Part shown: positions 1 through 64,000 of the stretch, piece by piece
Layout of the letters: each line of letters begins with the position of its first letter
How positions within the stretch are numbered: the first letter of the stretch is position 1
From: Desulfosudaceae bacterium
GTDB taxonomy: Bacteria; Desulfobacterota; Desulfobacteria; Desulfobacterales; Desulfosudaceae
Assembly: GCA_963674745.2 (NCBI GenBank)
Contig: CAXXDV010000001.1
Coordinates: 1,184,001-1,248,000 of the forward strand
Direction of reading: 5' to 3'
Length of the DNA: 64,000 bases
Position numbers and translations under genes: made by a program
Notes under the pieces: generated by a model
What the model saw: the letters and a program-made list of their open reading frames with translations, nothing else
Databases searched by the model: none
Told to the model about the DNA's origin: nothing

Positions 1-1
1 G

Positions 2-319
2 CTTGGTATCGCCCAGCAGGGGGTGTCACGAATCGAGACCCAAGAGCTCAACGGGCGGGTAACCATCAAGACCATGCATCGAATGGCAAAGGCGCTGGAT
101 TGTCTTTTTGTTTACGGGCTGGTTCCCAAAACCAGCCTGGAAGAGACCGTCAGGCAACAGGCCCGGAAGGTTGCCCGGCAGCGCCTGGAACAGGCCACCC
201 AAAACATAAAAAACGAAAAACAAGCGCTTTCTGAAGATGAAAAAGAAAAGGTCATTGCCAACCTGGCTGACGCACTCATCCAGACCCTGCCCTCAACATT
301 CTGGGACACGAAGGATTAA
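2..319 (+). CDS. XRE-family HTH protein, 'mobile mystery protein A'-like (5' partial)
   Basis: Frame open from the window start: LGIAQQGVSRIE..TIKTMHRMAKALDCLFVYGLVPKTSLEE is the typical pattern of this family. Confidence 0.7.
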   Translation, partial: LGIAQQGVSRIETQELNGRVTIKTMHRMAKALDCLFVYGLVPKTSLEETVRQQARKVARQRLEQATQNIKNEKQALSEDEKEKVIANLADALIQTLPSTFWDTKD

Positions 320-322
320 ACA

Positions 323-1390
323 CTACCAGGAAACACGCTTTAATGCCGGCAGGAACCGCACCAGGTTAAGACAGGGCAACCAGGTGCCGGGCGTCATGGC
401 CAAACGGACCAGAAAACCGGAACCGGGCGGGTTGACCCGCCGGTTTCCAGACAACACACCGATTTTATTAAGGGTCTTGTCCGGGGGATAGAACACCTTT
501 TCACGGCCATGCCAGTCAGCTGGAAAAAGCCCTTCCGCCTTGATTTTTCGGGTATAAACACCGGGACGGGCAGACGTAATCGCCTGGTAAAGATATCCGG
601 CGCAGCAGATAATCGCACTCAGTCCGCCGCAGGTAATCGGGTTGGTCAACCCGGCAGCATCTCCGATCAGCAGCACCCGGTCGTGCTCAAACACCGTCCC
701 GTTGACAGCAATCGGTGCCGCCCCTTTATCCTCTATTTCACCTTTTATGTTGTAATCATTTATAAAATTGTCCAGGATGGTAAAGTTGCCGCCAGTGCCC
801 ACATTGAACACACCGTTACCTTTGGGAAATATCCAACCATAAGCATGATTGGATCGACCATCATGAAACATGCTGCCGACAAACACATCAAAATAGTCCT
901 CGCACCAATCCAGTCTCATTCGATATTGAACGCTCGGCACCAGGTCGACTCGTCCGTCAATTCGGGCCCGAAGCTTTGAAGCCGGCCCGTCAGCGCCCAC
1001 CACCCAGTCTTCATCCTTCTGATTTTCAAGCAAAAACTTCGTTGAAAAGGCAACCCTCACACCCCGTTGTCGCAGAAAAGCGACCATTCCCCGTTGCCAT
1101 TCGGTCCGCCTCAGGGTGGCGCCGCCCTGCTGCACGATTCCGTATTTTCGATTGGGAAAAAATACCCGGATCCCGTTCACCTGACGGGCAATATACGCTC
1201 TGGAGCAAAAACCGGTCTCCTGTTCCAATTTATTGAGTTTATCCAGAGAGATGCCTTCGGCACACAGAGAGGCGTGATAGTCGGATTCGCTCTTTCGTTC
1301 AAAAACGGTAATTTCAGCTTCAGGAATTCGGGAAAGATACAGGGCGGCGATCAGGCCGGCTGGCCCACCACCAATAATCGATATTTTCAT
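323..1390 (-). CDS. FAD/NAD(P)-dependent oxidoreductase, geranylgeranyl reductase-like
   Basis: IIGGGPAG Rossmann motif, VVGADG, YGWIFPKG, LIGDAAG. Confidence 0.85.
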   Translation of the reverse strand: MKISIIGGGPAGLIAALYLSRIPEAEITVFERKSESDYHASLCAEGISLDKLNKLEQETGFCSRAYIARQVNGIRVFFPNRKYGIVQQGGATLRRTEWQRGMVAFLRQRGVRVAFSTKFLLENQKDEDWVVGADGPASKLRARIDGRVDLVPSVQYRMRLDWCEDYFDVFVGSMFHDGRSNHAYGWIFPKGNGVFNVGTGGNFTILDNFINDYNIKGEIEDKGAAPIAVNGTVFEHDRVLLIGDAAGLTNPITCGGLSAIICCAGYLYQAITSARPGVYTRKIKAEGLFPADWHGREKVFYPPDKTLNKIGVLSGNRRVNPPGSGFLVRLAMTPGTWLPCLNLVRFLPALKRVSW

Positions 1391-1412
1391 TCTTGTTATT
1401 TTTTTGATTCCA

Positions 1413-2207
1413 TCATTTTTTTCCGCGCAGGGCTTTTAATGCCTGGTCGGCGGACAGCCCGTTATGGACGATTTCACAGGCTGTCCTGACGAACACTTCG
1501 GGGTTTTTGTGCTGAAACGCGTTCCGGCCGATGGACAATCCGGCGGCTCCGGCCTTCATGGCCCCCTCTATCATCTGCATGGTTTGTGCGTCCGTCTGTT
1601 TTGAACCACCGGCAATCACCACCGGCACCGGGCAGCCCCGGATAACTTCTGCAAAAGATTCCGGGTCCCCGGTATAGGGACATTTGACGATGTCAGCCCC
1701 CAGTTCGCCGCCCACCCTGGCAGCATGCTTGATGGATTCCAGGTTCTGCTTGACGGTTTCTCCCCGCGGATACATCATCGCCAGAAGGGGGATTCCCCAT
1801 TGATAACAAGACCTTGCCGTTTTACCCAGAAACTCCAGCATGACCGATTCCGTGTCCGCACCGACATTGACATGAACCGACACGGCATCCGCACCCAGAG
1901 AAACCGCCTCTTCGACATCACACACGGATATTTTGCTGTCCGGATGCGGCGCGAGGGCTGTGGAAGCCGAAAGGTGGATAATCAAACCAATGTCTGTTTC
2001 CTCGCTGCGGTTGGTAGACATGACAATGCCCTTGTGGACCACGGCCGCGTTGGCACCACCCCGGATGATCATATTAACTGTTTTATCCACATCTTCCAGC
2101 CCTGAAATAGGCCCCATGGTGACCCCGTGATCAAGGGGTACAATGACGGTTTTACCGGACTGCCGGTTGAAAATCCGCTTCATTCTGATTCGTTTGCCGA
2201 CATTCAT
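1413..2207 (-). CDS. DhnA-type class I aldolase, probably 2-amino-3,7-dideoxy-D-threo-hept-6-ulosonate synthase (AroA'-like)
   Basis: VPLDHG, MMYPRG, ELGADIVK (Schiff-base Lys), IGRNAFQ. Start moved to MNVGKR (2207) because the upstream extension runs through a REP palindrome. Confidence 0.8.
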   Translation of the reverse strand: MNVGKRIRMKRIFNRQSGKTVIVPLDHGVTMGPISGLEDVDKTVNMIIRGGANAAVVHKGIVMSTNRSEETDIGLIIHLSASTALAPHPDSKISVCDVEEAVSLGADAVSVHVNVGADTESVMLEFLGKTARSCYQWGIPLLAMMYPRGETVKQNLESIKHAARVGGELGADIVKCPYTGDPESFAEVIRGCPVPVVIAGGSKQTDAQTMQMIEGAMKAGAAGLSIGRNAFQHKNPEVFVRTACEIVHNGLSADQALKALRGKK

Positions 2208-2271
2208 TTTATTTTTTCCTGTTGTTGAAATTCTCTTCTTAAAAGTTAATATTGAAATTCTTTTCAGCCAC

Positions 2272-2330
2272 GTAGGGGCACCCCCCTGTAGGTGCCCAGC
2301 AGTCGGGCGGCCACGGGGGGCCGCCCCTAC
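2272..2330. repeat. REP-like GTAG palindromic doublet
   Basis: Intergenic GTAGGGGCACCCCCCTGTAGGTGCCC...GGGCGGCCACGGGGGGCCGCCCCTAC: inverted GTAG ends plus two GC-rich hairpins. Confidence 0.7.
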
Positions 2331-2391
2331 ATTACGCCTGCAAGACAAGCGGTATGGCTAAATGCAAGGGCCAAATCTGCCCGTGAACGGG

Positions 2392-4122
2392 TTATCCGTT
2401 TTGTTCATCCTTTAACACCCGCCGCAAGACCTTTCCGACGGCGGAGGTGGGTAAAACCTCCCGGAATTCTATGGATCGGGGTCGTTTGTAACCGGCCAGA
2501 CGTTCTTTGCAGAAATCAAGGATTTCCTGCTCGGTTGCGTCCATGCCCTCCCTCAACTGAACAAAAGCCCTGACCTCTTCCCCGCTCCTGGGATTGGGCC
2601 GGCCGACCACAGCGGCCTGAGCGATTTTCGGGTGCTGAAACAACACTTCTTCGACTTCCCTGGGATAGCAGTTGAACCCGCCGACCAATATCAGGTCTTT
2701 CTTGCGGTCGGTGATAATAATGTATCCATCTTCATCGATATGACCGATATCACCGGTTAAAAAATAACGCCGACCGTCAATTTCCCTGAAGACCTCCTTG
2801 TTTGCGTCAGGTTTCTGCCAATAGCCCGTCATGACCTGAGGCCCCCAGACGGCGATTTCACCGTCCTCACCCCGGGGCAGTACGGTTTCTCCGGTATCGG
2901 AATCAAGGATCTTGATATCGGTATTGGGAATGGGAAAACCCACCGAACCGAATTTTCGCAGCTCCTTATTGCTGGGGTTGCCGCAGATAACCGGCGCGGT
3001 TTCACTCAGACCATACCCCTCAAAAATAATCGATCCGGTCTTGGCCTCAAAGTTCATGGCCAGTTCCACCGGCAGCGGCGCACCACCTGAAGCGCAGCAG
3101 AGCAGGGAACTCAGGTCGTACTTGTCAAGATGGGGATGGGTTTCAAACGCGGAAAAAATCGTCGGCACCCCGACCAGAACGGTCGGCCGGTATCTTTCCA
3201 CCAGCTTGAGGACCTCGGTAAAAGGCGGGTCGCCGGCCCTGGGGTCGGGAACACAGACCAGCCGGCTGGCCGAAGCACAGGAGGTCAGCAGGCACATGGT
3301 CATACCAAAACTGTGATACCATGGCAACACGCCGATATAACAGTGAAACCCGCCTTTTCTGAGCTTTTCCGGGGGGGCGCCGGGTTCCTGGGAAAGATAA
3401 ACCCATTCATCCATGGCTTTGACGTCAAAAACAAAATTAGTGTGGGTCAGGGCGGCGCCCTTGGGCATACCGGTGGTTCCCCCGGTATAAATAATCAGGG
3501 CCAGGTCTTCAGAAGGATTGATCTCCACTTCCGGCGGTTCGGCCGGATGGGAGGCCAGTACATCATCATAAAAAAGATGCCCCGGCTCATGTCTTTCCGC
3601 CCGGGGAATTTTGTTGAAAAGACCGCCTAAAAAGCGTTTGAGCGGCGGTAGGTAGGCCTTTATATTGCAGACGACCACCGTCTGGACATCCGTTTCCTGA
3701 ATGGCCTGGACCGTTGTCGGGTAAAACTGCGGGTGATCCATGGCGAACACGGCTTTGGCACCCGAATCCTTGAGCTGATAATTCAGTTCTGACGCCGTAT
3801 AAAGCGGATTACAGGTCACGCAGATCGCACCGGCTTTGAGAATCCCGAAATATATTTCCGGGTACTGGGGAAGATTGGGAAGAAAGATGGCAACCCGATC
3901 ACCCTTGTTAATACCGCTGGCGTGCAGAAAAGCGGCGACCTTGTCGGCGGCGGCTTTAACCTCCGCGAAGGTGCGGGTACCATCGTTGAATATGGTATAC
4001 ACCTTGTCCGGATAATCTCTGGCGGCATCATCCAGAAAAGAAAACAGGGGAAGCTCATAGCCTGAAATCTCATGAGCAACGCCTTCGGGCCAGTAGGGTG
4101 TTGGCCAGGGTTGCAAACTCAT
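2392..4122 (-). CDS. Long-chain fatty acid--CoA ligase
   Basis: YTGGTTGMPKG, EGYGLSE, TGDIG, DRKKD, VGKVLRR. Start at MSLQPW has an AAGGAG RBS. Confidence 0.92.
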   Translation of the reverse strand: MSLQPWPTPYWPEGVAHEISGYELPLFSFLDDAARDYPDKVYTIFNDGTRTFAEVKAAADKVAAFLHASGINKGDRVAIFLPNLPQYPEIYFGILKAGAICVTCNPLYTASELNYQLKDSGAKAVFAMDHPQFYPTTVQAIQETDVQTVVVCNIKAYLPPLKRFLGGLFNKIPRAERHEPGHLFYDDVLASHPAEPPEVEINPSEDLALIIYTGGTTGMPKGAALTHTNFVFDVKAMDEWVYLSQEPGAPPEKLRKGGFHCYIGVLPWYHSFGMTMCLLTSCASASRLVCVPDPRAGDPPFTEVLKLVERYRPTVLVGVPTIFSAFETHPHLDKYDLSSLLCCASGGAPLPVELAMNFEAKTGSIIFEGYGLSETAPVICGNPSNKELRKFGSVGFPIPNTDIKILDSDTGETVLPRGEDGEIAVWGPQVMTGYWQKPDANKEVFREIDGRRYFLTGDIGHIDEDGYIIITDRKKDLILVGGFNCYPREVEEVLFQHPKIAQAAVVGRPNPRSGEEVRAFVQLREGMDATEQEILDFCKERLAGYKRPRSIEFREVLPTSAVGKVLRRVLKDEQNG

Positions 4123-4301
4123 GACAAACTCCTTGTGTTCTTGTTGCTTGAAAAATGTGTCATCAATTATATAGGGTGTTTTTAAAACTGTAAGCAACTT
4201 TTTTCGAAAAAAAAGCGCCCCGGTTGTTTTTGACTTACCGGGAACAGGAAAACGACGGAAAAAGAAAAATCATTTTTTTACGCGCCGGTCAAAGATAATG
4301 A

Positions 4302-4330
4302 TTGACTGGCGCCTGTGCCTCTGCTAATAA
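4302..4330 (+). promoter_or_regulatory. Candidate sigma70 promoter of the tRNA
   Basis: TTGACT-N17-TAATAA with an extended TG, 11 nt upstream of the tRNA. Confidence 0.45.
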
Positions 4331-4341
4331 AAATTTTTTAT

Positions 4342-4417
4342 GGGGCTGTAGCTCAGCTGGGAGAGCGCATGACTGGCAGTCATGAGGTCAGGGGTTCGAT
4401 CCCCCTCAGCTCCACCA
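4342..4417 (+). tRNA. tRNA-Ala(GGC), probable integration site
   Basis: 76-nt cloverleaf GGGGCTGTAGCTCAG...TCCACCA, anticodon stem CATGA/TCATG with loop CT-GGC-AG, TTCGA T-loop. Confidence 0.97.
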
Positions 4418-4436
4418 AAATTCTACAATGATGAGG

Positions 4437-4472
4437 AAGGGTTAACCGAAACGACGGTTAGCCCTTTTTCTT
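4437..4472 (+). terminator. Intrinsic terminator between the tRNA and the convergent integrase
   Basis: AAGGGTTAACCG-AAACGA-CGGTTAGCCCTT hairpin followed by a T tract. Confidence 0.7.
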
Positions 4473-4475
4473 TGG

Positions 4476-5546
4476 CTAGACTGCTGTGTGTGAATCTGTG
4501 TGTGAATTTTGCCTTGCTCGTTCAAATACGGCTATGGCTGTCCGCTCCATATCACCCATGCTGTGCAGGTAAATTTCGGTTGTCTTGCGGTTCTCATGCC
4601 CCAGAATCCGCTGGATAGCGCCGATAGGAACATCATTGCCATCCATGATAGATGCCCCGGAATGTCGCAAGGCATGGAATCGGAAATAACGGACGCCGGC
4701 CTTTTTACAAAGGCTCTTCATAAACTTCTTTCTATCCTTATAGGGGCCGATACAAAATTCGCCTTTTTTCTTGCTCCAGAACCGATGCCAAAAAACCCAT
4801 GGAATTTCAGAAGAACGCTTGTTAAAACGACTCTGTAAAACATTGTGTAGCTTTTCGGTCATAGGAACCTTTCGCGGAGTCAGGTGCCCACCGCGTTTTT
4901 TTCTCGTATACAGAATGACATATCTTTCAACAAGATTAACATCGTCCCATACAAGCCTGTTAATTTCGCTTACACGGCCCATGGTTTCTCTGATGGCCCA
5001 GAGATAGTCCTGGGTGTCGGGATCGGCAACGGCTATCACCTTATCAATATCTTCACTGGATGGAACATATTTAGCCTTACGTTCAACCGGAAAAAACCTT
5101 ATATCTTCCGTGGGATTGTCACGTATCAGCTTTTGTCCGATCCCAAAATTAAAGACGGCTCGCAAGTACCGTAAATCCTGATTGGCGGTATATGCCGAGA
5201 CTTTATGCCGTTGATAAAGGTGTTTCTGGATCATACTGGCAGTTATTTCGTTGCAAGGTAAATGACCCCAGAGATTGATCCAACGGCGTGCCATATACAC
5301 ATAAGATGTGTAATGGCTATCAGAGTTATATGCCCGTACATGGTCAAGTTTCAGATTCAAAATATCCAAAAAGCCCATGTCTGTTGGCATCTCCGGATAC
5401 GACGGTGGATTGAGTATTGCCTCCTTTCTTTGTTGTTGCGCCTTCATGGCTTCTTTTTTTGTTTTGAACCATGCCTCCGTGTGTCTGGTTCCTTTGTGGA
5501 CGAAGTCGAACCTCCATCCTTTCCCTTTTACCGAATAAATGCTCAT
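4476..5546 (-). CDS. Tyrosine recombinase/integrase
   Basis: TMGRVSEI (R), FHALRH, LGHE, TTEIY catalytic set. N-terminal arm-binding-like domain. GGAAGGAG RBS before MSIYSV. Confidence 0.93.
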   Translation of the reverse strand: MSIYSVKGKGWRFDFVHKGTRHTEAWFKTKKEAMKAQQQRKEAILNPPSYPEMPTDMGFLDILNLKLDHVRAYNSDSHYTSYVYMARRWINLWGHLPCNEITASMIQKHLYQRHKVSAYTANQDLRYLRAVFNFGIGQKLIRDNPTEDIRFFPVERKAKYVPSSEDIDKVIAVADPDTQDYLWAIRETMGRVSEINRLVWDDVNLVERYVILYTRKKRGGHLTPRKVPMTEKLHNVLQSRFNKRSSEIPWVFWHRFWSKKKGEFCIGPYKDRKKFMKSLCKKAGVRYFRFHALRHSGASIMDGNDVPIGAIQRILGHENRKTTEIYLHSMGDMERTAIAVFERARQNSHTDSHTAV

Positions 5547-5670
5547 GAATCTCTCTCCTTCCTGGGAAAAACAGAGACCCACCGAGCTTCCTGGCACCCA
5601 GTTTATCTGCATTTTTGTAAACCCATGACAGGCTTTTTCGCAAATAACGGGCAACCTCCTCGACCGTCAT
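5344..5670 (-). CDS. Excisionase-like HTH protein overlapping the integrase 5' end
   Basis: MTVEEVARYLRKSLSWVYK..KLGGSLFF is an Xis/HTH_17-type pattern. Confidence 0.6.
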   Translation of the reverse strand: MTVEEVARYLRKSLSWVYKNADKLGARKLGGSLFFPGRREIHEHLFGKRERMEVRLRPQRNQTHGGMVQNKKRSHEGATTKKGGNTQSTVVSGDANRHGLFGYFESET

Positions 5671-6040
5671 TATTTCAGGTTGAAAATCGGTGTCAAGACC
5701 TGTTTCTGGTATTATCGCACCGGTATCCAATGGACGGTTACCCTGTGTGGCCGAAAGCTGGGAGTCAGCTAAATTCAACATCCCTTTGGTGTGGTTTTTT
5801 TTCATACAACGCTCCAACAAACTAAGGTTTTTAAGTTTGTTGAGGAGCGACACCAAAAAGGACGAAAAACAGCATAACCATCTGTGACAATGGATAAAGC
5901 CAATCTAATTTTTAGTGCTCTAGGAAATAGCGGGGTACCCACAGAAGATGGCCATGATGATTCAACTGTATGTAATTATTGCAGGAAGAGGGGTGTTCGT
6001 TCAGATAAGGATATCGGGAAGAGGATTCAGGTGGCTGTTT

Positions 6041-6613
6041 TTATGGCCGGCCCTGCATAAGGAGTTCGATCCATTTTTCTGTACGACCAAAACATTCTGC
6101 CGTTGTCTTTATCCGTTTTTCCCGGCTTAAATTGGAGGGCAGTTGATCAAAATATCTTATCATGCCGTATAGACGTAAAGGCTTATAGCAAAAAGGGTAT
6201 CGACCAAAAATCTGTTTGTTGATCCGGGTCCAGTTTTTTTCTAATGCTTTCGATGTCTTTTCTCTTGGAAATAAAAAGCTGTTTCTTGTTGTCGAACATC
6301 TTTCGTTGCACAAATTTTTAAAAAAGTTTTCTAAATCAGCCTGCAAAGAACCTGGAATAATTATTTGGCGATTGTTGAACGTAAAGCTATTAAGAGCTTT
6401 GTTTTGTTTGTCAAAGACTTGTTTTATTTTAAGCTCCGTCAATTCGTCTTTTTGCAGGGTACAATAATAAGCCATTTTCATCGATATCAGTAAGCTATCG
6501 GCTTCTATTTTCTTTTTTCCCCGAAGGTTTTGTCCATACTGTATAACAGGATCAAAAAAATGGTTTTGAATATTTTGTTCGTTCCAATGAAAATTAATGT
6601 TTGGCCTCTTCAC
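6041..6613 (-). CDS. Hypothetical protein with possible degenerate tyrosine-recombinase fold
   Basis: YYCTLQKDELTELKIKQV, FLFP and KPLR echo the integrase boxes but lack catalytic residues. Confidence 0.4.
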   Translation of the reverse strand: MKRPNINFHWNEQNIQNHFFDPVIQYGQNLRGKKKIEADSLLISMKMAYYCTLQKDELTELKIKQVFDKQNKALNSFTFNNRQIIIPGSLQADLENFFKNLCNERCSTTRNSFLFPREKTSKALEKNWTRINKQIFGRYPFCYKPLRLYGMIRYFDQLPSNLSREKRIKTTAECFGRTEKWIELLMQGRP

Positions 6614-6913
6614 GTTACACCTTTCAACAGAATTTTTTGAAATCCGTCTGGCTTTTTAAAAATATATAGTCAGCCCACCCATTGTCAAATTCGGTTGTTG
6701 ACTTTCAGGCTCTCTCGTCCCCAATCCCTTCCTTATATATAGCCGTCCCTGCGCGCCCCCCTCAAACTAAAAAAAACTAAAGTATAACTAACTGATATTT
6801 GAGAACATTGGTTTTTCCGTGTCCTTTTTGGTTCCTCCTTCTAACAAATTATAAAACGAAAACTCATAACCCGAGCTCATCAGACAACTCGGCAATCACG
6901 AAAGGAGGACAAG

Positions 6914-7312
6914 ATGAAGAGCAGCGTAATTCAATTCAAACAAGAACAACTTAATCAAAAGGGAGGGAAAAGCTTGAAAAAAGAATTTTTATCAGAAGAA
7001 GAATTCCAACAATTAGTTGAAAGCTTCAAGAAAGACAGAGATGAAGACCTCAGTTTTAAGTGGAATCTGATCGGCTTAAGGGATGGACATGAATGGGTCC
7101 CAAAAGCTGGCTTCGCTGAAACAGATAAATACGTTTCATTCATAGACAGTATTTTAAATGAAGATAAATATGATCAATACAGTCGTATATGGGATCTTGT
7201 TTCAGATTACGAGAAAGACCCAAACTTTACAGATGTCGCGTGGGGCGCTTTCTGGAAAGGTTTTTACGAAGGCGTGACCAATTATTGGAATAAAATCATT
7301 AAACAATTCTAA
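6914..7312 (+). CDS. Hypothetical protein, paralogue 1
   Basis: AAGGAGG RBS; similar to the next ORF. Confidence 0.75.
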   Translation: MKSSVIQFKQEQLNQKGGKSLKKEFLSEEEFQQLVESFKKDRDEDLSFKWNLIGLRDGHEWVPKAGFAETDKYVSFIDSILNEDKYDQYSRIWDLVSDYEKDPNFTDVAWGAFWKGFYEGVTNYWNKIIKQF

Positions 7313-7324
7313 AGGAGAAAAATT

Positions 7325-7765
7325 ATGGATAATAAAAATGAAGTTATCTTTTCCGAGACCTCTGACGACTCTTACATTGATGAACTTTACAATAAGGAAG
7401 TAAAAGGCACTGAGCAGGAAAAGTTATCTGAAGAGGATTTCGATGAAATCGTGGCAAGATTCAAAAGAGAAAAAGAAATACTTATGAAGGTATGGAAGCA
7501 AGTCGGTTTTAGAGACGGTCAAGTATGGGCTCAATGGTCACCATATTTTGGAACCCGCGAGTATGTCGAAAGTTTGGACGAGAGGATTAAGGCAGGAACT
7601 CCTTGGCCAGACACTGGTGATAGACCATATTTACATATGGTTGAACACTATTTTGATAATGAACACTGGGCTTACAGTACAGAAGAGTCATACTGGCTGG
7701 GATTTGCTGATGGTGTTGTGTTTTTGTGGAACAAAATCAACGAGCATATCGAAAAAAACAAATAA
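7325..7765 (+). CDS. Hypothetical protein, paralogue 2
   Basis: AAGGAG RBS; shares LSEExF, GxRDGxxW and WxGFxxGVxxxWNKI with the previous ORF. Confidence 0.75.
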   Translation: MDNKNEVIFSETSDDSYIDELYNKEVKGTEQEKLSEEDFDEIVARFKREKEILMKVWKQVGFRDGQVWAQWSPYFGTREYVESLDERIKAGTPWPDTGDRPYLHMVEHYFDNEHWAYSTEESYWLGFADGVVFLWNKINEHIEKNK

Positions 7766-7833
7766 TCATATTCTTATCAATAATGCTCTCCAACACTCTG
7801 TCGGGGAGCATTATTATTTTTAGGAGGATAGAA

Positions 7834-8208
7834 ATGGATTCAAGAAAAAATTCACCGGTAATAACAGGCAAGGTAACTGATGATGATTGGCTAAACCTTT
7901 TTGCCAAAATTTATTTAGCTGACCTTTTTGTTATGCGCCGTGGTTGGGGTATGAGCTGGAACGCTTCTGACAGAGGCAGTTGCTTCAGAGAATGCATAGA
8001 TCATTTTATAAAGCATTACAGTTTACAAGCTGACTTTTGGGACATTGATAAAACCTATTCGGATAAGCTGAACGAATGGAAGGCCACTGAAAACATGACC
8101 GATGGTTTTATAAGGGCATCTATATCTATTATGAAAGAGGATCATGCTGAATTTACATTAGAAGAAGCAAAGAAAGAGTACGTTCGGCAGATACAGATCA
8201 CCAATTAA
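7834..8208 (+). CDS. Hypothetical protein
   Basis: AGGAGG RBS before MDSRKN. Confidence 0.65.
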   Translation: MDSRKNSPVITGKVTDDDWLNLFAKIYLADLFVMRRGWGMSWNASDRGSCFRECIDHFIKHYSLQADFWDIDKTYSDKLNEWKATENMTDGFIRASISIMKEDHAEFTLEEAKKEYVRQIQITN

Positions 8209-8273
8209 AACGAATAAATATTGAAGCGTCTCAGCTTACCTGCTGGGGAGCTTTTTCTTTAAAGGAGTAAAAA

Positions 8274-8828
8274 ATGAATACGACAAAATTAAGATCACCT
8301 CAAGAAGTTGCCCGAAGAGTTGCAGTATTAGGCAATTTGTTTTTCAAAACATTTGACTTTAACAATGAAAGTTACGTTAAATTTTTAAAGGAGAAAGGGT
8401 TGTGGAAAGACGCCTCTCCAGCAGAAAAATCTTTTTTTAGCCACTCAACCCCAAGTGAAAATGACATATACCTTGCAGCATGGAGGGCTGAAGCGGCCTG
8501 GGTCTTACTTTGGGCCTTAAACCAGGTTCCTGAATTGGGTAGCCCAGAGACAAGATGTGATATGACTTTTCTTGCCAAGACGATTCTTTTTATAAATATG
8601 TCTCCAGATGATTTCATTGAAAACGCGGTTCTAAGGCCAGTTGAAGAAATTGTTGAAGCGGCACATGATATTTATCACGCTCATTGGGCCGCACGTGACA
8701 GAGACTTAAGAGGCGTCACTAAATATGGGGATCTCAGCACGGATGTTTTAGACGAGAGGCACCATGCCATTAACTGGCTAATATGTTTCAATGATGACGA
8801 TTGGGATAATGTTATAACCGACACCTAA
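8274..8828 (+). CDS. DUF4272-like protein
   Basis: WRAEAAWVLLWAL, HWAAR, ERHHAINWL, C-terminal DWDNVITDT. Confidence 0.75.
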   Translation: MNTTKLRSPQEVARRVAVLGNLFFKTFDFNNESYVKFLKEKGLWKDASPAEKSFFSHSTPSENDIYLAAWRAEAAWVLLWALNQVPELGSPETRCDMTFLAKTILFINMSPDDFIENAVLRPVEEIVEAAHDIYHAHWAARDRDLRGVTKYGDLSTDVLDERHHAINWLICFNDDDWDNVITDT

Positions 8829-8860
8829 CTCATAGGTGCCGCAATCAGAACACCGCTATT

Positions 8861-8894
8861 AAAAAAGCCAGACTCTAACCAGGGCCTGGCTTTA
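8861..8894 (+). terminator. Intrinsic terminator
   Basis: AAAAGCCAG...CTGGCTTTT hairpin. Confidence 0.55.
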
Positions 8895-8975
8895 TTGTTT
8901 ACAGTCACCCCGTTCGATCTCCCTAGTCACATAGAACATATTAAAAAGGTCATTAATCATAAGGAGGATTGAATC

Positions 8976-9164
8976 ATGGCAAACAAGACACTTGTACCCT
9001 TAATGTTGTCGGTCCCTGAAGAAGTCAGGGATGAACTAAGAAGAATCGCGGCCCGGCAGAACCTGGAGAGAACAGACCGCGTCATTTCAGCGGCCGAGAT
9101 AGCCAGGGAAGTGCTGTGCATGCATTACAAAGAGTATATTACCGAGGAGAATAATAATGAGTGA
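8976..9164 (+). CDS. Small ribbon-helix-helix-like DNA-binding protein
   Basis: AAGGAGG RBS; LMLSVPEEVRDELRRIA..SAAEIAREVL strand-helix-helix pattern; overlaps the primase start. Confidence 0.55.
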   Translation: MANKTLVPLMLSVPEEVRDELRRIAARQNLERTDRVISAAEIAREVLCMHYKEYITEENNNE

Positions 9165-9891
9165 TTATTACACAAAACTAAAATCAAAAAATGACATATT
9201 GTCCGTGGCCTATAAATTAGGCTTTTCAGGGAAATCTTCAGGCCGTTGTACCCAAGGCGAATGTCCAAAACACGGCAGTTCTGGTAGAAAATGCCTGACA
9301 ATCTGGCCGGGCATACAGGGCTGGAAATGTTATCACTGCGGAGAATCTGGAGATGTTATCAATCTGGTAATGCATTACAAGAAGATGAGCCTGGTCGAGG
9401 CGGTAAATTATCTTGCCGATCAAGCCGGGATGCCACATCTAAACGGAAACGGCATGACGGAGGAAGAAAGGAAAAAGCTCGAGTCAGAGCAAAAAGAAAA
9501 GGCTCTTGTCTATGGCATGCTGACTACAGCTGCAGAATGGTACCATAAACAGCTTGAAAAACATCCTGATATCAAAGAGCACCTGTATAACCATTACGGT
9601 TTTTCCGAAGATATTATAGCGGAATTGCGGATCGGGTTTGCACCTCCGACGGAGAAGAAGCAGTCGGCCCTTGCGGACCATTTGAACTCCATAAGCAAAT
9701 ACAAAGGCCATATTACCAAAACAGGGTTGTTCAACTTCAAGAATCCAGCCGGGCCCTTCTGGGATTTCTTTAATGGCCGAATAATTTTCCCCTTTTGGAA
9801 AAACGGTATGGCCGTAAACCTGATAGGTCGGGCAACAGACAAAACACCGGAAAATCAATATGAATGTTATACAATGAAAGAAGAGGATTAA
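9157..9891 (+). CDS. DnaG-like primase N-terminal part (CHC2 zinc finger + N-terminal core)
   Basis: CPKH..WKCYHCG, GDVI, IGFAP, FNGRIIFP, LIGR. Confidence 0.85.
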   Translation: MSDYYTKLKSKNDILSVAYKLGFSGKSSGRCTQGECPKHGSSGRKCLTIWPGIQGWKCYHCGESGDVINLVMHYKKMSLVEAVNYLADQAGMPHLNGNGMTEEERKKLESEQKEKALVYGMLTTAAEWYHKQLEKHPDIKEHLYNHYGFSEDIIAELRIGFAPPTEKKQSALADHLNSISKYKGHITKTGLFNFKNPAGPFWDFFNGRIIFPFWKNGMAVNLIGRATDKTPENQYECYTMKEED

Positions 9892-9892
9892 A

Positions 9893-12115
9893 ATGGCAGA
9901 CTATATAAAATATAAGAAACTCAAACAGCACGACCCTGATGATGGGAAGCGTAAACACATCTCCCCCTATATTGAAAATTCGTTTGTTGGGGAAGACCAT
10001 ATTCGGGGGGAAAAGGAAATCATCATTACCGAAGGAATGCCGGACTGGATAAGCGCTGTTGATAAAGGGTTTGCAGCGGTATCTCCGGTCACTACGCGCT
10101 TTAAAGACGACGATATTAAACGGCTTGCCGAAATTACAGCAGGCGCCGAATCCATATATATTATAAACGACAATGAAACCAACCAGGCCGGTTATAAAGG
10201 CGCCTTAGAAACGGGTAAATACCTTAGCAAGACAGGAAAGAATATTTACCTTGTGGAGCTGCCCAGGCCGGAAGGCAAGGACAAAATTGACCTGAACGAG
10301 TATTTGCGTGATCATACCGCTGATGAACTCCGGGACTTGATGTCAGAGTCCAAGACTGTCCTGGAGATATTAATCGATTCCCTGCCAGAAGATTTGCCGA
10401 AGGCCTTACCCGAATTACGGAATGATATCCTGCCCATACTTATAGAGCTTGATGGTACCCTGCAAGACTATTATTCCAAGTTATCGTCCCAAAAAATAGG
10501 CTCTACTGTACCGAACATCAAAAAGGAAATCGAACAAGCGAAAAAACGGAAGGCTGAAAAAGAAAAAGCCGAAGACGTAAAGCCCGTTGACCCAGAAATT
10601 TTAAAGCAAGCAGAACAGATTGCAAAAGACCCCGGCCTGCTGAAAAAACGTATAGACCTTGTCAATCTTAGTGGTATTGTCGGCGAGCGTAATGTAATTG
10701 CCATGATTTTTGCCTGTATGGATTCAAGGTTGTTGCCCGATGATAATGTAAACCCAAACACATTGAACGTGAAAATAGCCGGGCATAGCGGCAGCGGTAA
10801 ATCCTGTATAGTCAAAAGCTGCTTAACCCTTTATCCGGAAAGCGTTTATAAGCTCATCACCAGCGCCAGTGAAAAGGCTTTATACCGCATGAGTACCGAC
10901 ATGAAACATAAAGCGTTAATTTTCGCAGAAGGTTTTCAGTTCCAGAGCAACAATGGCCAAGACTCAGAGATGGTTTATACTGTCAGATGTTTGCTGTCCG
11001 AGGGCCGGGTGTCATATCTGGTGACCGAAAAAAAGGAAGACGGCACTTTAGAAACAGCGGAAAGAAAACTCGAAGGCCCGACCAGTTTTTTAACCACGAC
11101 CATTAAAGAAAAACTTGAAGATCAATTAGAAGACCGTTTGTTTACAATACATCCGGACGAGTCCATGGAACAGAGCATGAACATTATCCGCGCATCGGCC
11201 AATCGCAAAGCGGGATTGATCTATGAAATTGATATTAAAACCATAAATGCCTGGAAAACGTTTCATGAAAATTTAAATCCGATCCAAATCGTCATCCCTT
11301 ATGCGCCGGCCATTGCTGATTATATCAACAAAAATGGTAAACCCCCTATTTCAATCCGGAGGGCGTATAACCGGGTGCTTTCGGTTATTCAAGCAATAAC
11401 CTGTGCCTATCAGCATCAAAGGAAAACTGATACGAATAACCGTAAGGTGGCTGAAATCGCGGATTACTGGATGGCATTACAGATCGTAAAAGAAGCATTC
11501 AAGGAAAATCTGGGACAGCAGAACATTAAAAATAACAAGCGAATAGAGCATATCAGGGATAATGAGCCGGTCAATTATAACGAACTTAAAGCTGTTTGGG
11601 GCATCAGTAAGCCGGCTGTTTCTCAATGGGTCTCGGCAAGGATTAAGGAGGGGGTGCTAGTTCGCTGCGATGACTGCGGCAATGAACTTGATGGCTCGTC
11701 TGAATCGAGGTCTTTGATAAAGTCGGGAAAAAGCTATGTCAAAGTCAGTGATGAATATGCGGATGATGAAGCGATTGGACTGCCCTCCCCTTATGAATTG
11801 TCGGGCGATGATGAATGGTCGGCCAGCGGAAAGCAATTGCATAAATATGATCTTAAAATTGATCATCAGGTATTAAGCAGTATTAAGCCGGTATTAAACG
11901 ACCAGCTTAATACCTCCGATGAGGATGAAAGGGTTAATAATATTAGTGATTCTGATGACACAGATGCCGGTATTAAGGTCTTAAGTGAAGATCCTGAGGA
12001 TAACGATAATATAATTGAATTAAATGAAAAGAAACAAATCGTAGATGATGAGGATGAATTAATGGAATGGCTTGGGCTTGGCACATCAAAAAACAGAAAA
12101 TCAGCATCATCATAG
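9893..12115 (+). CDS. Toprim domain + P-loop NTPase (primase-helicase C-terminal part)
   Basis: IITEGMPD, IINDNE, DLNEY (Toprim); GHSGSGKS Walker A; probable wHTH near the C-terminus. Confidence 0.85.
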   Translation: MADYIKYKKLKQHDPDDGKRKHISPYIENSFVGEDHIRGEKEIIITEGMPDWISAVDKGFAAVSPVTTRFKDDDIKRLAEITAGAESIYIINDNETNQAGYKGALETGKYLSKTGKNIYLVELPRPEGKDKIDLNEYLRDHTADELRDLMSESKTVLEILIDSLPEDLPKALPELRNDILPILIELDGTLQDYYSKLSSQKIGSTVPNIKKEIEQAKKRKAEKEKAEDVKPVDPEILKQAEQIAKDPGLLKKRIDLVNLSGIVGERNVIAMIFACMDSRLLPDDNVNPNTLNVKIAGHSGSGKSCIVKSCLTLYPESVYKLITSASEKALYRMSTDMKHKALIFAEGFQFQSNNGQDSEMVYTVRCLLSEGRVSYLVTEKKEDGTLETAERKLEGPTSFLTTTIKEKLEDQLEDRLFTIHPDESMEQSMNIIRASANRKAGLIYEIDIKTINAWKTFHENLNPIQIVIPYAPAIADYINKNGKPPISIRRAYNRVLSVIQAITCAYQHQRKTDTNNRKVAEIADYWMALQIVKEAFKENLGQQNIKNNKRIEHIRDNEPVNYNELKAVWGISKPAVSQWVSARIKEGVLVRCDDCGNELDGSSESRSLIKSGKSYVKVSDEYADDEAIGLPSPYELSGDDEWSASGKQLHKYDLKIDHQVLSSIKPVLNDQLNTSDEDERVNNISDSDDTDAGIKVLSEDPEDNDNIIELNEKKQIVDDEDELMEWLGLGTSKNRKSASS

Positions 12116-12386
12116 ATGAGAGGGTTGATTGATTTTCAGAAAAATAATAATAAACTGTCTTATCCGGCCTTATGACCTGATCTATAAAAATCTATCCCTG
12201 TATTTTTTGCCCGAAACAATATAGGTCATTTACTTTTGTTAATAAAAATCCGTATCAGCCTTCATAGAATTTGGCTTAATACCTTAAGACCCGATAGCAA
12301 CAAATCGTTTTTGTTAATTAAATTAATGGAATAGTGAAGATCGCGGGTATTAAGGAAGGTGATTAATACCAGCTTAATACCTTAAT
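11869..12386. repeat. Two inverted arrays of GGTATTAAG iterons, candidate replication origin
   Basis: Arrays at 11869-11985 and 12273-12386 have the same iteron order and near-identical spacing when one is reverse-complemented. Confidence 0.65.
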
Positions 12387-12524
12387 TTTAATTGTCAGAT
12401 AAAGCTATAATAAAACACCTGACAGCGCCGGCACCTGATACAAAAGTCCAGTCCTGAACGTTTAAGTCGCAGGGTGTTAAGGTGGTAAACGAGTGTGAGG
12501 GTAAAAAAACTCAGCTGAGGCATT

Positions 12525-12875
12525 TTATGGTTGTTCGCTTACCCATATGATTCGGCCATGCCTGATCCAAAAATGGCTTTGGCAACCAACTTTTCGCCAA
12601 ACCGAAGGATGAAGACTTACAACGTTCCTTTTATGAAAAGTGACTGACCATTTAGGCTTTTGATTGGGCATTAATCCCATATGCAGAGTTTCTCCACAAC
12701 CGCAGGGGCATATCATTGCAGAATACCAAAGAAAACCATTTTCCCCGATAATATAAAGCTTATTCTCCTCCAGTGAATCCGGTAGTTCCTCTGCTTGTAT
12801 AGCTGTAATGCTTCGTTTTCGATTTGTTAGCCTGTGGTAAACCCGTTTCAGCACCGCCCAGATTTTCATCATCAA
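12525..12875 (-). CDS. DUF6527-like Cys/His metal-binding protein
   Basis: CPCGCG..W..SLHPSVW..GCQSHFWIRHGRIIW. Confidence 0.8.
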   Translation of the reverse strand: MMMKIWAVLKRVYHRLTNRKRSITAIQAEELPDSLEENKLYIIGENGFLWYSAMICPCGCGETLHMGLMPNQKPKWSVTFHKRNVVSLHPSVWRKVGCQSHFWIRHGRIIWVSEQP

Positions 12876-14269
12876 TCCTTTTTACTGAGCGCTGGCATAT
12901 CTAAAAGAGGGCGGGTATCTCCCCGCCCTACCCATTTTTTAAACACATCACAAGGAGGGCCATCGGGTTCATGTACAAACAAACCCTCATTTAAAGAAAA
13001 TCTATATATGGCATATTCAGCGTTTGAATCATTTCGATATGGAATTATGCGCGCCAAGAGTTCATTGACACCGAATGAGGCAATAAGCATGTTAATCGAA
13101 ATTACAGCCGGTTTATCTTCATCGACACCTTCAATATATCCAGCCTTAAATTGATCATAGTAAGTCTCTGGATCGGAGTGCTTTAAGGCTTCTGCTCGCA
13201 GACGTTCTTGCGTATACACCCCTCGGCTTAACAAGCTTGACCCCCCAGGCTTTAGATAGTGTACGGTTCCGCACACATAATCAACGCCCCCTTCTCCATC
13301 CGCTAATAGTTTTACGCCAAGGTCAAAATATGGAATCAGATAGGTAGTTGCCAATTTGTTCAGGGTATGCCTACCATCAACGGTGTCCATACACCCAAAA
13401 AGAATGTCACAGGTTGAAAGGGTCTTGATAACTTTTTTGCTAAATAAATCCTCAGGGAAACATTCAACGCTTGTCCCAAACCCCATTGAATTTATATGGT
13501 CCGCCATAATTTCGACTTTAAATCTGCTCTGGAGAGCGTCATCCATAGTTGCCTGTGGGATTCGGTTTAAATTTTTTTCCTCAATTCTGTCAGGGTCTAC
13601 GATTACAAGGCTTCCGATGCAATTTCTTGCAAGTTGTTCGATAACAAGGCTTCCTGTCCCGGAACAACCGACAACGCCAATTTTTATTTTTCTTAATAGC
13701 TGGTATGTTTTATTTCCAAAAGCTTGAGCCAGTCTTACACCATATCGGTCCGGAGTTTTAGGCGGTGCTGAATCGTTATCGAACCAGAATTTGATATCAT
13801 TTCCGACAACTTTTATACACGAGATGGGTATAAATCCATTGTTACAGAAAGACCGTCCTATTAACCGCCCATCTTCAAGCATAATGACACTGGCATGTGG
13901 TACATCGTCAGAAGTCCAGATGTCAGTATAATTGAAAAACAAATTATCAGAGATATCATCTCTTGCCGAAAAATCCGCATAGCCGTTTGGATGGCTATGA
14001 ATTTTGACGACAGACAAGCTCTTTTTCTCGGCCTTTTCAAGTATTCCTGGTAAAAAATCAGTTCGCCATTTAATGTAGTCAGCTGTGCGTTCACAACAAC
14101 CCTCTGGAACCGATAATATTTCATTAACAAGAAGCCCATACGAACCATCTACTTGTCTTTGTCGGCAAAGCGCAAAAGCGATTGACTCAAAGCCATCTCC
14201 AGGAAATAGCAGCCTCTGAAGTCGTTTATAGTGGCTTTCTATCAAAGATAAAGTTAGTTCTTGCTTCAT
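12872..14269 (-). CDS. JAB peptidase-ThiF/E1 fusion
   Basis: N-terminal E..HSHP..FSARDD JAB motif; VVGCSGTGS, VDPD..NLNR, GCMD adenylation domain. ATGA overlap with the E2 stop. Confidence 0.88.
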   Translation of the reverse strand: MKQELTLSLIESHYKRLQRLLFPGDGFESIAFALCRQRQVDGSYGLLVNEILSVPEGCCERTADYIKWRTDFLPGILEKAEKKSLSVVKIHSHPNGYADFSARDDISDNLFFNYTDIWTSDDVPHASVIMLEDGRLIGRSFCNNGFIPISCIKVVGNDIKFWFDNDSAPPKTPDRYGVRLAQAFGNKTYQLLRKIKIGVVGCSGTGSLVIEQLARNCIGSLVIVDPDRIEEKNLNRIPQATMDDALQSRFKVEIMADHINSMGFGTSVECFPEDLFSKKVIKTLSTCDILFGCMDTVDGRHTLNKLATTYLIPYFDLGVKLLADGEGGVDYVCGTVHYLKPGGSSLLSRGVYTQERLRAEALKHSDPETYYDQFKAGYIEGVDEDKPAVISINMLIASFGVNELLARIIPYRNDSNAEYAIYRFSLNEGLFVHEPDGPPCDVFKKWVGRGDTRPLLDMPALSKKD

Positions 14270-14682
14270 GTTTTTTTTAGTTCCTGAAAGAGCCATTCAC
14301 CGACGAGGGTAATATGTGTTTCAATATTATCGATACCAATACGCCAAGGATTTTTATTGGTCCGGTGCCTTGACCAACGCTGCCAGGATTTCCCATCGAA
14401 CATTTCGTTTGATATAGCTTTTATTGCTCTGCCGTCATTTCGAGCTAAATCAGGATAAAAATATACCATGTCAATCTGGGTATCGGGATATGTACGATCA
14501 ATTCTGAGACGTACGTCAACAACCCGATGATTGTAACCCTTTGGAATTCGGTAACCATAAATAATTATGCTCTGGACTTTCCCTTCGGTGACGGCCTCCC
14601 ACGAGAGGTTAATGGAATTAAGAAAATCTCTGTCGTCTTCCGGTAAGTCGAAATCAAACCGCAGACCCTTACTATCCTTCAT
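14266..14682 (-). CDS. Prokaryotic E2/UBC-like protein (Cys-free)
   Basis: YRIPKGYN, YPDTQIDMVY, WQRWSRH, PWRIGID (Prok-E2 family E pattern). Confidence 0.8.
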   Translation of the reverse strand: MKDSKGLRFDFDLPEDDRDFLNSINLSWEAVTEGKVQSIIIYGYRIPKGYNHRVVDVRLRIDRTYPDTQIDMVYFYPDLARNDGRAIKAISNEMFDGKSWQRWSRHRTNKNPWRIGIDNIETHITLVGEWLFQELKKT

Positions 14683-14992
14683 TTAAATGTCGTCCTTCTG
14701 TTTGATCGAGCGGCAAAGTCATAAAACGCTCAACGCCAGGCTCCCGAAAATCAGCCGTTTGGTCTAATTCGATTTTTTTGGTCTGACCGCCATGAAGCTT
14801 TTGATATAAGGCAAATCGTTCAGGGGGTGTCTTGTCAGCGAGTTTTAAGATTTCTCGTCCGGTCATTTCTGGCACATCGACCACGAAATGCTGTTTATCA
14901 ATTCTGATTTTGTACTGTTTTGCAGTAGGGATTGGTTTACCTTCTTTGGCATACTGTTCCACATCAACCACTTCTTTAATTTCATTATCCAT
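14672..14992 (-). CDS. Multiubiquitin-family ubiquitin-like protein
   Basis: YKIRIDK..MTGREILKLA..DFREPGVERFMT..QTEG. Confidence 0.85.
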   Translation of the reverse strand: MDNEIKEVVDVEQYAKEGKPIPTAKQYKIRIDKQHFVVDVPEMTGREILKLADKTPPERFALYQKLHGGQTKKIELDQTADFREPGVERFMTLPLDQTEGRHLNEG

Positions 14993-15052
14993 TTTATATG
15001 TCCTCTTTTATTAATTTTGGTGTTCAGGGCTCGCCGTAACGAGCCCCGATTT

Positions 15053-15226
15053 CTATCTTTCCTTTCTGACACCTTTAAAAGGCTTTCTATCGCTTTTTTG
15101 ATCGATGAATCTCCCGGATTCAGTATCCCGCTTTGTCCATCTATCCGTTTTGGGGTTATAGGCTTGTGAACGATCACGAACCGCCCCGATCCTTCTACCG
15201 TCGCCGGTCGGTGGATTTGTGGCCAT
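15053..15226 (-). CDS. Small basic 57-aa protein
   Basis: Strong AGGAGGTG RBS; MATNPPTGDGRRIGAVRDRSQ..PFKGVRKER. Confidence 0.7.
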   Translation of the reverse strand: MATNPPTGDGRRIGAVRDRSQAYNPKTDRWTKRDTESGRFIDQKSDRKPFKGVRKER

Positions 15227-15265
15227 TCTGCTCACCTCCTTTCTATATGAAATGCATCCCTGCCC

Positions 15266-15295
15266 ATCTGGTTCATTGAACACGATGAACCAGAT
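15266..15295. promoter_or_regulatory. Palindromic operator A
   Basis: ATCTGGTTCA-N10-TGAACCAGAT, part of a perfect 13-bp inverted repeat upstream of the small-protein/Ubl operon. Confidence 0.65.
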
Positions 15296-15307
15296 GGTAA
15301 AAAATTT

Positions 15308-15850
15308 TTACTTAATACGAAAATATACAAATTCAATACCACCTGAAGATGCCAATTCTTCCTGCCTCAACAAAAACCCTTTTTCCCACAAGTATTTTAG
15401 TTTTGAGCTTGCGTTAGTTAGTTTTAAATTCAATTTTTCTGCAGCCTTAACCGTAGTAATCGAAGGAACGGATAAAGCATAGTCCAGTAAATCAACGGTT
15501 CCACGGGTTGGTTGAACACCCAAAAGCTGATATCCTATTTTGTCCCAAACAATTATGGGCTGATTCTTTTTTTCGGCTGCGTATGACCAGTTATCCAACA
15601 AATCGGAATCGGTAACATCAGTCAGACAAAAGCCTTTATCACCACGATATTTCTTTGCAATTTCAATCACACTCTCGCGTGGGAAAGAAGCATCAGTATG
15701 TTGCACTCCTTCAAGTGAGACCTGAAAAATCTTTTTCCCAGGATTATTTTTTACAAGATCCAAAAGCCTTATATAAACTTTTTGACCTTGCTTGTGACCC
15801 CAGCCGTCAGGGCTATCCATTAAGTCTCTTAAACGAATAATCTGATTCAT
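15308..15850 (-). CDS. STAS-like (DUF4325-like) + winged-HTH regulator (CapS-like)
   Basis: VSLEGVQHTDASF STAS motif; C-terminal AAEKLNLKLTNASSKLKYLWEKGFL..GGIEFVY wHTH. Start uncertain (15850, 15859 or 15886). Confidence 0.7.
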   Translation of the reverse strand: MNQIIRLRDLMDSPDGWGHKQGQKVYIRLLDLVKNNPGKKIFQVSLEGVQHTDASFPRESVIEIAKKYRGDKGFCLTDVTDSDLLDNWSYAAEKKNQPIIVWDKIGYQLLGVQPTRGTVDLLDYALSVPSITTVKAAEKLNLKLTNASSKLKYLWEKGFLLRQEELASSGGIEFVYFRIK

Positions 15851-15869
15851 TGAATACATTGAACCAGAT
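15840..15869. promoter_or_regulatory. Palindromic operator B
   Basis: ATCTGATTCATTGAATACATTGAACCAGAT, 26/30 identical to operator A. Overlaps the regulator's start codon; a minus-strand TTGACA lies at 15881-15886. Confidence 0.65.
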
Positions 15870-16787
15870 TTATTTTTGCCTGTCAAGGAAAAAATCGAAA
15901 TTAATTTGAGTACCGTGAATTTTGGGGAGAGATTCGTAACAATACGCGGTGCTTCGATATGTTCCTGACGAAGGCTCTAAGCACAAACAACTATTGGGTA
16001 GCCTTATGGTTAGATTTGCTTTGTATTTTAATGCTTTTTCAGCACTTTGCTTTAATCCGCAGCCGCGATTGGTACCATGTCGTGATACTCCTCTCCGAAA
16101 TACTTCTAATAACAATTCGGTGTCAGATAATTTAGAAAGGCTTGGAAATTCTACTGATAAAGAGGGCCTTAATGTTTGTAGAATTCCCTTACCACTATCT
16201 GATACAATCACTTTTATCTTACTTCCTCCTTTATAAACCTGCAAAGCAGCGTATCCATCTAATTCGGTTGAACTGTGCTCAAAAATATTATCGATTAGCT
16301 CACCAAATACGGTAAAAGCGGCATTTCTTAACAATTGGCAATCAGGCCTTTCAACAATAGCTTCTTTAAGCGTATCTGCAAGCGTACTTGGAAGGTTCTC
16401 ATCACGTGAATTTGGGTTTATGCTTTTTATTTCAACAAGACCAGGATTCTTACCCCCATAAACTTTCGCACCTGAATAGAAAGGCCGTTCAGGAAAAACA
16501 TCGATTTTATCATTCAAGAAATCAAAAAAGCCCATACGATTTAAATATCCCAAAGCTCCATACTCATCCTCCTCGAATTGCAAAATAACTTTTTTCCCAA
16601 AAAAGTTTAATTGATTTGCAAAGCTTAATAAAATAACTCCAGCATCAACCATTATTTTGCACCTTTCTGGAACTTGAAAAATAACCTCTTTAACAGACCG
16701 GTGAAAATAGTTTGATGAGGAAAGAGCTCCTTGAAAATCCAAGCAGTTAATCCATTTGGGGGGTAAAAGTATAGTTAATGATTTCAT
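15870..16787 (-). CDS. Anti-sigma-factor-like HATPase kinase with N-terminal STAS-like domain (CapK-like)
   Basis: YLNRMGFF, ELIDNIFEHS (N box), VSDSGKGI (G1), RGCGL (G2), GTQI. Confidence 0.8.
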   Translation of the reverse strand: MKSLTILLPPKWINCLDFQGALSSSNYFHRSVKEVIFQVPERCKIMVDAGVILLSFANQLNFFGKKVILQFEEDEYGALGYLNRMGFFDFLNDKIDVFPERPFYSGAKVYGGKNPGLVEIKSINPNSRDENLPSTLADTLKEAIVERPDCQLLRNAAFTVFGELIDNIFEHSSTELDGYAALQVYKGGSKIKVIVSDSGKGILQTLRPSLSVEFPSLSKLSDTELLLEVFRRGVSRHGTNRGCGLKQSAEKALKYKANLTIRLPNSCLCLEPSSGTYRSTAYCYESLPKIHGTQINFDFFLDRQK

Positions 16788-16868
16788 TTAAATGCGAATT
16801 GTGTATTAGATTTTATCAAAATACGATACATATAGCCTACTTTCATTAATATCTTTTGATCAACGAAG

Positions 16869-18209
16869 CTAAGCATTAAACGCCTCTTTGATAACCACCT
16901 GCATGAGCATTTCGGAATTCTGCTGTGCGTTTGAGATTTGGATTTCGATCCTTGATAAATATTCAAAAGAGTAATCCAATTTTTTTATGATTTCTCTTTG
17001 TTCATCGAATGGTGGAACCGGAATCAGGTATGAAACAATATTTTTAATATTAATCCTTGGTGAGGCTGCTCCAGCCAATGATTTGTTAATATGTGACCAT
17101 ATAACTTGTGACTTTAGAAAATAATTTAAAAATCTGGCACCAATGGTGGAATATGACCTGAAAAGCATAACCCGCTGTCCTAAGCATAACGGCTCCTTGC
17201 AGTCAATTATTGAAGATATCCCTAATCGTCCTCCCTCACGGATATAGATAATATCTCCTTGTTGAGGGACTAACCGTGATACTCTCTTTTCATACTCTTT
17301 TTGATCAACAAATTTAGCACTATCGAAATTGAGCCCATTATCAGTAATATTTTGAGAAAGTACGCATAGGTAACCATTTTGTGTATATTTCGGAGTGGAA
17401 TGAGGACAATCGACATATAAAAGATTAAAATCTTCTATATGTGCCCAAACCCAGCCTTTGGGCAGTTCAAACGGGATTTCATCTTCTGTGATCGGCGGCA
17501 GGGGTTTTTGTCTTTTTATTTTCTTTGCTTTTACCAGGCGGTCTTTTTCGGCCTTAATACGTTTTAGGAGTTCGGAGGCCGGCTCAGCGTGAGAATTATC
17601 TCTGCGCCATTGTTCGGTCAATTTTCCGGAAATGGCGTCATGTAAAATAGATTGGCGAATTTTTTTTAAGAGGGATTGCTGGCGGGTAACTTCATCCTCA
17701 AGTTCGGCAATAGCACATCTGGATTTGTGGGTCTGGGAGGAAATCCTATTCTGCTTTTGGGTAGAAATGCCCGGAATTTTCATGTCTAAAAAGATTCTCT
17801 CTTTGAATCGATTTCGACTTATTCCGGAAACCCCCTTGCTCATCCGGTTAACATAATCAATATTTGAGGGTAAAAGAATGTAATCAAGAAGATAGTTTAT
17901 ATTAATTTCCGTTTGGTCATATGTAAAAACAGGAAATTCATTTGAAACCAGGCACCCATCGAATTCTTTTTCTATAATTGCGAAAGAGCTTTTCCATGCA
18001 AATAATCGATTGTATATAAAATCACCTGTTTTAACCCGATACAATTTTTTTGCTTTTATATCTCCACCGGTTTTTTCTTCTCTGACAAAAGCACCTTTGC
18101 CGTACCATTTAACTCCTAAAAGCTTATATGTTGTGTTGTTGTCCAGAATCACTTCTCTTTTGATCTGTTTAAGAAAAGTCCCGATGGTCGGGTTTTGGTT
18201 AGTTTTCAT
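16869..18209 (-). CDS. hsdS: Type I R-M specificity subunit
   Basis: Two TRDs, central EPASELLKRIKAEK..IPFELPKGWVW, IPVPPFDEQ; coupled to hsdM (TAATG). Confidence 0.9.
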   Translation of the reverse strand: MKTNQNPTIGTFLKQIKREVILDNNTTYKLLGVKWYGKGAFVREEKTGGDIKAKKLYRVKTGDFIYNRLFAWKSSFAIIEKEFDGCLVSNEFPVFTYDQTEININYLLDYILLPSNIDYVNRMSKGVSGISRNRFKERIFLDMKIPGISTQKQNRISSQTHKSRCAIAELEDEVTRQQSLLKKIRQSILHDAISGKLTEQWRRDNSHAEPASELLKRIKAEKDRLVKAKKIKRQKPLPPITEDEIPFELPKGWVWAHIEDFNLLYVDCPHSTPKYTQNGYLCVLSQNITDNGLNFDSAKFVDQKEYEKRVSRLVPQQGDIIYIREGGRLGISSIIDCKEPLCLGQRVMLFRSYSTIGARFLNYFLKSQVIWSHINKSLAGAASPRINIKNIVSYLIPVPPFDEQREIIKKLDYSFEYLSRIEIQISNAQQNSEMLMQVVIKEAFNA

Positions 18210-19636
18210 TAAACAAGCTCCCTTTTCAGCTTGTTTAATATTTCATCGCTTTTCTTAAATGAAGCATGTAACATATCTATGAGTTCGGCTGTAGTAAGCG
18301 TATCTTCTTCCGTTGCTTTGTGGGGATTCTTGATGTCCAGATCCCAGCCCCGATTGACGATGTTCTCAATGGGCACTTTCCAGGCGAGCTCTGATTCTTT
18401 GCGTTTGTTCCACCATTTTTTGATTGGATCAAATTCCTCGACTTTGATGGGCCTGGTTTTGCTATAGGACTTCTGGTCTTTGGGAAGCTGGTGTTCATAA
18501 TACCAGACTTCTTTGGTGGGTCTACCTTTTTCAAAAAAAAGCAGGTTGGTGGCAACAGAAGCATAGGGCTTAAACACCGAGTTGGGCAGGCGGACAATCG
18601 TATGTAAGTTGCAGTCGGTGAGCCATTTTTCCCGAACACGCTGCTTGACCCCGTCACCAGTCAGGGAGCCGTCCGGCAGCACAATGCCGGCTCGACCGCC
18701 GCTTTTCAACAACCGGATCATTAAAATCAAAAACAGGTCGGCAGATTCCTTGGTGCGAAAATTTTTAGGAAAGTTTGCTTCATACCCATTGGCCACCACA
18801 CCACCAAATGGCGGGTTAGTCAGGATGACATCGACTTTGTCGGCCTGCCTATATTCGTTTAACGGCCGGCTTAACGAATCGTCAAACGAAAGGCGGGGAA
18901 CTTCCATGTCGTGAAGAATTAAATTGGTGGTAGCCAATAAAAATGGCAACGGTTTGTATTCCCAGCCGCAAACATTTTCCTGTAGCTTTTTACGCTGTGA
19001 GGCTCGGGTAATCTGTTGTTTCAAATGCTCGATGGTACAGGTGAGAAAGCCACCGGTGCCGCAAGCCGGATCCAGGATTTTCTCTCCCAGCTGGGGGTCG
19101 ATCATATCAGTAATAAACTGTGTGACCGCCCGGGGGGTATAAAACTCACCGCTTTTGCCGGCGCTTTGCAATTCCTTTAATATGCCTTCATAAATATCAC
19201 CAAACAGATGACGTTCTTCGGCCACATTAAAATCCAGTTCATTGAGCTTGTTCAGCACCCGGCGAAGGTTAATGCCGGACTTCATATAATTATGGTTGCC
19301 GTCAAACACGCTTCGAATGATTAACGCCCGTTTGTTGCCGGTAGAAACATCCAGATTTTTTAAATCCGGAAAGAGCTTCTGATCAACAAAGGCGAGCAAT
19401 TCATCGCCGGTCATACCCTCGTCATCACCAGCCCAGTTGTCCCAGTGATATGTCGCCGGCAAGGGCGAAACATAGTTTTCCTCCAGCAGTTCCAGTTCTT
19501 TTTCCTTGTCCGACAATACTTTTAAAAATATCATCCAGCCCAGTTGTTCGATGCGCTGAGCGTCTCCGTTTAAACCGGTGTCTTCCCACATGATGTTTCG
19601 GATGGTTTTCATCAATCCGCTTAAGTTCAGGCTCAT
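18209..19636 (-). CDS. hsdM: Type I R-M N6-adenine methyltransferase
   Basis: GEFYTPR, DPACGTGGFL, TNPPFG. Confidence 0.95.
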   Translation of the reverse strand: MSLNLSGLMKTIRNIMWEDTGLNGDAQRIEQLGWMIFLKVLSDKEKELELLEENYVSPLPATYHWDNWAGDDEGMTGDELLAFVDQKLFPDLKNLDVSTGNKRALIIRSVFDGNHNYMKSGINLRRVLNKLNELDFNVAEERHLFGDIYEGILKELQSAGKSGEFYTPRAVTQFITDMIDPQLGEKILDPACGTGGFLTCTIEHLKQQITRASQRKKLQENVCGWEYKPLPFLLATTNLILHDMEVPRLSFDDSLSRPLNEYRQADKVDVILTNPPFGGVVANGYEANFPKNFRTKESADLFLILMIRLLKSGGRAGIVLPDGSLTGDGVKQRVREKWLTDCNLHTIVRLPNSVFKPYASVATNLLFFEKGRPTKEVWYYEHQLPKDQKSYSKTRPIKVEEFDPIKKWWNKRKESELAWKVPIENIVNRGWDLDIKNPHKATEEDTLTTAELIDMLHASFKKSDEILNKLKRELV

Positions 19637-19639
19637 TTA

Positions 19640-22144
19640 CTATGCTGCTCCTGTTGTGTATATCTCTTGTTCAAGCTCATTGACCGCTTTAACATAATCG
19701 GCTTTTTCACCAAATTCTCGAATGATCTGTATAGGGGATCCAAATCGGTCAAAGGGTGTAATTTTTAAAATGCTTATATCTTCGATCTGGCTGATACCTT
19801 CATCCGCGTATTTGTCTAATAGAGATTCAAGCACCTTACGTGCGCTTTCGCCGTATTTTGTGAAATAATTTCGCTTTTTAACGTTATTGGCCCGCTCTTT
19901 TCGGGTTAGCGGCGGCATGTCCCAGGCCACATGACAGATAATGTCAAACAGATCACACTCCCGATTAACTGCTTCCAACAGGTCATCCACCAGCACTCCT
20001 TGCTCCCGCAGTTCCTCAACAATGACCTGTTTTTTCTCCGCACCGGTCCATTGACGCAGGAATTCATCTAGACTCCGATATTGGTGTAAAATCTGTTGGC
20101 GAGTAAACTCCTTTAGGCTCATGGTAATTGGTCTGCCTTCCTGGTCAAAATATATTTCACGGGAATATAATTCACTGACGTCCACACCATTGACAAAAAC
20201 CTTGTTAGCCGTCGATCTTACACTTGTGTCCGGTTCATCAGTCAAACCTTCCGGGATTTCCGGATAATCCGTTGATTCAGTATCTTGACCCGGCAACTCC
20301 TCAAAACCGGTTATTTCTTCACCGTCTTCTTCGTCAAGAATAGAGATTTCCGCATTTTCTTCTTCTGTTTCAATATCGCTTATATTTTCATCTTCTTGAA
20401 CCTGTTTAATACGGACCGGGTCGCCGTCAAACGCTGGGTCTGAAAATAGGTCTGTGACATTGCGAAAATCAAGAATCGTAAAATACCTTTTGCCATACTC
20501 TTCGTTAATTCGTGTTCCCCGACCGATAATCTGTTTAAACTCGGTCATGGATTTGATATTGCTGTCCAGCACAATTAGTTTACAGGTCTGTGCATCGATA
20601 CCGGTATTCATGAGTTTTGAAGTGGTAGCGATAACGGGGTGGCACTGATCCGGGTCGATAAAATTATCCAACTCCCGCTTGCCTTCTTCGTCATCCCCGG
20701 TGATTTTCATTACATATTTATCATTTTCTTTAACAAGATCGGCGTTGGCGTTACTGATTTCCCGGCGCATACCGTCCGCATGTTCAATGTCCTGGCAGAA
20801 GACAATCGTTTTTGCAAACCGGTCCGTGCCCTTTAAAAATTCGGTAATCTTTCGAGCCACCAATTCCCGGCGCTCATCAACCACAAGGTTCCTGTCAAAA
20901 TCCGAGCGGTTGTAAAGACGGTCCTCAACGGGATCGCCATTCTTATCCAGATAACCAGCAGGCGGCCGCCAGCCATCGAGGTCAATATCTATACCAATAC
21001 GCACCACGCGGTAAGGCGCAAGAAATCCGTCGCTGATACCCTGACGGAGTGAATAAACGGAAATGGGATCACCAAAATATTCGATATTTGAAACCTCGCT
21101 GGTTTCCTTGGGTGTGGCGGTAAGACCAATATGGGTAGCACTGCTGAAGTAATCCAGAATACGGCGCCAGGCACTATCTTCCGCTGCGCTGCCCCGATGA
21201 CATTCGTCGACAATAACAAGGTCAAAAAAGGAGGGGCTGAAATCTTTATAGGCGTCTTCCGTTTCATTAGCATTGGTCAGGCCCTGGTAAAGGCCAAGAT
21301 ATATTTCATAAGCCTTATCTGATGAATCTATGCCTCGTTTCTTGTTTGAAACCAGAAACTCTTTCCCATCATCTCTAGTGATCACAGTTTTTTTGATGAC
21401 GGTCATTTTGTCTTTGAAATGTTTAAAATCATTTCTGCGAGGCTGATCAATAAGTGCTGTCCGATCGGCTAAAAAAAGTATTCTTTTTTTTGCGCCGGAT
21501 TTCCACAAGCGATGAATTATCTGAAATGCAGTATAGGTTTTTCCGGTTCCGGTGGCCATAACCAGCAGAATCCGATTTTCTCCTCTGGCGATTGCTTCGA
21601 CTGTTCGGTTAATGGCGATCTGTTGATAATAGCGTGGGGTTTTCCCGCTGCCGTCAAAAAAATAATCCTGGGAGGCGATCCTTTCTTGTTCCGGGGTATT
21701 GATGCCCTTGTATTTTTTATAAATCTTCCAGAGTTCAGCTGGGCCGGGAAACTGGTCGTTGGTCAATTCTTTTTCTATGATTTCCTTTGCGGTGCGGTCG
21801 TGGAAGATAAACCCATCACCGTTGCTGCTAAAAACACAGGGGATGTCCAGAATCCGGGCATATTCCAATGCCTGCTGCATACCGGCACCAATTGGATGGT
21901 TATTCTCCTTGGCCTCGATAACCGCAACAGGGATATTGGGCTTATAGTATAAAATATAATCCGCACGCTTCCTTTTACCTCGCGCAGTCAAGTGTCCTCG
22001 GACATAAATCCGCCCATCGGTGAAGGGAAACTCTTCCCGGACTTGTGTTTGAATATTCCACCCAGCCTGTTCTATGGCAGGAGTGATAAATTTAGTGCAA
22101 ATGTCACGTTCAGTAAGGGATTTTTTATCTGTTTTATCGTTCAT
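19640..22144 (-). CDS. hsdR: Type I restriction endonuclease R subunit (EcoAI/EcoEI-like)
   Basis: ADYIL..IEAK nuclease, MATGTGKT, DECHRG, LTATP, QIIGRGTR. Likely start MNDKTD. Confidence 0.95.
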   Translation of the reverse strand: MNDKTDKKSLTERDICTKFITPAIEQAGWNIQTQVREEFPFTDGRIYVRGHLTARGKRKRADYILYYKPNIPVAVIEAKENNHPIGAGMQQALEYARILDIPCVFSSNGDGFIFHDRTAKEIIEKELTNDQFPGPAELWKIYKKYKGINTPEQERIASQDYFFDGSGKTPRYYQQIAINRTVEAIARGENRILLVMATGTGKTYTAFQIIHRLWKSGAKKRILFLADRTALIDQPRRNDFKHFKDKMTVIKKTVITRDDGKEFLVSNKKRGIDSSDKAYEIYLGLYQGLTNANETEDAYKDFSPSFFDLVIVDECHRGSAAEDSAWRRILDYFSSATHIGLTATPKETSEVSNIEYFGDPISVYSLRQGISDGFLAPYRVVRIGIDIDLDGWRPPAGYLDKNGDPVEDRLYNRSDFDRNLVVDERRELVARKITEFLKGTDRFAKTIVFCQDIEHADGMRREISNANADLVKENDKYVMKITGDDEEGKRELDNFIDPDQCHPVIATTSKLMNTGIDAQTCKLIVLDSNIKSMTEFKQIIGRGTRINEEYGKRYFTILDFRNVTDLFSDPAFDGDPVRIKQVQEDENISDIETEEENAEISILDEEDGEEITGFEELPGQDTESTDYPEIPEGLTDEPDTSVRSTANKVFVNGVDVSELYSREIYFDQEGRPITMSLKEFTRQQILHQYRSLDEFLRQWTGAEKKQVIVEELREQGVLVDDLLEAVNRECDLFDIICHVAWDMPPLTRKERANNVKKRNYFTKYGESARKVLESLLDKYADEGISQIEDISILKITPFDRFGSPIQIIREFGEKADYVKAVNELEQEIYTTGAA

Positions 22145-22278
22145 TTGAATATAATATTTGCATAGAACGTAATAATTTGAAAGTATTATAATTAAACTCA
22201 ATATTATTACAAATTTAAATTGAGTTAAAGGCTAACTTATAATTACTTCTGCATTATTATATCCAATTTGAGGTTATA

Positions 22279-22650
22279 ATGGGTTCTCACACTCGCAAAT
22301 CGACTTCAGTTAAAAGACAAAAAACCGTAAAAGAGACCCCTTCTAATCGTCCAGATAACATCGGTAAACGGCGCCGGATCACTTCAATTTGGGGAACAAA
22401 ACGATACATGGTTATTGAAGATGAGATACTTCATCAACAATCCAATGCACCCAATAAGCTGATTGCTTTTCAGCGTATTCGATTTGAAGATGATAATCAG
22501 ATTGAGTACCGACTTGGATATTACATGATTGGCGTGAAACCTGGAGCAAAGGGTCGGTGGGTGTGGGGGCAGTTTTGTCTTCTACTCCCTGAACGTGATC
22601 TTAAAGCGATTATGAAAAAAGCTGAAAAGAAAGGATGGTTTAAATTTTGA
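22279..22650 (+). CDS. Hypothetical protein
   Basis: GAGGT RBS; 123 aa; basic and aromatic C-terminal half. Confidence 0.6.
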   Translation: MGSHTRKSTSVKRQKTVKETPSNRPDNIGKRRRITSIWGTKRYMVIEDEILHQQSNAPNKLIAFQRIRFEDDNQIEYRLGYYMIGVKPGAKGRWVWGQFCLLLPERDLKAIMKKAEKKGWFKF

Positions 22651-22681
22651 GTGAAAATAGCGGTTGATTTATTTTTATTGG

Positions 22682-22945
22682 TTATTTCAGAAACGCTCTG
22701 ATCTTTTCTCCCATATCATCTGCTATCGTTTTACATGTAGTTTGTATTTGGGGTTCTAATTCATCCGGATCGTTTCCATATTCTCTATAGAGTCCGGAAG
22801 CCATAAGGCTGGCTATAAAGACCGTAACGGTATTGTAAATCTGCTGTTCATCAGTTCCATCTATACCTATTTTTTTAAATAATTGGCCAAAGGCGTTAAA
22901 CAGTTGATCAAGGTCCATTTCGAAACCGTCAATATCGATTATCAT
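22682..22945 (-). CDS. Hypothetical acidic protein
   Basis: AAGGA RBS; 87 aa. Confidence 0.5.
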   Translation of the reverse strand: MIIDIDGFEMDLDQLFNAFGQLFKKIGIDGTDEQQIYNTVTVFIASLMASGLYREYGNDPDELEPQIQTTCKTIADDMGEKIRAFLK

Positions 22946-23200
22946 AGGAGATTCCTTTGTGGGAGATTATGGTTCAGGTAAATTAAAGTGAATCGGATAA
23001 AACCGGTCTTTCCTTTTTGGTGATCTTTTAGAGCTCAAAAGCCTTATAGTGATAAGCTGATTAAATAAATAAACTTTTTAAATTTCCAATAAAGTTAAGA
23101 TTTCAATCTTAAAAACGTGGGCGGCGGGAGTCGAACCAAACACCTGGGATACTATCTATCTGATTTAACCTTATATTTTGTGATTGTTTAACTGTTCTAT

Positions 23201-24355
23201 TTAAATACGACTAAAGTCCCTTAGTGCTTGACGCCATGGCCTGAGCCAGCGACCATCATTTCGAGGTTCGTCCATAAGTATATCTTCATCCTCAATATCT
23301 TGCCAATTGCGTTCCGCAGAAATTAACCATTCCCTTACCAAGGATAGTCCATCATCAGTAACATCTTGCTCTGTTTTTCCAAACCAACTTAAATATTGAC
23401 GCCAGCTTTTTGCTACCCACGCTTGATCGGGATTTTCATCTAAATGATTCAATACTGCTATTCCTGAACTACTACCAGAATGGTTTCCACCTATAAGATG
23501 TCCGAAGTTATTATTCTGAAGACGGCGAATATCTGCTTCTCTAAGAAATGCTAATAAGTTATGTTCAAACCAGTATGGTAATTGACCGCCACCTCCACCG
23601 GGAGGTTCTTCAAACCGTGATGTTGTAAATCTTCTCAGATTGAAATATTTACTTGTACAACAATTAGTTGCTCCTGCTGCTTTAAACAAAATCATATCCG
23701 ATGATGAATATGCCACTGTAACTGGCGCAGATCGTTCGAGTAAGGAGATTAATAACATTAAATTTAATAACCCGTCAGAATCGGTTATTTCTCTGCGGGG
23801 TTCAATATCAGTATAAACAACGATATAAAACCCATCCGTATCATATCTCGTTAGAATACTAGCGATTTCTCTTACGTGGTCTCCATTTTCTAACTCAGCG
23901 AGTGAAACTAAACAAGTTGTAAAAACATCAATACCAGAAGGAATACGGTTGTCAAAAATATGGCTTACTTCGGTGCAGGTGTCATAAAAATCTAAACTAA
24001 ATCTTCTTGGCATTAATACTGGAGAGATAACTGCATCTATATCCAGTTCTTCTGAAAATTTAGCTAGCTCGTCTATCACTTCATTCCATCCTTCAGGGGT
24101 ACTAAAATCTGCGGTATCAAAAACCTCGGGGAAATATGGCTGAAGGATTAGATTTTCTCGCTCCGCTCTAGGATAGTACAATTGGGGATCAAGTATTATA
24201 TCATAACTTCCTCTCTCTCTAAAAATTGGAATGTCTTCTCGCAGCCTATCAGGGTCCCGGTTTACGGGACTTAAAATAATACCCTCAAACTCTTCAAGGT
24301 CTTCCTCTCCAACTAAATTCTCAGTATTATGCCCCATTTGTAAATATGCGCTCAT
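23201..24355 (-). CDS. Uncharacterised acidic protein, possible TIM-barrel fold
   Basis: LQMGH, GIILSP, LDPQLYYP; alternating beta/alpha pattern; ATGA-coupled to the kinase. Confidence 0.7.
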   Translation of the reverse strand: MSAYLQMGHNTENLVGEEDLEEFEGIILSPVNRDPDRLREDIPIFRERGSYDIILDPQLYYPRAERENLILQPYFPEVFDTADFSTPEGWNEVIDELAKFSEELDIDAVISPVLMPRRFSLDFYDTCTEVSHIFDNRIPSGIDVFTTCLVSLAELENGDHVREIASILTRYDTDGFYIVVYTDIEPRREITDSDGLLNLMLLISLLERSAPVTVAYSSSDMILFKAAGATNCCTSKYFNLRRFTTSRFEEPPGGGGGQLPYWFEHNLLAFLREADIRRLQNNNFGHLIGGNHSGSSSGIAVLNHLDENPDQAWVAKSWRQYLSWFGKTEQDVTDDGLSLVREWLISAERNWQDIEDEDILMDEPRNDGRWLRPWRQALRDFSRI

Positions 24356-25224
24356 TTTGTCAGCTCCTTTTTATTTTCTTCCACTTCCTTAAGGATCTGT
24401 TCTGGGTGAGAAAATCTGTCTACTGGCCAAGCTGAAATCATTTTTGGCAAAAATCCACAACCGCATTCCAAAGCTTTTGTGCAGAATACATCGCAGCAAT
24501 CAGCACGGCCCATAACCTTGTCAACTGCTTGGATAGGAGTTTCTCCGTCCCCTTGATAAGGGTGTTTTCCGATTAGACAAAAACCCAATACAACACCTAT
24601 TGAAAATTGATCGGAACGCCAATCAATTAGTTTTTTTTCATTATTCAATTGTTCCGGCGAAGCATATAAAGGAGTTCCTGGGCCATGATTTAGGTGGGTA
24701 CGTGTTAAGGAAACATCTGTAAGGATTCGCACCAATCCAAAGTCAACAATAACAGGATGTTCGTTTTCAGCTCTAAACATTATGTTTTCAGGTTTGATAT
24801 CACGATGTACAAGTGATTTTTCTTTTAAATGTGAAATTGCTTTTATGAGTGCTGTGCAATAATCACAAATTTGTGCAGGTATGGGATTGGCCTCAAGCAA
24901 CTTATCTGCCAGTGTTCCTCCTGAAAAATACTCCTCTAGTACAAATAAAAAAGTGACATCATCTTCAGTTTTGTGACGTCCCCATCCATATAATTTTCCT
25001 ATAAAATCAGAGTCACACTGCTTCATTGCCTCAATTTCTCTTTCAGCCCTAAATAAATTACATTTATCAGGGTCGAAAATCTTAAGGGCCACAGGAAAGT
25101 TATCTTTTGTTCTAGTCAAATAGGCTTCCTTATATGCGCCATGACCAATATATGACGGTTCTGTAAAAGAATGTTCATCACAAATTCCTTGTGCTATGGC
25201 TTTAAAACGTTCTTCCTCTGGCAT
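24352..25224 (-). CDS. Hanks-type Ser/Thr protein kinase
   Basis: GHGAYK, VALK, HRDIKPEN, DFG, GTPLYASPEQ. Confidence 0.93.
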   Translation of the reverse strand: MPEEERFKAIAQGICDEHSFTEPSYIGHGAYKEAYLTRTKDNFPVALKIFDPDKCNLFRAEREIEAMKQCDSDFIGKLYGWGRHKTEDDVTFLFVLEEYFSGGTLADKLLEANPIPAQICDYCTALIKAISHLKEKSLVHRDIKPENIMFRAENEHPVIVDFGLVRILTDVSLTRTHLNHGPGTPLYASPEQLNNEKKLIDWRSDQFSIGVVLGFCLIGKHPYQGDGETPIQAVDKVMGRADCCDVFCTKALECGCGFLPKMISAWPVDRFSHPEQILKEVEENKKELTK

Positions 25225-25643
25225 TAGCCTTCTCCGTTCATATACTTAACAGCTATTTCTGTAAGCCAAGGACGCAAAGGCTCTGCACATTTAGCCTTTA
25301 TTTCAATATTAATTCCCGATTCATCTACAGAAATCAAACCGATACCGCGCCTGACAAATTCATGTGTCTGTTTAGCAGCTCTTAATGCTGTGGTTGAAGG
25401 GACAACCACATATGAATAATGTGCAAAGCTTGAATTTCTATATGCCTGATACAAAGCTTGTTTCCACTTTTCCAGTTTCATTTCAAAAGCTATCAAATTG
25501 TCATTTTGATCACTTATAATTACATCGGTACGGCCCTCTTTATAGTAAAACTCCTCTGCTATGCATTTGAGGGTAAAGGGTGAACCCTCATCCTCTAATG
25601 CGGTATTGAAAATTTGTGTGAGGTTACGCTCATTTTCAAACAT
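25224..25643 (-). CDS. Small PD-(D/E)xK nuclease-fold protein
   Basis: E..EEF..GRTDV..AFEMKL..WKQALYQA. Likely start MFENER; TAATG overlap with the kinase. Confidence 0.7.
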   Translation of the reverse strand: MFENERNLTQIFNTALEDEGSPFTLKCIAEEFYYKEGRTDVIISDQNDNLIAFEMKLEKWKQALYQAYRNSSFAHYSYVVVPSTTALRAAKQTHEFVRRGIGLISVDESGINIEIKAKCAEPLRPWLTEIAVKYMNGEG

Positions 25644-25795
25644 ATATTCGCCTATAATAATATATCTTATGATTATATATTGTGTTGAGACAAAGCCAAC
25701 ATCATTCAATATTTTTGGGTTATATGCAGCTTTTGCATGCAGCTATCACTCAAATTCCCCTTTGATTTATTCCTTTTTAGTGACTAACAATTTAA

Positions 25796-27129
25796 GGTTC
25801 TTCTCCCAATTAGTGGGAGGAGTTAAGCTGCTAATAAAAAATGGACATCATCAGTTCTTTCTTCTATCCAGAAAGTTGAGAGACAATTCTGGAAGAAAGG
25901 AGACCGATGATGTCCGCTATGAGTATAAAGCCCTATCTCCCTTTTTGTCGAGTCCGTTTTACAAAACAAACGGTTTCTGACGCCGGAGATATGGCGATGA
26001 TAATTGCCGAGCCAGACGAGCGCTATCGCCCTATTTGTTATAGTTGCGGCAGCCCGGCTCAAGGCGTTCATGACCAGGCCAGACGTCCGTTGCGGGATTT
26101 GAACCTTGGGGCCGCAAATGTATGGATCAACTGCAGATATCGTAAAATTTATTGCCCCCGTTGCCAGGGTATTCGGGTTGAAGACCTGGACTTTTTCAAT
26201 CCGTACCAGCGGGTTACCAAAAGACTGGCCCTTTATATCCATGAGTTGTGTAAGATTTTGACGGTCTCTGAAGTGGCCGCGCATTTGGAGCTCAACTGGA
26301 AGACGGTCAAAAATATTGATAAAAACTTTTTGGAAGAATCGTTTGGAAGGACGGACTACAGCGACTTGAGCATACTGGCGGTTGATGAAATCGCCATCCA
26401 TAAAGGCCATACGTATATGACTGTTGTTTTGGACTATCAAACCGGTCGGGTGGTATGGCTTGGCAGGGGCCGATCCGTGGAGACGCTTCAAGTCTTTTTC
26501 GCCGGCATGAGCCAGGAACAGAAACAGGCGCTGGAAGCCATCGCCATGGATATGTGGGATCCTTACATTAAAACGGTTCGAGAGAATGTGCCTCATGTAA
26601 AGATCGTGTTTGATCTTTTTCATGTGGTTCACGCATTTAATAAGGTGATCGACAAAGTTCGAATAGAAGAGTTTAGAAAAGCGACGAAGCCGGACCAGGC
26701 GATATACAAAGGAACCAAGTATTTGCTGCTGTCCAATCCCCAGAATATTCATAGCAGTGAGGCCCGGCAGCATTTGCGGCAGCTTCTTGAAATTAATGAA
26801 ACCATATCTACGGTCATGATTTTGAAAGATTGTCTGAAGCGAATATGGGACTATCAAAAAAGGGGCTGGGCCAAAAAGAGATTGGATGAATGGTGTGCCC
26901 TGGCCAGAACGGTGAGCCACAGGCCCGTACAGAAATTTGCCGACATGCTTGAAAGGCACGCTTACGGCATCCTGAACCATTGCGATTATCCGATTCATAC
27001 CAGTAAAATAGAAGGTGTTAATAATAAAATTAAGGTCATAAAACGAAAATCCTATGGATTTCATGACGATAGATACTTTACATTAAAGGTCATACAGGCC
27101 TTTTCCTCCCACTAATTGGGAGAAGAACC
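25796..27129 (+). mobile_element. Intact ISL3-family insertion sequence (1334 bp)
   Basis: Perfect 26-bp IRs GGTTCTTCTCCCAATTAGTGGGAGGA (25796-25821 and 27104-27129); 8-bp TSD CAATTTAA on both sides. Confidence 0.95.
25907..27115 (+). CDS. ISL3 transposase
   Basis: Zn finger CYSC/CPRC, AVDE, MDMW, FDLFHVV, EGVNNKIKVIKRKSYG. Confidence 0.95.
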   Translation: MMSAMSIKPYLPFCRVRFTKQTVSDAGDMAMIIAEPDERYRPICYSCGSPAQGVHDQARRPLRDLNLGAANVWINCRYRKIYCPRCQGIRVEDLDFFNPYQRVTKRLALYIHELCKILTVSEVAAHLELNWKTVKNIDKNFLEESFGRTDYSDLSILAVDEIAIHKGHTYMTVVLDYQTGRVVWLGRGRSVETLQVFFAGMSQEQKQALEAIAMDMWDPYIKTVRENVPHVKIVFDLFHVVHAFNKVIDKVRIEEFRKATKPDQAIYKGTKYLLLSNPQNIHSSEARQHLRQLLEINETISTVMILKDCLKRIWDYQKRGWAKKRLDEWCALARTVSHRPVQKFADMLERHAYGILNHCDYPIHTSKIEGVNNKIKVIKRKSYGFHDDRYFTLKVIQAFSSH

Positions 27130-27149
27130 CAATTTAATAACCTTGCGCC

Positions 27150-27431
27150 TATTCTCTAGTGCCTCTGTTATCCTCGCAGGATGCCTCTTTGCGTAACGCC
27201 TTGTCTTTTCCGACTTGGTATGCCCCATCTCGTACAAAGACAAGGTCCTTTCTGATCCAGTAGTTGACAGCCGGCTGAATGTCGTACAGCATTATTGAGC
27301 TTACAATTTATCTTTGTCTCTTTGCTGGCCTGCCGCCAGATAGCATTTATATGTTTACTGGTGTAGGATTTGCCATCTTCACGAACATAAACAAATGGTA
27401 AAAAATGTGCTTCCAGGCTGCCCAAAATCAT
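27150..27431 (-). pseudogene. Frameshifted tyrosine integrase C-terminal remnant
   Basis: NAVRHSAGCQLL in one frame, MGHTKSEKTRRYAKR in another; boundaries approximate. Confidence 0.7.
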
Positions 27432-27883
27432 TTTTGCCTATTCGGTCAATTCAAAAGAATGATTACCTCTACTGATAATCTCATCTCTGATGACTATGAC
27501 ATCCTCAGGTGCTTCTATTCCGAGTTTTACCTGGTCTTGTTTTTTTGTGGTTTTAATGACTTTGATTTATTAGAATTTTATAACCGATTCTTGTGTTTTG
27601 TCAATGGATTATCGTAAATTTAACATAAGATCTTGTGCTTAAGCCGATAATGTCACAAAATATCGATTCGAATTTTAAATAAGAGATAAGGGGTATAATT
27701 GATGAGCTTAAGAGGTTTCTCAACTCTATGTCTTTTGTGGCAACATATTTTAGAAAACCCATTCCCCAGAAATGAGTCTTCTTATTATAATTCTTCTTGG
27801 TTTCAGTTGATTCAAAGGATTAATAGCGGTGAAAAATCGGTTATATAATAATTTTTCATGATTTAATACATTATCGAGATAAG

Positions 27884-28621
27884 TTACATATAAATATCTC
27901 TATAGGCGTTAATAAATTCGTTTGTTAGTGCATAGATATCGTGACCTTTTCTCGGGTCCTCCTTCCCATCTTTAATATCAATCCTTCCCAATGAAATCCA
28001 AAACGGTTTGGAGTCATCGATTAAGAATAATTTGTTTTTCTTGGGTTTTATTTGGCTTTCGAACACATCTTTGAAATTTCCTGTCACTAACACATTATAA
28101 TCCACATATATTTTATTAAGAGATTCCAACCGTGAAACAGAATTGGCAACAATTCCGTAAATAAAATCCTTTGAAAATGTCAGTTTGTTTTTTTTAAATG
28201 TGGTTCTTTCAACCGTACTACCTCCAGTATGGATTGCGAACCCATAATCTAGTTTAGGGAAGGTCTTTTTTTGCTTTAAATATTTTTGTCTTAAATATTT
28301 ATTATGATTTGGTAATTTCTTATCCAAAAACTCTTTTATATAAAGAGTCATTTTTAAGGCTGTCAAGGCATGATTCTTATCCCAAAACAGACAGATATAT
28401 CCATCACCAGTATCATTCAGGGCAAATTTTGCAGGCTTACAGTTATCATAAAGCGTCTTGTAAACAAATTTGTTTAGATTCATCATAAAGTTAATATGCA
28501 CAATCAATCGTTTATCCCAACTTATCGTTCTTGTAATATTAGTTGAATTCCGTAAATCAAAAATAAACGCTGTTGATCCAGCATTATCCTGATTTCCGAT
28601 TGAATTTACAGTTACTTTCAT
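27884..28621 (-). CDS. Stand-alone class III nucleotide cyclase domain protein
   Basis: FIFDLRNST, TGDG, GFAIHTG, YGIVANSVSRLES. Confidence 0.75.
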   Translation of the reverse strand: MKVTVNSIGNQDNAGSTAFIFDLRNSTNITRTISWDKRLIVHINFMMNLNKFVYKTLYDNCKPAKFALNDTGDGYICLFWDKNHALTALKMTLYIKEFLDKKLPNHNKYLRQKYLKQKKTFPKLDYGFAIHTGGSTVERTTFKKNKLTFSKDFIYGIVANSVSRLESLNKIYVDYNVLVTGNFKDVFESQIKPKKNKLFLIDDSKPFWISLGRIDIKDGKEDPRKGHDIYALTNEFINAYRDIYM

Positions 28622-28775
28622 AATGACATCCTTAATTATTATCGTTTAATTGCTTATATAACACGTTATCCATTATAATCAATCCCTTCTATATATATAA
28701 ATATATGAAAGGACGACCATTCTTCAACGCATTCCGCTAAAATGCCGCCAAAAATCAGCCAAAAAAGGGGGTAAA

Positions 28776-29126
28776 ATGTCAGAAAAATTCGTTCATGAGA
28801 CAGATTCAGCCAAGTTTATATTCGACAAATCCAGCATTCCAGATGATCAAACAGAATCAGTCTATGCTGTAATAACCGCTCTGGAATCAGTCGTCGGATC
28901 TGTCCTCTGCAAGGCGTGCAATCAGAAATACCCGGTTGCTCAACTAACAAAAGAATCCATCGGGCACGGCTCAAATCCGTTTAAAACCAATCTAACCCAA
29001 AAGAAAGGAGGTTTTCTCAAAAACCTATTCAGCCGAAGACAAAAGCTCCCCGGCATGTATGGCGGCGTATGTTACAGATGCCCTCACGGCCATGAGCTCA
29101 TCTCGGCCCGGACCTGGATGACCTAA
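28776..29126 (+). CDS. Hypothetical Zn-ribbon protein
   Basis: CKAC and CPHGH; GGGGG RBS. Confidence 0.55.
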   Translation: MSEKFVHETDSAKFIFDKSSIPDDQTESVYAVITALESVVGSVLCKACNQKYPVAQLTKESIGHGSNPFKTNLTQKKGGFLKNLFSRRQKLPGMYGGVCYRCPHGHELISARTWMT

Positions 29127-29260
29127 AACCTTAAAGCCCAGTTCGTTTCGTAATCCCCAATATCACAAATCCCGTAGTACCCATTTCGCTCAACTTCCCT
29201 ATTAATCCATCATACTACAGCTGCATTTTCATTAATTCTTATTCAAAAAGGAGATGACCT

Positions 29261-29614
29261 ATGCTTAATACCATCATTCTTGCCGGCAATCTCGGCGAAG
29301 ACCCTAACAGTTTTTTCACCCCCAATGAAGGGACACATATCGTGACGTTTAATATGGCCTTCAATAATTACAAAGACAAGGTCGGCTGGATTAAAATCAA
29401 GTGTTTCGGCAAATTGGCGGAAATAGCCGAGAAGCATCTGGCGAAAGGCTCACGTATCGCGGTCACGGGCCGGCTGGAGCAGAACTCCTGGGAGACAGAA
29501 TCCGGGGAGAGAAGAAGTGCCTTTAGCATTACCGCAAGTGAATTAGAGTTTATACGTACCCCGGCTAACCAGCAGGACACCGGAACCGACAGTGGGGCGG
29601 ATGTGCCATTCTAA
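29261..29614 (+). CDS. ssb: Single-stranded DNA-binding protein
   Basis: LAGNLGEDP, KGSRIAVTGRL, acidic tail DVPF. Confidence 0.92.
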   Translation: MLNTIILAGNLGEDPNSFFTPNEGTHIVTFNMAFNNYKDKVGWIKIKCFGKLAEIAEKHLAKGSRIAVTGRLEQNSWETESGERRSAFSITASELEFIRTPANQQDTGTDSGADVPF

Positions 29615-29721
29615 AAGAGATGAAGTTAGCAAAAACAATAAATCAGATCACCATAATCCTGGCAGACGTTGTTGGAGGAGTGATCACAGCATGTTTAAAC
29701 AACAAATAAACAGGAGGAAAA

Positions 29722-30663
29722 ATGGCAAATCAAGATGCAAAAAGAAACGAAAAAGCACAACGTTTAAAGGTTATTCAGGTAAATGCTGATACCTTCTTTG
29801 TCGAATCTTCAGGAGGGCAGATCGCTTACCGTATCCAGTGCCATACAGACAGCTGTACCTGTGCATGTGGAGATTATGCCCGCAATATTAAAACAGACCC
29901 GGACTTCAAGTGTAAACACATTATTGCCTTGATGGATTCCATCCCTGATGGAGAAATCGAACCTGTTCGTTATCTGAACAAACAGAAGCCCAGGCTGAAA
30001 GAAAGCGCTATCATTCAGATAGATGGCAAAAATTTTGTGAACTATTCTGGGCTATTAGACCTCGCCCACCAAATCGGCATTGATAGGATTGAGGTGGAGA
30101 CCCTGCAACTGCCGACCAAGGACAATGATAATTTTGCCATTTGCCGGGCAACGGTAGTTTCCAAGACAGGCGGAACCTTTATTGACGTGGGTGACGCTGG
30201 CCCTCACAACTGCAATTCCAAAGTGGCCAAGCACCTGCTGCGACTTGCCTCAACACGCAGTATCGCCAGGGCCCTCAGGGCCATGACCAATATCGGTATG
30301 ACTTGCTTAGAGGAGTTGGATGGGCTTGATGATGTCATAGGAAAAGAAAAACCCAAAGCAAAGTCAAAGACAGCTCTCAAAAAGGTCAGCCCGGCCAAAA
30401 AAGCCGAGAAAAAGACAGAAGAGCCAAAGCAGCAAGCACCCGCAGCCACTAATTCAGGTGAACAAAAACCAGAACCTGATGCTGAAAATTTGCCCGCCAT
30501 GAGTGAGGCCCAGCGAAGAGCCATAGCAAATCTTTCAAGGCGTCGGGGGATCTCTCTGGAGGATGTAGAAAACATGGCTGACAAGTTGTATGCCAAGAAG
30601 CTCGATGCGCTGACGATTCCCGAAGCAAGCGCATTTATCAGGGAGCTCCAAACGGCGGCATAA
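29722..30663 (+). CDS. SWIM zinc finger + putative ssDNA-annealing (Rad52-like) domain protein
   Basis: CTCACGDY..CKH; GLLDLAH..GDA..LASTRSIARALR; C-terminal SEAQ..EASAFI domain. Confidence 0.65.
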   Translation: MANQDAKRNEKAQRLKVIQVNADTFFVESSGGQIAYRIQCHTDSCTCACGDYARNIKTDPDFKCKHIIALMDSIPDGEIEPVRYLNKQKPRLKESAIIQIDGKNFVNYSGLLDLAHQIGIDRIEVETLQLPTKDNDNFAICRATVVSKTGGTFIDVGDAGPHNCNSKVAKHLLRLASTRSIARALRAMTNIGMTCLEELDGLDDVIGKEKPKAKSKTALKKVSPAKKAEKKTEEPKQQAPAATNSGEQKPEPDAENLPAMSEAQRRAIANLSRRRGISLEDVENMADKLYAKKLDALTIPEASAFIRELQTAA

Positions 30664-30686
30664 CGGCAAACATCGTATTCATCATA

Positions 30687-30722
30687 GGGGACAGGCCAGA
30701 ACAAATGGTCTGTCCCTTTTTA
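30687..30722 (+). terminator. Intra-operon hairpin with T tract
   Basis: GGGACAGGCCA-GAACAAA-TGGTCTGTCCC-TTTTT. Confidence 0.6.
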
Positions 30723-30738
30723 ATTTGAGAGGTGGCTT

Positions 30739-31554
30739 ATGGATTTATCAACTTTACGGCAAATTCCGCATTTGTCGGCCAGTTCAATCGGGGAATATGT
30801 TGCGTGCTCATTAGCGTATAAGTTCGGAAAAATCGATAAGATTCCTTTTGAAAAACGGCCCGACGCCCTGGAGTTTGGAACGGTTATTCATGCGGTTCTG
30901 GAAGCGTATTATCAGGAAAAGATGATCGGTGAGTTAATGCCATTAAAGGATATTCTGGCTAATTTCGAAGACTGCTGGCGGGAAACTGCCGAAGACAATG
31001 ACGATATCGAATACTCGGCCGGCAAGGATTTTAACACTTACTTGATGCTTGGCAAAGACATGCTGACCGTCTGGCACAACAAACTGCCGGAAGATGAATA
31101 TACTATTATCGGTATAGAGCAGCCGTTTTCATTTACCCTTCCGGAAGTTCCCCTACCAATAATCGGTGCGATTGATCTGATAGAAGAAGACAAAGACGGC
31201 ACCATTATCATTACCGATTTTAAAACGGCCGGCCGGGCTTACAGTGCTTCGGAAGTTAATCGCAACTTTCAGCTTACCATTTATGATCTTGCCATAAAAC
31301 ACACCGGCTTTAGGAACAGGGAAACAGTTCTCAAATTCGATACGCTCATTAAAACTCAGAAACCGAAATTTCAACAATATTTCTCATCCCGCACGGCGAC
31401 GGATCATCAACGGGCCATAAGAAAGATTCAAGCGGTCTGGGATGGAATCAGTAAAGGAGTGTTTATACCAAACAATGAGGATTGGCGTTGTCCCAATTGC
31501 CAATTCAAGCAAGCCTGCGATGAATGGTTTTTGAGTAAAAAGGAGGCTGCCTGA
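30739..31554 (+). CDS. RecB/Cas4-like PD-(D/E)xK exonuclease with Fe-S cysteines
   Basis: LSASSI..C, FGTVIH, GAIDLI, TDFKT, QLTIY, CPNC..C. Confidence 0.88.
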   Translation: MDLSTLRQIPHLSASSIGEYVACSLAYKFGKIDKIPFEKRPDALEFGTVIHAVLEAYYQEKMIGELMPLKDILANFEDCWRETAEDNDDIEYSAGKDFNTYLMLGKDMLTVWHNKLPEDEYTIIGIEQPFSFTLPEVPLPIIGAIDLIEEDKDGTIIITDFKTAGRAYSASEVNRNFQLTIYDLAIKHTGFRNRETVLKFDTLIKTQKPKFQQYFSSRTATDHQRAIRKIQAVWDGISKGVFIPNNEDWRCPNCQFKQACDEWFLSKKEAA

Positions 31555-31562
31555 ACCGGCTT

Positions 31563-33416
31563 ATGAACAATACAATTTTACAGAAAGGAAAAGGCATGAA
31601 ATTAAACCCTGAACAGGAACGGGCCGCTACATTTACGGGAAAGAAGCTGTCTCTGATAGCCGTTCCCGGCTCGGGCAAGACCCTCACAATGATGGCTCGT
31701 ATCGCAAATTTAATTAACAACCATGATGTTGCCCCCGAAACCATTTTGGGCATGACATTTACCAGAAACGCGGCAGAAGAAATGAGGAACCGTCTGTTCT
31801 CCTTGATCGGCGACAAGGCCTCCCGGGTATATCTTTCTACCATCCATGCTTTCTGTCACAGGCTGTTAAGATCGGAAGGCCGTGTGTTCAACATGATATC
31901 AGGCAAGGAGCAAATCATTTATCTAAAAAATATCATAAGGCGTTTAAGTATAAATGACATATCCGTTGGCACGGCTATTCGGGAGATCAGCTTGGCTAAA
32001 AACAACCTGGTCATGATCGAGGAGTTTGAAAAAATGTATGAGGGCGATCAAACCATGACCAGCGTTTCCAGGGTCTATAGCGATTATGACGCCATGAAAG
32101 AAGGTGACATGCTTTTGGATTTTGACGACCTGCTGGTTCATACATGGTTGCTGTTGCGGGATGATGAGGACGTAAGAGATAAGTATCGCCGGATATTTCA
32201 AAACGTATTAATCGATGAATTTCAGGATGTTAACCCGGCTGAGGTCGAAATCTTAAAGCTTTTATGTTCGGACCCGGACTCAAATATGTTCTGTGTAGGT
32301 GATGACGCGCAGAGCATCTATGGGTTCACCGGGGCATCGGTCGGCAATATTTTAAACTTTGATGTCATTTTCCCTGGTGCTGTCAGGATGGTCATGAATT
32401 TGAATTACAGATCCACTCCCCAGATATTAACAGCGGCCCAAAGACTGATCAGCCATAACCAGAGAAGGATAAATAAAGAGATAAACTTCACAAATCCAGA
32501 TGGGAATAAGGTCATGGTTTTAGAATCGTCATCTGAAGAAAGTGAAGCCCAAATGATTGTCAACGAAATACAGGACCTGATAGGCCGTCATGATTATCTC
32601 TATTCAGAGATTGCCTGCCTGTACAGGGCTAACTTTCAAAGCAGACTGCTGGAGGATGCGTTTTTACAGCACAAAATCCCATACCATATAATAAATGGCC
32701 TTAGTTTTTACGCTCGCTACGAGGTAAAAATTCTGCTGGATTATCTGAGAGTGGTTTTTGATCCGCTATCCGTATCTGGTGATGAGGCTCTGGTCAACAT
32801 CCTAAATGTCCCCAACCGCTATATCGGCCGAAAATTTATACAGGAACTGGAGTCTTTTGCGACGGATAAAGGTATCCATCTTTATGAGGGGTTGCAGACA
32901 ATGATTATCAAGCTTCCCTATTTGCGAAAGAACATTCGGGACTTCATCGGTTTTATGGCCCCTTTAATTGAGGATTCTGGCAACCTTCGGCCGGCGGAAG
33001 TAATCCGGTTGATAAGATTATCCATGGATATGGATCGGTTTATATGTGACGAGGACATACCGTCCGCGGACGATTCTAAAATAGCCAATATTGATCAGCT
33101 TCAAATGGCGGCAGCCAGATTCAATGATATAGGTTCGTTTTTGCAGTATGCCGATTCATTTAAAGACGAACCAGGATGTGAAGGCGACAAGGAGGGTGTC
33201 AACCTGATGACGATCCATAAGTCAAAGGGGCTGGAGTTCAGGGCTGTCTTTATCCCGGGAATGGTGACCGGAATTATGCCCTCAAAACGCGGTGAGCTGG
33301 AGGAAGAAAGAAGAGTCTGCTTTGTCGCTATAACCCGGGCCATGGAACTGCTGTATCTAAGTTTCAGCCATACCTATTTGGGGGCAATCGGCAGAAAAAT
33401 CGCTCTTTATCAATGA
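31563..33416 (+). CDS. UvrD/PcrA-family SF1 helicase (probable 3' frameshift)
   Basis: PGSGKT, IDEFQD, VGDDAQSIYGF, NYRS, TIHKSKGLEF, EEERR..VAITRA. Confidence 0.92.
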   Translation: MNNTILQKGKGMKLNPEQERAATFTGKKLSLIAVPGSGKTLTMMARIANLINNHDVAPETILGMTFTRNAAEEMRNRLFSLIGDKASRVYLSTIHAFCHRLLRSEGRVFNMISGKEQIIYLKNIIRRLSINDISVGTAIREISLAKNNLVMIEEFEKMYEGDQTMTSVSRVYSDYDAMKEGDMLLDFDDLLVHTWLLLRDDEDVRDKYRRIFQNVLIDEFQDVNPAEVEILKLLCSDPDSNMFCVGDDAQSIYGFTGASVGNILNFDVIFPGAVRMVMNLNYRSTPQILTAAQRLISHNQRRINKEINFTNPDGNKVMVLESSSEESEAQMIVNEIQDLIGRHDYLYSEIACLYRANFQSRLLEDAFLQHKIPYHIINGLSFYARYEVKILLDYLRVVFDPLSVSGDEALVNILNVPNRYIGRKFIQELESFATDKGIHLYEGLQTMIIKLPYLRKNIRDFIGFMAPLIEDSGNLRPAEVIRLIRLSMDMDRFICDEDIPSADDSKIANIDQLQMAAARFNDIGSFLQYADSFKDEPGCEGDKEGVNLMTIHKSKGLEFRAVFIPGMVTGIMPSKRGELEEERRVCFVAITRAMELLYLSFSHTYLGAIGRKIALYQ

Positions 33417-33560
33417 GGCCTTGGGGCAGGATGAACAAGAGGTCAAAGCATCCGCTTAAACTGTCCCAACCATTCATAAGCACCCGTTCTTATCAGTCTT
33501 AACCCATAGGGTATTAAATATTTTTAACCGTGCATAACCAGCATGAGAAAGGAGAATCGT

Positions 33561-34067
33561 ATGTCATTTGAAATGTTGCATTTCAATGATGCAGAGAACG
33601 TGTTTAACAAGAAAAAATTAACCAAGGATATCCAGCTCACATTGGAATACGTTGATGAGACGCTTCACGGCCGAAGCTATCGTGGCGAGCTTTTGCGGCA
33701 GGCGCTCTCGGATATGGACTGGCGAAATGGAGACCTTAGCATCATCCAAGGAAGGCGCTATTATTATAAAGGCCTCAAGGATTGCGTCGCCATTGACGGG
33801 TCGTTCTCCTGCTATGAATATCTTCTGACCGGATTGTTTCGGCTGCAAATTGGATTCGTCAAGGGAACTGTGGATGCAGGTATTCTTATGCTACCGTCCA
33901 ATCGGGGAGAAAAATCACCTTTAGGCACTACGGCTCAGATTGTGTCCATGGAGATCAAAATTATTAATCAAAGTATAACCGTGCCGGTTTGTATCTGCCT
34001 GTTTGACCTTGGTGTTACCAGCATTCCGGAAGAAGACCAGGACGAAAAAGAATCCATCTCTTCATAA
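33561..34067 (+). CDS. Divergent BglII/BstYI-like restriction-endonuclease-fold protein
   Basis: KDCVAIDGSF..LQIGF..VDAGIL resembles this fold, but the active site looks degenerate; AAGGAG RBS before MSFEM. Confidence 0.45.
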   Translation: MSFEMLHFNDAENVFNKKKLTKDIQLTLEYVDETLHGRSYRGELLRQALSDMDWRNGDLSIIQGRRYYYKGLKDCVAIDGSFSCYEYLLTGLFRLQIGFVKGTVDAGILMLPSNRGEKSPLGTTAQIVSMEIKIINQSITVPVCICLFDLGVTSIPEEDQDEKESISS

Positions 34068-34320
34068 ACAATCCTGCCTGTTTCAATCATTTCCCTCGCA
34101 TAGATAGCGAAACACATCCAGAACCAAAAAAGAAACAATCCCTTCCAGAATCGTTCCCTTCTGAAAGTCCGGATCGGGAGAGAACGTTACTGACTAAGTA
34201 AAATTGAAACAAACCGGGGATTATGACGATGGGGTCAGTTTGTATCCGGCCCGCTTTTTACGTCCTGATCCCCGGTTTTAAACACAAGAATCAAACTAAA
34301 ACTTTGAAAGGAAAAAGCTT

Positions 34321-35256
34321 ATGAAAAACATGACCACACTTGCAGAAGTATCGGACAGGGTCGATCAGATGGGAGAGCATTGTTTTGATCGGACCGTTAA
34401 CGTTTCTGATATTTCGTTTGCCGACCTTGAACATGTCAATATCGCGGGAGATACTTATCCTATTACGCCACTTGCCCAAAGATCGTTCGCCAATAGATTG
34501 GGAATACCCTACCAGTACCTGGCCCGCTGTCCTGCAGAAATCCAGGCGTATAACATGAACCACTGGATTAAAGAAGAACCCAACCCCGAACTGTTTTTCC
34601 GATTCAATGGCCAGGAAGTTCGGGCACTGTTTACAACTAAATACCAGCCAATCGACCACTTCGAAATATTAGAACGAATTGATGCCCTGGGCTACGGGCC
34701 CGACACACAGGTGCAATGTAATTTGGATGATGCATTTATGAGCCTGTCTATACCGGATAAGGAGTATGCGTTCAAAATAAATAAAAAGGACGAACATATT
34801 CCGGGTATATCCATCTCCAATTCTGAAGTTGGCCTGGCTTCGTTATCCGTTGCCGCATATATTCTGCGTTTAGTTTGCTCGAATGGCCTCGTACGCAAGA
34901 CAGAGATATCCGGAAAATCATATCGTCATGTATCCGCAAAGGTTTTGGAAGACCTTCCCCAAACCATCAATATGGTTCGCCTGGACCTGGATAATCAAAA
35001 ATCGCAATTCCTTATATCTTTGCAATATTCGATTGAACATCCCCATGCGTTTATCGAGCACACAAACCGTCAATACCAGTTGAGTCCGCCGGAGAAGGAC
35101 GCTGTGGAATGGTCCGTACCTATGGAGCTGGGCAACACAATGTTCCATGTGATTAACACCTATACCAAGGCCTCGCAATTCCCGGCGCTGTCAGCAGAAG
35201 CCAGCTACAAGCTCCAGAGAATCGGCGGCAGTCTTTTGGATACGGTCAGAAACTAA
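34321..35256 (+). CDS. DUF932-family protein
   Basis: GISISNSEVG..LRLVCSNG motif. Confidence 0.8.
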   Translation: MKNMTTLAEVSDRVDQMGEHCFDRTVNVSDISFADLEHVNIAGDTYPITPLAQRSFANRLGIPYQYLARCPAEIQAYNMNHWIKEEPNPELFFRFNGQEVRALFTTKYQPIDHFEILERIDALGYGPDTQVQCNLDDAFMSLSIPDKEYAFKINKKDEHIPGISISNSEVGLASLSVAAYILRLVCSNGLVRKTEISGKSYRHVSAKVLEDLPQTINMVRLDLDNQKSQFLISLQYSIEHPHAFIEHTNRQYQLSPPEKDAVEWSVPMELGNTMFHVINTYTKASQFPALSAEASYKLQRIGGSLLDTVRN

Positions 35257-35273
35257 CCAGCTAGGAGGTTATC

Positions 35274-35483
35274 ATGCCGATTATCGTATGGTGGATGGTT
35301 GCAGTCGCAATCGGAATATTGGCGGCCAGGGTAGCCATTGATGAACAGACTCCGGTGGAACAAGTTGCAAATCCCATTACACAGATATGTGGCGGGAGCC
35401 TGGAAGTCATTAGCTATGGCATTGTACTCGCGCTCATAATCTTGGTGCTGGGTTATGTCTTCAAACGGAATGGAAAGGGGTGA
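35274..35483 (+). CDS. Small membrane protein
   Basis: AGGAGG RBS; two hydrophobic segments. Confidence 0.55.
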   Translation: MPIIVWWMVAVAIGILAARVAIDEQTPVEQVANPITQICGGSLEVISYGIVLALIILVLGYVFKRNGKG

Positions 35484-36057
35484 TCTGTTGAAACAAACTG
35501 TTGTAGCAATGGTAAGTGTTATGATTGTACTCTTGCTGGTCGGTATGGGGCGGCGCCCGTCAGATGATTATATAAAAGGCTATCAGGACGCCATTGAGTT
35601 TGTCGAGAATCAATCCCGGGAATTTAGAAACGATCTGAAATCAGGTCTCGAAACCCAACTGATATGGTACGCCATCATCATTGTCAGTGTGACTCTCTGG
35701 GGATCGGAAGTCGGGGAATGGGTAAGGGCCAGAATAAAAAACTGGTTCAGGTTAACAACAGAAGCCCAGGTAAAAATCGCCTTGACGGTTTACGGTCTGA
35801 TTATCGCAGGCATTCTGATCTGTTTTCTCGGTACAACCGGTATTTCAGAAAAAATGATCATGCCTATATTGATTCTGCTGGCCGCCAGTCTTATCCCCTT
35901 TATTCGTTATGTCCGTAACCTTGGTAAGGATAACGTCGGCGAGCTTAAGTTAAACCTGGTAAAGGTCAAACAGTTCATTATCATGGCGCTGGTAATCTTG
36001 ATTCTGTATCAAATCCTATCTGACAGCGGATTCCTTGGGATAAAGATCGGCGGGTAA
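35455..36057 (+). CDS. Multi-pass membrane protein
   Basis: About five hydrophobic helices. Confidence 0.6.
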   Translation: MSSNGMERGDLLKQTVVAMVSVMIVLLLVGMGRRPSDDYIKGYQDAIEFVENQSREFRNDLKSGLETQLIWYAIIIVSVTLWGSEVGEWVRARIKNWFRLTTEAQVKIALTVYGLIIAGILICFLGTTGISEKMIMPILILLAASLIPFIRYVRNLGKDNVGELKLNLVKVKQFIIMALVILILYQILSDSGFLGIKIGG

Positions 36058-36071
36058 AATCAGGAGGTGAT

Positions 36072-36578
36072 GTGTTGATGCAAGAACAGCAGTTTTGGCG
36101 GGATCTGAAATCCGGTAAATTCGCCTCGATGGTAAAAGAATCTTCACGGGGCCAGGAGATCAATAATGCTAAGGACGTGTTCAATATAATGAGGCCATTG
36201 TTTGCTGAAAACGATGACGTGGAAACAATCTACTGCATCTTTCTAGACAGCAAAAATAAGATTATTGCCACAAAAAAAATGTTTTCTGGAACCATCGGCC
36301 AGACAGCTGTTTTTCCCCGTGAGATTGTTAAGCAGGTTATCGCTTTTAAATCAACAGCTGTTGTAATGATTCACAATCATCCCAGCAATGACCCCTCACC
36401 ATCAAAAGAGGATAAGCAAATGACGATTTCCGTATGGGTGGCCTTAAGAAGTGTTCAGGTAACTTTCCATGACCATATCATCGTTGGGAAAGGATATTAC
36501 AGCTTTAGTGATGAGGGGTTCTTTGAATCCCTGGACGATGAGTTCAGGCATTTTTTAAGAACACGTAAAATCAAATAA
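36072..36578 (+). CDS. radC: RadC-like JAB domain protein
   Basis: E..IFLD..N, GTI..VFPREIV, HNHPS..PS..D, HDHIIVG. Confidence 0.88.
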   Translation: MLMQEQQFWRDLKSGKFASMVKESSRGQEINNAKDVFNIMRPLFAENDDVETIYCIFLDSKNKIIATKKMFSGTIGQTAVFPREIVKQVIAFKSTAVVMIHNHPSNDPSPSKEDKQMTISVWVALRSVQVTFHDHIIVGKGYYSFSDEGFFESLDDEFRHFLRTRKIK

Positions 36579-36591
36579 GGAGAATTAGCCT

Positions 36592-36792
36592 ATGATAAAG
36601 CCTAAAGAAAAACCAATTGTCAGGCTTAGCGGCCATGACGGTAATGCTTTTGCCATCATGGAGCGTGTAAAACGAGCGTTACAAAGCGCGGGTGCGGACA
36701 AGGAATATATTGACCGGTATATGAAAGAAGCGATGTCCGGTGATTATAACCATCTTTTATTGGTTAGCATGGACTATGTTGCCGTAGAATAA
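36592..36792 (+). CDS. Small hypothetical protein
   Basis: AAGGAG RBS; LSGHDGNAFAIM..SGDYNHLL. Confidence 0.7.
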   Translation: MIKPKEKPIVRLSGHDGNAFAIMERVKRALQSAGADKEYIDRYMKEAMSGDYNHLLLVSMDYVAVE

Positions 36793-36806
36793 AGGAGAAA
36801 ACGAGT

Positions 36807-37076
36807 ATGAATAATGATCGTGTTGAGAACTGGCGCCGTTTCTCTGCGCATATGGAGCAGTACATTCAGGAGCAAACTATCGAGAAATACAAGATGGATG
36901 AGGACAAGGGGATTGACCTTATGAGCATATCGAAGCCTGAAATCTGCGTTTGGAATATTCTTCGATATGCCCTGCGGATGTGGAATGGAAAAAAGAAACC
37001 CCATGATATTGAGAAGGTAGCCCATTACGCTGAGATGTCATGGACGTTACTCGGCGGAGAACAAAAAGATAGCTAA
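36807..37076 (+). CDS. Hypothetical protein
   Basis: AAGGAG RBS; NILRYALR..DIEKVAHYA; a decayed copy lies near 42.3 kb. Confidence 0.7.
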   Translation: MNNDRVENWRRFSAHMEQYIQEQTIEKYKMDEDKGIDLMSISKPEICVWNILRYALRMWNGKKKPHDIEKVAHYAEMSWTLLGGEQKDS

Positions 37077-37097
37077 ATAGTTGATTGTTATCTGCAA

Positions 37098-37135
37098 TAA
37101 AAATACCCCTCAAGTAGGTTGAGGGGTATTTTTTT
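37098..37135. terminator. Bidirectional intrinsic terminator
   Basis: AAAAATACCCCTCAA-GTAGG-TTGAGGGGTATTTTT between convergent operons. Confidence 0.8.
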
Positions 37136-37153
37136 GTATGATTATATTGTTTA

Positions 37154-38044
37154 TTAAAACAATTCTACAGTACGTATAATCGAAGGAGACGACTTATCCA
37201 CTTCTAGTTTATCATTATTTCGTCTGAGAAAATTGTTTGGGGTAGATTCCATTTTTAAAGACTTAAGGGCATCGCATCTTTCTGCGGAAATCGTCTTCAG
37301 CTTTTCCGGGATCAGGTTTATAAAATTTAAAAGGCGGAAAACAGGAATAATATAAGCAAAGCCTCTATTCTCATCTCGCGTTTTTCCGTGGACAATACCG
37401 ACTAGTTGGTCAGGTTCCCCTTCGATAAAAACACCGCTGCCAGAATAGCCCGGTGTTGTTACAGCATCGCTAATCATTAAAACACCAAGATCTTCCATCA
37501 ACCAGAAACCTGATATTATACCTCTGCTCATCGCACCATAAAAGGGCTTGCCAGGCTGGCCAAACATAACGATGGAGGTTCCGACTTTTTGATCATTCGT
37601 AACGGGTTGGGCAATATCAAACCCTCCAATATTAATCATCAACAAGGCAGCGTCATTCTCAGGACTTTCATCAATAATTTGAGCTTCAATATCAGACGAA
37701 GAATCCATGGCCCGGCATGGATTGCTGGACCATGGACGTACATAAATTTTTTGCGCTTTATTAACAAGGTGGCTGCTTGTCAATAAAACCGACTGCCTCT
37801 TGTCGGAGAAAACTGAAACAGCAATTCCTCTTTCCAAAAGTAATTTGCCATTTTCTATTCTTTCAGCATATACAAAAAAGGAATTTGTTCTATGAGGTTC
37901 TCCGGCTTTTCCATCATACATAGATTCATCCATATTAGTTAAGCTATGTGTCGATATGGGGTGGTCTTTGTTTGATGTAATGAGAGAACAAGCTGGTGTG
38001 ACCAAGAGCATAATCAGAAAAACAATTAATGTATAGGGTCTCAT
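37154..38044 (-). CDS. Trypsin-like serine protease, lipoprotein
   Basis: Lipobox-like TPAC; triad TSSH, NDAALL, GYSGSG. Confidence 0.82.
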   Translation of the reverse strand: MRPYTLIVFLIMLLVTPACSLITSNKDHPISTHSLTNMDESMYDGKAGEPHRTNSFFVYAERIENGKLLLERGIAVSVFSDKRQSVLLTSSHLVNKAQKIYVRPWSSNPCRAMDSSSDIEAQIIDESPENDAALLMINIGGFDIAQPVTNDQKVGTSIVMFGQPGKPFYGAMSRGIISGFWLMEDLGVLMISDAVTTPGYSGSGVFIEGEPDQLVGIVHGKTRDENRGFAYIIPVFRLLNFINLIPEKLKTISAERCDALKSLKMESTPNNFLRRNNDKLEVDKSSPSIIRTVELF

Positions 38045-38055
38045 GTTATACCTCG

Positions 38056-38826
38056 TTATTGATTATGTATTGTGATCGTTACGCGGGCAATACGGTAGTT
38101 TACGCCACGACTTTGAACAACGCCTACCTCAAAGAACTTCTGGATATTTCTTACACTTTCATGTGCACTTTTCAGATATGCCATGAGGCCATAGCTTCGT
38201 AATGCTGCGAGTTCCTCATTGCTGATGGTTTGCCCTGGTCTAATCTTAAATTCAGTGGGATATCCGTTCAGTGTTGTCTCGTTTCTGGACATATTCACAA
38301 TGCCCCATTCGCCCCGGTAATAAAGAGGCCGGCGAATTGGTGTTCCGTCAGCCTGCCCGCTGAACGTTGCACGGATAAAATATTTTCTCATGCCTTCCCT
38401 CTCAAGACGATTTGTGACATCGGCAATCGCCTCACCGACAAGATTTGTAAACTGAAGCGCTTCGCGTTTGTTCAGTAATCTTGTAGATTCCGCTGCCAGG
38501 TCATACTCTCCAAGAGGGAACATAACCGTTGGGGATGACCATACCAGGTCGATTTGTGCACCGTTTGATGTAGGCGTACAGGTAATATCAAAATCTGAAT
38601 TGGGATAATTTTTTGAATAGTATGGATTTTGACGGTAATTCAATTTGATTTGACGGGTTGTGCCTTCACCAATCAGGTATGCTCGGTTCTGGTACGAAGC
38701 GCCTCTATAATATCTCAGTGGGGAGCCATTTTGGGGATTGGTATTTGCAAGCATAAATTCATTTAATGAACTGCACCCGCTTAAGTAACAAGCCATTAAC
38801 AACATAATGATTATTTTATGTTTCAT
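38056..38826 (-). CDS. Lipoprotein with OmpA-like C-terminal domain
   Basis: LSGC lipobox; GQADG..NEELAALRS..YRIARVTI resembles the OmpA_C motifs. Confidence 0.6.
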   Translation of the reverse strand: MKHKIIIMLLMACYLSGCSSLNEFMLANTNPQNGSPLRYYRGASYQNRAYLIGEGTTRQIKLNYRQNPYYSKNYPNSDFDITCTPTSNGAQIDLVWSSPTVMFPLGEYDLAAESTRLLNKREALQFTNLVGEAIADVTNRLEREGMRKYFIRATFSGQADGTPIRRPLYYRGEWGIVNMSRNETTLNGYPTEFKIRPGQTISNEELAALRSYGLMAYLKSAHESVRNIQKFFEVGVVQSRGVNYRIARVTITIHNQ

Positions 38827-38854
38827 AATTCTTTCCTCCCGATTTTAATGATTT

Positions 38855-39277
38855 TTATTTAATACCCTGGATTCTTCCAGAATTTTGAGAATAATTATTC
38901 ATGCTATTGATTTGACAATGAGGTGCGATTGCTGTCATTGCGCCGATTCCAGCACCCAGGTGAATGATTCTGCCTTTATTGATTATTCTGTTGTTTCGAT
39001 AAAAAATTCGTCCACCATTCACAGAAGGTCGGATGTCAAGCATGCACGTCGGGTTCCTCGGTCCGGATGTAAGGATTTTGTCAAAGTTAACAATTGTATT
39101 TCCAAACACTATTGTGATGCCGTCGGCGCCTTGCACCCTAACCGGTTGTGTCAAAGTTTCTCCAACTAAACGTTCAACTTCGAGTGTTTTTTGTTCCTCT
39201 GCATACAGGTGACCAGGATTAAACAAATGAGAACTAGATATCACCAGCAACAATGCCCAGAATTTCATCATCTTCAT
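38855..39277 (-). CDS. Secreted Asn/Gly-rich protein
   Basis: Signal peptide ending LYA-E; NKGRI and NSGRI motifs. Confidence 0.6.
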   Translation of the reverse strand: MKMMKFWALLLVISSSHLFNPGHLYAEEQKTLEVERLVGETLTQPVRVQGADGITIVFGNTIVNFDKILTSGPRNPTCMLDIRPSVNGGRIFYRNNRIINKGRIIHLGAGIGAMTAIAPHCQINSMNNYSQNSGRIQGIK

Positions 39278-40397
39278 AATTGCGAACCTCCACTTCTAAA
39301 ATTTTACAATTTTTTTCCAATATATCTTTTGTTATGCAAAGCTGACCTCCCCCCATCAACAGGGATCCTTTAATTACATCCTGAAGAACCGGATCTATTG
39401 GGATGTTTGGGCATAATACTGATGAAAATTGCCTTATTGAAATTTTGTAGAAGTCATTTTTCTTTATGACGCAATTTGCGGATTTTACTCCTAAGCAAAT
39501 TTGAACGTCCTCATTAGTTAACATCAAGTTCAATGGCAATTCACCAGATTTGGTTTTGGCCTGTATGGGAATTTTGGAATTATCGCGGCCTGGAATCTCG
39601 GGGTCACACATTGCGAAGGTCTTATTTAAAAGCGCCGAGGATAAATCTCTAACAGTTGCCGCAACCAGAAAATCGCTTAAGTATTGTATGGCGGCGGTGG
39701 TATTCGCTGCCAAGCTGAAAGCATACTGGCCATTTATCAAGTTGTTACCGGTCAGATGAAAAATACTGGCTCCGGTAGCAGTTGTATACAGGCGGACGGT
39801 TAATGACGTCGTTAGCACAGTTCTTCTGGTATTGGCATCAACAACTTGGACAGATGCTGCAATATTATATGCTTTAACCTCAGCGTTTAGACCCAAAATA
39901 TAATCAACTTCCGCAATGGCTGCTTTGACATTAGTGCAACCATATATAAAGGGCACAATGACAAAATCCGGTCTGACAATATCACCCAAAACTACGTCAT
40001 GAAGGATATTTTCCTGGGTAAAACCAATATTTGGCAACGCCTGCGTTAACCCCTGTATCCCAGTTAAATTTTCGGAGTCATATAGCTCATAGCCAGCGTT
40101 AATTCTGGCGAAAGAATTTTCTACAAAGGGTTTAAGCATTGATGGGAGACAAATTCCCTCAGGATCATTTATAAGTTTGTTAGTTACAGAGGCAACAGTT
40201 ATCTTTTTTGAAAAATTTTGTTCACGCGAAAGTTGACCTGAAAGACAATCCAGCCACCCCGTAGCCGGGCTGAACGCCCCGTAAATTTCGGGATGTATGG
40301 CGGTTGGGACGGCTTTCTCTGGAATCGTTTTGATAATACTACACCCCAAGCATTGGCTAATTATCACCGCCAATATCATTAAATGTTTTTTCGCCAT
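39234..40397 (-). CDS. CsgG/HfaB-like outer-membrane lipoprotein
   Basis: CLGC lipobox; ITVASVTN, PDFVI, IAASVQVVDANTRRTVLTTS..GASIFHL..AAIQYL follow the CsgG/HfaB layout. GGAGGTG RBS before MAKK. Confidence 0.62.
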   Translation of the reverse strand: MAKKHLMILAVIISQCLGCSIIKTIPEKAVPTAIHPEIYGAFSPATGWLDCLSGQLSREQNFSKKITVASVTNKLINDPEGICLPSMLKPFVENSFARINAGYELYDSENLTGIQGLTQALPNIGFTQENILHDVVLGDIVRPDFVIVPFIYGCTNVKAAIAEVDYILGLNAEVKAYNIAASVQVVDANTRRTVLTTSLTVRLYTTATGASIFHLTGNNLINGQYAFSLAANTTAAIQYLSDFLVAATVRDLSSALLNKTFAMCDPEIPGRDNSKIPIQAKTKSGELPLNLMLTNEDVQICLGVKSANCVIKKNDFYKISIRQFSSVLCPNIPIDPVLQDVIKGSLLMGGGQLCITKDILEKNCKILEVEVRNYEDDEILGIVAGDI

Positions 40398-40466
40398 ATT
40401 CACCTCCACCTTATAGGAGAGGTGTGTGCATGGCCCTTATCAACCATACACACACCGTTTTAGTAG

Positions 40467-40778
40467 TTAATAAGCCTCTTGAGCGACGACTTGGCTTGAG
40501 GCCCCTCCGACGGTTTTCTGCGAGCCCTTAATTTCACCGGAATTTTTATAAACATTTCCGGAGCTTCTATAACTCAGCACCGCATCGAGTTGCGGGGATC
40601 GAGCCCGCTGGGCAACCACCTGATTTGCCGCACCTCCCATGGTGATCTGGTCTGCCAGGATTTTCCCGGTATTCTCAAACCGGTCGTTCTGGGTGTTTAT
40701 TTCGGCTTTATACCCAAAGGCCGTCGCGTTCGTTGTGGTGATCAGAAAAATTGCCAATACCATTAATATATTTTTCAT
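40467..40778 (-). CDS. Small secreted two-repeat protein, candidate amyloid/fibre subunit
   Basis: Signal peptide ending ATA; repeats FENTGKILADQITMGGAANQVVAQRA and YKNSGEIKGSQKTVGGASSQVVAQEA; GGAGGA RBS. Confidence 0.65.
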   Translation of the reverse strand: MKNILMVLAIFLITTTNATAFGYKAEINTQNDRFENTGKILADQITMGGAANQVVAQRARSPQLDAVLSYRSSGNVYKNSGEIKGSQKTVGGASSQVVAQEAY

Positions 40779-41310
40779 TATAATTCCTCCGTTTTGTTTG
40801 ACTCTGGTTTAAGAAAAAGTTGCATCATTAGCCTTCAACGAATTCGATTTTTTCTACCTCCCTTCTGGAATGTCCTTCACCGATTTTTCCAATATTTAGA
40901 TAATTTTTCATTCTTTGCTGATCAGGAGAATACGGACCTCCATCAGCATCATTTAGGTGATGAACCCTTAGCGCATCCTAAGCCTCCCTATGTTTTATAT
41001 TACTGGTACACCTCATTAAAAATAATCTGGCAGGAACCCAGAGACTATTCCGAGTACCAACATTGAGGTTTAATGATTGGATTTTCAAATACCATACCAA
41101 GGAGGATTGATGTGGACCGATAAAAGGAGTTAATGACAGAAAAGGAAGACAACCTATTGATAAATAGAAGATTTTGACGAAAAATATTAATTTATAATAG
41201 GATTGTTAAAGGTAAACAAATACTGAAAGGATTAAACACTATAGATAGACATTAAGCGCAAGTATCAAATTCGCTACCATAAATATCTTCTGTAGATCTC
41301 AAGTTAATAT

Positions 41311-41977
41311 GTAAGCGTCAAATTAACCCCACCCTAACAGGCCGGGGCGCTCAGAGCGGCCGGATCGAGATGCTGCGGCAGTAATTTCTTGTATCCTTCC
41401 GGGTCGCCAATTAGCGGAAGCTGTCCAAAAATATAACGCAGATATAAATAGGGTTCCAAGCCGTTTGCCTTGGCCGTCTCTATCAGGCTGTTGATAGCGG
41501 CGCTGGCGTCCGCGCCTTTGGGATGGCCGGAGAAGAGCCAGTTCTTTCGTCCCAGCACAAACTGCCGGATGGCGTTCTCCACCAGGTTGTTTTCCAGCAG
41601 CAGACGGCCGTCCTGGACACAGCAGGTCAGCCGATCCAATTAGTCCAGGGTGTAATTGATGGATTTTCCCAGAAGCTCTTGCGGCGGTGTCTGTTAGCTG
41701 CGTTTGTCCAGCCATTTCTTAAAAGAGTTCAAGATGGGCACAGCCTCAGCCTGACGAAGTTTGTATATCGCTTCACAAGAAAACTCGTCTTTTTTCACAC
41801 GGCTCGCCAGTTGATACAGCTTGCCGATAACACTTAAAGCCTTTTCAGCGCTGCCAGCCTTTTGCGATTTTCCTTTCTTCACCGGTTGCCGTGCTTTGAT
41901 CACTTCGTTGAACTTGCGGAGCGCGTGTGCCCAGCAGCCGATATGGACAATACCTTCTTTCTGGTCCAGACCGCGGT
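41311..41977 (-). pseudogene. IS66 transposase 3' remnant with one terminal IR
   Basis: GCWAHALRKF, NNLVENAIRQFVLGRKNWLF, SLIETAKANGLEP with stops and frameshifts; GTAAGCGTC end at 41311. Confidence 0.85.
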
Positions 41978-42223
41978 TATCAATTCGGGTTTAAGCAGGC
42001 CGACCAAGCCGGGAATGACGAAACCTGCTGCCAGCGGATACAGATTGGCACGCATTTTCTCAGACTTATATGAAGATGTAGTTTTTTTATAATTCATTCT
42101 TCCCTTAACTCTGCCCGAGTAAAAAATAATATAGAGTAAGTAAAACATTACATATTTATCAGTCGGAGATTTTTCTGTCAGGTGTGCTTTTTCGTCAATT
42201 TATTAATCTGGGGGTAACAATAT

Positions 42224-42572
42224 CAAGGAATATATTGACCGGTATATCAAGGAAGCTATGGCGGGAGATTACAACCGTCTTTTAACGGTCAGGGCATGGA
42301 ATATGCCGCCGTGCAATAAAATCGAAAAATACAAGATGGATGAAAAAAAGGAGTTTGACTTTATAAGTATATATCGCCCAGAAATCTGCGTGTGGAATAT
42401 TCTGCAGTGCGCCTTGCGCATGTGGAATCGGAAAATAGAACCTCATGATGTTGAGTAGATAGCGCATTACGCGGAGATGGCATTCACCCAGAGTGGCGGC
42501 TCAAAAATTACTGAATAGCCTTGAGGGTTACACATAATAAAAAGGCTCTTGATTTCGTTGGGGAGTATTTTT
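42224..42572 (+). pseudogene. Decayed direct copy of the 36699-37135 segment
   Basis: CAAGGAATATATTGACCGGTATAT is identical in both; PEICVWNIL..ALRMWN is retained; internal deletion and premature stop. Confidence 0.8.
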
Positions 42573-42835
42573 TTGTGCGGTTTATGCAAATGGTATGTTA
42601 AAGAGGTCATATAATCAAAACACCAATTAAAACAGACAGTCTGTACAAGTACATAAATCAGAATCAAAATCAGACCGGTGAACAGTTCTTGTTATTTTAA
42701 AGAACGCTTCAATGCTTATATAATGCTCTGATTAGAAAAGAATATAGTTGATCTCTCCCAAAAAGAATGATTTTATGCATTAATTTGTTTAATTCTCTAC
42801 TGAATCTAATAACGACAACAACCCTTTAATTACTA

Positions 42836-43231
42836 TTGAGGCTCAAAATCTTGAACCCAATTACTGATCGGATAAAAATTGGCACAGTCGGTGAGATTCT
42901 TGTTCAACTCCGGTTATTGGAGCACAATGTTCAGGCTGCTCCGCCCATTAAGGATTCTGGAAACGACCTTATAGCTGTCCGTGGTGAGGTTTTCAGAGCC
43001 ATCCAAGTCAAGACCCGAACGGGTGACAGTTATTCTAAAAACGACTTGCCTGATCTTTATCACGTCCTTGCGGTAGTGCATCTTGTTGCCAATGAAGACT
43101 CTTTACTTTTGGATGAATCACAAGTTTTTTTAATCCCGCGCAATAATGTTGCAGGGGCTTCTACACGCTTTGCGGATCTTGCTGAGTTCGCCGTTTCTGT
43201 CGAGCATGTTGATGCATTGTTTGAAAACTGA
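42836..43231 (+). CDS. Small PD-(D/E)xK endonuclease-like protein
   Basis: GTVGE..NDLIA..IQVKT. Confidence 0.65.
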   Translation: MRLKILNPITDRIKIGTVGEILVQLRLLEHNVQAAPPIKDSGNDLIAVRGEVFRAIQVKTRTGDSYSKNDLPDLYHVLAVVHLVANEDSLLLDESQVFLIPRNNVAGASTRFADLAEFAVSVEHVDALFEN

Positions 43232-43255
43232 AATATAGGGAGGTCCGACCAAGCG

Positions 43256-43990
43256 GTGGTTAGAATAAAAACGAAAAAAGAAAAAAGATTTGATAAGTTA
43301 AGTGACGATTTTATTTATGTTAAATGCGCATATTCTGATTTCGATATATTTCAAGGAAAAATTGGAGAAATAGTTGCCGCATATCAGCCCAGAATTCTAT
43401 CAAATAAAGTTAATGCTCTTGAAATAGGGTGTGGTTATGGCGCAACAGCTGAGGTGATTTTAAATGCAAGAGAAGATATCGAGTTATTTACTATTGATAA
43501 CGAGCCTAAAATGATTGCAAAAGCGATAAAAAAACTCTCTCCATTTAGAAGAGATAAACGGGATTTTAAAGTTATTGAGGCCGATGCTTTAGACTATATC
43601 GGACAACTTGATGATATGAATGTGGATATTGTAGCTTCTGTTTTAACACTACATAATTTTAAAAAATCTTACAGAAATCCTCTTTTAAAAGAAATCTATC
43701 GGGTTTTAAAAGATGGTGGTGTCTTTGTTAATGCAGATAAATATGCTTTAAATGGAGCACAGCAGAATAAAACTCTTTATTCGGAAATAGAAAAATATTT
43801 TGATACATTTATACCCTTAAAAAAATATGAAACTTTAAGAGAGTGGGTATTACATCATATTGAAGACCAAGCACCCTCAAGAGTAATGCATGAAAAAAGC
43901 TCAATTATAAATCTTAATAAGATAGGCTTCAAAAAACCTCAAATAATTTACCGCAACAATATGATAGCCGTTCTTGTGGCTAAAAAATAA
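43256..43990 (+). CDS. Class I SAM-dependent methyltransferase (CmoA-like)
   Basis: LEIGCGYG, IDNEPKMI, LTLHN, LKDGGVFVNAD. Confidence 0.88.
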   Translation: MVRIKTKKEKRFDKLSDDFIYVKCAYSDFDIFQGKIGEIVAAYQPRILSNKVNALEIGCGYGATAEVILNAREDIELFTIDNEPKMIAKAIKKLSPFRRDKRDFKVIEADALDYIGQLDDMNVDIVASVLTLHNFKKSYRNPLLKEIYRVLKDGGVFVNADKYALNGAQQNKTLYSEIEKYFDTFIPLKKYETLREWVLHHIEDQAPSRVMHEKSSIINLNKIGFKKPQIIYRNNMIAVLVAKK

Positions 43991-44358
43991 AATATTTTGT
44001 TTTCGTGATATATGTTTGATATTATGGGTATCAAATTTGACATTAGTGATACCCAAAAATAGAATTATGGTTTTAGTTTGTTGCTGACCAATAATCACAA
44101 GGAAACTGTTCGTTTCAATATAATATTCTGAAATATTTAAACAAAAAGAATATAATTGCTTAAGGCAATAAGACGGCATATATATTGCTTTATAAATAAA
44201 GAGCTAAGCACCAAAATTCCTGTCCTCGCAAAAAAAATGCGGGGAATTACAGGATTGTTGCGTAGCCTTACGGGTTGCCACAATACATTTTCGCAAAAGA
44301 CATGATGGTTTGGCCCTGCACAAGCTACAGGAATTAACGAGTTAAAGGAGATATAATA

Positions 44359-45261
44359 ATGAAGCATTTCAAAGCTAACACACCTAAACTATTATTTTTA
44401 TGCCTCGTAATTATTGTTTCAATTGGGGTTATGGGAGGCTGTGAGCAACTGGGAATAACCGGTAAATTAACCGAAAAAAACGTTGCGAAGGAAACAACCT
44501 ATGACAAAATTATGAAAGCGGGAAAAATTCGAGTTGGATACGTAAGTGTTCCTCCTGCTTGTATTGTTGATCCTGCATCAGGAAATATTTCAGGTATAAC
44601 GGTTGATATTCTCAGAAAAATAGCAAAAGATACAGGACTTGGGATTGAGTTCACCGAGGAAGTCGGCTGGGGAACAATGATCCAGGGGTTAGATGCTGGT
44701 CGCTATGATATTGTCGGCTCAACATCCTGGGCTAATCCTGTACGAGGTAAATTAACGGCTCTTTCTAAACCAATATTTTACAGTGGTATAGGCATCTGGG
44801 TTCGTTCGGATGATAACAGATTTAAAGAAGGTAACAGTTGGGCATCTGTTAACGTGCCTGAAGCGCGACTTGGCGTGATGGATGGTTCAACCGGCGAAGT
44901 AATTGCCAGCACACAATTTCCTAATTCAAAACATGTTACATATACTGATTTAACCGGTGAACCACAACTTTTCCTAGAACTTATCGCTAATAAAGTTGAT
45001 GTCGTATTTGCCGAACCTGTACAGGGTTTGGATTTTCTAAAAAACAATCCGGGTAAAATCAAAAATATAGCAGCGAATTCACCGATTCGTATTTTTGCGA
45101 ATGTATACTTGATGCCGAAGGATGAATTTCAATTCAAAGGTATGATAGACGTAGCTCTTGAAGGCCTTCAAAATAGTGGATTCGTTGATCAGATTTTAAA
45201 AAAGTACGAACCAGGTCCCAATGTGTATTACAGGGTAGCGCGTCCTTACAGAACGAATTGA
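44359..45261 (+). CDS. Polar amino acid ABC transporter substrate-binding lipoprotein
   Basis: MGGC lipobox; GKIRVG, GITVDI, WGTMIQGLDAGRYD. Confidence 0.88.
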   Translation: MKHFKANTPKLLFLCLVIIVSIGVMGGCEQLGITGKLTEKNVAKETTYDKIMKAGKIRVGYVSVPPACIVDPASGNISGITVDILRKIAKDTGLGIEFTEEVGWGTMIQGLDAGRYDIVGSTSWANPVRGKLTALSKPIFYSGIGIWVRSDDNRFKEGNSWASVNVPEARLGVMDGSTGEVIASTQFPNSKHVTYTDLTGEPQLFLELIANKVDVVFAEPVQGLDFLKNNPGKIKNIAANSPIRIFANVYLMPKDEFQFKGMIDVALEGLQNSGFVDQILKKYEPGPNVYYRVARPYRTN

Positions 45262-45305
45262 AACCTGAGCTAAACACAATATGAAAAATTGTATGGAGGC
45301 CTGAA

Positions 45306-46544
45306 TTGAACATACATGAATATATAGCCCAAAAAATTATTGAGGATATTCGTCTCAATAATGGTTTTGATGAGGAATTTATTTTAGAAATTGATAAGCC
45401 GCCATGGATAGAGGAAATCCGAAAAAAAATAAAAAGTAGTGATTTTGAAAAAATTACTAAGCTTGTCCATTCAAGTAACAAGAAAATTATGTCTTTTGGT
45501 ATTAATCTTTTGAAAGAGATTAGAGACACAGAACCAGTTAAAAGATTATTGTTCAATATTTGGGATACTTCACAAGATTATCATGTAAGATCCAAGTTAA
45601 CGTATAGGCTGACGGACTATGCTGACTTAGATATCTCAATGCATGAAAACATTTATGCATTTATAAAACACAACTGGGACACATGGATTGCCGAAGTGAC
45701 AAGATATTTTGGTGGTGCTGATAATGTTCTTAAAGAAGTCGTTGAAACACGGATTAAAAATGGAAAACCTCCTGAATCAAAACTCTGGCTACGCCTATGT
45801 CAATGCATGGCTGCATCCAATAAAAAAGAAGTAGAAAGAATTATTACAGAATATGAAAATTCCGAGCAGCCGCTTGTCAAAAAAGTTTCAAATGATTTAA
45901 AACAAAAATTAGAGGATGAAATAATCGAATTTAAAGCAGAAAAAGCCACAGAGGACATTCGTCATGCTCATGATATTGATGAAGAGGATATAATTGAATT
46001 AGCCCAATACCCTATAGTTAATCACATAAGAAGGAAAGTGAGAGAACAAGATATTGAACTTATCATTAAAAATTTTGTAGAATCTGGAAATGACAATCTC
46101 GTAAAGTTTGGGATTAGTATACTCCGCGAGCAGAGGAATAACAATAATGTTAAGGCATTCTTTTTCAAGTTATGGAACCAGAACGGTGATTACACAAAAA
46201 AATTCAAAGCCATGTTTAGGTTGTTGGACTATCCTGATTTGGATATAACTATACATGAGAGCATGTATGATTTTGTTAAGAGGGACTGGGACAGATTTCT
46301 TCAAGGAATTATTGAGCATTTTGGAGGGACTGAAGAAATTCAAGAAAAAATAATTGGACGGATCAATAATAAAGATTTCCCCGAGACAAAACTGTGGGTG
46401 CGCCTTTGCCAATGCATGGCGATTCCTGACAAAGATCAAGCAGAAATAATTATTGATCAATATGCAGACTCAACCGCCCCGCTTGTTTCAAAGGTTGTAA
46501 AAGATTTGAAACAAAAGCTGAAAAATTCCAAAATTAATGCTTGA
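45306..46544 (+). CDS. Alpha-helical protein made of two ~200-aa tandem repeats
   Basis: RLxDYxDLDI, FGG, PExKLWxRLCQCMA and PLVxKVxxDLKQKL each occur twice. Confidence 0.75.
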   Translation: MNIHEYIAQKIIEDIRLNNGFDEEFILEIDKPPWIEEIRKKIKSSDFEKITKLVHSSNKKIMSFGINLLKEIRDTEPVKRLLFNIWDTSQDYHVRSKLTYRLTDYADLDISMHENIYAFIKHNWDTWIAEVTRYFGGADNVLKEVVETRIKNGKPPESKLWLRLCQCMAASNKKEVERIITEYENSEQPLVKKVSNDLKQKLEDEIIEFKAEKATEDIRHAHDIDEEDIIELAQYPIVNHIRRKVREQDIELIIKNFVESGNDNLVKFGISILREQRNNNNVKAFFFKLWNQNGDYTKKFKAMFRLLDYPDLDITIHESMYDFVKRDWDRFLQGIIEHFGGTEEIQEKIIGRINNKDFPETKLWVRLCQCMAIPDKDQAEIIIDQYADSTAPLVSKVVKDLKQKLKNSKINA

Positions 46545-46577
46545 ATTTCATTTTTTTACATAAGTTGAGTTAACTCA

Positions 46578-47240
46578 TTGAGTACAATTCAGATTTTTCA
46601 ACAATATAGTGGCAGCATGCTGCGGGGGCTCCAGGTAACCCTTTACCTCTGCCTGATTATCTGGTCCTCAGGCATTGTCATTGGATCATTATTAGGCACT
46701 GCAGGAGCACGGTGGAGATTTATTGCCATACCGTCGAAAGTATTTTCAATTATTTTGGCTGGTGTTCCTGCGCTGGTTTTTTTGTTTTGGATGCATTATC
46801 CGTTTCAGACCCTGCTTAATATTGTTATTGATCCGTTTATCACTGCGGCTGTTTCGCTTTCAATTATTAATATATTTTTAGTATCTGATCTTGTCAGAGG
46901 CGTTATTAACGATTTTCCGACTCAGTATGTGTGGGCGGCAAAGGCCTGTGGACTATCCGAGAGTGAAATAAACCTGCATATTAAATTGCCAATTATTCTT
47001 CGGCAAGTCATTCCCGGTCTCTTAATAATTCAAATTACGATGCTCCAAGCCACTTTGTTTGCCAGCCTGATTTCCGTTGATGAAATTTTTCGAATCGCCC
47101 AGAGGATAAATTCTCAAGTTTACAGACCGGTTCCTATTTATACAATGCTTGCATTATTTTTTGTTTGTGTTTGTGTCCCTTTATTCGGTTTGGCACATTA
47201 TCTCCGCAAGCGATTTACAAGAGATTTGTCAGAGAGATAA
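46578..47240 (+). CDS. Amino acid ABC transporter permease
   Basis: GLQVTL, GVPALV, AAKACGLS (EAA loop), ASLISV. Confidence 0.85.
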   Translation: MSTIQIFQQYSGSMLRGLQVTLYLCLIIWSSGIVIGSLLGTAGARWRFIAIPSKVFSIILAGVPALVFLFWMHYPFQTLLNIVIDPFITAAVSLSIINIFLVSDLVRGVINDFPTQYVWAAKACGLSESEINLHIKLPIILRQVIPGLLIIQITMLQATLFASLISVDEIFRIAQRINSQVYRPVPIYTMLALFFVCVCVPLFGLAHYLRKRFTRDLSER

Positions 47241-47987
47241 ATGAATTCAGATACTCAAAAGTTACGCGCAACCGAAATAACCAAATCATATGGGAAGGTT
47301 CAGGTTTTAAAGGATATTAATTTAGATATTACTCCTGGCACGATTACCACATTAATTGGACCCAGCGGTAGCGGGAAAAGTACGCTTTTAAGAGCCTTCT
47401 CACTGCTTGACCCACCGGATAATGGGACAATCTCCTTTAGCGGGACGAATTATGTGTTTGTCAACGGTAAAGGTGATGTCGCCCCCTCACCATGGCCGGA
47501 TATTACAGTTGTTTTTCAGCAGCTTTTCCTATGGCCCCATATGACGCTTCGACAAAATATTATGCTTCCACTTAAAAAAAGAGGTATAAAAAAAAATGAC
47601 CGGGTAATCTGTGAATTGATTGATCAGCTGGAGATGTCTTCGTTTGCCGACCGTTATCCGAACGAGGTGTCTATCGGTCAACGACAACTTGCAGCAATTG
47701 CAAGGGCGTTAGCATTGAAACCCAAATTCCTTCTTCTTGATGAAATAACATCAGCCCTTGATGTTGAGTATGTTAGTACGATACTAGAAAAATTAAATCA
47801 GTTAAAGAGTGAGGGTATCGGCATCCTCCTGATAACACATATTATCGGTTTTGCCAAAAGAAGTGCTGATCAGGTAGTCTTTTTAGACAAAGGGGAAATA
47901 GTGGAGTCAGGTGGAACAGAGATATTGACAAAACCGGAAAGTGATCGAATGAAAGAGTTTTTATCCCTTATGATTTCTGCGCATTAA
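47241..47987 (+). CDS. Amino acid ABC transporter ATPase
   Basis: GPSGSGKST, SIGQRQ, LLLDEITSALD, ITH. Confidence 0.92.
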   Translation: MNSDTQKLRATEITKSYGKVQVLKDINLDITPGTITTLIGPSGSGKSTLLRAFSLLDPPDNGTISFSGTNYVFVNGKGDVAPSPWPDITVVFQQLFLWPHMTLRQNIMLPLKKRGIKKNDRVICELIDQLEMSSFADRYPNEVSIGQRQLAAIARALALKPKFLLLDEITSALDVEYVSTILEKLNQLKSEGIGILLITHIIGFAKRSADQVVFLDKGEIVESGGTEILTKPESDRMKEFLSLMISAH

Positions 47988-48006
47988 TACTTGATGAAGG
48001 TTTTGA

Positions 48007-50022
48007 ATGGTTAAAAACAGTAACGATAATTCTTTGAAATGTGATGAATATTTAAGGTTAAGTTTAAATTTGCAAAAAGGCAGGAATGAATGTGTTAAAA
48101 TTTTAAATAAAAGCCTAAACACCGAAGAATCAGACACTAAAAAGCTAACAAGTGAAGAATTTTCACATGTTCTTTCTAAAATAATAAAGACAGCGGGTTT
48201 ATATTTAAACAGTTTTTTAAATGACTTATGGCGTGACTCGATTTCAGTAGAGAAACGAATAATGTTTGTATGGCCAGGATACTATACTTATTCTCCATAT
48301 GGAGGTGAACGGGCGGATACAGTAGGCCATGAAAACATAATAGAAATTATTGATAATGAAGAACCGTTAACACCAAGCAAAATTGCTAAACTGAAAGCAA
48401 TAATCAGTAATGCAGTAACGCATCACGGGTACGGAACATATGGGGAAAAAGATGAAAAGTTAACCTTGTTCCCACTAGTTATTTGGTTCTACTTATTTTA
48501 CGCTAAGGAGATAAATAACAATGAAATATACGGTTTTACAAAATGGTTTGAAAAAATTGGGACGTTATATGTTGGAAACGGAAAGGATATAGTTCCACTA
48601 ATCGCAATTGAAGCAACAACGGCTAAAAAAAACGGTTTAGATAAACCACAAATACATAACGGTGTACTGACAATTTATGTGCCTGAACAAAAAAAGAATA
48701 ACCCAGAAAATCTCCTAAAATGTTTTTCCGATTCGCTTAAGGAAGTCGAGTTTTATGACTATTCTAATAATGAACCCCTTAAAATTCCTGTTGAGCAAAT
48801 ACCCGAATACCCGCCAGTTGCTATTACTCAGAAAGAAAATGAGGAGGATATCAGACAAGCATTAAGGATATCATTCTCTTTGCTTTTTCATTCAATTTTC
48901 TTTGGATACAACAATGATGAAGAGTTCCCTCTAAATATGTCGAATTTAGCTAATGATGACACTATAGATGTAATTATTAATCGAATCAATAAAGCTTTAT
49001 ATATATTAAAAAGCTTTAAGCAAGATAACGATTTTAAAAATGCTTCCTTTTCACATTACTATGTTTTTCAAATTAATACTGGTTTTAAAATTAAAAGGAG
49101 TTCTATTGAAATAAATGATTTTCTTGGAACCATGAATTTATACTCTTCTCATGAAATAGAACCAGTTTATCTAAATATGATAAAAAAATTTTTAGATTCG
49201 ATATATGATCAGGTTCGTTTGATTGATGTAACACGGGAAATTGAGGAAGAGTCTTATAATGAAGCAATGGTTGCTGATTATAGAATGAGAGCTCATGAGC
49301 CGATGAAATTCTGTAATTTAATTGATAAGGAAACTCCCTATCAAATTTTAAATAGAATTAGACTTTATTTCCAAACATTTTTCTCAATAGGTCCAAACGA
49401 AATTGAAAATCTTGAAGAAATTCAAAGTATGCTGCCAGATAATTATGCTTCTGGTAACAATTTTCGAGAATATGTTAGGAATGCTATAAAAATATCCTTC
49501 TATTTATTTAGATCAAAAAGTTACATAGAAGATGGGAAAATGGATAAAACGTATGATGATCAATGTGATATTATTCAACACTCTGACAATATCATTGATC
49601 GAATTTATAATGATAGTAAATTACCTAAAACATCATTTAATAAACAAATGAAAAACGAAAATTACTATTTTTTCTCTGCATTAATTGTAATTTTTAACAA
49701 TATATATAAGCACACTACAATGATTTGGGATTTAAATGATATTATAATACCGAAATTAGAGGAAAAAGATGGTAGGAAATATATTGTAATTACAAATTAT
49801 TCATTGCCAGCCGACCCTAACGAAGAAAAAATACAGAGAAAACTTGATAAGAATAAACATAAAGGGACATCCCTATCTGTTCTGACCAATATTCGGAAAT
49901 ATACTTCTAACATTCCAAATAATTTTCGTGTTATCAAACTAAAAAGCCGTGTGGACGGGACAAAGATATGGTTATTTGAGACTAGAGCTCTTTTGCCCGA
50001 TAATTTTTTGGAGATAAAATGA
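48007..50022 (+). CDS. Hypothetical protein, possibly a degenerate histidine kinase
   Basis: RAHE (H-box-like), IFNNIYKH (N-box-like), KGTSL; weak match. Confidence 0.4.
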   Translation: MVKNSNDNSLKCDEYLRLSLNLQKGRNECVKILNKSLNTEESDTKKLTSEEFSHVLSKIIKTAGLYLNSFLNDLWRDSISVEKRIMFVWPGYYTYSPYGGERADTVGHENIIEIIDNEEPLTPSKIAKLKAIISNAVTHHGYGTYGEKDEKLTLFPLVIWFYLFYAKEINNNEIYGFTKWFEKIGTLYVGNGKDIVPLIAIEATTAKKNGLDKPQIHNGVLTIYVPEQKKNNPENLLKCFSDSLKEVEFYDYSNNEPLKIPVEQIPEYPPVAITQKENEEDIRQALRISFSLLFHSIFFGYNNDEEFPLNMSNLANDDTIDVIINRINKALYILKSFKQDNDFKNASFSHYYVFQINTGFKIKRSSIEINDFLGTMNLYSSHEIEPVYLNMIKKFLDSIYDQVRLIDVTREIEEESYNEAMVADYRMRAHEPMKFCNLIDKETPYQILNRIRLYFQTFFSIGPNEIENLEEIQSMLPDNYASGNNFREYVRNAIKISFYLFRSKSYIEDGKMDKTYDDQCDIIQHSDNIIDRIYNDSKLPKTSFNKQMKNENYYFFSALIVIFNNIYKHTTMIWDLNDIIIPKLEEKDGRKYIVITNYSLPADPNEEKIQRKLDKNKHKGTSLSVLTNIRKYTSNIPNNFRVIKLKSRVDGTKIWLFETRALLPDNFLEIK

Positions 50023-51500
50023 ACATTAAAATCTACTATATTGAAGATGATGAAAATAAATATAACTGTCTTGACCTTCTTTTACAAAAATTGAACTCGG
50101 ATGATGAACTTAAAGCGGCGCATATTGAAGTTGAAGATGGCTTTAAAAAAAATCAAAAGGCCTATAGGGATGTTTCTGCGCTTTGTGATGCTTTGTTGTC
50201 CGATCCAAATGGTCTAGTTCTCCTAGATTTAATGCTTTTAGATGATAAAGTTCAGCCTCCTTTATTACAAAGAGAAATACCGATAAACTTGCGAAAAAAG
50301 TTTTATGAAATGTTTGATTTGGAAATAGATCGTACAAATAGCCCAATTTCTAGCCAAGAGCTGTTACAAAAGATAAACAAATTATACAATGATGTTGATG
50401 GATTACGCGGGTTCGTTGATGTTGATTTCCTTGAGGATTTAAGATCTCAACTGTCAGATAATAATTTTGATGAGGAAAGCAGGAAAGTAGAGGATATATT
50501 ACAAATAGAAAAATATTCTAATATGATCAAAGAGAAGTATAGCATTAATGATAACTTATCCCCACTTATTTTATCTATGAGTAACTATTGTAAAAAAGAT
50601 GTATTTCTCTGTTCCACAGCATTGCAGCAAATATCATTAGTTATGGGTGAGGATGAACAGTTTTTTGCTAAGGCGGCTTTATTGTGGCCCAAAAAATGTA
50701 ATGGACATTTAAATGGTACAGATTCAAGTTTGATGGATTTATCCTTTAAGCAAATTAAAAGCTACATAATTAATAAATTTGATGATCTACACTGGTTCTT
50801 AAATCCCCCTCAGAAAAAAAATGAGTCAACTTTTGTAACCTGGTTTCAAAACAAAATTGCTCATACCAAAGGTCATATCCTTTTTGAGAAGCACTTAGCA
50901 ACAGTTAAGGATAAATTACCTTCTTGCAATGTTAATGATGCAAAAGCAATTTTACTAGGCACAAAGATAATTTCCGATACGACTAAGAGAATCACTGCAA
51001 AGTGTTTTACTGATTTCTTCCCGGGTTTGGAATTTAAGGGAATAAAGGAAATTGATGAATTCAACTTGCCAATTAGGCCCGCCTATGGATTTCTTGTTTC
51101 AATAAAACTATTTTTGTTTGCTTTGGACAATAACATTAACAATAAATATCAGTTAAGACATGTCTTAATTAGTAAAAACGAATCTTCGAATGGCAAAGAG
51201 ACAGAATTGATTGTCATTGGTGTGGAATCAAAATACTCTAAATATAATCTGCTAAGAAAGTTTTGCATTGACCTACATTCAAATTCTAATTTAGAAGAAT
51301 CTGACGGAGAAGCTGCAATTCTATTAAAGAATGCCTTATTTGCAGAGATATATCCAAAAACAAATAATCAACCAATTAGTCCGCAGGAGCATCTGTCTAA
51401 AATATTAGAGGGATGCGACGAAATGATTGCTTACCCATATTTAACTGATAATTTTATTGGGATTGCCTGGGCACCAGATAATATTTGGAAAAATACATGA
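50019..51500 (+). CDS. Protein with N-terminal receiver-like domain
   Basis: IYYIEDD..VLLDLML; ATGA-coupled. Confidence 0.55.
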   Translation: MNIKIYYIEDDENKYNCLDLLLQKLNSDDELKAAHIEVEDGFKKNQKAYRDVSALCDALLSDPNGLVLLDLMLLDDKVQPPLLQREIPINLRKKFYEMFDLEIDRTNSPISSQELLQKINKLYNDVDGLRGFVDVDFLEDLRSQLSDNNFDEESRKVEDILQIEKYSNMIKEKYSINDNLSPLILSMSNYCKKDVFLCSTALQQISLVMGEDEQFFAKAALLWPKKCNGHLNGTDSSLMDLSFKQIKSYIINKFDDLHWFLNPPQKKNESTFVTWFQNKIAHTKGHILFEKHLATVKDKLPSCNVNDAKAILLGTKIISDTTKRITAKCFTDFFPGLEFKGIKEIDEFNLPIRPAYGFLVSIKLFLFALDNNINNKYQLRHVLISKNESSNGKETELIVIGVESKYSKYNLLRKFCIDLHSNSNLEESDGEAAILLKNALFAEIYPKTNNQPISPQEHLSKILEGCDEMIAYPYLTDNFIGIAWAPDNIWKNT

Positions 51501-52450
51501 TACCGATACTATTTTATAATCACGACCCTGAAGTTCTACCCATTGAGAGTATTTTGAGTGAACTTGAAAGCCAGAAGAAAATTAAAGTAATTAGTTTTAG
51601 GGATCAAACTCAAAAGCAATATCAAAAGGCCATGGAATGCTTTAAAGTATACCAATACGCAATTTTTCATGGCCCAACCGAATTGTGGGTTGGTGACAAA
51701 CCATTGGATGAAGACATTTGGTGGTATTATAAATTACAAGACTCGACCTTTGAGACATCTAATAATTTAATTGTATTTTTTATCAGCTCTGATTTTTTGA
51801 ACTGGGAGAAGAAAAGAATAAATTTTGGTGAGAATTCCTCTCGATATCTGATCCCGGTACCTCGAACAAAAGAGAGTGGGTTAGTTGGGCCAGGATCAGA
51901 TGCTAATTGGGCCTTAATCTTTAGTGCTATTAGTGACATCAATATTGTTGAAGCATATTTTAACAATGACTCTTCCCATAAGGGTGTCAATGTTTTAAAA
52001 CGATTCTTTGATGCACCTAAACCGAATGTTATTATTGCAGCAATAACTATTATTTGCCAAATATATCTATCTACTCATTCACCGGACAGAAAAGGCAACT
52101 CCAGAATATCAGATATTCTATTTGAGATAGGTTGGTGGAACTTTTGCGAACAACAAAGTTCTTCCAGGTTAGTTGATTTGTTTAAAAGCCATAGAGCAAT
52201 ACTCGAATCATCAGGTTGGTATACCCCTTTAAAAGACAATCTTTCAAAAGAAGAATTACTTAATGAACTTTATACTGAAATAGATAATATGCAATGTAAC
52301 GTAAACGAAAAACTCGATATTGAAAACGTTAAAGATAATTTAGACACTTTTTTGACGGATATTTACAACGAGAAGCCACTTAATCAACCTAGCCATCTCG
52401 AACTTGTAGCAGATATATATATTGATTTGAAACAGTTAATGCAACAATGA
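51497..52450 (+). CDS. Hypothetical protein
   Basis: ATGA overlap with the upstream stop supports start MIPILF. Confidence 0.65.
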   Translation: MIPILFYNHDPEVLPIESILSELESQKKIKVISFRDQTQKQYQKAMECFKVYQYAIFHGPTELWVGDKPLDEDIWWYYKLQDSTFETSNNLIVFFISSDFLNWEKKRINFGENSSRYLIPVPRTKESGLVGPGSDANWALIFSAISDINIVEAYFNNDSSHKGVNVLKRFFDAPKPNVIIAAITIICQIYLSTHSPDRKGNSRISDILFEIGWWNFCEQQSSSRLVDLFKSHRAILESSGWYTPLKDNLSKEELLNELYTEIDNMQCNVNEKLDIENVKDNLDTFLTDIYNEKPLNQPSHLELVADIYIDLKQLMQQ

Positions 52451-52494
52451 TCTGTTTTAGAAGTTGGAAATAATTTGAAGAAAAAGGTATTGTA

Positions 52495-53025
52495 ATGAGG
52501 AATTGGCAAAACCAAAGAGTAAATTTTAATCATGACTGGTTTGTAAATAAATATTTGAATGGCTTAGATGGTTTTCTTACACGACTTAACCAGATTAGTA
52601 CAGATTCAAAAATAAATGGCCGTTTGATAGGATTTCTTGACGAGCAGTTTCATGAATGGGAAGGCAATAGGAGTAAGGCAAAATGGATTATTGATAATTT
52701 TGAAACTGAAATGTCTCCAAAAGTACTTATGGAATCATACCCTTTAATCCATTGGGATAAACAAAATCGAGAATTGATGGGAGACCTAGTTCACGTGTTA
52801 TGGAAAGGCAGAAACCCGATCACTAAATGGATTAAAGATTGCGAAGAAAGTTATGATAAAGTCGAACATATTTATAATAAAATTAACAATCAACTAACAA
52901 TGACAACACCTATAAAAACGACTGAGTTGATTTCTATGAAACAATTATTTAGAGAATATAGAGATACATGTGAATTGTTTTCGTGTAAGTTAAGTCAACT
53001 TCCAGGTGAAATATTATTTGTATGA
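52495..53025 (+). CDS. Hypothetical alpha-helical protein
   Basis: 176 aa with N-terminal FNHDW; ATGA-coupled to the next gene. Confidence 0.65.
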   Translation: MRNWQNQRVNFNHDWFVNKYLNGLDGFLTRLNQISTDSKINGRLIGFLDEQFHEWEGNRSKAKWIIDNFETEMSPKVLMESYPLIHWDKQNRELMGDLVHVLWKGRNPITKWIKDCEESYDKVEHIYNKINNQLTMTTPIKTTELISMKQLFREYRDTCELFSCKLSQLPGEILFV

Positions 53026-54794
53026 ACAAACTTCCCAAAATTTTAATCATAGATGACGACTATGGGCATAATAGAGGTGGCCGTAATGTCGACCGCGATG
53101 ATTTCTGTGTTTCCAGAGCGATAAAAGATGTTACAGGAGACATAACCCCCGAAGACATACAAAATCCCATTGTGGAGGCCGTTTTTTACAGCGGTCAGAT
53201 TAATGATGCTGGTTTTATTAAAAATGATATCAGTGGCACTCTCGATGCGATTAAAATGGGATGGAGACAATGGCCTCGTTGGGCTCTAATTCTTTTGGAT
53301 CTCCGATTTGTAACCGGAAAATTAAATGGTAAAGGAATACCTGTCGGCAATCAAAATGATGATGATCCCAAATATTATTTTGGGCTAGAGATTCTATCAA
53401 TGATCGCAAACGACCCGCTGTTGCATGATATCCCCATTATTATTCTATCTTCAATGGCAAGACAAACCGTTGAAAAACAATTTTCAGAATTAGGTGTAAG
53501 AGATTTTATTGATAAAAAAGATCTTACTTCTAAAAAGTTGAAACTTTTTTTAGCTACTTATGGTCTGCTAGAAGATGATGACATCATTGGATGTTCAGTC
53601 CCTTTATTAAAATGCCTTAGAACAGCAAGACGACGAGCTCAATATGGGAATGATAATATACTTATTCTCGGTGAGACAGGTACAGGAAAAGAGTTGTTGG
53701 CAAAGTACATTCACAAACAATCCCCGTATTGCCAAAATCGTTTTGTAAAGCTTAATACTCAAGGTGTGCCGGATACATTGATTGAAGATAAGCTTTTTGG
53801 GCATAAAAAGGGCGCTTATAATGGAGCAAATTCAGAACAGCCTGGCGCTGCTGAACTTGCAAATAATAGTACTCTCTTTATTGATGAATTTGGGGATATC
53901 CCTGCAAATATTCAGTCCAAACTTTTAGATTTGATTGATAAAAATATCAGAACCGTCCAGCGCCTTGGAAGTAATGACAGCAAAAAACTTGAGCTACAGA
54001 TTGTTATGGCCACTAATCGGATGGACATAATGACATCGGATAATTTCCGAAAAGACATACTTTACCGAGCTAAGATTACCGATCCCATAATTCTTCCTCC
54101 GTTACGTGAGAGGAGGGAAGACATTCCGCTTTTAGCAGAATTTTTTTTAAGAAAATACGAAAATGAAACCCATGAAGCGGAACACAGGGACATAGATAAA
54201 GAAGCTTTACATCTCCTGATGGACCATGATTGGCCTGATAATATTCGTGGTCTTGAACAGGTTATTGAGCTGGCAGTCAGCAAATATAAAGGGCTAAAGA
54301 TTTTATCAAAAAATCATATCAGCCTGGCAGCTGATTCAAAAGCTGAAACCACTTCCAAACCCGTGATATCACAAAAACTGAAGAGAGATATCAGATCAGA
54401 AGATATAACTCTTTCGATAAATGAACTTATTGCATGTATAAACAATTTCGAGTTTGACGACGATAATTCAATACAATGGCAATGGAAAGGCAATGATTTG
54501 AGGGAGGCTTTTTTTCATTTAATGGAGCGTTATCTTCGCGCGGGCCTTGAGGCTACTCGAAAAATCAATTTTGAAGACCCAAAGGGAAAAATCCAGCATA
54601 CACCGGCAATAAACTTAATTTTAGGGCCCAAAAAAGGAAAGACCGGAAAAAAAGCGGAATATAATCCGACCGAAGCATATGCTGAGATAAAAAGGCTGCT
54701 GATGTTAAAATCCAAAGAAGTTGAAAATCTGATATCGGATCCGGTTGTCAAAGAGATTTTTGAAAAAGCAAAAAAGAATCGATCTGCGAAATGA
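53022..54794 (+). CDS. Receiver + sigma54-activator-like AAA+ protein
   Basis: IIDDD, LLDL; GETGTGKE, LFGHKKGAYNGA, FIDE, LPPLRERREDIP, WPDNIRGL. Confidence 0.85.
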   Translation: MNKLPKILIIDDDYGHNRGGRNVDRDDFCVSRAIKDVTGDITPEDIQNPIVEAVFYSGQINDAGFIKNDISGTLDAIKMGWRQWPRWALILLDLRFVTGKLNGKGIPVGNQNDDDPKYYFGLEILSMIANDPLLHDIPIIILSSMARQTVEKQFSELGVRDFIDKKDLTSKKLKLFLATYGLLEDDDIIGCSVPLLKCLRTARRRAQYGNDNILILGETGTGKELLAKYIHKQSPYCQNRFVKLNTQGVPDTLIEDKLFGHKKGAYNGANSEQPGAAELANNSTLFIDEFGDIPANIQSKLLDLIDKNIRTVQRLGSNDSKKLELQIVMATNRMDIMTSDNFRKDILYRAKITDPIILPPLRERREDIPLLAEFFLRKYENETHEAEHRDIDKEALHLLMDHDWPDNIRGLEQVIELAVSKYKGLKILSKNHISLAADSKAETTSKPVISQKLKRDIRSEDITLSINELIACINNFEFDDDNSIQWQWKGNDLREAFFHLMERYLRAGLEATRKINFEDPKGKIQHTPAINLILGPKKGKTGKKAEYNPTEAYAEIKRLLMLKSKEVENLISDPVVKEIFEKAKKNRSAK

Positions 54795-57370
54795 AAACCC
54801 TTTGGTTTCCTCAAATTGAGTCAGAGAGTGCCTATGGCTCATCACAAGCCCTTACACTAGTTCAAGTCATACAAAAATTTTTTAATTGTTTGGGCTTTGA
54901 CTCTATAAAACTGTCAAAAAATCCGCTTATAATATCCGATCAAACGCAAGTTGAGTTAAAGCAAATAGACGAAATAATCGCTTACCTTAATATGAATGAT
55001 GACAATATTCCTACCCTAGTGTTTGGCATGTTTTCAGAGGATGAGGCGATCGAGCTATCATGGGAAGAGTTCGGACTTAATATATTTGATTTGCCATGGT
55101 TCGAAACAAAGAAAGCCTTTTTATATATACCTGTTACTCATATTTTCATTAAATTAAATAGATTGATTGAAACAGCATATCAACCCATAAATAAATCTCA
55201 ATCTGCCCAACAATTGGAGTACGCTAAATGCCACACAATTGCCTTGAATATTCAAGACGCCTTTGGTCATGGAAATCGTGATGAACTACAGGTGATGTCC
55301 TGCAGAAAAATAGGGAGCACAATCCAAAGGATATATATAGATTATAAAGATAAAAATCTACCTTGTAAAAATGGATGTTCAATAATAAATCAGTTAGACA
55401 ACATAAAATCATCGATTCCAAAGTTAAAGGAAGAAGCTTGTCCTGAAATTGCGCAACGCATTGCTAACCTGGATTGTTCAAGACATAAATATGCTCCGCT
55501 TGGTTATTACCAAGAAGAGCACGATGAAAAACCTTTAGCGTTCAAAAAAATAGTCATCTTGGAAGATAATGTTGTATTTAGAAATCAGTTACGAAAAGAT
55601 ATGCTGGATTTTATCAAATCCGATAATATCAAAATTGATTCAGAGTCGCTTACAGAACACCTGTTTCAGATAGAGAAAGCGGCTGACAAAAATGCGGCTG
55701 ACAAAAATATTGATGAAGACAAAAAAAGAAAAAGAGAAGTAGCAAAATTAGTCGATGAAGAGCTTAAGAATATTCAAATTGCAGACGGTTCAACAATCAA
55801 TAAAATAGAACTATTAGAAATTTGTACCTGGACGATAAATGAGAGCTTCCTTTCCTGGTTTTTTGAAGAGTTTGGAATTATCATCGCATCACCTGAATTC
55901 TCCATGAATAATTGCCGGTTGTATAATTATTGCGGCAAAAATATTCTTGACGAATTGGGAAAAGAAAGCATTCACCCAACCGATATATTAACCTGTTTTG
56001 ATTTGGACCTGAAGTTAAAAGAAAAGCCCAATATTGGAATGGCGGAATTTATGTCTAAAATATACGCCGGATACTGGGTTTTATATGGAACTGCAAACGA
56101 ATATCCGTTAGTTCCCAGGATGGTGATAACCGGTTATCGGCTGCAGGATTTCAATAGCTTTATTGTGGGTGCGGATGCTTATATGATGAAACCCTATACC
56201 AAAGAGGTTTTGAATAAAAGCATTGAGCGTACGCTTTTTGCCAAAAGGTTTATTGTTAAATGGTATTGCCCCAAGCATGTCCAACCCTCTTACAAAGACA
56301 AAGCGTCTTTCGAGAAAGCAAGCCAGTGGTTAGTAAATTGGCTTGAAAATAAAAGAATACATTTGGATGTGGTCGAAAAGTTACATAACAATGACATTTT
56401 GCAAGCCGATTTAATTATTGTGGATGAATGTGTTGAATCGGATTATAGTCAGAGTGGAGTCAGGTCCGTTATTCAGGAAAAGCTTTTTACCTCTATTGAA
56501 AAGATCAAAGATATTAATCCGAACGTCTCTATATTAACCATACTATCCGATGATATTGCACCAGCAGATACTGTTCGCGATTTCTATCAAAAGTTACCAT
56601 TATCATTAAAATCAGGCAAAGACGCTATCATTAGAAAACCCATGTGGTTTATCGCAGAGAAACATCCGGAACCCAAAACCAGTCTTGGTGGAATGATTGA
56701 AAATTTAATCGCTCATCAAGATGCTCATGATATTAAATACCAAATACTGGTTGCCGTATCCGCAGTCCTTGGACGTTTTCCGGCTCAAATCGCCCGAATG
56801 AAGAGAACGGATCCTGCCGATGTCCGTTTTTCTCCATTGCTGCCGTTTTTGATAAATAGTTTTGGGCTTTACTGTAGTCTTAAGGATCTTGAAGAGTATG
56901 GTGACGCAATTAAAGACCGATTGAATGATGAAATAAAGAAAGACAAAAAAAAAGAAAAAGACAGATGGAAAAATGTAAAAGACGAAGATATTGAAGAAAT
57001 ATTAAATGGGTTTTTAAATGCTATAACCGATAATTCAATAAGAAGACACTTGAATATTGAAAAATGGCTACGGGCTATTGTTGATGATTCGCCTAACAAG
57101 ATATTGAATCAAGAGAACATCCATTCCTTAACAGAGCCTCTGGCCCGTGTGTTCGGCGGTTCCACCCGATATGAATTCAGCGTTCGCGGGAGTTGGTATA
57201 AAGATCAGAACCGTATTGATGATATACTAATCGTCGTGGAATTTTGTGCCAAATCCTCCATCTTGGCGAAAAGGTTCATAAGAGAAACCGCCGTAGATTA
57301 TTTAAAACACATCGCCGGTGAAGACCTTGTTCTTGTCCAGGAAATACCGATTCATGGGTATTTCTGGTAA
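54791..57370 (+). CDS. Large protein with two receiver-like domains and a C-terminal PII-like domain
   Basis: VILEDN..FDLDL..ITG..GADAYMMKP; LIIVDE..IRKP; FGGST..GSW C-terminal domain (weak). Confidence 0.55.
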   Translation: MKTLWFPQIESESAYGSSQALTLVQVIQKFFNCLGFDSIKLSKNPLIISDQTQVELKQIDEIIAYLNMNDDNIPTLVFGMFSEDEAIELSWEEFGLNIFDLPWFETKKAFLYIPVTHIFIKLNRLIETAYQPINKSQSAQQLEYAKCHTIALNIQDAFGHGNRDELQVMSCRKIGSTIQRIYIDYKDKNLPCKNGCSIINQLDNIKSSIPKLKEEACPEIAQRIANLDCSRHKYAPLGYYQEEHDEKPLAFKKIVILEDNVVFRNQLRKDMLDFIKSDNIKIDSESLTEHLFQIEKAADKNAADKNIDEDKKRKREVAKLVDEELKNIQIADGSTINKIELLEICTWTINESFLSWFFEEFGIIIASPEFSMNNCRLYNYCGKNILDELGKESIHPTDILTCFDLDLKLKEKPNIGMAEFMSKIYAGYWVLYGTANEYPLVPRMVITGYRLQDFNSFIVGADAYMMKPYTKEVLNKSIERTLFAKRFIVKWYCPKHVQPSYKDKASFEKASQWLVNWLENKRIHLDVVEKLHNNDILQADLIIVDECVESDYSQSGVRSVIQEKLFTSIEKIKDINPNVSILTILSDDIAPADTVRDFYQKLPLSLKSGKDAIIRKPMWFIAEKHPEPKTSLGGMIENLIAHQDAHDIKYQILVAVSAVLGRFPAQIARMKRTDPADVRFSPLLPFLINSFGLYCSLKDLEEYGDAIKDRLNDEIKKDKKKEKDRWKNVKDEDIEEILNGFLNAITDNSIRRHLNIEKWLRAIVDDSPNKILNQENIHSLTEPLARVFGGSTRYEFSVRGSWYKDQNRIDDILIVVEFCAKSSILAKRFIRETAVDYLKHIAGEDLVLVQEIPIHGYFW

Positions 57371-57909
57371 CAAATTTGATACTTAATGTAGTGAGCTTAA
57401 CATATCCTTATGCTGCCCTCTATTCTCATCTGATACTTCCTTTATTCCAGTTTTTTTTCCTTATCAATTTTGTCCCCAAAAAAAATCATTTACCTGTTTT
57501 ATTTAAGACAGTTAACTCTCTTTTAGTCTAGCGCAATAGCCCCCTCCTGTCGTCTGTAGGCGGTCTGAATGGTCGTCGGTAGATACCATCCGATTTAAAA
57601 AATTTTTTATCGCCCTCTTTATCTCCGGTTTATTTTTTAAAATAGCAAAATAGATTCTTATTTCCCACAAAACACCAGAGGACCAATCCTTCCGCTAAAC
57701 AAACCTATTGGCCATACAGGTTAATTGAATTCAAAACAGCTCTCGTAGTTCAAAACGAATCAGGGTGGCATGATTGATGAATATACACAAAGACAAAGGG
57801 CAGGAACAATTTTGCGAAGGACATATCTGGAGAAGACTTGCCGGGTCGTTTGAAGAATGTTGATGACAGCGCATAGATAATCAAGGGCGGAAATATTTAA
57901 CCGTTCAAC

Positions 57910-60066
57910 TTGGAGGATAAAAAAATGTTAAAAAATTATTTTTCGTTTACTCTCGGTATCGCGGAAGTGGCATCCGATGTTCTTGAAGTTTGCCATTTAG
58001 ACAGCTTTCCCCCTGCAATGAATCTATTAATCTTCAGTATAGGGCTGATTATATCGCCAAAATTCTACAGAAGCCTTCGGCTGGTCACAGCAAAAGCCTC
58101 TCGAATGTGTCGAGACGGACGGATTTTCATTTTGCCATTTTTCCTGTTCTGGTTATTGTGCATGCCGGCGGTCGCCAGCGATACGGTCGCTCGATACATT
58201 TTTTTGCCGGATATTTCCGAATCCATGATATGGCGCTCCCGGTTGGTTAATGATCCACAAACCCCCGGGCAAAAAATTATTCTTTTTGACCAAATCAAGC
58301 GCGAAATGACCCACCTTGTGCAGAGCCTTCCCGCATCACAGCATGCAGAGATTTTCTTTTTCCCTTTCGCTGAAGGCATTTGTGACGAAAAAGCATTTTT
58401 CCTTTCACCTGATTCGGAGCGAAAAGGGTCTAATGCAGAAATAGCCACATATATAAATGAGCTTCAGGCGACTGGGAAGGAAACTTTTATTTTTTCTACC
58501 TTGGAAAAAGTGATCCAGAGGTTCCACAACCAAGCCACGTCCACAAATAAAGCAATCGCAACGACTCTTTTCCTTTTGACGGATGGGGTAGATACCGGAC
58601 CGGATTATGAAAACAATCTTTTGCGCGCTTTAGCCCTGTTCCGCGACTGGGTAAATACCACGGAATATAATAAGCCGTATCTTTTTACCATGCACCTTTT
58701 ACCCGAAAACCTGCCGGATGGACAGGATAAGCTGGCGATGGAGAAAGAAGCGTTTAAAACAATCCCCAACGCCGGGATAGTCACATCAATTATCGGTCAG
58801 GAACCTAAAATACGAATTCTTCGACCACGTATTTCTTCCATTGATTTCGAATATTGGCAGCCTGGAGAAACACTGCCGGCACAAAAAAAGCTCCCCTTCG
58901 AATGGATTACGTCGGAGAAAAAGCAAGAAACCATCCATCTGGATTTTATCCCGGTATTTAAGCGCAACACGAATGATGTTCCGCCGGGCGTGGAAATCAT
59001 ATTTAATAAGGCCTCTGCTGTTCTAAAAACCGAGGGAAGCGGCATCTACGTTGCAGATATTCAGCTGACCCCTGTTCTTGATAATGGAAGACCCGATACC
59101 GATTTTTATGTTGAAGGTCAGATGGCGATCAAAACCGACGAGGGGATTCAAGTACAGCCTGACGATGTAACTTTTAAATTGCATATCGGAGGGAAGCCCC
59201 TGGTTTCTTTTCACGCCCGAGAGAACCCGAAACCAATGCGCTCTAACGCATTACCAACGGCTGTAAATTGGACCTATCAAATTCAAAAAACCGGCCGGGT
59301 GGAAGGACGCTTAAGCGACGTAAAAGTATTTTGGGCGGACGCCACCGGTTTTGACGCACCATCTCCGGTGCTTTCATTAACTGACAAGTCGGGGGCCAAC
59401 ACAAGAAACTGGGATCTGGTGGAATACGCGAAAATAACTATTCCCGTGAGCAAGACATTATGCGCCGGCCGACACACCGAGAATGTCGTCATCCAGACCA
59501 CTGAAAAAAGCCCTTTTCTTTTCTCTGATGGAAACGGACACAGGGTTAAGTCTCTTCACCTACCGGTTACCCTGGAGGTTTTAAAACCGCCTAAACCGCT
59601 TTGGCTGCGTCTGGCCGCTCTCGGCATGAGCCTTGTTGTGCTGCTGGCCGGTTGTATTGCTGTCTATTATCATCGCAAACCCAGTTTTGGCGATGTTGAG
59701 CTTCAGCTCATAAAAACCGGTGATCCGGACAATGTTTATTCATCAGGGGTTCTGGATCGTCTGGTCCTAAAAGGGAAAAAACCTGTGACAACAGGAACAA
59801 CCGCGCCATATCTGACTTCATTCGTTTCAACACTGGTCTGGCGGCCAGACCGGTCGGATGGGCGTGATCTGCTGCTTGTCAGAAACACAGGCAGCGAATC
59901 GGTTGATTTGATGTCACAGGAAAACGAGCACCAGGATGTTCAGATGCACACCGGCAGGGAATGTGAAGTGACGGGCGGCGACGTCCTGACCTGCGGTGAT
60001 TTTTCCATACGGGTTGCCAGCGTTACCTATCAGCGCGAGGAAGACCCTTTGGACTCAACCTATTAA
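57910..60066 (+). CDS. vWA-domain membrane protein with FHA-like C-terminus
   Basis: MIDAS DISES, T, LTDG; TM helix near residue 570; GGDVLTCG tail. Start uncertain. Confidence 0.75.
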   Translation: MEDKKMLKNYFSFTLGIAEVASDVLEVCHLDSFPPAMNLLIFSIGLIISPKFYRSLRLVTAKASRMCRDGRIFILPFFLFWLLCMPAVASDTVARYIFLPDISESMIWRSRLVNDPQTPGQKIILFDQIKREMTHLVQSLPASQHAEIFFFPFAEGICDEKAFFLSPDSERKGSNAEIATYINELQATGKETFIFSTLEKVIQRFHNQATSTNKAIATTLFLLTDGVDTGPDYENNLLRALALFRDWVNTTEYNKPYLFTMHLLPENLPDGQDKLAMEKEAFKTIPNAGIVTSIIGQEPKIRILRPRISSIDFEYWQPGETLPAQKKLPFEWITSEKKQETIHLDFIPVFKRNTNDVPPGVEIIFNKASAVLKTEGSGIYVADIQLTPVLDNGRPDTDFYVEGQMAIKTDEGIQVQPDDVTFKLHIGGKPLVSFHARENPKPMRSNALPTAVNWTYQIQKTGRVEGRLSDVKVFWADATGFDAPSPVLSLTDKSGANTRNWDLVEYAKITIPVSKTLCAGRHTENVVIQTTEKSPFLFSDGNGHRVKSLHLPVTLEVLKPPKPLWLRLAALGMSLVVLLAGCIAVYYHRKPSFGDVELQLIKTGDPDNVYSSGVLDRLVLKGKKPVTTGTTAPYLTSFVSTLVWRPDRSDGRDLLLVRNTGSESVDLMSQENEHQDVQMHTGRECEVTGGDVLTCGDFSIRVASVTYQREEDPLDSTY

Positions 60067-60081
60067 TAATGGAGGTAACAC

Positions 60082-62895
60082 ATGAAAACACAAAACAACT
60101 ATTCAAACGGTGAGAACCAGACGGGCAAGACCCTTGCACCGGCTAAGGTTGAACGGCTTCTGATTATTACGACCGGTACAACCGGTGGGATTGTGGGGCT
60201 TTTAGCCAAGCGACACTTCATCGAGGTTCTGGGTTATATCCCCAAATCTGTACGAATCTTGAATATTGACACCGATGAAGCGCCGCAAATCGACGGAGCA
60301 ACATTTGACGACAGCGAGAAAATTAAAATTGAAATCGGCGACGCTCCGGCAGTGGTCAACAATGTTCGGCACATTGGAGATTGGTACCCGAAAAGCATGT
60401 CGGCAGACCCTATTGTTAATGGAGCTGGTGCTCGCCGGCCGCAGGGAAGACTGGCGCTCCACTATGATGCCGCCAGAGTCTTTAACGCAATCAAATCTGC
60501 CTTCGACGCGTTACAGAGCCCTGAGCTTGTTTCCGACCATCCCGACATATATGAGATTCCACCGGGCAGTTCTGTCCGGGTCATCATGGCAGGGTCTGAC
60601 GCCGGCGGTTCAGGCAGTGCGATGTTTGTAGACACCGGGCGATATATTCGTGAAAAGCTGTTTGACGGTAATCAGGCACACCAGTTGTTGGGCTTTCTTG
60701 TGTCTGGCTCTGCTTTTGCCGACAAACCTCATACCGACCTGATAGCGCAAAATGCTTATGCATTCTGGAAAGAAATGAATTATATAGCGGGCGCAGATCC
60801 GCGCCAGGTACCCAAAATCACGCTCAATGGCGTCACCATGCCCCGCGAAGACCGGAAGGGGGTCGATAGCCTGTTGCCTTTCAATAAGCTGGTGATTGTA
60901 GAACCGCGCAATGAGCTTTTTAATTATCAGCTGGAAGATATTTTAAATATTCTGGGTCGGGTTGTTTTTCTGGCATCGGGTTTTTTGGCCGATTCAGCCC
61001 TTCGTGTATGGAAGAATTCAGCAGCTCTTCCGTGGTTTGGACAGTTTCCGATTGTGTCAGGCGTTGGAGAAAGCGAACTGGTTTTTCGGGAAGAAGAAGT
61101 CGCTGATTTTGCCGTGGCCAGTCTGATTAAAAAGTTTATCAACTTTTTATTCGCAGAGGACGGAACAAACACGGTTTCAAAAAAGGATGTCCTTGAACGG
61201 TTGCAGGCGTGGCAACTTGTGGAAGCGGATCAGGACCAGGTAATCGATCGTATTCTCGATCCGGCATTGGTCAGCAATATTCGAAAGCCGAGAAAATTTG
61301 ACAAGCCCACAGCAACCGAGCTTTTGGCCACGGAAGCGGGGCAACGCGGCCGTATGATTGAAAACCTGCGCAAAACAGCCAGCCGGAATGAAAAAGAAGT
61401 GCGCCGGGCTGCTTTTAATGACCTTCACGGACACGCCTACACCGCCGCCAACGAACCCGGCGGTTTACCGGCGTTACAGCGGTTTCTGCGACAATTCAAA
61501 ATTTATTGTGACTCGTATAGGAAAATGATGGTCAATGAGATCAATGATTTTGGGGGCACGGCAAAAATTGCCGGCGAGCAACTCGAAAAAGCCCGCAACC
61601 AGCTTCAGCAAGCCTCGGACCGTTTCTGGGGAAGGGCCAGAGGGATCGAGAAGGCCTATGACGCCTTGGCCGATGCCACCAGAAAACACCTCGTTACGGA
61701 GGCAGAAATCATACGCAGAGATTCGGCCGCATCACTATATAAAGCGCTTATTGAAGAGGCCAATGCTCTGGAGGCGCAAGCGAAGACCCTTCAAAGCAAC
61801 CTTGAAATGGTTTGCAAGCACGCCACTGGAAAACTGAGATCGATTTTTTCACGGCGGCGGCAAAAAAGCCCAAACATTATTGCTGTCGGCGAAAGCCTTG
61901 CCGATAAGGCAATTTCATCTGTTGATCCTGCTGGCTTTTTATCGAAATTTTCCCGTACGCCTTCGTTCTTAGACCTGTTTAACCGGAATGTCGATGATCT
62001 TTACGCCGTAATTGACAGCCACCTCCGCTCCACCCCGGAGGTAAAATCGATTCTCGCGTCAAGCCTGGACGATGTGCTGGGTCGTATGGCCGATGTCGAT
62101 CGAAAACGCATTATGTCGGACCTCGACCGCCTCAGCACGCCATTATGGCGGTGGGACAAGTCTCTCCGGGATATTGCAGAAGGCCGCAAAACGGAAACGA
62201 TCTTCCTGATTGGCTGTGGTTCCGCCCAGAATAATATTTTCAGGCAGCAGGATCTGTTCCGTTATCTTCCATCAAAAGGGGCGACAGATCCTGCCATCGT
62301 CGGGACTGGAGACAGCAATCGTATTGTATGTGTTCAGTTTGAAGACGCCGTACCGCCCTTTGCCCTGAAAACTTTAGGAAGCTGTAAGAGCCGGTATGAA
62401 CGATCAAAGCGGGAATCCGTCACCATGCGAGACCGGGGACAGACCCGGATTGCCTTTGAAATCGATGGGCGATGGGAAGACACGCTTCCGGATATTTTCC
62501 CCAGCCAAGGAAAAGAAGAAGATTTTCAGATATGGACGCTGGCGCATGTGCCTGAACTTTTTGGCCTAATCACCAAGAACAGTTCGTTTTACTACGCACA
62601 TTCAAAGAAGAACGGTCGACCGGGTGATGATTTTAAAATCTCGTTGGCTCAGGGCCGAATCGCTGCTTTTCATGCTTACGTCCAGGATGAAGCGCTTATC
62701 GACGAGCACCGCGACGTCATTGAAAAAATAGCCAAAAAAATGGGGGATACGGAACTGGCTGATCGACTGAAGGAATATCGAGATAACACGCTGATGGACC
62801 TGGCCCGAGCCGCTGCGTCACCGGAGTTAAAGGATCAGGTGGAACGTGAAATCCGGGCTCTTGACGAATTTATAAACGAAATTTCAAGCATTTAG
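60082..62895 (+). CDS. Tubulin/FtsZ-like GTPase (Tubulin_2 type) with coiled-coil C-terminus
   Basis: GTTGG, NIDTD, GAGARRPQGR, GSDAGGSGSA, NAYAFWKE. Confidence 0.85.
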   Translation: MKTQNNYSNGENQTGKTLAPAKVERLLIITTGTTGGIVGLLAKRHFIEVLGYIPKSVRILNIDTDEAPQIDGATFDDSEKIKIEIGDAPAVVNNVRHIGDWYPKSMSADPIVNGAGARRPQGRLALHYDAARVFNAIKSAFDALQSPELVSDHPDIYEIPPGSSVRVIMAGSDAGGSGSAMFVDTGRYIREKLFDGNQAHQLLGFLVSGSAFADKPHTDLIAQNAYAFWKEMNYIAGADPRQVPKITLNGVTMPREDRKGVDSLLPFNKLVIVEPRNELFNYQLEDILNILGRVVFLASGFLADSALRVWKNSAALPWFGQFPIVSGVGESELVFREEEVADFAVASLIKKFINFLFAEDGTNTVSKKDVLERLQAWQLVEADQDQVIDRILDPALVSNIRKPRKFDKPTATELLATEAGQRGRMIENLRKTASRNEKEVRRAAFNDLHGHAYTAANEPGGLPALQRFLRQFKIYCDSYRKMMVNEINDFGGTAKIAGEQLEKARNQLQQASDRFWGRARGIEKAYDALADATRKHLVTEAEIIRRDSAASLYKALIEEANALEAQAKTLQSNLEMVCKHATGKLRSIFSRRRQKSPNIIAVGESLADKAISSVDPAGFLSKFSRTPSFLDLFNRNVDDLYAVIDSHLRSTPEVKSILASSLDDVLGRMADVDRKRIMSDLDRLSTPLWRWDKSLRDIAEGRKTETIFLIGCGSAQNNIFRQQDLFRYLPSKGATDPAIVGTGDSNRIVCVQFEDAVPPFALKTLGSCKSRYERSKRESVTMRDRGQTRIAFEIDGRWEDTLPDIFPSQGKEEDFQIWTLAHVPELFGLITKNSSFYYAHSKKNGRPGDDFKISLAQGRIAAFHAYVQDEALIDEHRDVIEKIAKKMGDTELADRLKEYRDNTLMDLARAAASPELKDQVEREIRALDEFINEISSI

Positions 62896-62905
62896 GAGAT
62901 AAAAC

Positions 62906-64000
62906 ATGGCCATTTCAACTGCCGTAATCATTGGGGTTGGTTCTCGTGTCGAGCCCTTTTTAGAGGCGACTATGGCCTGGCGAGAAGGTTTGGATCCTGT
63001 TTTTAGGACTTTTATCGCCAATGCCATGCTTTGTGATGATGGTTCAGTATCTTTAAACGGGGGGAAAGTCAGCCTGCTGCTGGAAGGTCTGTCAACAGAA
63101 CTGACCGATGACGCATGGCGGCTTAATCGTGCCATCGGGGATGAGCAGGATACACAAATTCAGGCCTGGCTTCAGTCTATTATTCAGGAGACACGCCAGG
63201 AGTCACATTTAAGAGCCGCCCGTGCCGCAGGATATGAAGTCCAGCCCGGTTTAAGAATCGTTCTGGTCTCAACAACATTTGACCCGGTTGGAGCAGGTCT
63301 TTCCCTTATGTTTTCAAAGAAAATTAAGCAGGTTGCGCGCGCATGCAACCTGCCGGTATGGGTCCACCTTTTCAAAATCGCACCGGATGTTTTCGTTGAT
63401 GGTGTGGCGGGGGTTCCGGAAGAATTCAAAGTAAAAAAGGAGGATCAGGGAATAGCCGGTCTTTTTACAGTGTCACATTTGAATGAACTGACCGATGTGG
63501 CGGCAAAGTTACCACAGGAAGGACGACTTTTTCAGGACTGCTGGATTGTATCAAATGTGACAACACGAAATACCTGCATTAATAATTTTTCAGTGTTGGC
63601 TAACTACCTGGCCGTTTTCGTGTCACTGTTTCATGTTGGAGGCTTTCATCTTTCTGATCATACCGGGATGTACGCCGAAAATGGGGATCTGCCTATCATC
63701 AACTCAATCGGGATTTACGAGTTCCACCTTGACCGGGAAGGATTGCAAAAAACACTATTTGACCGCGTCGCTCATATCGCCTTGGATTTTCTAAACGTTT
63801 GGGAGAAGAAACCGTTTGAACATCAACAGATGAGCTCTGACGTCTCTAACCTGATTTATAAGAAACAGATGGACTTGCTCCGTGAACGTTTTTCCAGAGA
63901 CGACTGCGGAAAAACACTGTATTCCACCTTTCAATATCAAATGAGTGACGGCTTTTTAGAATCCGAAGAGGCGGCAAGATCTTTTGAAAATGATGTTTTA
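62906..64000 (+). CDS. Degenerate tubulin-like protein (3' partial, absent from the ORF track)
   Basis: AGGAG RBS; MAISTAVIIGVG..IVLVSTTFDPVGAG..FQDCWIVSN; no stop seen before the window end. Confidence 0.6.
   Translation, partial: MAISTAVIIGVGSRVEPFLEATMAWREGLDPVFRTFIANAMLCDDGSVSLNGGKVSLLLEGLSTELTDDAWRLNRAIGDEQDTQIQAWLQSIIQETRQESHLRAARAAGYEVQPGLRIVLVSTTFDPVGAGLSLMFSKKIKQVARACNLPVWVHLFKIAPDVFVDGVAGVPEEFKVKKEDQGIAGLFTVSHLNELTDVAAKLPQEGRLFQDCWIVSNVTTRNTCINNFSVLANYLAVFVSLFHVGGFHLSDHTGMYAENGDLPIINSIGIYEFHLDREGLQKTLFDRVAHIALDFLNVWEKKPFEHQQMSSDVSNLIYKKQMDLLRERFSRDDCGKTLYSTFQYQMSDGFLESEEAARSFENDVL

Follow-up and report, generated by a model that had tools for sequence, protein, structure and literature searches.

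The locus described here is very probably a complete Type I Bub operon (Bub, bacterial ubiquitination-like; 6E.1, formerly 6E.1/DUF6527) of the subclass in which the ubiquitin-like protein (Ubl) and the E2 are encoded by separate genes, placed under a predicted CapK/CapS switch, with a restriction-modification (R-M) system upstream, in an island on the side of a tRNA-Ala gene. As predicted from its sequence, it is a new example of an already described, cysteine-independent tagging system and not a new kind, and it contributes neither new chemistry nor new architecture. To our knowledge, the Bub pathways are the sole Ubl conjugation pathways that run wholly on oxyester (Tyr, Ser) intermediates, all others using thioesters.

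Four Overlapping Genes Encode the Domains of Type I Bub

Within the window, i.e., the whole 64-kb stretch of DNA that was analyzed, an ORF check confirmed the four overlapping genes of a preliminary description of this DNA. All four (bubA, bubB, bubCD and bubE) are co-directional on the minus strand, with listed overlaps of 11 nt (bubA/bubB), 31 nt (bubB/bubCD) and 4 nt (bubCD/bubE):

14672..14992, minus strand: bubA, single-domain Ubl, 106 aa (PF14452 Multi_ubiq, 2.7e-17; reactive Gly100, then RHLNEG)
14266..14682, minus strand: bubB, Cys-free E2, 138 aa (PF14462 Prok-E2_E, 2.3e-36; Ser104, His106, Asp71)
12872..14296, minus strand: bubCD, JAB/JAMM peptidase fused to a ThiF-type E1, 474 aa (PF00899 ThiF, 1.8e-25; PF14464 Prok-JAB, 3.5e-4)
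12525..12875, minus strand: bubE, DUF6527 protein, 116 aa from TTG (PF20137, 6.8e-23; C4 zinc site, Ser91-His101 dyad)
12502..12527, no strand: palindrome with a T-run, probable operon end (repeat search; weak; directly 3' of the bubE stop)

For bubCD, the ATG at 14269 is a likelier start than that at 14296; it would yield a protein of 465 aa and overlap the bubB stop as ATGA. For bubE, the ATG at 12872 is likelier than the TTG. A terminator scan returned nothing convincing after bubE and did not pick up the palindrome at 12502..12527, and a sigma-70 promoter scan gave 15 sites against 11.4 +/- 3.1 expected.

Every reported Pfam match of these genes exceeded its curated cut-off save Prok-JAB on BubCD (20.9 bits versus a 25-bit cut-off). 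PADLOC and HMM classification had been proposed as a check at the outset. The Pfam families match the Bub domains; PADLOC-DB 2.0.0 made no Bub call for the operon. It has no model recognizing BubA, BubB or BubE, and its only matches to BubCD were generic Cap2-type "E1-E2" models, which covered just the adenylation core. Related loci were collected with an alignment-based search, a single-protein BubCD search of genome contigs having yielded no confirmed relative; the survey reported below comprises the 80 best related loci.

The reference system for Type I Bub is BubAB-BubCD-BubE of Citrobacter sp. RHBSTW-00271 (Ye, Gong, Chambers and Corbett; preprint PMC11601596; PDB 9EA4, 9EA8, 9EAE and 9EAV). 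Residues 18-471 of BubCD matched the crystal structure of Citrobacter BubCD (PDB 9ea4_A) with E=7.5e-78. The JAMM site is intact, consisting of E37 plus HSHPNGYADFSARD at residues 100-113 (H100, H102, S110 and D113), and the adenylation Arg245 and the crossover-loop Tyr387 (in GYIEGV) align to Citrobacter R227 and Y370. Under one constant offset, the four published Citrobacter residues E28, D104, R227 and Y370 equal E37, D113, R245 and Y387. The JAMM residues, Arg245 and Tyr387 are invariant among 30 homologues and in all 80 of the best related loci. The crossover loop contains no Cys, the sole Cys in residues 340-400 being C342, which precedes the loop. The preliminary description had drawn attention to the sequence PGGSSLLS in the E1, at a position where ThiF enzymes usually have CxxC. 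The motif is indeed present (residues 350-357, N-terminal to the crossover loop) and is conserved in BubCD, with P350, G352 and S353 invariant among the 30 homologues; what was missed is Tyr387, since the catalytic E1 residue of Bub is published as the crossover-loop Tyr (Citrobacter Y370; PMC11601596).

The E2 was correctly described as lacking Cys (it has none) and as carrying WQRWSRH. BubB matched Citrobacter BubB (PDB 9eav_D) with E=1.6e-20, the QRWSRHR motif being identical, and its S104, H106 and D71 align to Citrobacter S333, H335 and D299; this D/S/H set is retained in 79/80 of the best related loci. S333 is the residue published as the site of the Ubl~Ser oxyester (PMC11601596), so that the alignment of the WSRH serine with it agrees with the serine-oxyester pathway that had been predicted.

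BubA, which also has no Cys, could be aligned over residues 26-99 with residues 4-77 of the 78-residue Citrobacter BubA 155-229 chain (PDB 9ea8_B; E=7.1e-5), an alignment that sets G100 opposite the last residue of the Citrobacter chain. Its C-terminus reads DQTEG-RHLNEG in translation, as first noted, i.e., G100 is followed by a tail of six residues. LPLDQTEG is near-invariant among the 120 BubA relatives listed. The RHLNEG tail is unusual for a standalone Ubl: 92 of the 120 standalone relatives listed stop exactly at the Gly of DQTEG. The suggestion that the fused JAB domain would trim this tail is a sound one, since Citrobacter BubCD is reported in the preprint to cleave BubAB directly after the equivalent Gly.

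BubE has only four Cys, C56, C58, C60 and C98 (TTG numbering), within CPCGC...C.SH. The spacing of these residues and of S91 and H101 matches that of C57, C59, C61, C99, S92 and H102 in Citrobacter, and of 80 BubE sequences aligned from related loci, 79 show the pattern C,C,C,S,C,H.

Separate Ubl and E2 Genes, and Comparison with Known Systems

The locus resembles Citrobacter Type I Bub in having the same four domains in the same order, with a JAB-E1 fusion, a Cys-free E2 bearing Ser-x-His plus Asp, a crossover-loop Tyr, an adenylation Arg, an intact JAMM site and a DUF6527 protein with a C4 zinc site and Ser-His dyad. It differs in that Citrobacter makes Ubl and E2 as one BubAB polypeptide, whereas here they are two ORFs in different frames that overlap by 11 nt; in that the Ubl has one beta-grasp domain rather than three; and in that the Gly is followed by six residues rather than by a whole E2. 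The regulator also differs, being a predicted CapK/CapS pair here, whereas the table columns of PMC11601596 cover CapH, CapP and CapW only. In the text of PMC11601596 all Type I operons are said to encode a BubAB fusion; however, Table S1 of the same work files operons with separate Ubl and E2 genes (31/139) as Type I, so that the fusion is not defining in the authors' own catalogue. The present operon is identical in layout (Ubl, E2, DUB+E1, DUF6527) to these separate-gene entries, e.g., those of Alicyclobacillus ferrooxydans and Hyphomicrobium denitrificans, although most separate-gene Type I Ubls end at Gly and lack a tail. Among the 80 best related loci, 31 share this four-gene layout. The term "Bub-like variant" used in the preliminary description is therefore not upheld: every catalytic feature tested is that of Type I Bub, and separate genes were already in Table S1. 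The A. ferrooxydans Ubl was found among the BubA relatives (P0113).

We considered whether separate bubA and bubB might be the product of a frameshift or sequencing error in a BubAB fusion, leaving a damaged operon. The Ubl frame does run 11 nt into bubB before two stop codons close it, and the two frames are one base apart; close relatives include fused forms, one of which (P0003, 77% identical) continues into an E2; and the preprint text describes Type I as fused. However, bubB begins with an ATG of its own, which directly follows an in-frame TAA and lies 10 nt after a Shine-Dalgarno-like GAAGGA, and in addition to the related loci and catalogued operons counted above, 50 of the 150 best E2 representatives are stand-alone genes. 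An origin from a fusion would still leave two complete products, separated where the fusion is in any case reported to be cut. We therefore rejected an error of this kind as highly improbable. A ThiS/MoaD-type sulfur carrier for cofactor biosynthesis, with a ThiF-like enzyme that only adenylates the beta-grasp protein, was rejected even more firmly, its probability being negligible. The E1 does match the NCBIfam ThiF/MoeB models (TIGR02356, 6.8e-17; NF006395, 1.4e-16), but all of these matches fall far below their cut-offs and its full-length match is BubCD; moreover, the operon includes an E2, a JAMM peptidase and DUF6527, and the adjacent DNA has no sulfurtransferase, thiamine or molybdopterin genes.

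The separate-gene Type I assignment also distinguishes the locus from other conjugation systems. Type II Bub (6E.2; E. coli ZDHYS365 BubA-BubBD-BubE) shares the E2 Ser and E1 Tyr oxyesters, the DUF6527 protease and frequent CapK/CapS control, but has an E2-E1 fusion, usually without JAB, and pairs the Ser with Lys and His rather than with the His and Asp of Type I. Type II was rejected for the present locus, where the 138-aa E2 has a gene to itself and a JAB domain forms the N-terminal part of the E1 protein. Bil (bacterial ISG15-like) systems and Type II CBASS Cap2/Cap3 likewise use E1/E2/JAB machinery to conjugate a protein C-terminus and lie in defense islands; unlike the present system, they use catalytic cysteines and thioesters and lack DUF6527, and in Bil the JAB protein is separate and the E1 contains a Cys domain. 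Bil was rejected because neither the E2 nor the E1 crossover loop contains Cys here, and JAB is fused to the E1.

A Predicted CapK/CapS Switch and a Small Gene Upstream of bubA

Upstream of bubA lie two predicted regulatory genes, two operator-like sites and a small gene:

15870..16787, minus strand: capK, predicted GHKL kinase, 305 aa (HATPase_c, 4.5e-5; immediately upstream of capS)
15308..15886, minus strand: capS, STAS-wHTH repressor (PDB 9z72_A, E=1.4e-43; 9z71_A, E=2.8e-39)
15846..15863, no strand: operator-like site 1, at the capK/capS junction and overlapping the capS ATG (24/28 bases identical to site 2)
15264..15297, no strand: operator-like site 2, just 3' of the capS stop (perfect inverted repeat of 13 nt, spacer of 8 nt)
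15053..15226, minus strand: 57-aa gene, PADLOC candidate PDC-S38 (PDLC05010, E=5.3e-33), between capS and bubA
15024..15049, no strand: GC-rich hairpin between the 57-aa gene and bubA, without a T-run on the operon strand

The structures matched by CapS are those of V. cholerae CapS S58A (9z72_A) and E. roggenkampii CapS (9z71_A). Ser67 (in TDASF; TTG numbering) is the predicted phospho-acceptor; it lies opposite the mutated Ala of 9z72, assuming the two-residue chain offset seen for BubCD. The ATG at 15859 is likelier than the TTG as the capS start. The HATPase_c match of CapK scored 24.3 bits against a Pfam cut-off of 26.4, and searches for PDB sequence matches and NCBIfam families returned none for this protein. 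Its position directly before capS nevertheless agrees with the published definition, and a homologue (E=1.7e-45) occurs in a related locus with the order capK-capS-S38-BubAB (L067).

Published CapS operators are palindromic, with 1 or 10 bp between their TTAA half-sites, and lie where capK meets capS and again downstream of capS (Chambers et al., EMBO J 2026, PMC13373217; PDB 9Z71-9Z73). The two sites found here have the published positions and 1/10-bp spacings, with TTCA/TGAA half-sites instead of TTAA. Site 2 holds both TTCA-N10-TGAA and TTCA-N1-TGAA at 15272-15289, and TTCA-N10-TGAA occurs just twice in the window, at sites 1 and 2. The L067 locus has an 11-nt inverted repeat with an 8-nt spacer and TTAA-N10-TTAA right after its capS stop, i.e., the geometry of site 2. 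Because the half-sites are TTCA/TGAA and not the published TTAA, CapS is only predicted to bind at these sites. In other respects the switch resembles the published one, with a predicted GHKL-kinase gene immediately followed by a STAS-wHTH gene, a conserved STAS Ser, palindromes at both places, R-M upstream and Bub downstream; besides the half-sites, it differs in the insertion of the 57-aa gene between capS and Bub and, if capS begins at ATG 15859, in a capK-capS gap of 8 nt.

A strong AGGAGG ribosome-binding site precedes the 57-aa gene, which probably opens the CapS-controlled transcript. Relatives of its product form 1578 clusters, nearly all of 57 aa, and in 3 of the 80 best related loci the gene likewise immediately precedes bubA(B). 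Searches of Pfam and NCBIfam assigned the protein to no family, its ESM Atlas clusters are labeled just "hypothetical protein," and a literature search on the name "PDC-S38" returned nothing. An AlphaFold2 model (mean pLDDT 75.9) predicts a four-strand beta meander, for which a search of PDB folds gave no match at E<=0.001 (best E=1.5).

The Operon Lies in a Defense Island

The location in a defense cluster that had been proposed was borne out. A Type I R-M system (16869..22201) lies directly upstream of capK, as context outside the Bub operon:

16869-18209, minus strand: hsdS (Pfam; PADLOC Specificity_I, 1.4e-66)
18209-19636, minus strand: hsdM (Pfam; PADLOC MTase_I, 1.5e-190)
19640-22201, minus strand: hsdR (Pfam; PADLOC REase_I, E=0)

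A Ser/Thr kinase resembling PD-T4-6/mad6 is encoded further on, as is a PD-(D/E)XK nuclease accompanied by a UvrD/GajB-like helicase. Among 443 published capKS loci, R-M is upstream in 88 and Bub downstream in 231 (PMC13373217).

The low-GC stretch that holds the Bub and defense genes starts beside a tRNA-Ala gene (4342-4417) and an integrase gene (4476-5654). BubCD was found at E<=1e-20 in none of 40 relatives (2 of the same genus, 10 of the same family and 28 of the same order). Taken with the low GC and the tRNA-Ala and integrase genes, this pattern is consistent with horizontal acquisition. A search of the window for an att repeat of the tRNA-Ala gene that would delimit the island (exact words of >=16 nt, both strands) gave none.

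Proposed Mechanism and Biological Role

If it works like its homologues in Citrobacter and E. roggenkampii, the locus would operate as follows. CapS dimers on the two palindromic operators (one where capK meets capS, the other upstream of the 57-aa gene) would repress transcription until single-stranded DNA arising from DNA damage activates the CapK kinase, which would phosphorylate CapS at Ser67 and so de-repress the operon. BubA would be made with its six-residue tail, and the JAMM domain of BubCD would cut after Gly100. The E1 domain would then adenylate Gly100, using Arg245, and carry the Ubl on the crossover-loop Tyr387 as an oxyester. From there the Ubl would pass to Ser104 of BubB, forming a second oxyester with the help of His106 and Asp71, and on to lysines of target proteins. 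Finally, BubE, as a zinc-stabilized Ser91-His101 protease, would strip the conjugates.

The last of these steps departs from the preliminary description, in which DUF6527 was an E3-like or substrate-selecting factor. According to the preprint (PMC11601596), BubE is a protease that uses a Ser-His dyad to take apart conjugates of BubA with its targets, and both S91/H101 and the C4 site are present here. A ligase or substrate-selecting role, whether replacing the protease role or adding to it, could still be argued, given that the Ser-His pair lies beside the BubA C-terminus in the published AlphaFold models, an arrangement that fits Ubl transfer as well as proteolysis, and that the published in vitro proteolysis is weak and slow, needing 48-hour incubations. 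For Bub, moreover, neither an E3 nor a target is known, and the earlier statement that the system has no established target still holds. However, the preprint reports cleavage of BubA-GFP by BubE that was lost in S92A and H102A mutants, and co-expression of BubE in cells almost abolished BubA-target conjugates, which is the reverse of what a ligase would be expected to do; we therefore regard an E3-like role as improbable. As to the purpose of the pathway as a whole, a role distinct from its chemistry, it could be anti-phage defense or a DNA-damage stress response. A stress pathway that tags host proteins would fit with the sensing of DNA damage by CapK/CapS via single-stranded DNA, and with the conjugation of Citrobacter BubA to E. 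coli proteins in cells without phage, as the preprint describes; the authors themselves raised this possibility, reporting no Bub operon that protected E. coli from phage. On the other hand, CapKS control CBASS and Thoeris too (PMC13373217), and the present locus sits inside a mobile island together with Type I R-M, the PD-T4-6-like kinase and the nuclease-helicase pair, with the patchy distribution noted above. We consider a stress role in place of defense a serious but less than even possibility.

The JAMM Domain in the Separate-Gene Subclass

All 31 separate-gene loci (among the 80 best related loci) keep the JAMM catalytic residues unchanged, even though 24 of these 31 encode a Ubl that already ends exactly at the reactive Gly. 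This argues for a second JAMM substrate, e.g., Ubl-target or Ubl-Ubl conjugates, and we tentatively suggest that in separate-gene Type I Bub the JAMM domain of BubCD may have a role beyond Ubl maturation. If so, separate-gene systems would possess a metalloprotease as well as the Ser-His protease BubE for deconjugation, two enzymes of distinct kinds. At the present locus, on the same premise, the six-residue tail would make Ubl charging JAMM-dependent, and the conserved 57-aa PDC-S38 gene, sharing its CapS-type operator with the operon, would be induced along with it as an additional component. Invariance of the JAMM site where the Ubl needs no processing could refine the published model, if modestly. 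The locus is a clean example of this less-studied subclass and, because it combines a single-domain Ubl, a short natural tail, an intact predicted CapK/CapS switch and an R-M neighbor, a handy compact system for separating the roles of JAB and BubE.

The Operon Is an Intact, Ordinary Member of the Bub Family

Operons of the "6E/DUF6527" type were given the name Bub by Ye, Gong, Chambers and Corbett (PMC11601596). The operon studied here is an intact, ordinary member of that described family and is located behind a described regulator. The preliminary description had placed four minus-strand ORFs in this region, and all four were found where it had placed them:

14672-14992, minus strand: bubA, Ubl gene; 106 aa; Pfam Multi_ubiq, 2.7e-17
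14266-14682, minus strand: bubB, E2 gene; 138 aa; Pfam Prok-E2_E, 2.3e-36
12872-14296, minus strand: bubCD, JAB-E1 fusion gene; 474 aa; Pfam ThiF, 1.8e-25, and a sub-threshold Prok-JAB match, 3.5e-4
12525-12875, minus strand: bubE, DUF6527 gene; 116 aa; Pfam DUF6527, 6.8e-23

In a search against solved structures, the E1 matched Citrobacter BubCD (9ea4_A) over residues 18-471 (E = 7.5e-78), the E2 matched Citrobacter BubB (9eav_D; E = 1.6e-20) with the motif QRWSRHR identical, and residues 26-99 of the Ubl aligned with positions 4-77 of the 78-residue chain of Citrobacter BubA 155-229 (9ea8_B; E = 7.1e-5). The original call of a Bub-like system was right. Two ideas attached to it find no support in the published data. 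One was that the operon is a variant, but operons with separate Ubl and E2 genes already appear in Table S1 of PMC11601596; the other was that BubE is E3-like, but that paper shows it to be a Ser-His protease that strips conjugates. As described there, the Ubl is carried by a crossover-loop tyrosine of the E1 and by a serine of the E2, both intermediates thus being oxyesters, and in Type II Bub the Ubl and BubE accompany a fused E2-E1 protein.

The bubB ATG lies within the final codons of bubA, 3' of a GAAGGA stretch, the bubB stop is joined by an ATGA overlap to an ATG at 14269, and the bubCD-bubE junction reads TGATG; these junctions look like translational coupling along the operon. Because homologues are about 465 aa long, the ATG at 14269 is the likelier bubCD start. 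Residue numbering follows the ORFs as listed; the shorter starts would lower it by 9 in BubCD and by 1 in BubE.

The Catalytic Residues Are Conserved

The motifs WQRWSRH, PGGSSLLS (residues 350-357), DQTEG-RHLNEG and CPCGC...C.SH, all noted from the sequence beforehand, were present, and the E2, said to lack cysteine, contains none; the Ubl also has none and BubE exactly four. ThiF/MoeB enzymes usually carry CxxC pairs in the region corresponding to PGGSSLLS. While the presence of this motif was correctly noted, its position precedes the crossover loop, and it is Y387 that has the catalytic role. Among BubCD proteins PGGSSLLS is conserved, with P350, G352 and S353 invariant in 30 homologues, and no cysteine occurs in the E1 crossover region past C342.

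The published BubCD residues E28, D104, R227 and Y370 (PMC11601596) sit on E, D, R and Y of the deposited chain at index+2, and their counterparts in the alignment are E37, D113 (in HSHPNGYADFSARD, residues 100-113), R245 (NLNRI) and Y387 (GYIEGV). Similarly, S104, H106 and D71 of BubB align with Citrobacter S333, H335 and D299, while C56, C58, C60 and C98 of BubE, together with S91 and H101, correspond with identical spacing to Citrobacter C57, C59, C61 and C99, and S92 and H102.

On contigs from one genome per species, 536 loci encoding BubCD relatives were confirmed, and we surveyed the best 80 of them. In these best 80, the JAMM residues, R245 and Y387 were unchanged in every locus, the other loop tyrosines, Y361 and Y379, being replaced by Phe in four loci each. 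The BubB D/S/H set was retained in 79 of the 80 (the odd one has E/S/H). All of the 80 aligned BubE sequences but one, which is truncated, kept the set C, C, C, S, C, H. The E2 domains contained from zero to four cysteines each, with none in 34 of 81, so that there is no conserved E2 cysteine.

Separate Ubl Genes and the Role of the JAMM Domain

Table S1 of PMC11601596 contains 139 Type I operons, with 106 annotated "Ub+E2 fusion" and two "Ub missing"; this leaves 31 in which the Ubl and the E2 each have a gene identifier of their own, and the Ubl/E2 split is not new. Our own counts agree with that table. BubA and BubB were encoded upstream on the same strand in all of the best 80 of 536 loci (49 fused, 31 separate), with BubE downstream in 79, and the best 150 of 570 members of the E2 family (E<=0.001) comprised 84 fused, 50 standalone, 13 partial and three intermediate forms. 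The nearest BubA relatives differ from one another, P0002 (83% identical) having a tail of four residues and P0003 (77% identical) being fused; conversion between the fused and the split form is therefore easy.

Among 498 candidate BubA relatives, 496 had E<=0.001, and tails were counted in the best 120 standalone sequences. The Ubl ended exactly at ...LPLDQTEG in 92 of these 120 (90 by pattern, plus P0025 and P0068 by reading), carried a tail of 1-15 residues in 26, including bubA of the window, and continued into an E2 domain in two. Since 92 of the best 120 end at this point, the glycine that reacts would be G100, with G106 at the terminus incidental, and the RHLNEG tail would, judging from these relatives, have to be removed. 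Citrobacter BubAB is cut by the BubCD JAMM domain immediately past the equivalent Gly, the only demonstrated activity of this kind in PMC11601596, whose authors propose that the JAB domain may act "primarily or solely" in BubAB cleavage. Within the best 80 of 536 loci, the Ubl already ended at the reactive Gly in 24 of the 31 with separate genes (the rest having tails of two residues in four, three residues in one and ten residues in one, with one undetermined), and the JAMM site was intact in all 31. Retention of the JAMM site beside Ubls that already end at the reactive Gly suggests, from these sequences, that the domain may have an additional substrate, a small step beyond the proposal in PMC11601596.

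A Probable CapK/CapS Switch with Two Putative Operators Precedes the Operon

CapK (an HTH-STAS-GHKL kinase) and CapS (a STAS-wHTH repressor) constitute a DNA-damage switch (Chambers et al., EMBO J 2026, PMC13373217). Directly upstream of the operon is a 192-aa CapS, matching V. cholerae CapS (9z72; E = 1.4e-43) and E. roggenkampii CapS (9z71; E = 2.8e-39), both crystal structures according to the data availability statement of PMC13373217; its S67 (TDASF) lies opposite the S58A mutation of 9z72. The capS gene is preceded by a candidate capK (305 aa; GHKL match sub-threshold), and that by a Type I R-M system. Of 443 capK-capS pairs reported in PMC13373217, 231 have a Bub operon after them and 88 have an R-M system directly upstream, so the whole layout seen here is already published. 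Two palindromes are located where CapS binding was mapped in that work:

15846-15863, no strand: putative CapS operator site 1, where capK meets capS, spanning the capS ATG at 15859
15264-15297 (core 15272-15289), no strand: putative CapS operator site 2, just 3' of the capS stop

The 28-nt stretches containing them are identical at 24 of 28 bases. The pattern TTCA-N10-TGAA has just two matches in the 64-kb window, which are these two putative operators, and each also contains TTCA-N1-TGAA. The 1 bp and 10 bp spacings are those of the "narrow" and "wide" palindromes in PMC13373217, although the half-site is TTCA/TGAA here and TTAA in the published operators. L067, a related locus with the order capK-capS-small gene-BubAB-BubCD-BubE, has TTAA-N10-TTAA at the corresponding position immediately 3' of capS.

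A -10-like TTCAAT is present inside both putative operators, and site 1, which extends over the start codon of capS, lies 17 nt after a TTGACA hexamer. This arrangement hints that the capS mRNA may have a very short leader, or be leaderless.

A 57-Residue Gene Lies between capS and bubA

15053-15226, minus strand: 57-aa ORF between capS and bubA; PADLOC candidate family PDC-S38, E = 5.3e-33

This gene is preceded by the second putative CapS palindrome and a strong AGGAGG site. Its family comprises 1578 clusters at E<=0.001; the 120 listed are 75-100% identical, almost all 57 aa long, and called "hypothetical protein" wherever the source names members. It has no Pfam family, and its model, a small four-strand beta meander (pLDDT 75.9), gave no fold match in the PDB. 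Of the 80 Bub loci in the survey, three (L002, L043 and L067) have the gene directly upstream of bubA(B), so it does not belong to Bub systems in general.

When 400 further genomes from this phylum were searched, six carried the gene, which there adjoins a TIR-Schlafen pair (L089), HTH regulators (L090 and L091) or an HTH-M78 protein (L093), lies beside a CapK-like kinase, a Bro-N protein and a Type III R-M system (L092), or has non-defence neighbours (L094). It was also found in 74 viral-contig loci, forming 44 groups by downstream sequence. Among the 85 of 122 neighbouring ORFs run against Pfam were HTH-Peptidase_M78 proteins (L114, L115, L141, L147), LexA-like S24 repressors (L113, L125, L137, L157), antirepressors (L120, L126, L127), TIR proteins (L097, L116) and a WYL protein (L136). 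This suggests a small gene travelling with DNA-damage-responsive switches. Across prophage and island loci it adjoins CapK/CapS, HTH-M78, LexA-like and WYL regulators, with TIR, R-M or Bub as defence cargo.

In L091 (positions 7046-9347; genome G135, same phylum), the 57-aa gene is followed by another kind of Ubl-type operon, consisting of a 110-aa beta-grasp-like ORF, an E2-like ORF (weak Prok-E2_E match, 3e-5; WSRN instead of WSRH) and a 475-aa JAB-E1 with a CLSC motif. A search of this region with the BubE profile did not find DUF6527, and the operon may be a relative of Bub that lacks BubE.

The Operon Lies in a Genomic Island

4342-4417: tRNA-Ala, followed by an integrase at 4476-5654
24352-25224, minus strand: Ser/Thr protein kinase; PADLOC mad6, 3.2e-42, and PD-T4-6, 5.5e-33
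30739-33416, plus strand: PD-(D/E)XK (Cas4-like) nuclease, then UvrD-type helicase (GajB model, 1.2e-89)

GC content drops from about 0.53 to about 0.40 at the island, which also carries a primase-like pair, an ISL3 transposase, the PD-T4-6/mad6-like kinase, SSB, RadC and the nuclease-helicase pair. BubCD was not found at E<=1e-20 in 40 relatives, of which two share the genus, ten the family and 28 the order; an att repeat was looked for and none was found. The defence cluster recognized at the outset is borne out by the Type I R-M system upstream and by the kinase and nuclease-helicase pair of the island.

The kinase is flanked by ORFs without a family (23201-24355 and 25224-25709), with the ISL3 transposase (25907-27115) adjacent, and it may represent a second module for defence within the island. 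The nuclease-helicase pair, near which lie SSB (29261-29614) and RadC (36072-36578), could be a defence pair or replication-recombination genes of an ICE or prophage.

A DnaG-type primase (9157-12115, plus strand) is apparently split over two adjacent ORFs, a 244-aa protein with the zinc ribbon and the N-terminal part of the catalytic core, then a 740-aa Toprim-containing protein. These converge on the Bub operon, ending about 400 nt from the end of bubE. This form is characteristic of replication modules in satellites or islands. At 48007-57370, where the GC content is the lowest in the window (0.30-0.36), a run of large plus-strand ORFs without a Pfam or PADLOC family (48007-50022, 50019-51500, 51485-52450 and 54791-57370) surrounds a sigma-54 activator/RtcR-like AAA protein (53022-54794, plus strand; PADLOC RtcR_PspF2, 1.6e-67).

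Follow-up and report, generated by a model that had tools for sequence, protein, structure and literature searches.

The window analysed here is a stretch of 64,000 nucleotides from a Desulfosudaceae bacterium (contig CAXXDV010000001.1). As read from the sequence, five ORFs follow one another on its minus strand, and their coordinates and common direction agree with the original prediction. In the order of transcription, they encode a putative major subunit of 103 residues (40467..40778), a lipoprotein of 387 residues with a predicted CsgG fold (39234..40397), a second small secreted protein of 140 residues (38855..39277), a lipoprotein of 256 residues of unproven fold (38056..38826), and a trypsin-fold serine protease lipoprotein of 296 residues (37154..38044). 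Export signals had been expected on all five and were found there; lipobox cysteines were located by pattern in three, and the signal peptides of the 103- and 140-residue proteins were assigned by eye, with no predictor. Four of the five proteins could not be placed in any meaningful family of Pfam, NCBIfam, or PHROGs.

A terminator-like hairpin (37095..37136, minus strand; z −6.57), with A/U tracts flanking both sides, separates the operon from a convergent island gene. A tRNA-Ala(GGC) gene and a tyrosine integrase gene (4342..5654) lie at the left end of the element carrying the operon, and the 3′ end of the tRNA-Ala gene is repeated about 70 kb off, outside the window (genome C1:1257971-1258096). 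Thus, the five-gene operon is cargo of an approximately 70-kb element at tRNA-Ala, as had been proposed. The integrase, type I restriction, and ThiF-JAB genes accompany it on this island.

The two small secreted proteins and the hairpin behind the subunit gene

The 103-residue protein has no Pfam or NCBIfam family and consists of a signal peptide and two 43-residue repeats. The two imperfect repeats named in the original prediction align at an offset of 43 with a score of 72, whereas 500 shuffles reached at most 38, and a repeat at an offset of 42-43 was found in all seven subunit homologs (p<=0.002 for each). The repeat pairs N36/N79, G38/G81, Q44/Q87, G49/G92, and Q53/Q96 are invariant, and so is the Ala at the presumed cleavage site (7/7). 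It was also anticipated that this protein would be fibrillar. In a four-copy model, it stacks head-to-tail in register with a score of 0.84 against 0.10 for the best of three controls, a score which is the model's own confidence and which beta-solenoids may reach through likeness to solved ones. Between runs, at least 97% of contacts are the same, and the pLDDT is 86. Of 30 solved pairs, 20 attained the stacking mark, as did 1 of 23 single chains; these rates hold only roughly for the subunit. At the modelled interface, residues 65-103 lie on residues 22-61, bringing together the offset-43 pairs 83/40, 79/36, 97/54, 98/55, 76/33, and 88/45. The AlphaFold2 monomer is poor (pLDDT 48.8, seven-row alignment), and a fold search with this low-confidence model as the query gave no match with Z>=2, an uninformative outcome. 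The 103-residue protein is thus predicted by the oligomer model to stack head-to-tail in register with open ends. Imperfect N/Q/G repeats stacking in register, one mark of a functional amyloid, are present here by prediction.

A stem-loop of 15 bp without a U tract (40421..40456, minus strand; z −6.15) lies directly 3′ of the subunit gene. In all four loci having the full gene set, the subunit gene is immediately upstream of the channel gene with a hairpin in between. The hairpins of the other three loci occupy the same site with other sequences (z −2.45, −5.21, and a non-significant −1.49), making the hairpin significant in three of the four. The stem-loop probably raises the subunit mRNA over the mRNA of the machinery genes, and its presence suggests an excess of the subunit.

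The 140-residue protein has three repeat-type motifs of the form [ND]-x-phi-x-N-x-G-x-I with a spacing of 32-36 residues and terminates on such a motif. Its internal repeat was rejected as significant by itself (p 0.18); it is significant in two of four homologs. The NxGxI motif was said to be common to both small proteins, which held: NKGRI and NSGRI both occur in the 140-residue protein, and comparison of the two family profiles gave a match of 24 columns (probability 64%, E 6.5e-5). Judging from these sequences, the two proteins have one repeat strand in common, and the 140-residue protein is a putative minor subunit or nucleator.

The CsgG-like lipoprotein, the protease, and the 256-residue lipoprotein

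The 387-residue protein, which would gain four residues from an alternative in-frame GTG start at 40409, has its lipobox cysteine at C19, and the lipobox pattern is present in 23 of 25 family rows. A CsgG-like domain (about residues 46-257) with two long hairpins is followed by a linker and a C-terminal FN3/Ig-like beta-sandwich (about 287-387). The protein is unmatched by the CsgG models PF03783 and NF011731 at E<=1 and by the HfaB model NF037935, and a PDB search with it as a single sequence gave a sole match at E 0.61. The CsgG model matches 3 and the HfaB model 1 of the 31 members of the family search. A family profile with the HfaB-like member left out matches CsgG (E 7e-7), the top rows of a Foldseek search with the protein are all CsgG (best E 4.5e-11), and a VIA structure comparison gave CsgG a Z of 13.8 (rmsd 5.7, 181 residues aligned) and the next row 10.5. 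Profile and model thus indicate a CsgG fold, in keeping with the CsgG/HfaB-like lipoprotein of the original prediction. As modelled, each protomer of this lipoprotein has a TolB-N-like alpha/beta fold and two long beta-hairpins, so that both membrane hairpins of CsgG are kept. The hairpin regions are 41-42 and 48-51 residues long versus 43 and 49 in CsgG, and their length and polar/apolar alternation are compatible with an oligomeric outer-membrane beta-barrel pore. The constriction loop is about 6 residues shorter than in CsgG, and the family forms its own branch in the tree. The host has two other, Pfam-positive CsgG-family genes, both outside this branch and with dissimilar neighbours.

The assignment of the trypsin protease also stood. 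The 296-residue protein matches Trypsin_2 (PF13365) at E 8.2e-10, above the cut-off, and this peptidase domain is the only one that Pfam reports. The lipobox cysteine (C19) and the triad H92/D131/S201 are invariant in five of five members. By its sequence, the protease is catalytically intact.

The 256-residue protein had been called an OmpA-like lipoprotein. The lipoprotein part held, with a lipobox cysteine at C18 in five of five members; the OmpA-like fold is putative, with motifs in its favour. The invariant residues G157/D160, N203-x2-LALR210, and R245 recall OmpA-like domains, and D160 and R210, candidates for the Asp and Arg with which such domains bind peptidoglycan, are kept in 5/5. 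Like PF00691, the protein has G-x-x-D, N-x2-L-A-x-L-R, and R-x-A-x-V-x-I in this order, but about 40 extra residues lie between the first two motifs. An OmpA row was found in the Atlas at 0.85 (rank 19). None of the five family members has a Pfam match, and a search of the PDB with the family profile had no match below E 0.1. In hhalign comparisons with 5 and then 31 OmpA domains, the family as a whole and in two segments never rose above column-shuffled controls (segment scores of 10.8 and 13.1 versus shuffled maxima of 15.0 and 18.0). Two weak matches of the profile (E 1e-4 and 8e-4) were judged spurious on inspection. A distant relative of this protein stands by itself in Ca. Methylumidiphilus.

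Distribution and comparison with curli, Hfa, and Fap

About 30 clusters of the channel are known, with 7 subunit sequences and 6 neighbourhoods. The five genes occur together in four of the six loci for which sequence flanking the channel gene was available, which bears out their co-occurrence in other genomes; besides the window, the full set is present in one metagenome contig and in two copies in Desulfobacter latus. The channel and protease genes are the only pair found in all six. In L003 and L004, which are near-identical contig fragments of one lineage, the channel gene adjoins the protease gene without the two middle genes, and no subunit gene is present in L003 within the 642 nt to the contig end. 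The L002 locus neighbours a relaxase and STAND ATPases, and TPR-CHAT genes lie beside both D. latus copies. CRISPR-type genes were seen by eye beside L003. A first scan of genome contigs gave no locus, and the sole addition from a phylum-level search was a csgG of the canonical type. The five-gene system is rare.

Like curli, the operon has a CsgG-fold lipoprotein channel, a small Sec-exported major subunit with N/Q/G-rich imperfect repeats, a related second small protein, and head-to-tail beta-solenoid stacking, which is here predicted. Unlike curli, the repeat is 42-43 residues long with QX8Q (about 23 and QX10Q in curli), the channel has a fused FN3/Ig domain, a shorter constriction loop, and a branch of its own, and the operon includes two further proteins, the serine protease and a second lipoprotein. 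The curlin patterns QX10Q and N-x-phi-x-phi-x-Q occur in none of the 11 small proteins, while the control CsgA and CsgB have 6-10; QxGxxN, counted without a control, is also absent from all 11. The host genome has no match to curlin PF07012, for which the E. coli control was positive, and none of the five genes has a Pfam or NCBIfam match to CsgE or CsgF. None of the comparisons of the small-protein profiles reached significance, whether with CsgA/B, CsgE, and CsgF or with small proteins encoded next to two HfaB-like genes of plasmids.

The Hfa anchor (HfaA, HfaB, HfaD, and HfaE) resembles the operon in combining a CsgG-family lipoprotein with non-curlin, polymer-forming partners, but the channel here lies outside the HfaB-like branch. 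HfaA (NF037934) and HfaD (NF037936) have no match in the 11 small proteins or elsewhere in the host; the Caulobacter control does match. Fap shares with the operon a small number of long repeats (three in FapC versus two here), a major and a minor subunit, and an exported protease. In contrast, Fap uses the 12-stranded FapF barrel instead of a CsgG-type channel and the C39 cysteine peptidase FapD instead of a trypsin-fold serine protease. None of the 11 small proteins contains GX4NX3GX6N, the minimal repeat of Fap (PMC3792158), in a count without a positive control. No subunit model or pattern matches, and membership in curli, Hfa, or Fap was rejected; the combination is unlike all three, as the original prediction had it. 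I found no description of the operon among literature titles and abstract openings; supplementary tables of CsgG surveys could include its proteins. The five genes probably build a kind of surface fibre for which no prior description was found.

Proposed mechanism, alternatives, and significance

The reading that I favour, and consider fairly probable, is a type VIII-like secretion-assembly system for a new cell-surface beta-solenoid fibre with its own subunit. Both small proteins would reach the periplasm unfolded through Sec. The CsgG-like lipoprotein would form a ring-shaped outer-membrane beta-barrel, with its fused FN3/Ig domain pointing into the periplasm and perhaps replacing CsgE. The 103-residue protein would pass through the pore and then polymerize head-to-tail, repeat 2 on repeat 1, with Asn/Gln ladders, and the 140-residue protein, with its one repeat strand in common, may nucleate or cap the fibre. 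The 256-residue lipoprotein may tether the machine, to peptidoglycan with about equal chances for and against. The protease may remove mis-sorted subunits or make a cut required for export like FapD; Fap secretion requires a periplasmic protease (PMC5557850). I infer the amyloid nature of the fibre, the nucleator role, and the protease target. A further-reaching version is possible but somewhat short of an even chance: a dedicated bacterial amyloid pathway distinct from those of curli and Fap, in which a 43-residue cross-beta repeat of new architecture leaves via the CsgG ring, entry is controlled by the fused FN3 domains together with the protease, and integrative elements carry the cassette from one anaerobe to another.

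The small proteins might instead be exported by the channel to form short SDS-resistant polymers that stay on it and fasten some other component of the matrix to the envelope, as in the Hfa anchor. A precedent is the CsgG-like lipoprotein HfaB: its partners, HfaA and HfaD, assemble into polymers that resist SDS (10.1101/2022.07.20.500906). An HfaB-type protein is the weakest match of the channel family search (E 2.2e-5), and three of the five proteins are lipoproteins, fitting a cell-bound structure. This alternative is unlikely, given the lack of HfaA and HfaD matches, the subunit excess suggested by the hairpin, and the open-ended modelled stack; moreover, no polysaccharide or holdfast genes were noticed in the ORFs adjoining the four full loci, which were read by eye and some of them also scanned.

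CsgG-like folds also occur in FlgT, PelC, and TraT, in rings that are not known to export a fibre subunit. A ring of this kind, coated by the small proteins, could be the scaffold of an envelope module for element benefit or cell defence, through surface exclusion or phage-receptor masking. The loci are mobile or lie amid defence and conflict genes, the Atlas clusters closest to the channel are mostly phage CsgG proteins, and the lower VIA rows include the FlgT ring (Z 10.1), PelC (9.5), and TraT (8.0). CsgG nevertheless scores clearly highest and both hairpins are of CsgG length, the island neighbours vary among loci as expected if the operon is cargo, and no match was found in viral contigs, for the channel in plasmids, or for the subunit in phages, making such a module distinctly improbable. 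Nor is it at all likely that channel and protease are the core, with the small proteins as substrates, inhibitors, or precursors of released peptides. That pair is constant in all six loci and is adjacent in L003 and L004, but these two are fragments from a single lineage, and the subunit is all repeat, with invariant N/G/Q in register and predicted self-stacking. Against the fibre reading itself count the poor monomer model, the self-assessed nature of the stacking score, the small number of subunits and neighbourhoods seen relative to channel clusters, the loci without the two middle genes, the lone 256-residue relative, and the non-fibre CsgG-like rings.

Curli account for 171 of 601 CsgG-model Pfam hits, most of which lie outside curli operons (PMC3521004). 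In the literature, I found no account of the cargo of non-curli CsgG-model proteins. The operon offers a concrete candidate for a non-curlin cargo with a predicted stacking mode, and it is thereby a direct test of the idea that CsgG rings export unrelated amyloids in general. The operon would also add a new self-assembling repeat for biomaterials and a CsgG variant from nature whose constriction loop is shorter and which has an extra domain fused to it; nanopore sequencing makes use of CsgG. The original prediction had not included the FN3/Ig fusion, the shorter loop, the subunit-gene hairpin, or the loci with channel and protease only. The fibre is a candidate matrix fibre of sulfate reducers, and D. 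latus, with its two copies, is a cultured carrier.

The CsgG-fold lipoprotein and its family

Five tightly packed ORFs on the minus strand encode proteins of 103, 387, 140, 256, and 296 aa, and the run ends at a terminator-like hairpin (37095-37136, z -6.57). A Pfam family was assigned to one of the five, the 296-aa protein (Trypsin_2, E 8.2e-10). The 387-aa lipoprotein (the putative channel) had been predicted to resemble CsgG, and this was upheld at the level of both profile and fold. Its nearest neighbours in the ESM Atlas are CsgG clusters (0.94, 201/256 features). A two-sequence profile searched against 1.84 billion representatives (E<=0.001) found 31 proteins, of which one is a fragment of 40 aa and another is of the HfaB type; among these members, one matches NF037935 and three match Pfam CsgG. 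When the profile was rebuilt without P0037, P0029, and P0036, presumably the three members matching the curated models, it still matched the solved CsgG (E 7e-7). The AlphaFold2 model made from the 31-row alignment (pLDDT 82.2) retrieved CsgG with Foldseek (best E 4.5e-11) and with VIA-align (Z 13.8, rmsd 5.7, 181 residues aligned over residues 62-257), the rows after CsgG having Z 10.5, 10.1, and 9.5.

In contrast to CsgG, the channel has a C-terminal domain (residues 287-387) resembling FN3/Ig-like sandwiches (Z 7.2-8.8, rmsd about 2.5-3.8). The hairpin regions of the family are of CsgG length (41-42 residues against 43, and 48-51 against 49); of the 12 family rows compared, 10 have a constriction-loop region of 30 residues, versus 36-37 in two CsgG sequences. 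In a 37-row tree of about the first 290 residues, with the 40-aa fragment excluded, a single branch with 100/100 support separates all 30 members of the family from the rest. The tree shows that the channel family is distinct; it does not bear on origin, because only seven rows serve as outgroup and membership of the family was itself set by the search.

The putative subunit and the accessory proteins

The 103-aa secreted protein (the putative major subunit) was said to consist mostly of two repeats. It was confirmed that it repeats at an offset of 43 (score 72; none of 500 shuffles exceeded 38), and a like signal is present in 7/7 homologs. The repeat consensus is approximately x-Y-x3-I-x-S-x-N-[ND]-x-[FY]-x-N-x-G-x-I-x-[AG]-x-Q-x-T-x2-G-x-A-x-Q-x-V-[AG]-x-[RE], and QX8Q occurs twice in every one of the seven subunits. 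The curlin patterns QX10Q and N-x-phi-x-phi-x-Q (defined in the accessible part of PMC10192328) are absent from all seven, while the control CsgA and CsgB have 6-10 occurrences. The minimal curli and Fap patterns, taken from the available text of PMC3521004 and PMC3792158, respectively, were found in none of the 11 small proteins, both being counts without a positive control.

The monomer model of the subunit is poor (pLDDT 48.8), yet the same three strands appear in each repeat. Low model scores of curli subunits have been speculatively ascribed to disorder before assembly (PMC10192328, accessible part). A four-copy model of residues 21-103 scored 0.84 (pLDDT 86), whereas the highest score among three controls was 0.10, and at least 97% of its contacts were common to the runs. 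In a calibration that applies only roughly to this subunit, 20 of the 30 solved pairs tested reached the mark used for stacking, as did 1 of the 23 single chains. In the model, residue i+43 lies on residue i, so that repeat 2 of one copy packs against repeat 1 of the next; this predicted interface has the geometry of an unbroken solenoid fibre. The stacking proposed originally is thus reproduced in the model, which supports polymerisation of the subunit but falls short of proof. In all four loci with the full gene set, a hairpin lacking a U tract separates the subunit and channel genes (z -6.15, -2.45, -5.21, and -1.49); the hairpin would fit a higher level of subunit mRNA.

The 140-aa protein was expected to share the N-x-G-x-I motif of the subunit and to be repetitive as well. 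The sharing stood: the two families have in common a strand ending in this motif (probability 64%, E 6.5e-5), which forms the C-terminal end of the 140-aa protein. A repeat-level comparison (24.6, shuffled maximum 11.5) is partly circular because the segments were anchored on the motif. The internal repeat did not stand (p 0.18), although it is significant in two of four homologs. The two Desulfobacter latus homologs are strongly basic (16-17 K+R against 2-6 D+E). By analogy with CsgB, the 140-aa protein may be a nucleator or cap.

The OmpA-like label of the 256-aa lipoprotein is tentative. Its invariant residues (G157, D160, N203, LALR210, and R245) are reminiscent of GHtD and N..LS.rRA in the OmpA consensus, but the family never beat shuffled controls against OmpA profiles, and nameless clusters lead in the ESM Atlas (0.91, versus 0.85 for OmpA). 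Such clusters occur in Thermodesulfobacteriota and Bacteroidota. A solitary, membrane-anchored-looking relative (24% identity) is found in Ca. Methylumidiphilus (L023 7650-8627), followed by an ATPase-like ORF; that genome has no match to the subunit.

The 296-aa protein is a trypsin-type protease as predicted, with H92, D131, S201, and the lipobox Cys kept in 5/5 homologs. According to the accessible parts of the sources, FapD activity is needed for FapC secretion (PMC5557850) and Prc degrades periplasmic CsgA (10.1101/2024.12.25.630354). These precedents point to differing roles for the operon protease.

Distribution and proposed function

The DNA around the channel gene was compared in six loci. 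The five genes, whose co-occurrence was in question, are together in four: the window, a metagenome contig (L002), and two D. latus contigs (L008 and L009). Gene order is that of the window in L002 and L009, while the 140-aa homolog is shifted to the front in L008. The homologs are about 28-45% identical to the proteins of the window; those of the 140-aa protein in D. latus were recognised from their position and from alignments, and tblastn missed the one that lies inside the locus searched. In L003 and L004, similar contigs of one lineage, the protease directly follows the channel, and no subunit was found in L003 within the 642 nt up to the contig end. In three cases, homologs have a longest contig of exactly equal length (4613, 18435, and 21892 nt), a hint of linkage that falls short of showing it. 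The system is rare: it was found in 0/40 relatives and in 1/400 other genomes of the order, to which D. latus also belongs, so that the host is presumably a member of the Desulfobacterales; in 400 genomes of the phylum, only a canonical-type csgG was found.

Several neighbourhoods were recorded. L002 has a relaxase and STAND ATPases. The D. latus operons lie directly downstream of, or less than 4 kb from, TPR-CHAT protease genes (L008 1-2070; L009 1-892 and 1497-6730). In L009, a 692-aa uncharacterised ORF stands between the two, and its C-terminal part recurs at 910-1221. Read by eye, the channel-protease pairs (L003 2650-9761; L004 1500-2489) adjoin CRISPR-like repeats, a reverse-transcriptase-Cas1-like ORF, and type III-like genes. 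Also by eye, a host CsgG-family lipoprotein unrelated to the operon (genome C2:72746-76273) adjoins a second lipoprotein and a protein with a caspase-like C-terminal domain. On plasmids of Loktanella and Variovorax (L013 4543-8826; L015 4436-10855), HfaB-like genes have other small secreted proteins rich in N/Q/G on their flanks and so represent further non-canonical CsgG modules.

The operon is real, and it is kin to a known system with new features. Its putative way of working is like type VIII secretion. Probably, it secretes and assembles a new beta-solenoid fibre in a curli-like manner. Beside the computed CsgG fold, subunit repeats, gene linkage, and protease triad, this reading holds that the channel would form a pore, that the subunit would travel through it, and that the fibre may be amyloid; the roles given to the three accessory proteins are putative. 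A short Hfa-like anchor has a precedent in the roles of HfaA, HfaB, and HfaD (10.1101/2022.07.20.500906, accessible part), but it is unlikely, as the HfaA and HfaD models, like the curlin model, had no match across the host genome while their respective controls were positive. An exclusion or defence coat built on a CsgG-fold scaffold seems quite improbable, and a module centred on the protease very improbable.

The subunits differ from those of curli, Hfa, and Fap in each system's defining features: the curlin, HfaA/HfaD, minimal curli, and minimal Fap patterns are all absent. The five-gene system appears to be a separate family. No description of it was found in the portions of the literature covered, supplements aside, and the accessible part of a 2025 review of curli and Fap operons in GTDB (PMC12822426) names no such system.

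The carrier element

The prediction of island cargo agrees with the surroundings. The G+C content of the window drops from ~0.53 to 0.28-0.48 past position 4000, where a tRNA-Ala(GGC) gene (4342-4417) is followed by a tyrosine integrase (together 4342-5654). A second copy of the tRNA 3′ end lies ~70 kb away (genome C1:1257971-1258096, 94% over 126 nt). Judged by these features, the carrier of the operon is a ~70-kb integrative element at tRNA-Ala(GGC). A further, shorter copy 3 kb on (C1:1261032-1261079) may reflect a tandem insertion or an older one. A small backbone segment that is present twice (36699-37041 and 42224-42483, 80% identity) brackets the operon and an IS66 remnant upstream of it; the segment contains the end of a 66-aa ORF and an 89-aa ORF without a Pfam family, and this arrangement looks like a cargo slot.

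Elsewhere in the window, a defence-like cluster (12872-25709) combines type I restriction-modification genes with a JAB-ThiF fusion, next to which lies a small gene, and with an apparent kinase that has two neighbours of no assigned family (kinase and methylase read by eye). A transposase-like ORF lies between perfect 26-bp inverted repeats (25796-27129). A low-GC stretch (48007-57370) has large uncharacterised ORFs around a sigma-54 activator, several with N-termini that look receiver-like by eye. Finally, a VWA-domain membrane protein is followed by a Tubulin_2 protein (57910-62895) in a stretch running past the window end, a pair resembling tubulin-VWA conflict systems.
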